From an uncultured Alphaproteobacteria bacterium (GTDB lineage Bacteria > Pseudomonadota > Alphaproteobacteria > Rhizobiales > Xanthobacteraceae): a stretch of DNA of 32,000 nt. Positions 1-32,000 of the stretch are shown here, piece by piece. A program made the position numbers and the translations under genes. The stretch covers positions 459,719 through 491,718 of the forward strand of contig CAWDGT010000004.1 of the NCBI GenBank assembly GCA_963801875.1, in the 5' to 3' direction. The first letter of the stretch is position 1, and each line of letters begins with the position of its first letter. The notes below the pieces were generated by a model that worked only from the letters and a program-made list of their open reading frames with translations, was not told the DNA's origin and made no database searches.

Positions 1-601
1 GGGTGCCGGCCGCGCCCGCGAACTCACCCATTAGGACGCGCGGCCGTAGCTGCGACAATCTTTCGCGGTGACGTTCGATGGCGGACAGCAGGCCCGCCAT
101 CTTGTAGCCGAAGGTCACCGGTACCGCCTGCTGCAGGTTGCTGCGTCCGACCATCGGCGTGTCGCGGTAACGTCGGGCGAGTTTGGCCAAAGCAGCCGAA
201 AGGGCCGCAAGGTCCTCCTCCACCAATACCAGCGCCTCCTTGATCTGCAGCACGGTCGTCGTGTCGGTGATGTCTTGCGTGGTGGCACCCCAGTGGCAAA
301 ATTCGCCGAGTCGATCGCGGCATAGCGCGTTGATCTGGGACACGACGCCGAGAACGGGATAGCCAATGCGCTCGGTCTGGGCGCGTAGCTTCTGCATGTC
401 GATCTTCTCGATGTCACAGGAGGCAATGATCTCGTCGGCGGCATTCTGCGGGATGATGCCGAGGCGGGCCTGCACGCGGGCAAGCGCAGCCTCGATTTCG
501 AGATATTTCCGGGTCCGGTTCTCGTCGGACCAGACCGCCTTCATGGCGTCGGTGCTGAAGATATTGCCGAAGATCGTGGAGTCGATGATAGTTGCGGGCA
601 T
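1..601 (-). CDS. class-II fumarase/aspartase superfamily lyase (adenylosuccinate lyase / 3-carboxy-cis,cis-muconate cycloisomerase-like); 3' end lies outside the window
   Basis: Not in the ORF track because no stop codon falls inside the window. My reverse-complement translation from the ATG at 601..599 reads MPATIIDSTIFGNIFSTDAMKAVWSDENRTRKYLEIEAALARVQARLGIIP...HWGATTQDITDTTTVLQ...GRSNLQQAVPVTFGYK, with no stop down to position 1. The G-x-T-x-QD-x-x-DT and Q-x-A-x-P-x-TFG motifs are signatures of this lyase family. Confidence 0.8.
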   Translation of the reverse strand, partial: MPATIIDSTIFGNIFSTDAMKAVWSDENRTRKYLEIEAALARVQARLGIIPQNAADEIIASCDIEKIDMQKLRAQTERIGYPVLGVVSQINALCRDRLGEFCHWGATTQDITDTTTVLQIKEALVLVEEDLAALSAALAKLARRYRDTPMVGRSNLQQAVPVTFGYKMAGLLSAIERHRERLSQLRPRVLMGEFAGAAGT

Positions 602-764
602 CACTGAGCCTTTTGATTGCTGGAGAGATCTGCGAGTTCGATAATTGATTGCAACAACAATTCGATCACGCTGCAAGGTGTCGACCCCCACAGTCTGCAC
701 GCCAGCGACTTGTTTTTTGTCTGACAGGGGGTCGATCTCGTATGGCGCATCGATGTCGCCGATT

Positions 765-860
765 GGCACGAACCGGACCAACCCGGTCGGTCTAGCCATG
801 TCCGTTGTTTGGGGTGAACCGGAAGTGGCACTTCGGGGCCGTCAGGTCAGCTTTTGACCC
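765..860 (+). repeat. REP-like composite intergenic repeat (diverged A module 765-780, B module 820-860)
   Basis: The B module cggaagtggcacttcggggccgtcaggtcagcttttgaccc (820..860) is nearly identical to 5786..5826 and 9944..9983, and to the reverse complement of 15916..15955. Confidence 0.8.
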
Positions 861-890
861 GGAGCAGACATTCGTCGAGCCGAACTCTGG

Positions 891-957
891 CTCCCTCGGC
901 CCCTTCCAAAATGAAGGTTCCCGGCTAAGATTGCCTTGTTCACCCTCGGGGGGCGGT
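891..957 (+). promoter_or_regulatory. conserved leader upstream of GAF kinase 1, with hairpin ccttc-N6-gaagg (902..917)
   Basis: About 80% identical by eye to 7310..7377 upstream of the paralogous kinase. The hairpin stem is conserved and the only difference in the hairpin lies in the loop (caaaat vs cagaat). Confidence 0.35.
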
Positions 958-3900
958 ATGGCACGGCCAGCGAGAAAGGGCGGCAAGAGGAGCGCCGCGA
1001 AAGCGCGCAAGGCGAAGGGCCGCAGCCTCGGCAAGACCAAACGTCCCCTTCGACCCCTCCCGACTAAGCCTCCCACAGCCTCCGCGCGCGGCCGCTCCGA
1101 AACGTCGCACAATGGAAGAGCCAGCAGGCTGGCGCGCGAATTGAGGGAAGCCCTGGCGCAGCAGTCCGCCACATCAGACGTGCTCCAGGTGATCAACAAC
1201 TCCCCGGGTGACCTCGGACCGGTATTTGATGCGATTGTCGACAAGGCGCTGCAAATTTGTGATGCGCGATTCGGTGGATTGTGGATTGTCGATGGCGAAC
1301 TGGCCCACACTGTCGCAGCCAGGAACGTGCCGAAACCATACCGCGACTTCCTTGCAGATCAGCCATTTTCACTTGTCGAAGCCTTTGGTCGAGACATACA
1401 AGATAAGCCCTTCAGTCATGTCGCTGACCTTGCCGCGACACAATCCTATCGTCGGCAACTACCTCTGGCGACAGCCAGTGTTGAGCTCGGTGGCATCCGG
1501 ACTTACCTCGCTATCCCGCTGCGCGACCGTGGAACGTTCACCGGGGTTCTCAGTGTTTATCGTAAGGAGGTGCGACCGTTCAGCGCCAGGCAAATTCTTC
1601 TTTTGCAAGGCTTCGCGGTGCAGGCCGAAATCGCGATGAAGAACGCGCGGTTATTCAACGAAGTTCAGGCAAAGACGCGTGACCTGCAGGAATCGCTCCA
1701 ACAGCAGACCGCGACCGCAGACGTGCTCAAGGTGATCAGTCGGTCGACCTTCGATCTCGATACCGTCATGGATACCCTGGCGCGCTCAGCGCTCGACTTG
1801 TGCGGAGCGAGAACTTCGGCGCTGTCCCTCCGCGAGGGCGACATGCTCATGTTTCGAGGGGTCGCAGCTCTCGTGCCTGTGGACAGGGAGTTTATGAAGA
1901 GCGCCGTGCCGCTCAACGATAACTCACATATGGGACGGTCAGTGTTAACAGGAACTGTCGCCAATATTCCCGACTTCATCAATTCAAAAACAAAATTGCG
2001 AAGATTCCAGGAGGTCAGGGGGTTCAGATCGTTTCTTGCCGTTCCACTTATGCGCGAAGGACAAGGAATCGGGGTATTCACGCTGACACGCGACGAAATC
2101 GGCGGGTTTAGTGAGCGCGAGGTCGAGCTGGTCCAGAGCTTTGCCGACCAGGCGGTGATCGCGATTGAGAACACTCGGTTATTCAACGAGACCCGAGAAG
2201 CGCTCGCCCGACAAACCGCAACATCGGACGTTCTGAAAGTAATCGCGTCCTCACCATCGAACCTTCAACCGGTGTTCGGCGCCATCGCCGAGCGCTCAAA
2301 GGCGCTGATAGGCGGCCACTCGACCACGGTGGTTCGCTATGTCGGCGGTATCGTCGAGCTGGCATCGTTTACACCAGTAAGTCCAGAAGCGGACGCAACG
2401 CTGCTAGCCTTGTTTCCGATGCGACCCGACACCGAACCGCAATTCGCACCAATTCTCCGCGGCGAGATTGCATTGATCGTCGATGCACAATCCGAGCTTC
2501 AGAATACTGCCATGAGAGATTCGGCTCGTGCGCGCGGCTGGCGGAGCCGGCTATTGGTACCGCTCAAAGATGACACCGGCGTCATCGGCTGGATCAGCAT
2601 CACGCGCAAAGAACCCGGTGGTTTTGCCGAAAAAGACGTGGAGCTGTTGCAGACCTTCGCTGATCAGGCGGTGATTGCGATCAAGAACGTGGAGCTGTTC
2701 GAGGAGGTGCAGGCGAAAACGAGGGATCTCGAGGAATCGCTGGAACAGCAGACGGCGACCTCGGAGGTATTGGAGGTCATCAGTTCTTCGCCGGGCGAAC
2801 TGGAACCGGTGTTCAGAAAGATGCTCGAGAATGCGACCCGTGTCTGCGGTGCGAATTTCGGTACGATGAATCTGTGGGATGGCAATCAATTCAACCTTGT
2901 TGCGGATCATAATGTGCCGCTGGAGTTCGCGACCATGCGGCAGGTCACGCCGATCAATCCCCATCCAGACACGCCAATGGCGGCGGTTCTTCAGAGACTC
3001 ACAAACTCGTCCATGTCGCCGATTTAAGGACCAACCCCGCCTATGTGGCGGGCATCCCGAACGTGATGGCGATGGCAGACGTCGCAGGTGCACGCACTAT
3101 CGTCGTCGTCCCGATGATGAAGGAGGACGAGTTCCTCGGCGTAATTTCAATATTCCGTCAGGAAGTGCGCCCGTTCACCGACAAGCAGGTTGCGCTGGTC
3201 GACAATTTCACCAACCAGGCCGTGATCGCCATCGAAAATACGCGGCTGCTGAAGGAGTTGCGCAACCGAACGAACGAGTTGTCGCAATCGCTAGACGATC
3301 TTCGCGCCGCGCAGGATCGCCTAGTACAAACCGAAAAGCTGGCTTCGCTCGGCCAGCTCACCGCAGGCATCGCGCACGAGATCAAGAACCCGCTGAACTT
3401 TGTGAACAACTTTTCCGCTCTTTCGGTCGAGCTGACCGACGAACTCAATGACCTCCTGAAACAAGCTGCGCTTGCGGAAGAACTCCGCAAGGAGGCCGAC
3501 GAATTGACCGGACTGCTGAAGTCCAATCTCGAAAAGGTGGTCCAACACGGCAAGCGTGCCAACTCCATCGTCAAGAACATGCTTTTGCATTCCCGTGAAG
3601 GCTCGGGCGAGCTGCGCGCCGCTGACATTAACGGACTGGTCGACGAAAGCCTCAACCTGGCCTATCACGGCGCGCGCGCCGAGAAGTCTGGCTTCAACAT
3701 CACGCTGCAACGCGAATTTGACGCGAGCGCGGGCTCGGCTGAGCTGTTTCCACAGGAGATCACGCGCGCACTGCTCAACTTGATCTCGAACGGCTTCTAT
3801 GCCGCGACCAAACGCAAGACCGAGAACGGCGAGGCAAGCTTTGAGCCGACCCTGTCAGCCATGACGAGAAATCTTGGCGCTTCAGTTGAGATACGCATCC

Positions 3901-4136
3901 GCGACAACGGCATGGGCATTCCGCCCGAGGTGAAGGAGAAGATGTTCAATCCGTTCTTCACAACCAAGCCCGCGGGCGAAGGAACGGGACTTGGTCTGTC
4001 GATGACCCACGACATCATCGTCAAGCAGCATGGCGGCACTATTCGCGTTGACACTGAGCCCGGCGCATTCACGGAATTTATCGTCACCCTACCGCGAGCA
4101 ACGGGAGCGCAAAACATTCAACGGGGCACAAGATGA
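958..4136 (+). pseudogene. multi-GAF (4x) sensor histidine kinase, split by a frameshift near 2986-2991 (track ORFs 805..3027 and 3045..4136)
   Basis: Four repeats of the QQ(T/S)AT(S/A)(D/E)VL-VI..SP..L.PVF GAF-linker unit are followed by the H-box LASLGQLTAGIAHEIKNPLNFV and an HATPase_c region (DNGMGIP...NPFFTTK..GTGLGLS). The paralogue 7378..9474 reads straight through the break: its IETHRIIQIDDVRTSPGYLAG matches SETHKLVHVADLRTNPAYVAG, which here is in the other frame (2991 onward). The ATG at 958 (MARPARKGGK) is chosen by alignment to MARPSKTGGK of the paralogue. Sequence 805-957 overlaps the repeat and leader. Confidence 0.85.
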
Positions 4137-4522
4137 GCACGTACATCGTCGTTGTTGATGACGAACCAGATGTCGAAAGCATGTTTCGCCAGCAGTTTCG
4201 GCGGGACTTGAAATCGGGGCGTTTCGTTATGGAGTTTGCTTTGTCTGCGCCGGCCGCTCTGGAGCAGGTGAAAGCGATCCCTGACCCTTCGCTGATCTTG
4301 ATCCTGTCCGACATCAACATGCCGGGCATGACCGGTCTTGAGATGCTTCCGGTGGTGAAGGCGGAACGTCCAAATGTTCCCGTGATCATGGTCACCGCCT
4401 ACGGGGACGAAGCGACACAAAGGAGGGCGGCCGAACTTGGTGCAGCCGGTTTGCTTCCCAAGCCGATCGATTTCAGCTTGTTGCGCCGGGAGATCGATCA
4501 GCGGCTGGAGCGGGTTGCCTAG
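4133..4522 (+). CDS. single-domain response regulator (CheY-like receiver)
   Basis: Receiver motifs VVVDDEPD ... LILSDINMPGMTGLE ... VIMVTAYGD ... KP are present. The ATGA start/stop overlap with the upstream kinase suggests translational coupling. It is a paralogue of 9471..9860. Confidence 0.9.
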   Translation: MSTYIVVVDDEPDVESMFRQQFRRDLKSGRFVMEFALSAPAALEQVKAIPDPSLILILSDINMPGMTGLEMLPVVKAERPNVPVIMVTAYGDEATQRRAAELGAAGLLPKPIDFSLLRREIDQRLERVA

Positions 4523-4531
4523 TCCGGTTGT

Positions 4532-4627
4532 GGCACTTTTGAGACATGCCGACGGTCCCCGAGCTTGTCTGTTCATTGGGGAAGACCGGAAGTGCCGCGG
4601 ACAGCATAGTCCGGTCGAGATTGACCC
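4532..4627 (+). repeat. REP-like composite repeat, diverged copy (A module 4532-4550, B-like 4587-4627)
   Basis: ggcacttttgagacatgcc matches the A module ggcacttttcggacatgg. cggaagtgccgcgg...gagattgaccc resembles the B module. Confidence 0.6.
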
Positions 4628-4735
4628 TAAGCAGACCTTGCTCGCCGCCGCCTCCACAAATGCAGCTTTGCCGCTCACACAGTCTTATGACAAAGTGTTA
4701 GATTGTTTGAGCTCGGCGTGATCCTTGGAGGGCAC

Positions 4736-5719
4736 ATGCGACGGCGGGAGTTCATAGCGGGTACGGCGATCACCGCAGCTTTGCCGCTTGTGGCTAACGC
4801 GCAGCAGGCTGAACGTATGCGACGAATTGGCGTGCTAATGCCGTTTGCCAAAGACAATTCGGAAAGTCAGGCACGCATCGCGGCATTCCTTCAGGCATTT
4901 CAGCAATTGGGTTGGAACGACCGCAATTTACAAGTTGAGTATCGCTGGACTGGTGGTGACCCTGATTCCAGTCGGAAAGCTGCCATGGAATTGGCCGCAA
5001 TGTCTCTTGACGTTGTCTTTGCAACCGCCACTCCGTCGGTGGCCGCGTTGCAGCAGGCGACCCGCACTATGCCGATCATATTTGTAATGGTAGCGGATCC
5101 GGTCGCCGCCGGCTTTGTCGACAGTCTAGCCAAGCCAGGTGGCAACATTACTGGGTTCCCAAATTTCGAATATGGCATCGGTACGAAATGGCTGGAACTG
5201 CTGAAGGAAATTTCACCCAGAGTTACACGCGTTGGGGTCATTCGAGACCCCACCGTAACTTCTAATGTTGGTCAGTTCGCTGCCATCCAGTCTGTGGCAC
5301 CCTCGTTTGGAGTGGAGTTGACCCCGCTCGGTGGGCGAGATGCAAAAGAGATAGAGCGAACAATCACCGCATTTGCACACGGTTCGAATTGTGGTTTGGT
5401 CTGCGCGGCAGCTCCGTTGACAGTTAATAATCGCAACCTGATTATCTCACTGGCAGCACAGCATCGAATGCCGGCAATCTACCCGTTCCGCTTCTTCGTC
5501 GCTGACGGTGGTCTAATCTCTTACGGTGCTGACCCAATCAACTTTTACCGGCAAGCGGCCGGCTACGTCGATCGTATACTCAAGGGCGAGAAGCCGGCCG
5601 ATCTTCCAGTGCAGGCGGCGACCAAGTACGAATTGGTGATCAATCTCAAAACAGCCAAGGCACTTGATCTGACAATTCCGTCGTCGGTACTGTCCCGCGC
5701 CGACGAGGTGATTGAATGA
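4736..5719 (+). CDS. orphan ABC-transporter substrate-binding protein (PF04392 / ABC_sub_bind-like)
   Basis: MRRREFIAGTAITAALPLVANAQQ is signal-like, and RIGVLMP..., PIIFVMVADPVAAGFVDSLAKPGGNITG and KPADLPVQAATKYELVINLKTAKALDLTIP...ADEVIE are typical of this family. The ATG at 4736 follows GGAGG (4727-4731). No permease or ATPase gene is adjacent. Confidence 0.85.
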   Translation: MRRREFIAGTAITAALPLVANAQQAERMRRIGVLMPFAKDNSESQARIAAFLQAFQQLGWNDRNLQVEYRWTGGDPDSSRKAAMELAAMSLDVVFATATPSVAALQQATRTMPIIFVMVADPVAAGFVDSLAKPGGNITGFPNFEYGIGTKWLELLKEISPRVTRVGVIRDPTVTSNVGQFAAIQSVAPSFGVELTPLGGRDAKEIERTITAFAHGSNCGLVCAAAPLTVNNRNLIISLAAQHRMPAIYPFRFFVADGGLISYGADPINFYRQAAGYVDRILKGEKPADLPVQAATKYELVINLKTAKALDLTIPSSVLSRADEVIE

Positions 5720-5730
5720 TGTCGCCTATC

Positions 5731-5826
5731 GGCACTTTTCGGACATGGCGCGATGTCCGACTTGAGTCCGCTTTCGGGGGAATAGCGGAAGTCGCATTTC
5801 GGGGTCGTCAGGTCAGCTTTTGACCC
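5731..5826 (+). repeat. REP-like composite repeat, full-length copy (A + B modules)
   Basis: ggcacttttcggacatggcgcgatgtccgacttgagtccgctttcgggggaatagcggaagtcgcatttcggggtcgtcaggtcagcttttgaccc. The reverse complement of 15916..16010 is nearly identical over the whole length. Confidence 0.9.
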
Positions 5827-7252
5827 AAAGATGGGGTAATCGGCCGGCCCAGCTTGTGGATAGGTGAAGATTTTGGGTGCTGCGCTTCAGGCTGATGGTG
5901 AAACGAGGTCCGTTGTTAGGACGGCCTCAAGCATCAGAAGGAGAAGCGCAGCATGGACCATTTTGCGGGATTGGACGTATCGGTCAAGGAGACCAGCATC
6001 TGCATTGTGGATGACACGGGACGGATCTTCAGGGAAGTGAAGGTAGCGAGCGAGTCTGAAGCCCTTTTGAAGGTTCTTGGGAACCCAGCCTACCGCTTCA
6101 AGCGGATTGGATTGGAAGCCGGACCGCTGTCGCAATGGCTGTTCAGCGCTCTCGCTGAAGCAGGCTTACCAGTGGTCTGTGTTGAGACGCGGCACATGCG
6201 AGCGGTGTTGAAGGCGCAGATCAACAAGACGGACCGCAACGATGCGCGCGGCATCGCCCAGATGATGCGGGTGGGTCTTTACCGTCCGGTGCATGTGAAG
6301 ACGTTACGCAGTCAGAAATTGCGGATGCTGCTGACCCACCGCAAGCTATTGCAGTCGAAGGCCATCGCAATCGAAAATGATCTACGAGGCACCTTGCGTA
6401 ACTTCGGCCTCAAGGTCGGGATGGTTGGCAATGTGAGGTTCGAGGCTCGCATCCAGGAGTTGGTCGAGAACCAGCCCGATCTAGCCGATCTGGTCGAACC
6501 GCTACTCATCGTTCGGCGGACGCTCCGCGAACAGATCGTTATCCTACATCGCCGTTTGTTGGCCATCGTGCGAGACGATGAGGTTTGCCGGCGTTTGATG
6601 ACGATCCCGGGTGTCGGCCCCGTGGTGTCGCTGACCTATCGCGCCACCGTCGATGTACCTGCTCGGTTCCGCAAATCCAAGTCAGTCGGGGCGGTGTTTG
6701 GGCTGACGAGCGCCAGGTATCAATCGGGCGAGGTGGATTGGAGCGGCGAAATATCGCGATGTGGCGATGAGATGATGCGGACCATGCTCTACGAAGCAGC
6801 GCAGAGCATGATGCATTCAAAAAAATGGTCATGGCTTAAGGCGTGGGCCATGCAGATCGCCAGGCGCCGCGGGATGAAGAAGGCGATAGTGGCCCTGGCT
6901 CGCCGGCTGGCCGTGATCATGCACCGCATCTGGGTCGACGGCACCGAGTTCCGGTGGACCCGGGAGCAGGCCGCGGCAGCAGCATGAAACCCGTTCAGGA
7001 TCAAACCCAATAGGAGAAAGCCAGAGTTCCACCCAGCAGTGGAAAGATGTCCCTCGCGGGACGATGGATGAGGTGAGTCCGTATGTCCGCTTGTTCCTGC
7101 CGTTCGATTGACGGCAAGGCCAACTCAAAGATTGTTCCGCCCCGTCCTCGGATCCCATGATGGAAGGGCCCTGGTGCCGATTCCGTAGAGAAGCGCGAGC
7201 CCGTGAGTGACATCGACACCGCATCGGTGGATAGTCTGAAAGTGCTTGACCC
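5827..7252 (+). mobile_element. IS110-family insertion sequence #1 (~1.4 kb; exact ends uncertain by about 15 nt)
   Basis: It carries a DEDD-type transposase gene with a 126-nt 5' and a ~265-nt 3' non-coding region. ttgaccc occurs at both junctions (5820-5826 and 7246-7252). The paralogous locus upstream of kinase 1 (repeat directly followed by leader) serves as an empty-site-like reference. Confidence 0.75.
5953..6987 (+). CDS. IS110-family transposase (DEDD_Tnp_IS110 + Transposase_20)
   Basis: MDHFAGLDVSVKETSICIVDD, IGLEAGP, NKTDRNDARGIAQ, then MTIPGVGPVVSLTY...ARYQSGE...GDEMMRTMLYEAA. These are the classic DEDD and C-terminal motifs of the family. Confidence 0.95.
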   Translation: MDHFAGLDVSVKETSICIVDDTGRIFREVKVASESEALLKVLGNPAYRFKRIGLEAGPLSQWLFSALAEAGLPVVCVETRHMRAVLKAQINKTDRNDARGIAQMMRVGLYRPVHVKTLRSQKLRMLLTHRKLLQSKAIAIENDLRGTLRNFGLKVGMVGNVRFEARIQELVENQPDLADLVEPLLIVRRTLREQIVILHRRLLAIVRDDEVCRRLMTIPGVGPVVSLTYRATVDVPARFRKSKSVGAVFGLTSARYQSGEVDWSGEISRCGDEMMRTMLYEAAQSMMHSKKWSWLKAWAMQIARRRGMKKAIVALARRLAVIMHRIWVDGTEFRWTREQAAAAA

Positions 7253-7309
7253 CAACCGGCCGATTAGAGAAGCGGACATCACCGGGGCAGTCGACATGCA
7301 CGATTCTTG

Positions 7310-7377
7310 CTCGTTCGCCCCCTTCCAGAATGAAGGTTTGGCCCGATAAGATGGCTTGTTGACCCTTGGGGGCGGAA
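7310..7377 (+). promoter_or_regulatory. conserved leader upstream of GAF kinase 2, with hairpin ccttc-N6-gaagg (7321..7336)
   Basis: Paralogous to 891..957. Confidence 0.35.
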
Positions 7378-9474
7378 ATGGCGCGGCCATCAAAAACGGG
7401 CGGCAAGACGAGCGGGGCGAAGGCCCGCAACGCAAAGCCAGCAAAGGGCCGCAAGACCACCAAGACCAAGCGCCGCATTGCACCAACGCCCATCCGAGTT
7501 AAGCGTCATTCGGTCTCCGGTCCGAGCAAAGACCTGAAGGACGCCCGCGCGCAGCAGACGGCGACGGCTGACATCCTGAAGGTCATCGCCAGCTCGCCGT
7601 CCGACGTGCAGCCGGTGTTCGAGGCCATTGCGGCCAGCGCAAACCGCCTTCTTGGCGGCTTCTCGACTTCGGTGTCCCGCTTCATCGATGGCATGGTGCA
7701 TCTTGCCGCCTTCACGCCGGTCAGCCCGACGGCTGATGCTGCTTTGAGGTCTACCTTCCCTGCACCGACGGCCGTCCTTCCAGCCTTCGTGCTCGCAGCG
7801 CGGGGAGAGCCAGCGCAGATCGCAGATACCGAAGCGCTCGCAGATGAGAGATTACTGGAGATTTCGCGTGCGCGCGGCTATCGCAGCGTGCTGTTTGTGC
7901 CTCTGATGAATGGGGGGCTGCCGATCGGTATGATCTCCGTCGCGCGCGTTGCGCCAGGTACATTTGCTCCCCACCACGTTCAACTACTCCGGACCTTTGC
8001 CGATCAGGCCGTGATCGCCATCGAAAACACGCGCCTGTTCAACGAGGTGCAGGAGCGCACCCGCGATCTGACCGAATCACTGGAACAGCAGACGGCTACC
8101 TCGGAGGTGCTCGAAGTCATCAGCGCTTCGACGGGTGAGCTGACGCCCGTCTTCCAGAAGATGCTGGAGAACGCGACCCGCGTTTGCGGCGCACAGTTCG
8201 GCGTGATGAACCTGTGGGACGGAAGCAAGTTCGACATGGTTGCGGATTACAACGTCCCGCCCGCCTTTCTGGCGCTCCGAAAAAGCATGCTGGTCACTCC
8301 GGACGCCACGCCTTCGTTCGAAAAGATCATCGAAACCCATCGCATCATTCAGATCGACGACGTGCGAACCAGCCCTGGATATCTCGCCGGCGCTCCACTC
8401 GCCGTCGGGATCGCTGACCTGGCGGCGGCCCGAACAATGATCGTCGTGCCGATGCTGAAGGAAGACGAACTTCTCGGCTTCATCATGATCTACCGTCAGG
8501 AAGTGAAGCCGTTCACCGAGAAGCAGGTCGCGTTGCTCGAGAACTTCACCAAGCAGGCCGTGATCGCTATTGAAAATGTTCGGCTGCTCAACGAGCTGCG
8601 CCAGCGCACGGACGACCTGACCGAATCACTCCACGATCTGCGCACCGCGCAGGATCGCCTGATCCAAACCGAGAAGCTCGCGTCGCTCGGCCAACTCACC
8701 GCGGGCATCGCGCACGAGATCAAGAACCCGCTCAACTTTGTCAATAACTTCTCGGCGCTGTCGGCGGAATTGACCGACGAGCTGAATGACGTGCTCAAAG
8801 CGGTCGTGCTCGACGACAACGTCCGGGGAGAAGTCGACGAATTGACGGGGATGCTGAAGGACAACCTAGAAAAGGTGGTCCTGCACGGCAAGCGCGCCGA
8901 CTCCATCGTCAAGAACATGCTGCTGCATTCGCGTGAAGGCTCCAGAGAACACCGGCCTGCGGATATCAATTCGCTTCTCGATGAGAGCCTCAATCTCGCC
9001 TATCACGGTGCGCGCGCAGAAAAAGGCGAGTTCAATATTACCCTGCAGCGCGACTTCGATGCGGACGCTGGTATAATCGAACTATTTCCGCAGGAGATCA
9101 CCCGGGCATTTCTCAATCTGATCGCGAACGGCGTCTATGCTGCGACTAGACGTAAGACCGAGGTTAAAGAGCATGATTTTGAGCCAACCCTCCGAGCCAC
9201 CACGAAGAACCTCGGAAGTACCGTGGAAATTCGCATCCGCGACAACGGTACCGGCATCCCGGTGGAAGTGCGAGAAAAGATGTTCAACCCGTTCTTCACG
9301 ACGAAGCCAGCCGGGGAAGGAACCGGCCTTGGGCTCTCGATGACGCACGACATCATCGTAAAGCAACACGGCGGCAGAATTGATGTCGCGACCGAACCTG
9401 GGCAGTTCACAGAATTTACTATCGTCCTGCCGAGGAAGAGCAATTTGTCAGGCGTGGATCGAGGTAAGACGTGA
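7378..9474 (+). CDS. GAF (2x) sensor histidine kinase with a Lys/Arg-rich N-terminal tail
   Basis: MARPSKTGGKTSGAKARNAKPAKGRKTTKTKRR tail, two QQTAT..L.VI GAF units, H-box AGIAHEIKNPLNFV, and HATPase_c (DNGTGIP, NPFFTTKPAGEGTGLGLS). The ATG at 7378 is preferred over the track start at 7366 by alignment with kinase 1. Confidence 0.9.
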   Translation: MARPSKTGGKTSGAKARNAKPAKGRKTTKTKRRIAPTPIRVKRHSVSGPSKDLKDARAQQTATADILKVIASSPSDVQPVFEAIAASANRLLGGFSTSVSRFIDGMVHLAAFTPVSPTADAALRSTFPAPTAVLPAFVLAARGEPAQIADTEALADERLLEISRARGYRSVLFVPLMNGGLPIGMISVARVAPGTFAPHHVQLLRTFADQAVIAIENTRLFNEVQERTRDLTESLEQQTATSEVLEVISASTGELTPVFQKMLENATRVCGAQFGVMNLWDGSKFDMVADYNVPPAFLALRKSMLVTPDATPSFEKIIETHRIIQIDDVRTSPGYLAGAPLAVGIADLAAARTMIVVPMLKEDELLGFIMIYRQEVKPFTEKQVALLENFTKQAVIAIENVRLLNELRQRTDDLTESLHDLRTAQDRLIQTEKLASLGQLTAGIAHEIKNPLNFVNNFSALSAELTDELNDVLKAVVLDDNVRGEVDELTGMLKDNLEKVVLHGKRADSIVKNMLLHSREGSREHRPADINSLLDESLNLAYHGARAEKGEFNITLQRDFDADAGIIELFPQEITRAFLNLIANGVYAATRRKTEVKEHDFEPTLRATTKNLGSTVEIRIRDNGTGIPVEVREKMFNPFFTTKPAGEGTGLGLSMTHDIIVKQHGGRIDVATEPGQFTEFTIVLPRKSNLSGVDRGKT

Positions 9475-9860
9475 GCATTCTGGTTCTTGTGGTAGACGAC
9501 GAGCCTGACGTCGAAGCGCTGTTCCGCCAGCAATTCCGGCGCGACCTGCGTGCGCAGCGCTTCGTCATGAACTTCGCCAGTTCAGCCGCGGATGCTCTAT
9601 CGCGCATCGCAGACCCCATCGAGGAGACCCTGATATTGATCCTCTCGGACATCAATATGCCCGGCATGACCGGGCTTGAGATGCTGCCAAAAGTCAGGGA
9701 AATGCGACCCGACGTTCCCATCATCATGATCACCGCCTACGGCGATCCCGAAACCAGGCGGAAGGCGATAGAAGGCGGCGCGACCGGGCTGCTGACTAAG
9801 CCCATCGACTTCACATTGCTTCGCGAAGAGATCGACGCGCGGCTGAGCCAGGCCGGTTGA
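9471..9860 (+). CDS. single-domain response regulator (CheY-like receiver)
   Basis: The GTG start overlaps the kinase stop (GTGA). VVDDEPD...ILSDINMPGMTGLE...IIMITAYGD...KP. It is a paralogue of 4133..4522. Confidence 0.9.
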   Translation: MSILVLVVDDEPDVEALFRQQFRRDLRAQRFVMNFASSAADALSRIADPIEETLILILSDINMPGMTGLEMLPKVREMRPDVPIIMITAYGDPETRRKAIEGGATGLLTKPIDFTLLREEIDARLSQAG

Positions 9861-9889
9861 CGGGTCTGTGGTTCGGGACTTCCGGTATT

Positions 9890-9983
9890 GGCACCGAACG
9901 GACATGGTTGGTTTGGCAGGTGACGTCCGCTTTCAGGGCAAACCGGAAGTCGCATTTCGGGGCTGTCAGGTCGCCTGTTGACC
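9890..9983 (+). repeat. REP-like composite repeat (A-like 9890-9907, B module 9944-9983)
   Basis: ggcaccgaacggacatgg ... cggaagtcgcatttcggggctgtcaggtcgcctgttgacc. Confidence 0.8.
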
Positions 9984-10163
9984 AAGGCGATCATGGCGCC
10001 TTCTGTCAGCACCGGCGACGGAGGCAGAAACGTCGCGGGCGAATACCTTGTCGCCGAACCGCTTGATTACTTCCATTTTGCCGAGGCGCCTGACTGGGTT
10101 TACGGGTTGGTGTTACAGCCCGATCCCGAAACAAGACCTGCTGCCTCGGTGAGGGAAATAGAC

Positions 10164-10385
10164 GTGGCACATCCATCGAAACGGAAGGGCAGCGGCTTCG
10201 AGCTGGAAGTGGTGAAGGTGCTGCAGGGCTACGCCATCGAAGCGGTGAAAATCCCGCTGTCGGGATCGGTGGCAGGCTTCGCCGGCGACATCGGTGCGGT
10301 GCTGACAAGGCAAGATATTTTGACTAACCTTCAATGCGGGCCATCAAGACGGGGTAGGACAGGGCCCACGAGAGGAGATCGATGA
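10164..10385 (+). pseudogene. possible remnant of an Hjc-like PD-(D/E)XK Holliday-junction resolvase (N-terminal half only)
   Basis: SKRKGSGFELEVVKVLQGYAIEAVKIPLSGSVAGFAGDIGAV fits the archaeal/phage Hjc pattern RKG-x3-E-x-E-hh-x-x-L-x3-G-x-x-hh-R/K-x3-SG-...-D-hh-A. The downstream E-x-K motif is missing, and coding-like composition stops near 10305. An in-frame GTG at 10164 follows GAGGGA. The track ORF starts at 9978, inside the repeat. Confidence 0.3.
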
Positions 10386-10825
10386 GCACAGTAAAAAGCG
10401 CTCTGGCCCAGAAGCGTGGCGCCCTGATCCATGTTCGTTCCGGCGACATGGTCGTCGAAGCCCTGCGCCAGATGCGCGAAAACCGGGTCCGGTCGGTGCT
10501 GGCAATCGACGACGACGTGCTGGTCGGTATCGTGACCCAGGGTGACTGCGCCATCAAAGTGCTGCTGCCCGGGCTCGATGCGAAGCAGACGCCCGTGGGC
10601 CAAGTGATGACGGGCAACCCGGTGACGGTCAAGCCGGACGATCGGCTGGAAGGCTGTATGGCAATGATGGCTGCGCGCGGTTTTCGCCATCTGCCAGTGC
10701 TGGACGCGGGCAAGGTCGTGGGCGTGATCTCGATCGGAGACGTCGTCAAGGACATCATCCGGGATTTGGAGCACAACGTGGGCGACCTGATGGGCTACAT
10801 CATGAGGGACGGCCCCGGGGGCTGA
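10382..10825 (+). CDS. CBS-pair domain protein
   Basis: Two CBS motifs: VRSVLAIDDDVLVGIVTQGD and GFRHLPVLDAGKVVGVISIGDVV. The size (147 aa) is typical. GAGGAG precedes the ATG. Confidence 0.9.
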   Translation: MSTVKSALAQKRGALIHVRSGDMVVEALRQMRENRVRSVLAIDDDVLVGIVTQGDCAIKVLLPGLDAKQTPVGQVMTGNPVTVKPDDRLEGCMAMMAARGFRHLPVLDAGKVVGVISIGDVVKDIIRDLEHNVGDLMGYIMRDGPGG

Positions 10826-11092
10826 CAGACGAACCGCGGTGCCGTCGCCGCGTCCGCGATCCTGCAGCGGCCCTAGTTCTTCTACAATTGAAAACCGCTC
10901 GCCGAGGTGGTCTAGCCGCCGCCACGCGAAGGGTAGTTTTCTCCTCTCGCGCAACAGACTTTGGTTCAGCCCGGCTCCTGCGGCCAGTTTTTTTACGTCA
11001 GCAATGCGTCAGGCGGTCGCCGCGATCGCCCGCTTCACCGTCATCGGATGCCACCGCCTAGTTAAGTGACCTGCTGAGAAATGACCGCTTGT

Positions 11093-11160
11093 GGCACTTT
11101 TCGGACATGCCGGTGCGGCCTGACGACGTCTGCTGTCGAGGGTAGAGCGGACATCGCGCG
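11093..11160 (+). repeat. REP-like repeat fragment (A module plus a gcggacatcgcg unit)
   Basis: ggcacttttcggacatgccggtgcgg...gagcggacatcgcgcg. A further isolated A module lies at 12083..12099 (ggcacttctcggacatg). Confidence 0.6.
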
Positions 11161-11433
11161 CGTCGCAGAGACTGCGGCATCCGTATGCTTCGACTCGCGC
11201 GCCGCCCGGTAGCACGTGCGCTTTCGAAAACAAAGATGGAGACCACCTTGACGCGACTTAGTAGGATTGTCTTGCACGAGAACATCATGGTCGCCGCGAC
11301 GGTCGCGATCGGCGCTTTTGTGTTTCGACCGAGACAATTGATCGGTTACGATCGGCTGCGATCTCAACCGGCGTGACGCGCCGTTCGAGATCCCAACGGA
11401 AATTTGGAAACTCAACTCAGGAGGAACGCCACA

Positions 11434-11838
11434 ATGACCGACAGCCCCTTGCGCGCCAAAGGTCGCGCGATGCGCCGCAATCTCATGGGCGCGGCCTACG
11501 CCGACAAGCTAGATCAGCAGCTCTACACCGATCCGATCATGGAGAAATTTGCGGCGCTGACGCAGGAGACGGTGTTCGGCACGCTGTGGACGAGGCCCGG
11601 GCTCGACCTCAAGACCAGGACGTTGATCTGCGTCGTCTCCGACACCGCAACAGGGCGGACCCCAGAGCTGAAACTGCATATCCGCTTTGCGTGTAACCAC
11701 GGCTGGACCGAGGACGAGCTCGTCGAGGCGATTCTGCACCTGCTCGGCTATGTCGGCGCGCCTCTTGTGCGCGAGGCGCTGCTAGTGGCGAAGGAGACCT
11801 TTGCGGAGATGCGTGCCGAGAATCCGGTCACGTCATAA
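11434..11838 (+). CDS. carboxymuconolactone decarboxylase (CMD, PF02627) family protein
   Basis: FGTLWTRPGLDLKTRTLICVVSDTATGRTPELKLHIRFACNHGWTEDELVEAILHLLGYVGAP is the CMD-fold signature. The ATG at 11434 follows AGGAGG (11418-11423). Confidence 0.85.
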   Translation: MTDSPLRAKGRAMRRNLMGAAYADKLDQQLYTDPIMEKFAALTQETVFGTLWTRPGLDLKTRTLICVVSDTATGRTPELKLHIRFACNHGWTEDELVEAILHLLGYVGAPLVREALLVAKETFAEMRAENPVTS

Positions 11839-12150
11839 CAGCGAGCTTGCAGTCCTGCACCACTTCGGGCGAGAAATGCTCAGCTAGAGTTTATTTGCAG
11901 TTTGACAAAAAGTAGACGACCGATCGCCCTCGCGCGCGCCCGGTTCTGACCCGGAAATGGCCGAGGCTGGAGGACATTGTAGGCATCTGTCGGCGCAAGT
12001 TAGCCGGCAAATGATCAAGATTTGATCGTCGCCTTGCCGTAAGGTGATTGAAAAGCTTGGGCAGTGAAAGTCCGTTACTGGCGGCACTTCTCGGACATGA
12101 ATTAGCCGTAACCACTGACTTGATGATGGCGGACTCGATTGACGAGGCAA

Positions 12151-12176
12151 CCGGGCGACGATCGCTCATCGCCCGG
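12151..12176 (-). terminator. candidate stem-loop just downstream of the 12186..12596 gene
   Basis: ccgggcga-N10-tcgcccgg is an 8-bp GC-rich stem starting 10 nt after the stop. There is no clear U-tract, so this is weak as an intrinsic terminator. Confidence 0.3.
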
Positions 12177-12185
12177 CCCTGACGA

Positions 12186-12596
12186 TCAAGCAGCCTTGCG
12201 AGCCTTGCCGATCGATCCGGACTTGGCAGCCTGACTCCCGGCACGGACTGCCGCGATCAGGGTGTCGATCACTGTCGGGAGTTTGTCCTTGGACGGGACC
12301 ACGATGCCGGCCTTGCCCTTCTCGAACTCGATGGGCTTGGCCCCGAACTTGACGGACATGACGACCTGGCCGGACGGGTCTGTCTTCCACCAGGGCCGGA
12401 CGGCCTGTTGTTTGGTGGTGGCCTGCCTTTCCCCGTTGACCTTGGTCCATCGCTGGATGGTCCGGACGTGGTTGGGGTCTTTCAGGAGCAGCTTCTGCTC
12501 CTCAAGCTTGGTGATGAACTTGGCCCGGCGTTGCTGGACCGGATCGTTCCCGGTCTTGGGAAGGGCGGTGAACGAGAGTGACTTGAGGACTGGCAT
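12186..12596 (-). CDS. hypothetical basic protein, DUF6641-like (family assignment from memory)
   Basis: Clean 136-aa ORF with good codon bias. PVQQRRAKFITKLEEQKLLL...RPWWKTD..G.VVMSVKFGAKPIEFEKGKAGIVV...LPTVIDTLIAAVRAG resembles a small protein family I recall from mobile islands. I cannot verify this without a search. Confidence 0.6.
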   Translation of the reverse strand: MPVLKSLSFTALPKTGNDPVQQRRAKFITKLEEQKLLLKDPNHVRTIQRWTKVNGERQATTKQQAVRPWWKTDPSGQVVMSVKFGAKPIEFEKGKAGIVVPSKDKLPTVIDTLIAAVRAGSQAAKSGSIGKARKAA

Positions 12597-12680
12597 GTAG
12601 GTTCTCCGTTGTTGGATGAAACCTCGCCGATCCTAATCACGTGCATGATACTGTACATAGCCCAGCCCAGGATTGTCGGG

Positions 12681-13592
12681 TTACCGATCCAATTCCTCGA
12701 GCAGGGTTCGGCCATATTCGTCAATTGTGACGTAGTCGTTTAGTAGCTGGCTATGAAATTCTACTTGGGGTAACTCCTCGTAAATTGAGTGCATCATTCC
12801 GGGCACGAATTGGCATAGCGTCAATTGTTTCGTCTTAACCTTCTCGTACTCCTCGGGACTGCTCCGCGAAGGCTCCTCCCATTTGGCCTTCTCTAGCTCC
12901 TCGTATTTCGCGACGTTCGCCTTTGGGACCACGTAGGGCGGAATGTAGAGGGGAATGCGATGCGCAAGTGAGTCCCGGAAGTCGATGAGGTTACCAAACC
13001 ACTTTTGCTTCTCGTCCAAATAATCTCGGAACTCCTTGGTGAGTTTGTTACGAATTTTTTTCTTGCCGAGTCCCACTTTTTTGGGATCGAGATCAGTACC
13101 GTCGCTGTTTTTGATATCTTTCTCCAGCACCCAAATCCAAGCGATATTATCCAGACATCCAAACGCATTCATCGTGAATGCTTGTATCGCTATTGTCGCG
13201 TCGATGACGTCATCACGCTCTGGAATCTCCTCCCTCTCCGGCGGTAAAAGATCGTAGACCAAATCTACTGTCCTTACGAGCGTTCCAAGCCGTCGGCAAA
13301 AGCCATGCTTGGCAAATTCTGCGCCGCGATTGGTTTTGTACGACCGCAAAAAAAATTTCTCCCGAAGATCTGCGTGCTGAGCATGCATCGCGTCCTGACC
13401 TACATGCAACTCCGCAAGGCGATTGTCTGAAAAATACCGCGTCATGCTATTCGGTCCTTCCATCGCTGGCAGAACGATTCGCGCCCCCTCGTTGAAGTAA
13501 GGCAACCGAAGCCATTTGCCTGATTCTACCAAATGAATTGATGATAGAATTACCCTTCTATCATCAGTTGATCCAAGCCATTGGGCTTCCAA
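12681..13592 (-). CDS. hypothetical protein with an R-x4-H (HEPN / Abi_2-like) motif; AT-rich foreign gene
   Basis: The long ORF lies in a visibly AT-rich segment. The motif FRDSLAHRIPLY is R-D-x-x-A-H-R. The start is uncertain: the TTG at 13592 is the track start, and ATGs at 13463 and 13445 are alternatives (the latter preceded by GAAGGA). Confidence 0.7.
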   Translation of the reverse strand: MEAQWLGSTDDRRVILSSIHLVESGKWLRLPYFNEGARIVLPAMEGPNSMTRYFSDNRLAELHVGQDAMHAQHADLREKFFLRSYKTNRGAEFAKHGFCRRLGTLVRTVDLVYDLLPPEREEIPERDDVIDATIAIQAFTMNAFGCLDNIAWIWVLEKDIKNSDGTDLDPKKVGLGKKKIRNKLTKEFRDYLDEKQKWFGNLIDFRDSLAHRIPLYIPPYVVPKANVAKYEELEKAKWEEPSRSSPEEYEKVKTKQLTLCQFVPGMMHSIYEELPQVEFHSQLLNDYVTIDEYGRTLLEELDR

Positions 13593-13682
13593 CTAATATT
13601 TCCCGTCGGCTATGTACGACCACTCCTGACTGATTACAGTCCAGCGTCCTGCAACTCGTAAATAACGGGATTGGAGGGCCAG

Positions 13683-14267
13683 ATGGCTTTAGCAAAGCAA
13701 GCGAAGACGTTGAGCAAGGGGCAGGTCGATGCCGTCTTGGGCTACTTGGCCAAGACCCGCTGGCCATCCAGGAACCGGGTCATCTTCCTGCTTTCGGTCA
13801 AGGCAGGCCTCCGGGCCAAGGAGATAGCAAGCCTGACCTGGAGGATGGTCACCGATGGGAGGGGCCAGATCGGCCAAGCCATCCTCCTGGAGAACAAGGC
13901 GAGCAAGGGTCAGTCCGGCCGGGTCATTCCGATGAACGAAGAACTCAGGACCGCGCTGGCCGAGTACTTCAAAACGGTCTACCCGCCGAACAGCACATTC
14001 TTGATCGAGAGCGAGAGGTCGAGGGGGATGTCAGCCCAAGCCGTCGTCAACCTGTTCTGGCGATGGTACCAGCACGTCGGCTTCGACGGGTGTTCGAGTC
14101 ACTCCGGAAGGCGCACCTTCATCACCAATACCGCCAGGAAGATCTCGACGGTGGGAGGATCGTTGCGGGACGTCCAGATGCTTGCCGGACACACGAACCT
14201 TCGAACCACGCAGCGCTACATCGAGGCCAATCCGGACGCTCAGGTCCGGATCGTCGAGTTAGTCTAG
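13683..14267 (+). CDS. short (194 aa) catalytic-domain-only tyrosine recombinase
   Basis: AGLRAKEI (Arg I), HSGRRTFITN (H-x-x-R) and LAGHTNLRTTQRYIE (His and the Tyr nucleophile) are present. The ATG at 13683 is 4 nt after GGAGGG. The track start is the TTG at 13671. No N-terminal arm-binding or core-binding extension is present. Confidence 0.9.
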   Translation: MALAKQAKTLSKGQVDAVLGYLAKTRWPSRNRVIFLLSVKAGLRAKEIASLTWRMVTDGRGQIGQAILLENKASKGQSGRVIPMNEELRTALAEYFKTVYPPNSTFLIESERSRGMSAQAVVNLFWRWYQHVGFDGCSSHSGRRTFITNTARKISTVGGSLRDVQMLAGHTNLRTTQRYIEANPDAQVRIVELV

Positions 14268-14947
14268 TGCATAGCTCCCCCGCGATGGTCGCAGTCCAAT
14301 GGGACGCTCGACTATTCGTAAGTATCCCAACATCTCAGTATCGACGCGACATGACAGCGTCCCGTAACCTCCTAGGTGTGAGGCACTGCGGAAACCCCGG
14401 TGGCCTGAGACACCGGTCGGAGCATCCGGGTCACCCTGACCTGATGCGTTCCTGGCAATGAACGACCAAAGCGGGCACGGTCGCTAAACCAAGCCCGACG
14501 AGAGACGGGAAAGCTTTAAACCGTCGAAGGGAGGCACGATCGTCGGATCGGTCGTGTCGCCAACTTTGCGCAGATAAGCAGAGGGGAAACGGGGCTCACC
14601 GCACTGCCGGTCCCGACCACCATCCGGTGGTTCCTCTGATCCGATGTTTCCGAAGCCGTTATACGCACGATTTCCGGATCGCTTCGCCTGCAAAGGGCGA
14701 AGTGTATCACTCAACCGTTTCCGCACACGCTGGCAGCCGAGCTGGTAGACTGCCGACCGGAAACCGGTCCGAGTTGGAAAAGCCTGAGGTCGCCCGAAGG
14801 GCGCTCACCCCAACGAAGTGAGGGTGAGTGGGTAAGGATCCTGATCGGTAAACTAGTCGGCTTTGTCCGACCAAATATGAACCCCGATACAAACCGCCGC
14901 TGTCAAGACTACTGGCAGTAGCGCCGGAGCTTTACCAACGCGCGCCG

Positions 14948-15139
14948 TCAGTGCGTTCGCGTCCCTGGCGGGTGAACGACTAGTTTTTCCTCGGCAAAAA
15001 ACTGGAGCGCGCCATATCCTTCCGTGTCAACAGCGTATCTAAGTTTGCCGTCAACTGTTGGGAACACTGCGATGACCGTGCCGCCCTCATGGTCGTTGGC
15101 TGCATTATCGACCTGCTCGCCAACTGCAAACTTCGACAT
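14948..15139 (-). CDS. small hypothetical protein (63 aa, probably an SH3-like beta-barrel)
   Basis: MSKFAVGEQVDNAANDHEGGTVIAVFPTVDGKLRYAVDTEGYGALQFFAEEKL. GAGGG lies 4-5 nt upstream of the ATG. The composition looks coding. Confidence 0.5.
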   Translation of the reverse strand: MSKFAVGEQVDNAANDHEGGTVIAVFPTVDGKLRYAVDTEGYGALQFFAEEKLVVHPPGTRTH

Positions 15140-15915
15140 CGCGCGCCCTCTGGAATTATCGAAACTTTAACGATTATCTTCACCAATTAGTCAACGCTTC
15201 GTTAATGACGGGTCCGGGCCGTGACAGTTCGGAGCATATTTGTGGTGCGATGTTCGATCATGAGATGCCGCTGTGGCATCCTGCACGTGGTAGCCGCATC
15301 CCGGCTCTGCAAGTTCGCGCCCCGGCTTCGACGAAACGAAAGTGGCCGCCAACCGAGCAACCTTACTTGTCTCGTTCACCTAGCGGGTTGCTGGTCGAGC
15401 GGTTGATAAAATGAAGTCTAGTGCAAGCCTGACAGACCACGGGTTTATGAGTTGTGCCCGTTGGATCGTCAGGCGCGTCTTCGAGCAAATGCTGCACGTT
15501 TAACCGGCCATTTCATCGTTAGGACAGCAACGCTGGCTTGATTAGCACCGTCGCCGGTGACACATGATAGATCATCGGGGATACGTTGGCCCCGACACGC
15601 TGGCAACGCATCGACTGCCTCATTCAATGATGGCTGTGCGTCCGGTGGCTAGCAGGCTCAGACTACGTTTCGGGCACCGCTCGGCGCAGCAAACCTCTAG
15701 GCAAACGCAACGCAACGGCATGAGCCGTCGAGGGAGACCTTGGCGGCTTTTGCGTGTGGACATGCAGCCAACGATAATCGGGATGAAGGTGTAGCCTAAC
15801 GCTAACCGGCCGACGTCAGCTATCCCCTCCGATAGCGACCAAATCCCGCAGGACAGCGAACGAAAAGGTGCCGGGACAGCGTCCAACACGATGATGGGAT
15901 CCGATGTTGGTTCCT

Positions 15916-16010
15916 GGGTAAAAGCGGACCTGACGGCCCCGAAATCCAATTTCCGCTTTACCCCCGAAAGCAGACTCATGTCGGACATCTCGCCATGTCC
16001 GAAAAGTGCC
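15916..16010 (-). repeat. REP-like composite repeat, full-length copy in reverse orientation
   Basis: The reverse complement reads ggcacttttcggacatggcgagatgtccgacatgagtctgctttcgggggtaaagcggaaattggatttcggggccgtcaggtccgcttttaccc, collinear with 5731..5826. Confidence 0.9.
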
Positions 16011-16011
16011 A

Positions 16012-17390
16012 TGTGTGGACGGCTCCGGATTGGCAAGGACTTTTTTCACGTCGCAGGCTTGGTCGGTGCAGCCATGTGTTCGGCCTTTAAGCGCGGTTCA
16101 CATGACCGCTGGCCATAATGCCCTCCGCGGATCAGGTCCCGGTCAAAACCGCGCATTCGATAGCAATGCGATGGCACAAGTGGGTTGTCCTGATCGCCGG
16201 ATCGACCGGCTCTGCATTACGTGCTGTTCGCCCTCCCAACCTTCACATCACGCCGGTTATCCGGCGCGATCTCGTTCACCGCGCTAGCGCGACAGGATTT
16301 CTATATCGCTCACCTTTGGCCATCATGGCCCAGGCCATCCGCGCAATCTTGTTGGCAAGCGCGATCGCGGCGACCTTTGTCGGGCGTCGACCTAGCAACG
16401 CCGTGAGCCAAGGCCGATGCCCGGTGCCATGGATCTTGGCATAGCGGATGACGGCGAGTGCTCCGGCCACGAACAGGCTCCGCAGATAGCGATCGCCCTG
16501 TTTACTGATGCTGCCGAGCCGCTCCTTGCCCCCACTTGAGTGCTGTTTGGGAACGAGCCCAATCCAGGCGGAGAAGTTACGTCCGGACCGGAAGGTTCTG
16601 GGATCGGCAACACTCGCAACCAGCGCAGTCGCCAGCATCGGGCCGACCCCAGGAATGTAATGAAGGCGCTTACTCGTCTGGTCGGACCGATGCCAGACCA
16701 GGATCATCCGATCGAACTCCAAAATCTGCTCCTTGAGAGCGAGCAGCTGGGTACCGAGCGCGGCAAGGCAGGCACGGGCAACCTCCGGCACCCGCTTGTC
16801 CTTCGGGTCGGCAACAATACGCAGCAATTCCGTGACCCCTTTGCGCCCGACCGGTGCGACAATGCCGAACTCGGCGAGATGCGCTCGGATCGAATTAATC
16901 ACCGCGGTCTGCTGACGGATGAATAGATGGCGTGTGCGATGAAGCATCAGACAACTCTGCTGCTCTGGCGTCTTGGTTGGCACGAACCGCATGTTGGCTC
17001 TGGTGACCGCTTCGCAAATCGCTTCTGCGTCGGCCATGTCGTTCTTCTGCCGTTTGACATAGGGCTTTACGTAAGCCGGCGGCATCAATCGCACGGTATG
17101 GCCAAGTGTCTGCAACTCGCGCGACCAATGGTGAGACGAGGCGCAAGCCTCGATGCCGACCAAGCAGGGTGGCAGCTTCTCAAAGAATGTCAGCACGTGG
17201 CGACGTTTCAACTGGCGGCGGATGACCACCTGGCCGGCGGCATCAACGCCGTGCACCTGGAACACCGACTTGGCGATGTCGAGACCGATTGTCGTGATCG
17301 TCTGCATGGACCTGCTCCTCTAAATCGTGGGAGCCTCAACAGCGCCCACATCCATGGCACTCATGTGCCGGTGGAGGAGCCGTCCACAGC
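16012..17390 (-). mobile_element. IS110-family insertion sequence #2 (~1.38 kb) with 13-bp terminal/subterminal inverted repeats
   Basis: tgtggacggctcc at 16014..16026 and its exact reverse complement ggagccgtccaca at 17376..17388 bracket the transposase gene. In gene orientation the 5' non-coding region is ~80 nt and the 3' non-coding region ~260 nt. Confidence 0.8.
16276..17307 (-). CDS. IS110-family transposase (a different lineage from 5953..6987)
   Basis: IGLDIAKSVFQVHGVD, LVGIEACASSHHW, KRQKNDMADAEAICEA, then YIPGVGPMLATALVASV...PKQHSSGGKERLGSISKQGDRYLRSLFV. Confidence 0.95.
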   Translation of the reverse strand: MQTITTIGLDIAKSVFQVHGVDAAGQVVIRRQLKRRHVLTFFEKLPPCLVGIEACASSHHWSRELQTLGHTVRLMPPAYVKPYVKRQKNDMADAEAICEAVTRANMRFVPTKTPEQQSCLMLHRTRHLFIRQQTAVINSIRAHLAEFGIVAPVGRKGVTELLRIVADPKDKRVPEVARACLAALGTQLLALKEQILEFDRMILVWHRSDQTSKRLHYIPGVGPMLATALVASVADPRTFRSGRNFSAWIGLVPKQHSSGGKERLGSISKQGDRYLRSLFVAGALAVIRYAKIHGTGHRPWLTALLGRRPTKVAAIALANKIARMAWAMMAKGERYRNPVALAR

Positions 17391-17428
17391 ATCACAACCG
17401 GACTCATGCACTGCAGCAAACAGCATCT

Positions 17429-18412
17429 CTATTCGATCACCTCGTCGGCACGGGCGAGCAGCGTCTGAGGTATAATGAGGCCGAGGCTCTTGGCCGTCTT
17501 GAGATTGAGGACCAGTTCGTATTTTGTCGGCGCTTGCACCGGCAGGTCAGCCGGTTTTGTTCCCTTCGGGATGCGATCCACATAGCCCGCCGCAAGTCGA
17601 AACTGGTCGACAAGGTCAGGCCCGTAGGAGACCAGGCCACCCTCGGCGGCGATGTAACTAAGCCCGTAGACCGCCGGCAGCTTGAACCGGGCCGCCAGTG
17701 TGACGATCAGATTGCGATGAATAGTCGCCGACGCGCTCGGCGTGACAATCAGGCCACCGTTTGGAGAGCCAGCAAAGGCCGCAACAGCGCGCCTAACTTC
17801 GTCGGCATTTTGCGTACCGACGGGGCTGATCTGAAGCCCGGACGACTGCGCCGCGGACTGGATGACGCCGAACATGGCAATTCCGGCCGGATTGGCAGCA
17901 TCGCGCAGTACCGCCACGCGTGTCACGCTGGGTGCAATCTGCTTCAGGAGTTCCAACCACTTTATGCTCAGACTGTATTCATAGATCATGAAGCCGGTGA
18001 CTTGACCGCCCGGTCGGGAAAGAGAGTCGACAAAGCCTGCGCCAACGGGATCGGTGACCGCCGCAAATACGATTGGCACGGTACGGCTCGCAATCTGCAC
18101 GGCCGTCACGCCCAAGGTTCCGCCTGCCAGCACAATATGCGGCGAGAGTGCGATCAGTTCGGCGGCATATTTGCGTTCAAGCTCGACATCGTCGGCGCCC
18201 CAGCGGGTCTCGATCCGCACGTTGCGACCGACCTCCCAACCAGCGTCTTGCAGCCCCTTTTGGAATGATGCAAGCCGGGCCTGGCCTTCCGGGTCGTCGG
18301 CTGCGCGGTTCATGAGTATGCCGATCAGCGGCACCGCCGACGACTGCGCACGCGCTGCAAGCGGCCATGCCACCGTGCTGCTGATAAACGTGATGAACTC
18401 GCGTCGCTGCAT
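17429..18412 (-). CDS. orphan ABC-transporter substrate-binding protein (PF04392-like), paralogue of 4736..5719
   Basis: MQRREFITFISSTVAWPLAARAQ, PIVFAAVTDPVGAGFVDSLSRPGGQVTG, KPADLPVQAPTKYELVLNLKTAKSLGLIIP...ADEVIE. Confidence 0.85.
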   Translation of the reverse strand: MQRREFITFISSTVAWPLAARAQSSAVPLIGILMNRAADDPEGQARLASFQKGLQDAGWEVGRNVRIETRWGADDVELERKYAAELIALSPHIVLAGGTLGVTAVQIASRTVPIVFAAVTDPVGAGFVDSLSRPGGQVTGFMIYEYSLSIKWLELLKQIAPSVTRVAVLRDAANPAGIAMFGVIQSAAQSSGLQISPVGTQNADEVRRAVAAFAGSPNGGLIVTPSASATIHRNLIVTLAARFKLPAVYGLSYIAAEGGLVSYGPDLVDQFRLAAGYVDRIPKGTKPADLPVQAPTKYELVLNLKTAKSLGLIIPQTLLARADEVIE

Positions 18413-18728
18413 GTACCTAAAACACGATTTTGTGGTCGTGTAAGCCTAGCACTTTGCGACCGGCCCGCGAGTGAGAAATGGCACAACTGATCTCAAATGC
18501 TGATAGCCCATATCCGGTTGGGGTCAATTGCTACCGGTGCAGGTCCTTCGGGCCATGTCCGGTCTACCCCCGTTAGCGACCGAACTGCGGACATTGCTGG
18601 AGGTCCGTTTGGTGCCACAAACGGACATCCAGACATTCTCTGGCTCGGGGCTAATCTTCAAAAAGGCGCGGACCCGACTTCTCAGAATTTTTCAGGCGTG
18701 TAGTCTCTCGTCCCCAGGAGGCTCTGGC

Positions 18729-20474
18729 TTGCCCACGGAGCGCGTAGAACGACGTTTAGCGGCCATCCTTGCGGCGGATGTGGCCGGCTACTCTCGGCTC
18801 ATGGAAGCCGACGAAGAAGGCACGCTCGCAAAGCTAAAGACCCATAGAAGAGAACTGATCGATCCGAAAATCACCGAGTTCGGAGGCCGTATCGTAAAGA
18901 CCACGGGCGACGGCCTGCTGGCGGAATTTGCGAGCGTCGTTGACGCTGTACGCTGCGCCGTTGAAGTGCAGAGAGGCATGGTCGAGCGCAATGGTTTGGT
19001 CCCGGAAAAGGAGCGTATCGAATTCCGGGTGGGCGTCCATCAAGGAGATATCATCAGCGATGCAGGGGATACCTTTGGCGACGCTGTGAACATCGCAGCC
19101 CGTCTGGAGGGGTTGTCTTTCCCCGGAGAGGTCTGCATATCATCCCGAGCGCAGGAAGATGCCGCCGGCAAGCTCGACGTGACCTTTGAAGATTTGGGGG
19201 TACAACATCTAAAGAACATCACTAAGCCGGTGAGAGTATATCGGATACAACCGGGTGGTGTTTCAACGCAGCCGGTGCAGCAGGCGCTGGCACTTCCCGA
19301 CAAGCCATCTATAGCTGTTCTGCCATTCGCCAATATGAGCGGTGATGTTGAGCAGGAATACTTCGTCGATGGTGTCTCCGAGGACATCATCACAGCCCTC
19401 TCGAAATTGCGTTGGTTTTTCGTTATCGCGCGTAATTCGTCATTCGTTTACAAGGGCAAGACAGTCGACATAAGGCAAGTCGGCCGCGAGTTGGGCGTGC
19501 GTTACGTGCTAGAGGGAAGCATAAGAAGATCGGGAGAACGAGTTCGCATAACCGCGCAGCTTATCGACGCTTCCACGGGTAACCATATCTGGGCAGATCG
19601 CTATGAAGGCGATAGCAATGACGTATTTGCACTGCAAGACAAGATAACTAACAGCGTTGTCGCCGCCATCGAACCGCGTCTCTTGGAAGCGGAAAGTGAC
19701 CGATCGCACAGCCGGACACCGGATGATATGCGTGCTTGGGACTTGTTGATGCAGGCCACCTCCCTTTTTTGGAGGCTAAACAAGACCGATGGCGAAGCTG
19801 CAATTTCCATTCTTGGGCGCGCTGTCAAACTTCATCCCGAATACGCGCCGGCACACAGCATGCTCGCGTTTGCGATGCTCTTACTTGGCTATCTTGGGTA
19901 CATCGAGCCCCAGGTGAAGGATGCCACCGCGCTTGCCGCCCGAGCTGCCGAGCTCGATCGGAACGACCCCTGGGCCTATGTCGCCCTTGGATTTGTCTCA
20001 TTCATCGAACGGCGCACCGATGAATCAATCGCCCACTTTGAGCGAGCGCTCAATCTCAATCCAAATTTTGCTGCCGCTCACGGCTATTTAGGTTGGACTC
20101 TGTCATTCGATGGACAATCGGACAAATCCATCGCGCACTCCCAGACAGCAATCCGCATGAGCCCGCACGACCCACAACAGGTAATATTTTATGGCGGAAT
20201 GGCAGCGGCCCACTATCTTGCTGGACGGTATGACGAAGCGATTAACAGCGCGCTTAGCGTGTTGCAATACCGGCCTACATTCAATGGAGCACGGCGGTTA
20301 CTTATATCCGCCTTGGCTCAAGCCGGCCGGCTCGATGAGGCGCGTACGGAACTAGAGCGGCTTAAGACCTTTCAGCCTGACATTTCGATTGCTTGGATAG
20401 AGAAGAACGTCCCGTATACGCCAGCCTCAATGGCCAAATATTTAGAAGGTTGGCACAAGGTGGGGCTTCGGTAG
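18729..20474 (+). CDS. class III adenylate/guanylate cyclase fused to a TolB-N-like/TPR C-terminal region
   Basis: RRLAAILAADVAGYSRLM...GGRIVKTTGDGLLAEF...FRVGVHQGD...GDAVNIAARLE is the cyclase homology domain. PSIAVLPFANMSGD..EYF.DG..EDIITALS follows, then TPR-like repeats. I prefer the TTG at 18729, 8 nt after AGGAGG (18715-18720). The track start at 18528 runs through REP-like repeat sequence. Confidence 0.85.
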   Translation: MPTERVERRLAAILAADVAGYSRLMEADEEGTLAKLKTHRRELIDPKITEFGGRIVKTTGDGLLAEFASVVDAVRCAVEVQRGMVERNGLVPEKERIEFRVGVHQGDIISDAGDTFGDAVNIAARLEGLSFPGEVCISSRAQEDAAGKLDVTFEDLGVQHLKNITKPVRVYRIQPGGVSTQPVQQALALPDKPSIAVLPFANMSGDVEQEYFVDGVSEDIITALSKLRWFFVIARNSSFVYKGKTVDIRQVGRELGVRYVLEGSIRRSGERVRITAQLIDASTGNHIWADRYEGDSNDVFALQDKITNSVVAAIEPRLLEAESDRSHSRTPDDMRAWDLLMQATSLFWRLNKTDGEAAISILGRAVKLHPEYAPAHSMLAFAMLLLGYLGYIEPQVKDATALAARAAELDRNDPWAYVALGFVSFIERRTDESIAHFERALNLNPNFAAAHGYLGWTLSFDGQSDKSIAHSQTAIRMSPHDPQQVIFYGGMAAAHYLAGRYDEAINSALSVLQYRPTFNGARRLLISALAQAGRLDEARTELERLKTFQPDISIAWIEKNVPYTPASMAKYLEGWHKVGLR

Positions 20475-20497
20475 TTTCAGGCCGCATGTCCGTTCTG

Positions 20498-20564
20498 GGT
20501 CAAAAGCTGAAAACCTCAATGCGAGCATATGTTTTCCGCTCTGCCCTCGATAGCGGACATCGCT
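20498..20564 (-). repeat. REP-like repeat, diverged copy in reverse orientation
   Basis: gggtcaaaagctga is the reverse complement of the B-module end tcagcttttgaccc. The copy ends with atagcggacatcgc. Confidence 0.6.
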
Positions 20565-20595
20565 GAACGCGATGGTCAATCCATCGTCAGGTGGC

Positions 20596-21339
20596 TTAGA
20601 TCTGGACCGCACAAATCAGCGCGTCTGGCGTCTCCCAAGACGCCAGCAATCCATGCTCGTAGGATTCGAAGATCTTCAATTGATTATCTATCGGCACCGA
20701 GCCTTCGGACGCTCCAGTGCTCAGCAGCAGTTCGATGTTTGAAATGGCCTGCGCCGCGGCTTCCGCCAAGGATGTTTCCAGCCAGCCAATCTGTGACGTG
20801 ACGGCCCTCACCCGGAACACTTCTTCGTCCGACAGGTTCACCGACATCGCTTGGGACTTCGCAAGCAATTTTGGAGCCATCAGTGCTCGGTCGTGACCTT
20901 CCACGCCGAGGAGTTCGTTCGCCAACATCCGGATTGCGAACGCACGGTCGAACGCGGGCTCGTCAGGTGTCACCGGAGGCGCTGTCCGGCGCCAGAAACT
21001 TGCCGTTCCCATGTCGAGGAGCGCGTCGAGGCCGAACCGGCTGAGGTAGTCGTGCGCGTCCGTCAGGGTGTCCATCCATTTTATAACAAGAGGTTTGGTC
21101 CAGCCCGACCGGCGGGCGAACTGCCGGATCGTCCGTTCGACCGTCGCTCTGTCAGGAGCACAACGGCACCGACCGATCCACTGGGCGCGTTCGAGGAGGG
21201 ATCGTGTCAGGGGATGCCATCCCTCGGAGCCCGACAAGTCAGGCTCAACGGGGCCGGGGCTGACGCCCTTTGCTCCGACGGCCCCGGTCAAGGCGGAGCA
21301 AATCGCACCTACCAATAATTGCCGACGGTCAACCTCCAT
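20596..21339 (-). CDS. hypothetical protein with a possible Tat-type signal (DRRQLLVGAICSALTGAVGA)
   Basis: 247-aa ORF with good codon bias. GGAGGGG lies upstream of the ATG. I recognise no family. Confidence 0.6.
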   Translation of the reverse strand: MEVDRRQLLVGAICSALTGAVGAKGVSPGPVEPDLSGSEGWHPLTRSLLERAQWIGRCRCAPDRATVERTIRQFARRSGWTKPLVIKWMDTLTDAHDYLSRFGLDALLDMGTASFWRRTAPPVTPDEPAFDRAFAIRMLANELLGVEGHDRALMAPKLLAKSQAMSVNLSDEEVFRVRAVTSQIGWLETSLAEAAAQAISNIELLLSTGASEGSVPIDNQLKIFESYEHGLLASWETPDALICAVQI

Positions 21340-21553
21340 CCAACCCCTCCGACCTTCCAGGAAGGCCGGCAGTAAACTGAAGTCCCAGGGAAGGACATGT
21401 GGGGTCAGCCCGGACTAAGAGACGGACGGGGCCGGCAAGGGAGCTAGTCCGCCTTCCTACGTACGTAATCCAGAGCCGAACTAGAGGATGCGAGTTCGTC
21501 GATCCGGCGGCTGGAGCATGTCGATCGACCTCTGCTTACCTGAAGTCTGACCG

Positions 21554-23260
21554 TCACCTTCGATCGAGCTTTCCCCCGCCACGATTTGTTGTTCGAAGCG
21601 GAGAGGATCCCACGGCCCGAACGGCCGCGTCACGGAATCCAACAGCAAAATAGCGCCGGGATTGATCGGGTTCGGCCGCGAGCCGTTGCATGTGAGCGAT
21701 CACATCATCTGCTCCTTCCCCCCCGATCTCTTGCAACTGGTCGATCGAACGCTGCATGGCCGGCTGAACCCCTCGCGGCGCGATCAACAACGTCTCGACC
21801 AAGACTCTAAGCCGGGAAGCGATCTGAGCACGGAGCTTGTACAGCTCATCCGATGGCGGCATCTGAAGCGCCTTCACAAGCGTCTTGATCTCTTCCCTGC
21901 TCGTGTAGAAGCGTGAAGTCCGGCCGCTGAAGTCCCGCTGCTCCGCCTCCTTCGACGCAAGATGCTTGGTCAGCTCCGATTGTTTTGCGGTAAGTTCGTT
22001 GAGCTTACCGGCAACGAACTCGGGCGGCCCGCCAGCCTTCAAGACCGCGTAGGTCTGTTCCATGAGCGCGGCGGTGGATGATAGCTCTCCGCGAATGGCC
22101 GACACCGCGTCCTCAAGCATCTTCCGCTTCCCCGCATCTTCATTTGCATTGATGATGCTTTCGAGGTCGAGTTCCTGAACGAACGCGAGAAACGAAGCCT
22201 CAAAATCCTGATACCGCCATCTCGTGGCGTCGCATCCCCGGCCCCGTTGGGCATTCCCACATACGAGGTAGGTGCCACCACGTGTCCCTGAGCCCTTGTT
22301 TTCGAATGCGATCGTAGAGTGGCAATACGCGCAGCGTGCCAACCCAGTGAAAAGGTTCGTGTAGCCGGGTCCCTTTCGACCAGCGCCCCCTATCCTTCGT
22401 TGCGACCGCGAATGCTGCGCCCGGAAGAACAACTCCTCTGAGACGATGGCTGGGAAGTAACCCGAGATGGGCGGTCCCTCCGGGACGCGCCTACCGTCTG
22501 CTTTGACGTGCGGCTGGAACTCGCCGAGGACGGCACGGTTCTCCAAAGTCTTGGCAAGGTACGATCTATGCCAGCCGTTTTTACCCACGAATGCAGGCAG
22601 CCCGGCCTTATTGAGCCGAGTGGCAATCGAGTACATTCCCAGGCCCGAAGCCGAGTCGGCAAAGATCTGGCGAACGGTTTCAACCCGTTCCGGAATAATC
22701 TCGTATGAACGACCATCTGGCGATAATCGAAGCCATGCCGGGCAACGGGCGGTCATGGGCTGACCTTCTGCTGCCTTTGTGCGCTTGTTCTTCCAAGCAG
22801 CGCCTACTCGCATACTCTTGGTCTTGGATTCCTCGTGAGCGCGCTCCATGATCACTAGCGAGGTGATCATGTCGACGAGGTTCGTGGTCTTGGCCCGATA
22901 GACCCGCTTGTCGGCGAGCGTGACGAGATTGATCCCAGCTTGCACGATACTGAGGAACAACGTGTGTGCCGGCAGAATTTCCTCTCGGCTGAGCCGGTCC
23001 AGCGATTCGACCAGAAGGTACGACCCACGTTCGACTGAACCTGCCTTCACGGCGGTCAAAAATTGACCCAGAGCTCCATCCCGGACGTTCGCGCCCTTGA
23101 AAGCGGAAATACCGATATCTTCGAGCCGCGCTTCATCTGCCAGCTCCAGCCCGTGCTCTTCCGCATAGGCCTCCGACGCTTCAAGTTGCCGCCGCCGGCT
23201 GTCCCCTTTGAGCTGGAGATCGGTCGACATACGGAGGTAGGAATAGGCGCGAGGCTTCAT
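21554..23260 (-). CDS. large serine recombinase (resolvase domain + recombinase domain + zinc ribbon + coiled coil)
   Basis: [16 protein letters not shown] carries the catalytic Ser motif, followed by [14 protein letters not shown], then [10 protein letters not shown]...[13 protein letters not shown] (zinc ribbon) and a long helical C-terminus. The ATG at 23260 is preferred. The track extension to 23419 overlaps comM-derived sequence. Confidence 0.9.
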
Positions 23261-23310
23261 CGTGTTAACCCAAAGAGAAGTACCTCTACTCGAAGTTGGG
23301 TTATTTGTAC

Positions 23311-24218
23311 ACGACATCTTGATGATCGGCTCGCCCGGCGCCGGCAAGTCGATGCTGGCAGCACGGCTGCCCTCGATCCTGCCGCCATTGTCGCCGTCCG
23401 AGCTTTTGGAAGTCTCCATGATCGCCTCCGTCGCCGGCGAAATCAGGGACGGCGCGCTGACGGCGCGACGGCCGTTCCGCAGCCCCCATCATTCGGCCAG
23501 CATGGCCGCGCTCACCGGCGGCGGCATGCGCGCAAGGCCCGGCGAGATCTCGCTGGCGCATCAGGGCGTGCTGTTTCTCGACGAACTGCCGGAGTTCGAT
23601 CCGCGCGTGCTGGATTCGCTGCGCCAGCCCTTTTAGAACGGCGAGGTCGCGGTCTCCCGCGCCAATCACCGCGTCACCTATCCGGCGCGCTTCATGCTGG
23701 TGGCGGCGATGAACCCCTGCCGCTGCGGCAACGCCTATGAGCCCGGTTTTTCCTGCAAGCGCGGACGGATCGATCGCTGCACATCCGATTATCAGGCGCG
23801 CATCTCCGGTCCCCTGATGGACCGCATCGATCTGCGCATCGAGGTCCCCGCGGTGGCTGCCTCCGATCTGATCCTGCCTCCATCGGCGGAAGGCTCGGCC
23901 GAAGTCGCCGCGCGCGTCGCCGCGGCGCGCGACATTCAGCTCACACGTTACGCCGCGATCGGATTGCGTGACATCCGCACCAATGCGGAAGCGCCGGCGT
24001 CGGTGCTGGAGACCATCGCGCAGCCCGATGCGCAGGGAACAAAACTGCTGCGCGAGGCCTCCGAGACCATGCGGCTGTCGGCGCGCGGCTATCATCGCGT
24101 GCTGCGCGTCGCGCGCACACTCGCCGATCTCGACGGCGCGGACAAGATCAGCCGGCTGCATCTGGCCGAAGCCCTGTCGTACCGCGCGCTTGCTGATGAC
24201 CTCAGGCGAGCGGCGTGA
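23311..24218 (+). pseudogene. comM: comM/yifB (Mg-chelatase-like AAA+ ATPase) 3' fragment lacking about the N-terminal 190 codons, with an in-frame TAG at 23634..23636
   Basis: [28 protein letters not shown] (Walker A), [11 protein letters not shown] (Walker B), [36 protein letters not shown], and ...ARGYHRVLRVARTLADLDG. Track ORFs 23262..23636 and 23694..24218 are in the same frame. The TAG sits where family members have Glu (P-L-E-x-G). Confidence 0.85.
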
Positions 24219-24560
24219 ACATAGCCATGTCAGCCAGCCTGACGGGCAAATCACTGAATCTCCTGTCCAGCCCCATTTGCAAAAATATTTCCGTTCCCGT
24301 CCGATGCAAATCACTTCATATCGTCAGCCGTCCCGCCCCACAGAGGGGCGTATCATGATCGTCGCGTACGCGGGGCGGGATGCGGTGGACGCGAATGCGC
24401 CTTTAAGACGAGCGGCGCTATTCGCGGACGGCGAAGTCGTGTGGTCCTGACGCCTCGACGCCGGCGTCAAGTTGGCGAAAACAATTTCGCCGATGACGGT
24501 GACAAGAAAGCCCGATCGCCGGGGAGATCACGGAGGAAACCGTTAAAACCATTCGCGTGC

Positions 24561-24656
24561 GGGAATGCCGGGTGTTTCGGCGTGCTCGTGGTGACTAACG
24601 CGCGTGCTTTCTACACACCACGCGCGGCTGCGGGTGCGCTGGCACCCGGCATTCCC
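24561..24656. repeat. palindromic (hairpin-forming) intergenic repeat core
   Basis: A perfect 14-bp inverted repeat, gggaatgccgggtg (24561-24574) / cacccggcattccc (24643-24656), encloses a nested 7-bp inverted repeat, cgtggtg (24587-24593) / caccacg (24616-24622). The surrounding ~24350-24740 resembles a dispersed element I recall from Bradyrhizobiaceae intergenic regions (shadow translation ...ADGEVVWS). Confidence 0.6.
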
Positions 24657-24900
24657 CACGCCCTCACGGGGGCGAAGGTTCACGCACGACTCGGGCACCT
24701 CGCGCCGCGGGATCGCGGATGTGCGTCTGAGACAGTTTTCGGTGGCTGCGCTTTGAAAACGCGAGGCTCTTAATCCTTCATTAACCCTGATCTCATGCCG
24801 GTTGCCCGCAGCCGCGCGGCCTCAAGCACTTTGCAAGGTCGAAAGCCTCATCGTCGGCGCCGGGACAGGGCGCGGCAAGACAACGGTCGGGGTCATCGGC

Positions 24901-27159
24901 ATGGGACGGTTTTTCCGGATCAAATTACGCATACGCCGCTTCACCCGACGCTATCCGTGGCTGGTCTTTGCGGTCCGCTCGTTCATGATCTTCGCCGCCA
25001 CCTTCGGCGGCGCGTATGGGTTCATCTCCGGAAGCCGGTCGGAAAATTCCGGCTATGACCCCAACGCCTTTGCGATCGGCGCCAGCTTCCTGTTTGCGCT
25101 TGCCTGCGTCGGGCTGGCCACGTTGAGCATGCGCCTGCGCTGGATGCACAAGAAGCTTCGCAAGATCTCGCTCCACAACGAGACGCTGGCCGACCGCAAT
25201 TGGGAATTGCAGGAGGCCGAGCAGCGCGCCCGTAGCCTGTTCGAATTGCAGGGCGACCTGATCGTGCTGCGCGACGCCGAGGGTCGCATCACGTTCGTGA
25301 ATGACGCCTATTGCGAACTGGCCGGGCAACCGCGCAGCGCGCTGATCGGCAGCACCTTCACCTTCAATGTGCTCGAGCAGGGTGACGCCGCGCTGGAGTT
25401 GAGCGGCACGCGCATTCACGACCAGAAGATCGAAAGCGCGCTGGGACCGCGATGGATTGGCTGGCGCGAAGGCCTGGTTCGATCGGATGCCGGCGCGCCG
25501 GCGGAGATGCAATGCGTCGGCCGTGACGTCACCGACCGCACCGAGACCGAGCGTGCGCTGGCCGACGCCCGCGACCAGGCCGACGCCGCCAACCGCGCCA
25601 AGTCGCGCTTCCTCGCGATGGCCAGCCATGAAATCCGCACGCCGCTGAACGGCATCCTCGGCATGAGCGCACTGCTCTTGGATACGCCGCTGACGCCGGA
25701 GCAGATGACCTACGCCAGGGCGGTGAAAACCTCGGGCGACGCGCTGCTGTCGCTGATCGAGGAACTGCTGGATTACTCCAAGATCGAGGCCGGCAAGATC
25801 GACCTCGAACAGCGCCCGTTCCAGCTGGCCGCGCTGATCGAGGACATCACCGAACTGCTGGCGCCGCGCGCGCAGGCGCGAAAGCTCGAGATCGCCGCCT
25901 ATGTCGACGAGCGGTTGCCGGCCGAAGTGGTCGGCGACGCGGCGCGGCTGCGGCAGGTGCTGCTCAATCTCGCCGGCAACGCCATCAAATTCACCTCCAC
26001 TGGCGGGGTGGCGCTGATCGTCGAGCCCGGCATCTGGCCCAATGAGATCAGCTTTCTGGTGCGCGACACCGGCATCGGCATCGCGCCCGAGGCGCAGATA
26101 CGGATTTTCCGCGAGTTCGAGCAGGCCGACGAACGCATCGCGCGGAGCTATGGCGGCACTGGCCTCGGCCTGAGCATCTCCGAGCGCATCGTCAGGCGAA
26201 TGGGCGGGCGCATCACGCTGGAGAGCAAGCCAGGGGTCGGCTCGACCTTCGAGGTTTCGATTCCGCTCGTTGCCTCCGGCGACAAGGGCAGCGGGCAAAA
26301 GGCGTTCGCGGCGCCGGATCTGGCCGGCCAGTCGATCATGCTGGTGGCGCCGCAGAGCATCGAGGCAACGCTGGTGGCGCGGCGGCTGCAACGCTGGGGC
26401 GGCCAGACCTGCATGATCTCCGATATCGCGGTGGCGCGGGCCTTGCTGCCCGAACGTCCCTGGCATGCCGTCCTGATTGATCGCGCCTTCGGCGCCGCGG
26501 AGGTCGAATTGCTGGGTGAGGCGGCGCGCGCTTACGCGACGCAGCGGATCGTCATGTTCACGCCGGCCGCGCGGCATGAGCTGCAACTGTCGTCCGCCGC
26601 CTGCTCCGCTTTCACCGGCTATCTGATAAAGCCGCTGCGCGCGGCCTCGCTCGCGGCGCGGCTGTCGATGGCGCCGGAAGTGCTCGCGCCGAACCTTGCC
26701 GTCGAGGCGCTGATCGAGGCGCCCAACCGACCCGAGACACCGGTACCGTCGCGCGGGCTCTCGGTTCTGGTCGCCGAAGACAATGAGATCAATGCGCTGC
26801 TGATGCGGTCGCTGTTGACCCGATTGGGACATCACGCCGTCATCACCACCAATGGCGAAGAGGCGCTCGAATCCTGGCTGGCCGCCAGGTCCGCGGGAAC
26901 CCCCTACGACCTGGTGCTGATGGACATCCAGATGCCGCAGCTCGACGGCATCGAGACCACCAAGCGGATCCGCGCGCACGAGGCCGGCCAGCCCGGCCAC
27001 CGGACGCCGATCCTCGCGCTCACCGCCAATACGCTGGTGGAAGATCGCTACGCCTGTTTCGAGGCCGGGATGGACGGTTTCCTGATCAAGCCGCTCGACC
27101 GTGAAAAACTCACCGACGCGCTGGCGGGCCTCGCCGCCTCGCGGCATGTCGCCGCCTGA
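24901..27159 (+). CDS. hybrid sensor histidine kinase / response regulator (TM, PAS-like, HisKA, HATPase_c, receiver)
   Basis: [15 protein letters not shown] (H-box), [16 protein letters not shown] and [14 protein letters not shown] are present, plus a C-terminal receiver ([13 protein letters not shown]...[13 protein letters not shown]...ALTAN...KP). The ATG at 24901 (MGRFFRIKL, just before the hydrophobic segments) is preferred. The track start at 24802 is possible. Confidence 0.9.
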
Positions 27160-27186
27160 GGCGGCTGCGCACCAGACCGGGATGCC

Positions 27187-28143
27187 CTAAAGCCGTCGCA
27201 GCGCCACCGTTTCCACCACGTGATCAGCGCCCTTCTTCAGGATCAGCGTCGCGCGCGGCCTCGTCGGCAGGATGTTTTCCTCGAGATTGGCGAGGTTGGT
27301 GCGTTCCCAGATCGCCAGCGCCGTGGCGGTGGCTTCCTCGTCGGACAGCGGCGCATAGCGATGGAAATACGACTTGGGATCCTGGAACGCGGTGTCTCGC
27401 AGCGCCAGGAAGCGCTTGATGAACCATTCGCGCAGCACCGCTTCGTCGGCGTCGATATAGACGGAAAAGTCGAAGAAATCCGAAACAACCGGAACGGCCT
27501 TGCCATCGCGCGGAAGCCGGCCTGTCTGCAGGACGTTGACGCCTTCGACGATCAGGATATCCGGCTGGTCGATCTCGATCCATTCGTTCGGAATGATGTC
27601 GTAGGTCAAATGCGAATAGACCGGCGCGCGCACCGGGCGCCGTCCCGCCTTGATGTCGCTGAGGAACGACAGCAGCATCGGCAGATCGTAGCTCTCGGGA
27701 AATCCCTTCTTCTGCATCAGGCCACGCCGTTCCAGCACGGCCTTGGGAAACAGGAAGCCGTCGGTGGTGACCAGATCGACCTTCGGCCGCGGCGACCAGC
27801 GCGCCAGCAGCGCCTGCAGCACGCGGGCGGTGGTCGATTTGCCCACCGCGACCGAGCCGGCAACGCCGATGATGTAGGACACCTTGCGATCCCGGATGCC
27901 GAGGAACTGGCGTTGCGCCTGATAGAGCCGCAGCGTCGCGTCGACATAGATCGACAACAGCCGGGACAACGGCAGGAAGATTTCCTCGACCTCCTTCATG
28001 TCGAGGCGGTCGTGCAACGAGCGTAACCGCTCGAATTCGCCCGGCTCCAGCGTCATCGGCGTGTCGTCGCGCAGCCGCGCCCATTGCTCCCGGGAGAATA
28101 TCCGGTAGGGATTGTACTGTTGCTCCGGTGCCCGAATATCCAT
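27187..28143 (-). CDS. coaA: type I pantothenate kinase
   Basis: [23 protein letters not shown] (P-loop), [20 protein letters not shown] and PVYSH..YDI...[12 protein letters not shown] are present. Confidence 0.95.
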
Positions 28144-28200
28144 TGACGCCGCCTTCAGATTTTACGTTGGGGCATGATCTTGCCCGAACGCCGGTTTGCC

Positions 28201-28527
28201 CTAGTCGCGCTTGCGCGACGCCTTCTCTTCCAGTCCGGACATGGCCGTACGCTGCGCCAGCGCAGCCTCGACTTCCTCGAGCTTCACCCCGCGCGACTTC
28301 AAAAGCACCAGCAAATGAAACAGCAGGTCCGCGCTTTCGGCGATCAGATGGTTACGATCGTTCTCGACCGCGGCGATAACGGTTTCCACCGCCTCCTCGC
28401 CCAGTTTCTTGGCACAATGCTCCGGACCCTTGTCCAGCAGCTTGCGCGTGTAGGACGCCTCTCCCCCCGACGCCGCGCGGGCATCGATAGTGGCGGCAAG
28501 ATCGTGGATCGTGAAACGCGGCATCAT
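28201..28527 (-). CDS. hisE: phosphoribosyl-ATP pyrophosphatase
   Basis: SYTRKLLDKGPEHCAKKLGEEAVETVIAA...LIAESADLLFHLLVLL. Confidence 0.9.
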   Translation of the reverse strand: MMPRFTIHDLAATIDARAASGGEASYTRKLLDKGPEHCAKKLGEEAVETVIAAVENDRNHLIAESADLLFHLLVLLKSRGVKLEEVEAALAQRTAMSGLEEKASRKRD

Positions 28528-28595
28528 CTCAACTCACACGCCCGCGAGGTTGGAGCGCAACTCAAGGCATTTAGCACTTTTGTGACCGGGAGTCG

Positions 28596-29373
28596 TCACG
28601 GATCGAGCCGCACCGGCAGCCCGGCGCGCACCATATGGTCCTTGGCTTGGCGTATGGTGAATTCCCCGAAGTGGAAGATCGACGCCGCCAGCACCGCGGT
28701 CGCATGGCCCTCGCGGATGCCGTCCACAAGATGATCGAGATTGCCGACGCCGCCGGAGGCGATCACCGGGACCTGCACACTGTCGGCGATCGCGCTCGTG
28801 AGCGGGATGTCAAAACCCTGCCTCGTGCCGTCGCGGTCCATCGAGGTCAGCAGGATTTCACCGGCGCCGAGCGAGACCACTTCCTGGGCATATTCGACCG
28901 CGTCGATCCCGGTGGAATTGCGCCCGCCATGGGTGAAGATTTCCCAGCGGTCCGAGCTGCCGCCCCGCTTGACGCGCTTGGCGTCGATCGCCACCACGAT
29001 GCACTGATCGCCGAATTTTTCAGCGGCTTCCTTGACGAATTCGCGGCGGCTGACGGCGGCGCTGTTGATCGACACCTTGTCGGCGCCGGATCTCAGCAGA
29101 GTTCTTGATGTCGTCGACGGTGCGCACCCCGCCGCCCACCGTCAGCGGCATGAAGCAGGCTTCCGCGGTGCGCCGGACCACGTCCAGCATGATGCCGCGA
29201 TTTTCATGGGTGGCGGTGATATCGAGAAAACACAGCTCATCGGCGCCGGCGGCATCATAGGCGATCGCCGCTTCGACGGGATCGCCGGCGTCGCGCAGAT
29301 CGACGAAGTTGACGCCCTTGACCACCCGGCCGTCCTTGACGTCGAGACAGGGAATGACGCGCACCTTGAACAT
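28596..29373 (-). pseudogene. hisF: imidazole glycerol phosphate synthase cyclase subunit, interrupted by a 1-nt insertion near 29102-29103 (or an assembly error)
   Basis: Track ORF 29020..29373 encodes [23 protein letters not shown]...[15 protein letters not shown]. Track ORF 28596..29075 encodes SINSAAV...IVVAIDAKR...VIASGGVG. On the coding strand, aag-aac-t-ctg-ctg-aga-tcc-ggc restores [15 protein letters not shown] if one 'a' of aagaac is removed. Confidence 0.9.
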
Positions 29374-29385
29374 TGCAAAATACTC

Positions 29386-30126
29386 CTAGGCCGCGGCGCG
29401 CGCCTTGCGGATCAGTGCCAGCGCGGCTGCGGGATCGAGGCGGCCGTCATAAAGCGCGCGGCCCGCGATCGCTCCGGCCAGCTTGTTTGCCCGCGGCGCC
29501 AAAAGCGCCCTCACATCGTCGATGGAAGCAAGTCCGCCGGAGGCGATGACCGGGATCGAGACGCGCGCGGCGAGCTCGATGGTGGCGTCGAGATTGAGGC
29601 CCTTCAACAGGCCGTCGCGCGCGATATCGGTGAAGATGATCGCAGCGACGCCGGCATCCTCGAAACGCTCCGCGATCTCGAGCGCGGTCACCTGCGAGGT
29701 CTCCGCCCAGCCTTCGACCGCGACATTGCCATCCCGCGCGTCGAGACCGACCACGACGCGGCCAGGGAATTCCTTCGCCGCACCTTTTACCAGTCCGGGA
29801 TCGCGCACCGCCGCGGTGCCGATGATCACCCGCGCAATGCCTTTTGCCAGCCAGGCCTCAACCGTCTTCAGGTCGCGGATGCCGCCGCCGAGCTGCACCG
29901 GCACGGTGATCGCTTTCAGCATAGCATCGACCGCAACCGCGTTCATCGGCTTGCCGGCAAAGGCGCCATCGAGATCGACCACATGGAGATATTCGAAGCC
30001 CTGCGCGGCGAAGCTGCGCGCCTGCGCCGAAGGGTCGAGGTTGAACACGGTTGCGCGCGCCATGTCGCCCTGTTCGAGGCGCACGCACTGGCCATTCTTC
30101 AGGTCGATGGCGGGAAAGAGGATCAT
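29386..30126 (-). CDS. hisA: 1-(5-phosphoribosyl)-5-[(5-phosphoribosylamino)methylideneamino]imidazole-4-carboxamide isomerase
   Basis: [17 protein letters not shown]...VVDLDGA...QLGGGIR...[10 protein letters not shown]...VIASGG. The upstream ATG at 30135 (MRCMILF) is the track start. MILFPAIDL is the usual N-terminus. Confidence 0.92.
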
Positions 30127-30223
30127 GCAACGCATTCTCGCAAAGACGCGGGTGAACTCCCCTCCCCACCGCCAACAAGCTCTCGCGGGGAAAGGATGAT
30201 TGCTGCGATCGCCTGGCGAAAAC

Positions 30224-30874
30224 TCACGGCTTCCATTTCAGAAAATTCGAAATCAGGGCCAGCCCGAAACGCTGGCTCTTCTCCGGGTGAAACTGGGTAC
30301 CGATCGCGGTGTCCTTGCCGACGATGGCCGTCACCGGCCCGCCGTAATCGGCGCGCGCCAGCACGTCCGCCTCGTTGGTCGCGTTGAGGTGAAAGGAGTG
30401 CACAAAATAGGCGTGCCGGCCTTTGGGCCCCAATGTAAGGCGCTCCAACACCGCGTGCTCGCGGACCAAATCGAGCGTATTCCAGCCCATATGCGGGATT
30501 TTCAAATTCTCCTGGCGCGGCGAAATCTTTTCGACGTCGCCGGCGATCCAGTTGAACCCGTCGGTGGTGACGTGCTCCTTGCCGCGGGTCGCCATCAGCT
30601 GCATGCCGACGCAGATGCCGAAGAACGGCCGCGCCTTGTTACGCACGGCTTCCGTCATCGCCTCGATCATGCCGTCGAGCGCGTCCAACCCCCTGCGGCA
30701 ATCGGCGAATGCACCGACGCCCGGCAGCACGATACGGTCTGCGCGAAACACGACTTCCGGATCGCGGGTCACCACGATCTTTTGCGGGTTTTCCATGCTC
30801 CGCGCCGCGCGCTCAAACGCCTTGGCGGCCGAATGCAGGTTGCCGGAGCCGTAGTCGATGATTGCTACGCTCAA
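30224..30874 (-). CDS. hisH: imidazole glycerol phosphate synthase glutamine amidotransferase subunit
   Basis: [28 protein letters not shown] (catalytic Cys) and FHPEKS are present. The TTG start overlaps the stop of the upstream ORF (TTGA). Confidence 0.92.
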
Positions 30875-31401
30875 CGCGACGCTCCCGGTTCCGGAAACAA
30901 TCCGATGATCTCGTTTCGAGGCAGCGGCGGCGGCTTTGAGAACGGCTGGCCGGGAATATCGCGCGTCGGCGGCGGCGCGCCGCGGTCGACCGCCGCCTGA
31001 TCGTTGCTGAGCGCACGCTGCTTGGCGGTCCAGCGATCGAAAAAACGATGCTCGGCCATCTCCTCATCGTCGGCCACCACGATGTCAAGCTGACGCCAGT
31101 TGCGCCGCGACAAGGTCCAGCGCTTGAGGCTCGCCGCTTCGAATCCCAAAAGCAGCGCGAGCAATCCATCGACGACAAAGATCGTCCCGCTGCCGGTGCC
31201 GAGCTTCACCATTCCGACATCGATGGCGGCCATCACCGGGATCCAGCCGAGCAGCGCCAGCCACAGGCGATGCCAGGCAAGCCACACCACGCCCAAAAGG
31301 GCCGCCCAGACATGAAACCCGTCGCGAACGAAAGCGAAGCGGTCGGTGGCGCGATAATCTGCGCTGTGCGTTACTGGTGCATGGACCGTATAAACCGGCA
31401 T
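30871..31401 (-). CDS. DUF2628-like membrane protein conserved between hisB and hisH in Rhizobiales
   Basis: Two hydrophobic segments ([31 protein letters not shown] and [15 protein letters not shown]) are present, and the gene is embedded in the his operon. The family name is from memory. Confidence 0.7.
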
Positions 31402-31427
31402 CGTACCTCTCTGCCGAGAACAAGAGA

Positions 31428-32000
31428 TCAGCCGCCGAGCTGACCCTTGGTGGATGGCACTTCGCCCGCGGCGCGTGGATCGATCGCGACCGCCGCGCGC
31501 AGCGCCCTAGCCAGACCCTTGAAGCAGGATTCGGCGATATGATGGCTATTCTCGCCATATAGGGTCTCGACGTGCAAAGTCACCCCGGCATTGATCGCAA
31601 AGGCGTTAAACCATTCGCGCACCAGTTCGGTGTCGAAGGCGCCGACCTTGTCGCGCGGAAACTCCACCTTGAACACCAGCACCGGCCGGCCGGAAATGTC
31701 GATCGCGACCCGCGACAGGGTTTCGTCCATCGGCATGTGGGTAGAGGCATAGCGGGTGATGCCGGCCATGCTGCCAAGCGCCTGCTTCACCGCCTGTCCG
31801 AGCGCGATGCCGACATCCTCGGTGGTGTGGTGGTGGTCGATATGAAGGTCGCCGACCGCCTTCACCGCGATGTCGATGCGCGAATGCCGGGCCAGAAGGT
31901 CGAGCATATGGTCGAAGAAGCCGATCCCGGTCGCGACGTTGGATACGCCTGTGCCGTCGAGGTTAACCGTCACCTCGATGTCGGTCTCCCTGGTCTTGCG
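31428..32000 (-). CDS. hisB: imidazoleglycerol-phosphate dehydratase; 5' end lies outside the window
   Basis: [34 protein letters not shown] and [18 protein letters not shown] are present. The frame stays open upstream of the track Met to position 32000 (..[16 protein letters not shown]). Confidence 0.92.

What the first reader, a model, noticed from the sequence alone, without database searches (positions are those of the whole stretch)
5827..7266. IS110-family element #1 inserted at the edge of a REP-like repeat, with a ~265-nt 3' non-coding tail (bridge-RNA candidate)
Seen in the sequence:
- The element begins immediately after the full-length repeat 5731..5826, which ends ...cagcttttgaccc.
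- The sequence ttgaccc reappears at 7246..7252, just before the kinase-2 leader.
- In the paralogous kinase-1 locus the same repeat end (…cttttgaccc, 851-860) runs straight into the leader. That locus acts as an uninterrupted reference and places the insertion at the repeat edge.
- Other end features are taatcggccgg (5837-5847) inverted with ccggccgatta (7256-7266), and gtggatag as a direct repeat (5856-5863 and 7227-7234).

Established knowledge: IS110/IS1111 elements lack classical terminal inverted repeats, often target REP-type repeats, and were shown in 2024 to use a bridge/seek RNA encoded in a non-coding end to pair with target and donor DNA. The IS1111 subgroup has the long non-coding region 3' of the recombinase, as here (6988..~7252).

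Inference: 6988..7252 encodes the guide RNA, and its loops should match the REP edge.
Basis: partly seen in the sequence, partly recalled or inferred. Interest (0 to 1): 0.6.

Follow-up and report, generated by a model that had tools for sequence, protein, structure and literature searches.

The report
IS1111-type insertion sequence with bridge RNA
This is an ordinary but very well-resolved jumping gene of the IS110/IS1111 kind. The untranslated stretch after its transposase gene encodes a guide ("bridge" or "seek") RNA, and short loops of that RNA spell out both the genomic site it inserts into and its own two ends.

Summary

**Element.** It spans 5831-7270 (1440 bp) and has an AG "core" dinucleotide on each side (5829-30 and 7271-72). 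It carries 11-bp subterminal inverted repeats and an intact 344-aa DEDD/Ser transposase. The genome holds about 15 near-identical copies.

**Insertion site.** It sits inside a REP-like palindrome (…TGTCCGCT-N12-AG|CGGACAT), not at its edge. The "ttgaccc" at 7246 is an IS-internal motif found in all relatives, probably the -35 box of a circle-junction promoter. It is not a copy of the target.

**Bridge-RNA reading: supported.**
- Across 85-95 independent insertions, 7124-7130 (CUCAA+AG) equals the left flank.
- 7083-7091 (AUGUCCG+CU) is the reverse complement of the right flank.
- Both segments are rewritten in relatives that use other sites.
- 7187-7193 equals the element's right tip plus the core in 11 of 11 lineages, across five different 7-mers.
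- 7152-7158 pairs with the left tip.

**Structure.** A consensus structure at 7036-7222 places these four segments on four 10-nt internal-loop strands (96.8% of cells paired, 24 compensatory pairs).

**Verdict.** This is a new member of a known kind. Whether the RNA is expressed could not be checked.

The parts
5731..5828 (+). Left part of the REP-like repeat. Its last 5 nt (5824-5828, CCCAA) are the left target (LT).
   Evidence: Repeat family D6 and inverted copy I1. The left-flank consensus of 85 insertions is tgtcCgct.Tt.gcCCaAA+AG.
5829..5830 (+). Left copy of the AG core dinucleotide.
   Evidence: AG is invariant on both sides of 87 insertions. It is present once in an uninterrupted sibling site and on both sides in the filled site.
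5831..7270 (+). IS1111-type insertion sequence, 1440 bp.
   Evidence: The genome holds 15 copies at 98-100% identity, about 8 at 88-89%, and fragments. The ends were defined by where similarity stops.
5831..5837 (+). Left tip ATGGGGT. This is the right donor (RD) in the circle junction.
   Evidence: It pairs with 7152-7158. The pairing covaries in L118, G231, G119 and L141.
5837..5847 (+). Left subterminal inverted repeat, TAATCGGCCGG.
   Evidence: LE+15 against 7258: 89% complementary.
5879..5952 (+). 5'-UTR stem: GCTGCGCTTC (5879-5888) with GAAGCGCAGC (5943-5952). It covers the ribosome-binding site and abuts the ATG. Inferred to occlude translation of read-through transcripts.
   Evidence: Perfect 10-bp inverted repeat in the sequence. 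Both arms are conserved in distant relatives. Its function is inferred only.
5953..6987 (+). Transposase/recombinase gene, 344 aa. D8, E55, D94, D97 and S258 are present.
   Evidence: (C-terminal domain matches ISCro4 9t56 and IS621 8wt6, E about 1e-10 to 1e-11).
7036..7222 (+). Structured core of the predicted bridge/seek RNA.

Helices:
- 7036-41 / 7217-22
- 7046-60 / 7200-14
- 7066-81 / 7133-47
- 7092-7104 / 7110-22
- 7148-50 / 7196-98
- 7161-69 / 7176-85
   Evidence: RNAalifold on 44 sequences. 96.8% of cells are paired and 24 pairs have compensatory changes; 0 of 500 shuffles reach this, and slid controls give 37-44%. G.U 326 against A.C 28 gives the strand.
7083..7091 (+). Right target guide (RTG), AUGUCCG+CU. 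It is the reverse complement of AG+CGGACAT (7271-7279).
   Evidence: Match is 9 of 9 in the window. RT +1 to +7 match at 78-91% over 85 insertions and fall to chance beyond that. Rewritten in relatives.
7124..7130 (+). Left target guide (LTG), CUCAA+AG. It has the same sequence as the left flank plus the core.
   Evidence: LT -5 to -1 match at 61-87%. This is the top mutual-information signal in an unbiased scan. There are 22 distinct LTG 7-mers among close relatives. In the window the match is 6 of 7 (CCCAAAG).
7152..7158 (+). Right donor guide (RDG), AUCCCAU. It pairs with the left tip ATGGGGT, with one G.U pair.
   Evidence: Compensatory pairs: L118 ATAGGAT/AUCCUAU, G231 ATGCC/GGCAU, L141 ATAC/GUAU; L113 is perfect. 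This is the weakest of the four guides.
7187..7193 (+). Left donor guide (LDG), AGAGA+AG. It has the same sequence as the right tip plus the core.
   Evidence: Exact 7 of 7 in 11 of 11 lineages, with five different 7-mers: AGAGAAG, ACGGAAG, ACAGAAG, AAAGAAG, AGAGAAC.
7246..7251 (+). Conserved TTGACC. Inferred -35 box of a promoter completed at the circle junction: 17 nt, then GA|AG|AT.
   Evidence: TTGAC is invariant in 44 relatives. The same 17-nt spacing to the tip is seen in G231, G119 and L132. Promoter function is inferred only.
7256..7266 (+). Right subterminal inverted repeat, CCGGCCGATTA.
7266..7270 (+). Right tip AGAGA. This is the left donor (LD) in the circle junction.
7271..7272 (+). 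Right copy of the AG core.
7273..7279 (+). Right target (RT), CGGACAT. It is the 3' arm of the REP-like palindrome.

Best explanation
Positions 5831-7270 are an intact, recently active IS1111-type member of the IS110 family.

**The RNA.** Its 283-nt 3' non-coding end encodes, on the transposase strand, a bridge/seek RNA of about 190 nt (7036-7222). The RNA has two internal loops, each split by a hairpin.

**Target loop.**
- The 5' strand (7083-7091) pairs with the top strand of core+right target, AG-CGGACAT.
- The 3' strand (7124-7130) has the sequence of left target+core, CUCAA-AG. It therefore pairs with the bottom strand.
- Together they specify a 14-nt site (5+2+7). In this host that site is the loop/3'-arm junction of a REP-like palindrome.

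**Donor loop.**
- The 5' strand (7152-7158) pairs with the element's left tip ATGGGGT.
- The 3' strand (7187-7193) has the sequence of the right tip+core, AGAGA-AG.
- It thus recognises the RE-AG-LE junction of an excised circle.

**Recombination.** The DEDD/Ser recombinase exchanges strands at the shared AG, which leaves one AG on each side.

**Shown here:** the ends, the core, the site logo, guide-flank and guide-tip covariation, the consensus fold and the strand.

**Inferred from the IS621, ISEc11 and ISPa11 work (PMC11208160, PMC11208158, PMC11187229):** RNA expression, the protein-RNA complex, the circular intermediate and the chemistry.
For: **1. Protein.** Pfam PF01548 and PF02371. NCBIfam 'IS110 family RNA-guided transposase', 246 bits. 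D8, E55, D94, D97 and S258 are present. PDB relatives are ISCro4 and IS621.

**2. Activity.** 15 copies at 98-100% identity sit in different flanks.

**3. Ends and core.** 87 distinct insertions all read NN-AG|ATGG…GAGA|AG-CRGACAT. An uninterrupted sibling site reads GGTCCA-AG-CGGACAT with a single AG, and the filled site has AG on both sides.

**4. Target guides.**
- Flank matches run at 61-91% over exactly 5+7 positions and are at chance beyond them.
- 0 of 3000 permutations reach the observed score.
- 22 LTG and 8 RTG variants track their flanks. Examples: CACTTAG/GGCACTTAG, UCGGUCGCU/AGCGACCGA, ACUUCCGCU/AGCGGAAGT.
- Ten plasmid relatives with unrelated targets have both segments rewritten to match.
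- An unbiased mutual-information scan ranks these same columns at the top.

**5. Donor guides.** LDG is exact in 11 of 11 lineages across five different tip+core 7-mers, including AC-core lineages where LTG and LDG both carry AC. RDG shows compensatory changes.

**6. Fold.** 53 pairs, 96.8% of cells paired against 37-44% when slid. 24 compensatory pairs against 4-13. 0 of 500 shuffles reach this. The four guides fall on four 10-nt unpaired loop strands.

**7. Strand.** 326 G.U against 28 A.C at paired columns.

**8. Guide order.** The top-strand-complementary guide lies 5' of the bottom-strand-complementary guide. PMC11187229 reports this order for IS1111-type seekRNAs.
Against: - There is no transcript evidence.
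- Rfam 15 gives no match.
- The single-sequence fold is not better than shuffles: z = -0.32 and -1.41.
- RDG is the weakest guide. It does not pair with the core here (CCCAU-GA). It also mismatches position 5 of the ATGGTGT left tips, which are nevertheless multi-copy.
- About half of the main-type copies in this genome sit next to CAGACAT although their RTG encodes CGGACAT. That is a C.A mismatch at RT+2.
- The window copy's own left flank matches LTG at only 4 of 5 positions.
- The sequences are related to each other, so the permutation figures overstate independence.
- The 5' part of the RNA can also form two local hairpins, so the outer helices are not certain.
Confidence: 0.9

Rival explanations
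1. Only the target loop works as RNA. This would be a short seekRNA of about 80-100 nt covering 7066-7147. The element's ends would be recognised by the protein through the subterminal inverted repeats, and the 'donor loop' similarity would be a by-product.
For: PMC11187229 found that the predominant RNA co-purifying with IS1111-type transposases is 82-96 nt and describes only target matches. RDG is weak here. The subterminal repeats covary as a DNA inverted repeat.
Against: LDG equals right tip+core exactly in 11 of 11 lineages, across five different 7-mers at the homologous position. RDG changes compensate left-tip changes in L118, G231 and L141. The outer helices 7036-60 / 7200-22 enclose both loops and show compensatory changes.
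Confidence: 0.07
2. The tail is only a protein-binding non-coding end. Its similarity to the flanks would arise because target sequence is copied into the element, or by chance.
For: Rfam gives no hit. The single-sequence fold is unremarkable.
Against: One guide is identical to its flank and the other is the reverse complement of its flank. Both lie 140-190 nt inside the element. They track 22 and 8 different flank variants, plus ten unrelated targets. The structure shows strong covariation with many G.U pairs.
Confidence: 0.02
3. The functional RNA is transcribed from the opposite strand.
For: Guide complementarity alone is symmetric. On the other strand, one segment would still match each DNA strand.
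Against: 326 G.U pairs would become A.C mismatches on the other strand, against only 28 A.C on this strand.
Confidence: 0.01

Closest known systems
IS1111-group elements with a 3' seekRNA (ISEc11, ISPa11, ISKpn4, ISPst6; Siddiquee et al. 2024, PMC11187229)
   Same: - Subterminal inverted repeats.
- A 330-350-aa DEDD transposase with a conserved SG motif.
- The long non-coding region lies downstream of tnp.
[quoted passage not shown]
- ISPa11 also targets REP sequences.
   Different: - The target is different: CTCAA-AG-CGGACAT in a REP-like palindrome of a Bradyrhizobium/Xanthobacteraceae-type genome.
- The motif here is GLTSARYQSG, with S in place of the usual P.
- A donor loop is evident here by covariation, whereas that paper describes target matches only.
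- Nothing has been tested experimentally here.
IS621 bridge RNA (Durrant et al. 2024, PMC11208160; Hiraizumi et al. 2024, PMC11208158)
   Same: - Two internal loops, each with two guide strands that read opposite DNA strands.
- A 14-nt target with a 2-nt core shared by target and donor.
- A DEDD+Ser recombinase; the C-terminal domain matches 8wt6 at E = 1.9e-10.
- Natural guide-target covariation.
   Different: - The RNA is at the 3' end of the element, not the 5' end.
- Guide order is reversed within each loop.
- The split is 5+2+7 rather than 7+2+5.
- The core is AG (AC in some relatives), not CT.
- RDG does not pair with the core here.
- Long subterminal repeats are present.
- Long-range helices may enclose both loops.
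- Handshake positions could not be tested, because the tips are invariant.
ISPpu9 and ISPpu10 of Pseudomonas putida KT2440 (PMC12288879)
   Same: - IS110-family elements inserted into REP sequences.
- A small-RNA gene lies downstream of tnp.
- Extra solo or duplicated copies of the RNA module are present in the genome.
- ISPpu10 has a hybrid junction promoter.
   Different: - Ssr9 was reported not to be required for ISPpu9 transposition.
- Here the tail carries the guides. The duplicated-tail composites (C10:101409-103157 and C10:826211-827958) still have canonical target flanks.

Membership tests
IS110 family (DEDD transposase insertion sequences) | Transposase with an N-terminal DEDD RuvC-like domain (PF01548) and a C-terminal Tnp domain (PF02371) carrying the catalytic Ser of the SG motif. 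| tested here: met
   PF01548 E = 3e-19 and PF02371 E = 7e-20. NF033542 at 246 bits against a cut-off of 140. D8, E55, D94, D97 and S258-G259 are present. PDB hits are ISCro4 and IS621.
IS110 family (DEDD transposase insertion sequences) | Sequence-specific insertion with a short core shared by donor and target, and no long target duplication. | tested here: met
   85-87 insertions give one site logo with AG on both sides. A single AG is present in an empty sibling site.
IS1111 group | Subterminal inverted repeats of 7-17 bp, set a few bases in from the tips. | tested here: met
   11 bp at 5837-5847 and 7256-7266, lying 6 and 4 nt from the tips. They covary in relatives.
IS1111 group | The long non-coding region lies downstream of tnp, and the transposase is about 330-350 aa. 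| tested here: met
   283 nt downstream against 122 nt upstream; the protein is 344 aa.
IS1111 group | The transposase clusters with IS1111 relatives in a phylogeny, and the GL-P----S(t)G motif is present. | tested here: inconclusive
   The motif reads GLTSARYQSG: GL and SG are present, but S replaces P. No named IS1111 reference sequences were at hand, and ISfinder is not available.
Bridge RNA / seekRNA | A target-binding loop with two guide strands that read opposite strands of the target on either side of the core. | tested here: met
   7083-7091 and 7124-7130.
Bridge RNA / seekRNA | A donor-binding loop with two guide strands that read the element's two tips. | tested here: met
   LDG is exact in 11 of 11 lineages with five variants. 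RDG shows compensatory changes but is weaker.
Bridge RNA / seekRNA | A conserved secondary structure that places the guides in internal loops. | tested here: met
Bridge RNA / seekRNA | The RNA is expressed, binds the recombinase and is required for recombination. | not testable with these tools
Bridge RNA / seekRNA | A match to a curated or published covariance model. | tested here: not met
   Rfam 15 gives no hit at gathering score or at E <= 10. The models of PMC11208160 are not in the tools. That Rfam lacks a suitable family is my inference.
REP (repetitive extragenic palindromic) target | A short, imperfect, intergenic palindrome present in many copies. | tested here: inconclusive
   Four full or partial repeat copies lie in the window. 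23 of 85 sites have an inverted copy of the right arm 12-13 nt upstream, against a control mean of 4.2. AGCRGACAT occurs 200 times against about 75 expected, but that count includes IS-borne copies.

The most novel reading that the evidence does not exclude
Two readings are not excluded.

**Switchable RNA.** Long-range helices (7036-60 with 7200-22) enclose both loops. They compete with two conserved local hairpins at 7027-44 and 7049-62. Folding, and hence guide availability, could therefore be coupled to read-through from, or translation of, the transposase message.

**Lineage warfare.** The DNA that encodes the right target guide is itself a target on the opposite strand. One sibling copy has been hit exactly there (C8:129544-132408). 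Diverging IS lineages could therefore inactivate each other's guide genes.
Probability: 0.12. Interest if true: 0.6.

Novelty: new member of a known kind. Interest (0 to 1): 0.35.

Why it matters
Bridge and seek RNAs are being developed as programmable recombinases, and the IS1111 branch has far less structural and rule-level information than IS621.

This family offers a dense natural reprogramming series. Transposases 90-96% identical carry 33 different guide combinations, each next to its own insertion site. More distant lineages add changed cores (AG or AC) and changed tips.

From sequence alone this gives:
- the guide lengths (5+2+7);
- a tolerated position (RT+2);
- a consensus fold;
- donor-loop rules for an IS1111-type RNA.

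For the genome itself, it explains why a REP-like repeat next to the kinase-2 gene is split. It also shows that the element is a currently mobile, multi-copy source of rearrangement.

Tried and rejected
- **Rfam scan** at gathering score and at E <= 10: no relevant hit.
- **Single-sequence folding** of 6975-7272 and 7036-7222: not better than shuffles, and it mis-pairs the guides.
- **Orthologous empty site** for the window's own insertion, searched in 40 relatives: only GAF-domain paralogues matched. I used an interrupted and an uninterrupted sibling IS instead.
- **'ttgaccc' as a target duplication:** rejected, because TTGAC is invariant in relatives with unrelated targets.
- **'gtggatag' direct repeat as functional:** rejected, because it is not conserved.
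- **Handshake-type pairing** of the two bases after LDG with the right target: rejected, because they do not covary in the plasmid relatives.
- **Local 5' hairpins** instead of long-range helices: 92% paired but with almost no covariation, so this is left open.
- **Very divergent single copies** (L136, L139, L156): their ends could not be defined with confidence, so they were left out of the donor-loop table.
- **ISfinder naming:** not possible with these tools.
Full report
**Observation.** The ORF 5953-6987 (344 aa) carries the two Pfam domains of IS110-family transposases: PF01548 at E = 3e-19 and PF02371 at E = 7e-20. It scores 246 bits against NCBIfam NF033542, 'IS110 family RNA-guided transposase'. 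The catalytic D8, E55, D94, D97 and S258 (RYQSG) are present. The C-terminal domain matches the solved ISCro4 (9t56) and IS621 (8wt6) recombinases at E of about 1e-10 to 1e-11.

**Copies and true ends.** The window's genome is 6.2 Mb in 14 contigs. It holds 15 copies at 98-100% identity, about 8 copies of a variant at 88-89%, and a few fragments. A scan of genome contigs added 80 loci with 90-96% identical transposases from Xanthobacteraceae/Bradyrhizobium-type genomes. This gave 87 distinct insertions in total. All read NN-AG | ATGG[G/T]GTAATCGGCC … GGCCGATTAGAGA | AG-CRGACAT.

The element is therefore 5831-7270 (1440 bp), with AG at 5829-30 and 7271-72. The 11-bp inverted repeats are subterminal, lying 6 and 4 nt in from the tips. 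They covary in distant relatives: TAATCGGC/GCCGATTA against TATTCGGC/GCCGAATA.

**Core dinucleotide.** One main-type copy has inserted, in inverted orientation, into a copy of the 89% variant (C8:129544-132408). Two uninterrupted sibling copies of that variant read GGTCCA-AG-CGGACAT, with a single AG, at the same place. The filled site has AG on both sides of the 1440-bp insert. Paralogous empty repeats agree. I could not find the orthologous empty site for the window's own insertion in 40 related genomes.

**Target.** The flank consensus of 85 insertions is tgtcCgct.Tt.gcCCaAA-AG | AG-CGGACAT. In 23 of the 85, the left flank holds an inverted copy of the right arm 12-13 nt upstream, against a control mean of 4.2 and a maximum of 10. 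The element thus sits inside a REP-like palindrome, at the junction of the loop and the 3' arm. In the window, the uninterrupted paralogue at 800-874 runs …TTTTGACCCGG-AG-CAGACAT. So the repeat is split by the element, not merely abutted.

**Target-binding loop.** Two segments of the tail match the flanks.
- 7083-7091 (ATGTCCG+CT) is the exact reverse complement of AG+CGGACAT.
- 7124-7130 (CTCAA+AG) has the sequence of the left flank plus the core.

Among the close relatives there are 22 different versions of the second segment and 8 of the first, in 33 combinations. They follow their own flanks. Examples are CACTTAG with GGCACTTAG, CCGATAG with CTCCGATAG, GCGGCAAAG with GGGGGCAAAG, TCGGTCGCT with AGCGACCGA, ACTTCCGCT with AGCGGAAGT, and TTTGTCCGCT with AGCGGACAAA.

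Agreement is 61-87% at LT -5 to -1 and 78-91% at RT +1 to +7, and it drops to chance beyond those positions. None of 3000 permutations of flanks among elements reached the observed score. These sequences are related, so that figure overstates independence.

Ten plasmid-borne relatives at 65-70% DNA identity give further support. They come from Rhizobium, Microvirga, Sinorhizobium, Phyllobacterium, Shinella, Jiella, Mesorhizobium and Neorhizobium. They keep the same ends but sit in unrelated sequences, and in each one both segments are rewritten to match. In L111, for example, TTGCAAGCACT goes with AGTGCTTGCA, and CTCCTAG goes with …CTCCTAG. An unbiased mutual-information scan of every tail column against every flank and tip position ranks 7124-7128 (identity to LT) and 7083, 7086 and 7087 (complementarity to RT) among the top signals.

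The site is therefore 5+2+7 = 14 nt. The guide complementary to the top strand lies 5' of the guide complementary to the bottom strand. PMC11187229 reports this order for IS1111-type seekRNAs, and it is the reverse of IS621.

**Donor-binding loop.** The close relatives all share the same tips, so I fetched lineages at 42-51% protein identity from a class-wide genome sample. I defined the ends of the two multi-copy families from where their copies diverge.

The segment homologous to 7187-7193 equals right tip+core exactly in 11 of 11 lineages, and five different 7-mers are involved:

| 7-mer | Lineages |
|---|---|
| AGAGAAG | this element and the plasmid relatives |
| ACGGAAG | G231 |
| ACAGAAG | G119 |
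| AAAGAAG | L145 |
| AGAGAAC | L132, L134, L141 |

In the AGAGAAC lineages the core is AC, and the left target guide also carries AC. Per-lineage shuffles reach an exact match in 3-15 of 300 trials.

The segment 7152-7158 (AUCCCAU) pairs with the left tip ATGGGGT with one G.U pair. Compensatory cases are L118 (ATAGGAT with AUCCUAU), G231 (ATGCC with GGCAU) and L141 (ATAC with GUAU). L113 pairs perfectly. This guide is the weakest of the four. It does not pair with the core here, and it mismatches position 5 of the ATGGTGT tips.

**Structure and strand.** RNAalifold on 44 tails (34 close and 10 distant) predicts seven helices. In window coordinates they are:
- 7036-41 / 7217-22
- 7046-60 / 7200-14
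- 7066-81 / 7133-47
- 7092-7104 / 7110-22, a run that counts as two helices
- 7148-50 / 7196-98
- 7161-69 / 7176-85

The four guide segments fall on the four unpaired 10-nt strands of two internal loops. Each loop is split by a hairpin. On this structure 96.8% of cells are standard pairs, against 37-44% when partners are slid. 24 of 53 pairs show compensatory change, against 4-13 when slid. 0 of 500 shuffles reach any of the measures.

Paired columns hold 326 G.U against 28 A.C cells, so the RNA is on the transposase strand. The 5' part can alternatively form two local hairpins, which are 92% paired but almost invariant. Which fold is used remains open. Single-sequence folding is uninformative, and Rfam has no matching family.

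**Other features.** TTGAC at 7246-7250 is invariant in all 44 relatives, whatever their target. It lies 17 nt from the tip here and in G231, G119 and L132. After circularisation it would therefore face GA|AG|AT. I infer a junction promoter of the kind described for other IS110 elements (PMC12288879, PMC11208160). The gtggatag repeat is not conserved.

**Mechanism.** The best-supported explanation is RNA-guided recombination between an excised circle (RE-AG-LE) and the 14-nt site, catalysed by the DEDD/Ser recombinase. I take the circle, the ribonucleoprotein complex and the chemistry from the IS621 and ISEc11 work. I did not test them.

**Comparison and novelty.** The element meets every IS110 and IS1111 feature that I could test. 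The one exception is the exact GL-P----SG motif, where S stands in place of P. It works like the published IS1111-type seekRNA and bridge-RNA systems, and Durrant et al. already predicted bridge RNAs in 93% of IS1111 elements. It is therefore a new member of a known kind, and I could not check whether ISfinder already names it. Its value lies in the unusually dense natural covariation series and in the explicit donor loop and fold for the IS1111 branch.

Noticed in passing
Own genome C8:129544-132408 (loci L008, L023, L026): A main-type copy has inserted, inverted, into the DNA that encodes the right target guide of an 89% variant copy. On the opposite strand that DNA reads TCCA-AG-CGGACAT. 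The guide-coding DNA is therefore itself a target site.
   Followed up: partly
Own genome C10:101409-103157 and C10:826211-827958 (L021/L024, L022/L025): Two composite elements of about 1.75 kb. Each is a full variant IS, then AG, then a second copy of the last ~300 nt (end of tnp plus the whole RNA module and right end). Both have canonical but different left and right target flanks, so the unit with two RNA genes appears to have moved as a whole.
   Followed up: partly
Window 16300-17286 (- strand): A second, unrelated IS110-family transposase, 28% identical and E = 2e-22 by tblastn. It lies next to the inverted copy of the same REP-like repeat (15904-16010).
   Followed up: no
Window 5879-5888 with 5943-5952: A perfect 10-bp stem, GCTGCGCTTC/GAAGCGCAGC, in the 5' UTR. 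It covers the ribosome-binding site and ends at the ATG. It is conserved in relatives at 65-70% identity, and L113 shows one compensatory change. It looks like translational occlusion of read-through transcripts.
   Followed up: partly
Own genome, main-type copies L002, L003, L004, L006, L007, L010, L011: Seven of about 15 main-type copies lie next to CAGACAT although their guide encodes CGGACAT. Every variant copy matches its own flank. Either RT+2 tolerates a C.A mismatch, or the variant's RNA (AUGUCUGCU) acts in trans on main-type circles, whose tips differ from the variant's only at left-tip position 5.
   Followed up: no
L151 (G119:C1:693585-697592): In a relative at 50% identity, the insertion lies in the first of two tandem target copies: …ACAGA|AG-CCTGGAT…CCCGT-AG-CCTGGGT. 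This leaves an empty target directly downstream of the filled one.
   Followed up: no
L114 and L116 (Jiella and Rhizobium leguminosarum plasmids): Two relatives share the target TGAGTCAG|A(C/T)CCAAATTTGC and lie next to ISL3-type or other transposase genes. They may be targeting the end of another mobile element.
   Followed up: no
L136 (G046:C1:3416961-3420986): A copy in G046 with the same G231-type tail. Its last ~65 nt are tandemly duplicated (…GCTTGACGGGAACCGCCCCATTACGGA-AG appears twice). No recognisable left end lies within 260 nt upstream, and its flanks do not match its guides. It is probably rearranged.
   Followed up: no

Follow-up and report, generated by a model that had tools for sequence, protein, structure and literature searches.

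A large serine recombinase gene beside a truncated comM: probable integrase-proximal junction of a degenerate island in an uncultured alphaproteobacterium

In a 32,000-nucleotide stretch of DNA from an uncultured alphaproteobacterium (the window, C4:459,719-491,718 of genome G000), a gene for a large serine recombinase (LSR) lies 58 bp from the first base of a comM/yifB 3′ fragment. We consider it likely, with a probability of roughly 0.8, that an LSR island entered comM in its Walker A region, at Leu214, that the window shows its integrase-proximal junction (P arm, TT core, and B′ arm), and that this copy has since degenerated. The evidence comes from the domain content of the recombinase, the position of the junction and its conservation in relatives, the absence of the comM 5′ part from the assembly, the interruption of synteny, and a break in GC content. 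Feature coordinates are given in Table 1. The genome is a draft assembly of 14 contigs and 6.2 Mb, 95.5% complete.

Table 1. Positions of the features at the recombinase-comM junction, counted from the first nucleotide of the window.
Feature	Position	Strand	Basis and remarks
Right-hand 23.3 kb of the foreign block	1..23318		GC content 0.58, against 0.65 in the flank
LSR gene	21554..23260	-	568 codons plus stop at 21554-21556; start ATG 23260-23258
Spacer, LSR start codon to P arm	23261..23296		Junction comparison; holds CTACTC and the left arm of an inverted repeat
Predicted P arm, island-derived half-site	23297..23318		TGGGTTATTTGTACACGACATC; same motif and same distance from comM in relatives
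Inferred crossover dinucleotide TT	23319..23320		Bases 1 and 2 of the comM codon for Leu214 (TTG); comparison with relatives
comM/yifB 3′ fragment, pseudogene	23321..24218	+	Pfam; codons 214-512 of the orthologue; 84-88% DNA identity
In-frame TAG in the comM fragment	23634-23636	+	Replaces Glu; adjacent Leu changed to Phe

The recombinase gene and the comM fragment

The minus-strand open reading frame listed for the recombinase (21554..23419, 621 aa) begins at an upstream ATG at 23419. Since homologues with 39 to 76% identity align from residue 1 of the shorter, 568-aa form, we take the ATG at 23260-23258 as the true start. Pfam searches identified Resolvase (PF00239, E = 3e-16, residues 5-160), Recombinase (PF07508, E = 3e-14, residues 190-288), and Zn_ribbon_recom (PF13408, E = 6e-10, residues 303-361) domains, and the protein matched the PHROG integrase family phrog_95 (1e-67). 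Catalytic residues are present, with Ser12 in YLRMSTDLQ and D88/R89/R92 in LDRLSR. The gene thus combines what characterizes the LSR class: a resolvase domain with the nucleophilic serine and the D-R..R residues, recombinase and zinc-ribbon domains, and an adjoining att junction with imperfectly inverted half-sites about a 2-bp core. Its reading frame looks intact, and a search of the 6.2-Mb, 14-contig assembly showed it to be the single LSR of its type in the genome; the best matches among phage LSRs share at most 38% identity with it. LSRs recombine attP with attB unidirectionally, and excision requires a recombination directionality factor (RDF). A promoter scan of the spacer upstream of the gene (23261..23296) scored no sigma-70-like site; a promoter, if there is one, must lie within the 58 bp before the comM fragment or outside the island.

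To the right of the junction, the DNA is 84 to 88% identical to comM of 18 genomes of the same genus. The fragment contains the B′ half-site (GATGATCGGCTCGCC...), the Walker A motif GSPGAGKS, and the Mg_chelatase_C domain; Pfam covers Mg_chelatase profile positions 22-205 and Mg_chelatase_C, and the N-terminal ChlI domain is absent. In DNA alignments with eight genomes of the same genus, similarity extends rightwards from approximately 23319-23321 and is lost leftwards. Relative to an intact orthologue of 512 aa, in which HHLLMIG begins at residue 211, this point falls within the Leu214 codon, so that 213 codons are missing. The earlier note, which was written from this DNA alone, had placed the LSR start beside comM-like sequence that begins abruptly at the Walker A region without its N terminus; that description holds, and only its figure of about 190 missing codons has to be replaced by 213.

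Two further features that had been pointed out were recovered on closer comparison. The Glu lost to the TAG codon is invariant in nine full-length relatives (QPLENGEV, with the preceding Leu being Phe here), and a GTG at 23262 opens a frame of 124 aa that continues into the comM fragment. Four private changes fall at invariant positions (L>F, E>stop, T>A, and P>S), compared with zero to two in same-genus orthologues, and alignment with relatives revealed no frameshift. To call the fragment decaying, as had been done, is therefore fair but should be read as mild: by these comparisons the decay appears real but early. The draft may contain assembly errors, at the TAG as well as at the gshB-side junction; the TAG itself arises from a substitution, not from an indel in a homopolymer. 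No second comM copy was found in the assembly. A functional ComM would carry ChlI, Mg_chelatase, and Mg_chelatase_C in one open frame, and here ChlI is lacking and the frame is interrupted by the TAG. Most likely, then, the strain is without functional comM and the loss is irreversible. For annotation, the comM-like open reading frames 23262-23636 and 23694-24218 are best treated as pieces of a pseudogene.

Related loci and placement of the crossover

Juxtaposition of an LSR gene with a comM fragment recurs in other genomes. Among 14 related LSR loci elsewhere (39 to 76% identity), 13 directly adjoin a comM fragment, which argues that the arrangement in the window is not due to chance. The comM breakpoint lies at residues 210-215 in nine of these genomes and at residues 33-35 in four. 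By similarity to the window enzyme, the four closest homologues (62 to 76%; L021, L022, L025, and L048) break comM at residue 210-211 and have the same P-arm motif, five distant homologues (39 to 43%) break it at residues 211-215, and four others (49 to 61%) at residues 33-35. An even sample of 200 genomes of the family contains nine with a related LSR at a cutoff of E ≤ 1e-60 (39 to 76% identity); in eight of the nine the gene directly adjoins a comM fragment, with the breakpoint at residues 210-215 in six and at residues 34-35 in two. All five LSR loci found in public genomes (59 to 74% identity) also adjoin comM. Three of them, those of Afipia clevelandensis ATCC 49720, Bradyrhizobium sp. 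McL0615, and a MAG, do so at residue 211, as in the window; the other two, from a MAG of Tardiphaga and a further MAG, do so at residues 33-35. Both halves of comM are kept in seven genomes (G031, G032, G034, G233, G199, G044, and G142), where they are separated by islands of 5.5 to 42 kb. Genome G035 resembles that of the window: its comM was found only as a 3′ fragment, which carries a TAG and is broken in frame.

These relatives support the proposal, made before any comparison, that attR lies within 23261-23320: this segment appears to contain the LSR-proximal attachment junction, given that relatives agree with the window in the island-side arm motif as well as in the comM breakpoint. Four related LSRs (62 to 76% identity), from Bradyrhizobium sp. 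McL0615, Afipia clevelandensis, G233, and G035, share the comM codon and the island-side arm (GGTTAWTTGTACA...). Beside comM, this arm reads GGGTTATTTGTACACGACATC in the window, CCGGTTAATTGTACATCATATT in Afipia, GGTTAATTGGGCACGACATC in G233, and ...TTAATTGTACATATATTT in L025, and the P-arm motif occurs only once in the 92-kb region. A CTACTC motif at 23287-23292 is conserved upstream of homologous LSR genes. The junction also holds an 8-bp inverted repeat, with its left arm (TAACCCAA) at 23266-23273 and its right arm (TTGGGTTA) at 23296-23303, overlapping the P arm.

Pairs of attL and attR sites come from Afipia clevelandensis ATCC 49720, Bradyrhizobium sp. McL0615, G233, and G199. The centre of attB in an intact orthologue is CATCATCTG-TT-GATGATCGG. 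In Afipia, attL is CACCTGTT/TATGTT... and attR is ...CATATT/TTGATGATC, with an overlap of TT only; written around this core, attL is CACCTG-TT-TATGTTAGGGTCTAATAACCGG and attR is CCGGTTAATTGTACATCATATT-TT-GATGATCGG, and TT is their sole overlap with attB (CTG TTG ATG ATC). In McL0615 and G233, the segment common to attL and attR is CTGATG, which has the same start position and begins with CT; in the distant G199 element it is TTGCTGA. From these pairs, the core was placed at 23319-23320, the P arm at 23297-23318, and the B′ arm from 23321 onwards, and we infer that crossover in the window took place at the TT. P arm and core together lie 37 to 60 bp from the LSR start codon. The Afipia attP, rebuilt from attL and attR, has inverted ends of the CCGGTTAAT / ATTAACCGG type about 20 bp from the core.

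The foreign block and its missing far junction

From C4:483,035 onwards, the right flank of the block and a complete relative are collinear. On the left, three relatives are collinear only up to C4:392,760-392,764, the end of a gene read as gshB. Synteny thus resumes at gshB (C4:392,774); the foreign block reaches leftwards to C4:392,775, some 67 kb beyond the window start. gshB and the comM fragment share one contig and are about 90.3 kb apart; in the relative G014, gshB stands directly before comM with about 150 bp between them. GC content is 0.55 to 0.62 within the block (approximately C4:395,000 to 483,318), whereas it is 0.63 to 0.67 outside. The earlier note had predicted that the island runs leftwards past window position 1, and both the return of collinearity only at gshB and the low-GC block agree with this. 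About 90 kb of contig C4 is accordingly to be annotated as foreign DNA. In this genome gshB is followed by a quinone-oxidoreductase gene, which none of 11 relatives has in the matching flank.

Within the window, the block encodes GAF histidine kinases, ABC substrate-binding proteins, two IS110 elements, DUF6641, a small tyrosine recombinase, a cyclase-TPR protein, and an unknown protein of 247 aa. No virion structural, packaging, or lysis genes were found among about 20 proteins scanned against families, which represent part of the 90-kb block. In related islands, a gene for a protein of about 1,000 aa stands beside attL. This protein matches PHROG phrog_4913 (replication, origin-binding, primase-helicase); Pfam and PDB sequence searches gave no match to it. 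In the window's genome, what is left of the replication gene is a pair of truncated, oppositely oriented pieces, which adjoin each other at about C4:449,580; the C-terminal third is absent, and a truncated PolB-exonuclease-like open reading frame lies beside the pieces.

A complete, excisable element would be flanked by both halves of the target gene, with attL and attR present; this is the arrangement in the seven relatives, and it was not found in this genome. It had been supposed that the comM 5′ half would mark a distant attL and could be found elsewhere on the replicon, and neither expectation was borne out in the assembly by tblastn, PF13541, or arm searches. A tblastn search with codons 1-238 of the intact orthologue (E ≤ 10) returned only the known 3′ fragment from the whole assembly, and the ChlI profile (PF13541) gave a single weak match, which lies on another contig in an open frame of 486 aa. 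Similarity to all relatives breaks off immediately after the gshB stop codon, and neither a comM promoter nor comM 5′ coding sequence follows. Fuzzy matching over contig C4 did not find the P′ arms of Afipia and Bradyrhizobium or the reverse complement of the window P arm. Regular expressions for the arm motifs, run over the 92-kb block, returned only a weak AATAACCC at C4:453,773, which we judged a chance match. In G233 and McL0615, attL is followed by a GGGGACAATAG...CTATTGTCCCC hairpin; no such hairpin was found in this genome, and 400 bp of attL-proximal sequence from three relatives gave no blastn-short match to the assembly. In sum, comM codons 1-213, the P′ arm, and the attL-proximal sequence were not found in the 14 contigs.

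With the steps of integration taken from established LSR biochemistry, we propose the following order of events. A circular form of the island would have carried attP; LSR dimers would have bound attP and an attB of about 40 to 50 bp within comM, and both sites would have been cut at the central dinucleotide, rotated, and religated. comM would thereby have been split, with its 5′ part on the attL side and its 3′ part on the attR side, beside the integrase gene. A later rearrangement or deletion may then have removed the far junction, the 5′ 213 codons of comM, and the gshB-comM intergenic region, and the replication module would have been damaged. IS110 and IS5 elements would have accumulated, and the orphaned comM 3′ fragment would have begun to decay through the TAG. 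With one att junction left and no partner site, the LSR could not excise the island, so that the island is most likely fixed and comM irreversibly lost. This copy is thus probably degenerate and immobilized.

The 90-kb block need not have arrived in one piece. It may be a tandem or composite, with an LSR island of about 35 kb next to comM and, left of this, either a related but older island or foreign DNA of another kind, and with the deletion of attL and the comM 5′ part at the boundary between them; we regard this as a realistic possibility, though short of an even chance. A collinear kinase/DUF6641/small tyrosine recombinase module is duplicated at C4:440.3-445.7 kb and C4:468.2-474.5 kb (85 to 90% identical), and its left copy carries an IS5 insertion that interrupts the tyrosine recombinase gene. 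Moreover, the position of the replication-gene pieces is C4:448.5-450.7 kb rather than the far left, and the islands of relatives measure only 5.5 to 42 kb. The duplicated module and the distance of 33 to 35 kb from the replication-gene pieces to attR suggest an LSR island of about 35 kb beside older foreign DNA. Against two arrivals stand the single LSR in the genome, the lack of a hybrid att site or of a second P or P′ arm between the parts, and a GC content that is uniformly low over the whole block. A composite origin refines the reading of the junction as that of a degenerate LSR island rather than excluding it.

That the island is instead intact and mobile is improbable. The attL and the comM 5′ half would then have been moved by IS-mediated inversion or translocation, or would reside in the unassembled ~4.5% of the genome, where a relocated 5′ fragment with attL could lie given a draft that is 95.5% complete. 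The LSR reading frame is intact, and three IS110 copies in the block (89 to 98% identical, one of them inverted) could mediate rearrangement. However, gshB and the comM 3′ fragment share a contig and the DNA between them contains no comM 5′ sequence, a P′ arm or attL-proximal sequence is on no contig, the replication gene is scrambled, and the comM fragment contains a stop codon. Because of this stop, excision would not yield a working gene, which suggests that selection for reversibility has lapsed.

Finally, a comM truncation independent of the LSR, in which a separate deletion took the 5′ part and the LSR is merely nearby, is effectively refuted by the conserved junction: although the 5′ part is really deleted and the gshB-comM locus also varies in relatives G005 and G012, the breakpoint matches to the base pair the attR of four or more independent related islands that share the P-arm motif, the islands sharing this breakpoint still have both comM halves, and all but one of the 14 homologous LSR loci of other genomes adjoin comM.

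Known systems and the two target sites in comM

Integration into competence genes is known from other elements. The Listeria phages A118 and phi10403S use a serine integrase to enter comK, and their excision can restore the gene. As there, an LSR splits a competence gene here, but comK encodes a regulator, the host belongs to another phylum, and the element is a true prophage; restoration of the target gene is probably no longer possible for the window copy. Resistance islands of the AbaR/Tn6022 type interrupt comM of Acinetobacter baumannii, with loss of ComM function; these islands are Tn7-like transposons with Tni transposition proteins and target-site duplications. A large accessory island in comM is common to both cases, whereas the window junction has an LSR and LSR-type half-sites.

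In the catalogue of Durrant et al. 2022 (PMC10083194), homologues of magnesium chelatase/ATP-dependent protease serve as the target of 12.4% of predicted site-specific LSRs, and LSR targets overall are enriched in DNA competence genes. Since the comM family is thus already reported as a major LSR target, the phenomenon is known, and the present case is a further member. Elements of the catalogue share with the window a three-domain LSR at the element edge and integration inside a comM-family gene's coding sequence, and there, as here, one gene is the common target of diverse LSR lineages. The same study gives a TT core, as predicted in the window, for a multi-targeting LSR. Unlike the catalogued elements, the window copy has neither a second junction nor the 5′ part of its target gene, and so it would not be recoverable by the catalogue's comparison of attL with attR; in addition, the related LSRs studied here use two distinct comM sites, near codons 214 and 34. 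The window copy may represent an end state of a very common integrase-target pair, in which an att site and the replication gene are lost and the island is fixed in the chromosome while the integrase reading frame stays intact.

The sr1WO prophages of Wolbachia phage WO (PMC9203015) resemble the window in having an alphaproteobacterial host and an LSR that integrates into a magnesium chelatase (comM-family) gene. The gene halves flank those elements, and in some rearranged copies the halves are separated. In contrast to sr1WO, no phage structural genes were seen among the proteins scanned from the window or from a related 18-kb Afipia island. Window-type islands have a shared backbone that differs from sr1WO and consists of the LSR, the primase-helicase, the small tyrosine recombinase, and DUF6641.

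The two sites in comM lie at codon ~214 (Walker A, MIGSPG) and at codon ~34 (IVGLPD). In a hand alignment, their B′ half-sites are about 72% identical (13 of 18 nt). In a midpoint-rooted tree of the 14 LSRs, the window's site-1 clade falls within a site-2 grade, which itself falls within deeper site-1 lineages; the sample is small (n = 14) and the midpoint root is arbitrary. Tree and half-site likeness together hint at retargeting within one gene. It is tentative, and on balance rather doubtful, that the Nitrobacteraceae LSR clade that includes the window enzyme switched repeatedly between codons ~214 and ~34. If it did, the clade would offer a natural series in which to study how recognition of half-sites by LSRs is retargeted. 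The attL/attR pairs and the two alternative sites in one gene may also serve LSR mining for genome-engineering tools.

In the two closest relatives, G233 and Bradyrhizobium McL0615, an attP-like palindrome that is complete and unused lies between the start codon of the LSR and the real attR. This palindrome may be an autoregulatory operator, a suggestion as doubtful as that of target switching, and the 8-bp inverted repeat of the window is possibly a remnant of such a palindrome.

Target sites in comM and the palindrome beside the integrase start

Related large serine recombinases (LSRs), those of the window and of seven other loci, use two distinct sites within the one comM gene. Site 1, at codon ~214 (HHLLMIGSPG), is used in the window, L021, L022, and L048, and site 2, at codon ~34 (AFAIVGLPD), in L023, L024, L049, and L050. 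The B' half-sites of the two are alike (ATCGTCGGCCTGCCCG versus GATGATCGGCTCGCCCG). The comM fragment adjoining the LSR is the 5' part in some loci and the 3' part in others.

In G233, one of the two closest relatives, we observed a whole, unsplit attP-like palindrome (L057, ~1410 to 1500), with the LSR start codon on one side and the real attR on the other. The other, Bradyrhizobium sp. McL0615 (L031/L021), has its palindrome equally placed with respect to the start of the LSR. In both, it reads CCGGTTAATTGTACACATTATT-TT-GATGTCATGTCCAATTAACCGG, and beyond it lies a second P arm, fused to comM. The palindrome is absent from the window and from Afipia clevelandensis ATCC 49720; of it, the window retains just an 8-bp inverted repeat (23266-23273/23296-23303). 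The palindrome might serve the integrase as an operator, or a nested element might have left it behind as a scar. Origin by simple tandem insertion is argued against by the cores, which differ (TT versus CT).

Island backbone and replication gene remnants

The foreign block left of the comM fragment contains one collinear module twice, at 85 to 90% identity (see the table); in the left copy, the recombinase is interrupted by an IS5-family element. DUF6641 and the small recombinase were also found in the A. clevelandensis, McL0615, and G034 islands, which places the pair in a backbone common to these LSR islands. The 247-aa open reading frame (ORF) adjoining the LSR had no match in Pfam or PHROG. 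Its homologue in the McL0615 island (46% identity) is not directly beside that island's LSR; the ORF is possibly a conserved accessory gene.

Features of the window and of the source contig (G000:C4) to its left
Feature	Location	Strand	Description
Duplicated module	window ~8,500-14,800; C4:440,300-445,700		Kinase C-terminus/response regulator, DUF6641, cargo slot, small tyrosine recombinase, downstream non-coding stretch
247-aa ORF	window 20596-21339	minus	Adjoins LSR
phrog_4913	C4:448,538-450,713 (L028:19539-20000 + L029:1-1714)	two opposite orientations	Primase-helicase-like replication gene of island
Truncated ORF	C4:447,166-447,591 (L028:18167-18592)	minus	DNA_pol_B_exo2-like (Pfam)

The phrog_4913 gene persists as two truncated, mutually inverted pieces that meet at ~C4:449,580 and share an overlap of ~55 to 80 codons; the 522-aa ORF annotated at this junction is a chimera. 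The DNA_pol_B_exo2-like ORF, matched in the C-terminal part of the profile only (positions 112 to 186 of 213), sits in a gene-poor stretch that separates one half of the foreign block from the other.

Interrupted comM reading frames in other genomes

G035 (L025/L033, metagenome-assembled genome [MAG] contig CAVYLU010000006.1) is a second genome in which an LSR adjoins the 3' part of comM. A TAG and a frame break disrupt this remnant in turn, and the 5' half of comM was not found in G035. Like the window, this locus is a case of a stranded island. Separately, translation from the Walker-A codon showed early stops in three same-genus comM frames, after 139 (L006, from G012), 131 (L011, G010), and 80 codons (L016, G015), with no LSR seen next to comM in these loci. 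Errors in the draft or MAG sequences may account for these stops, or comM may have decayed independently within the genus.
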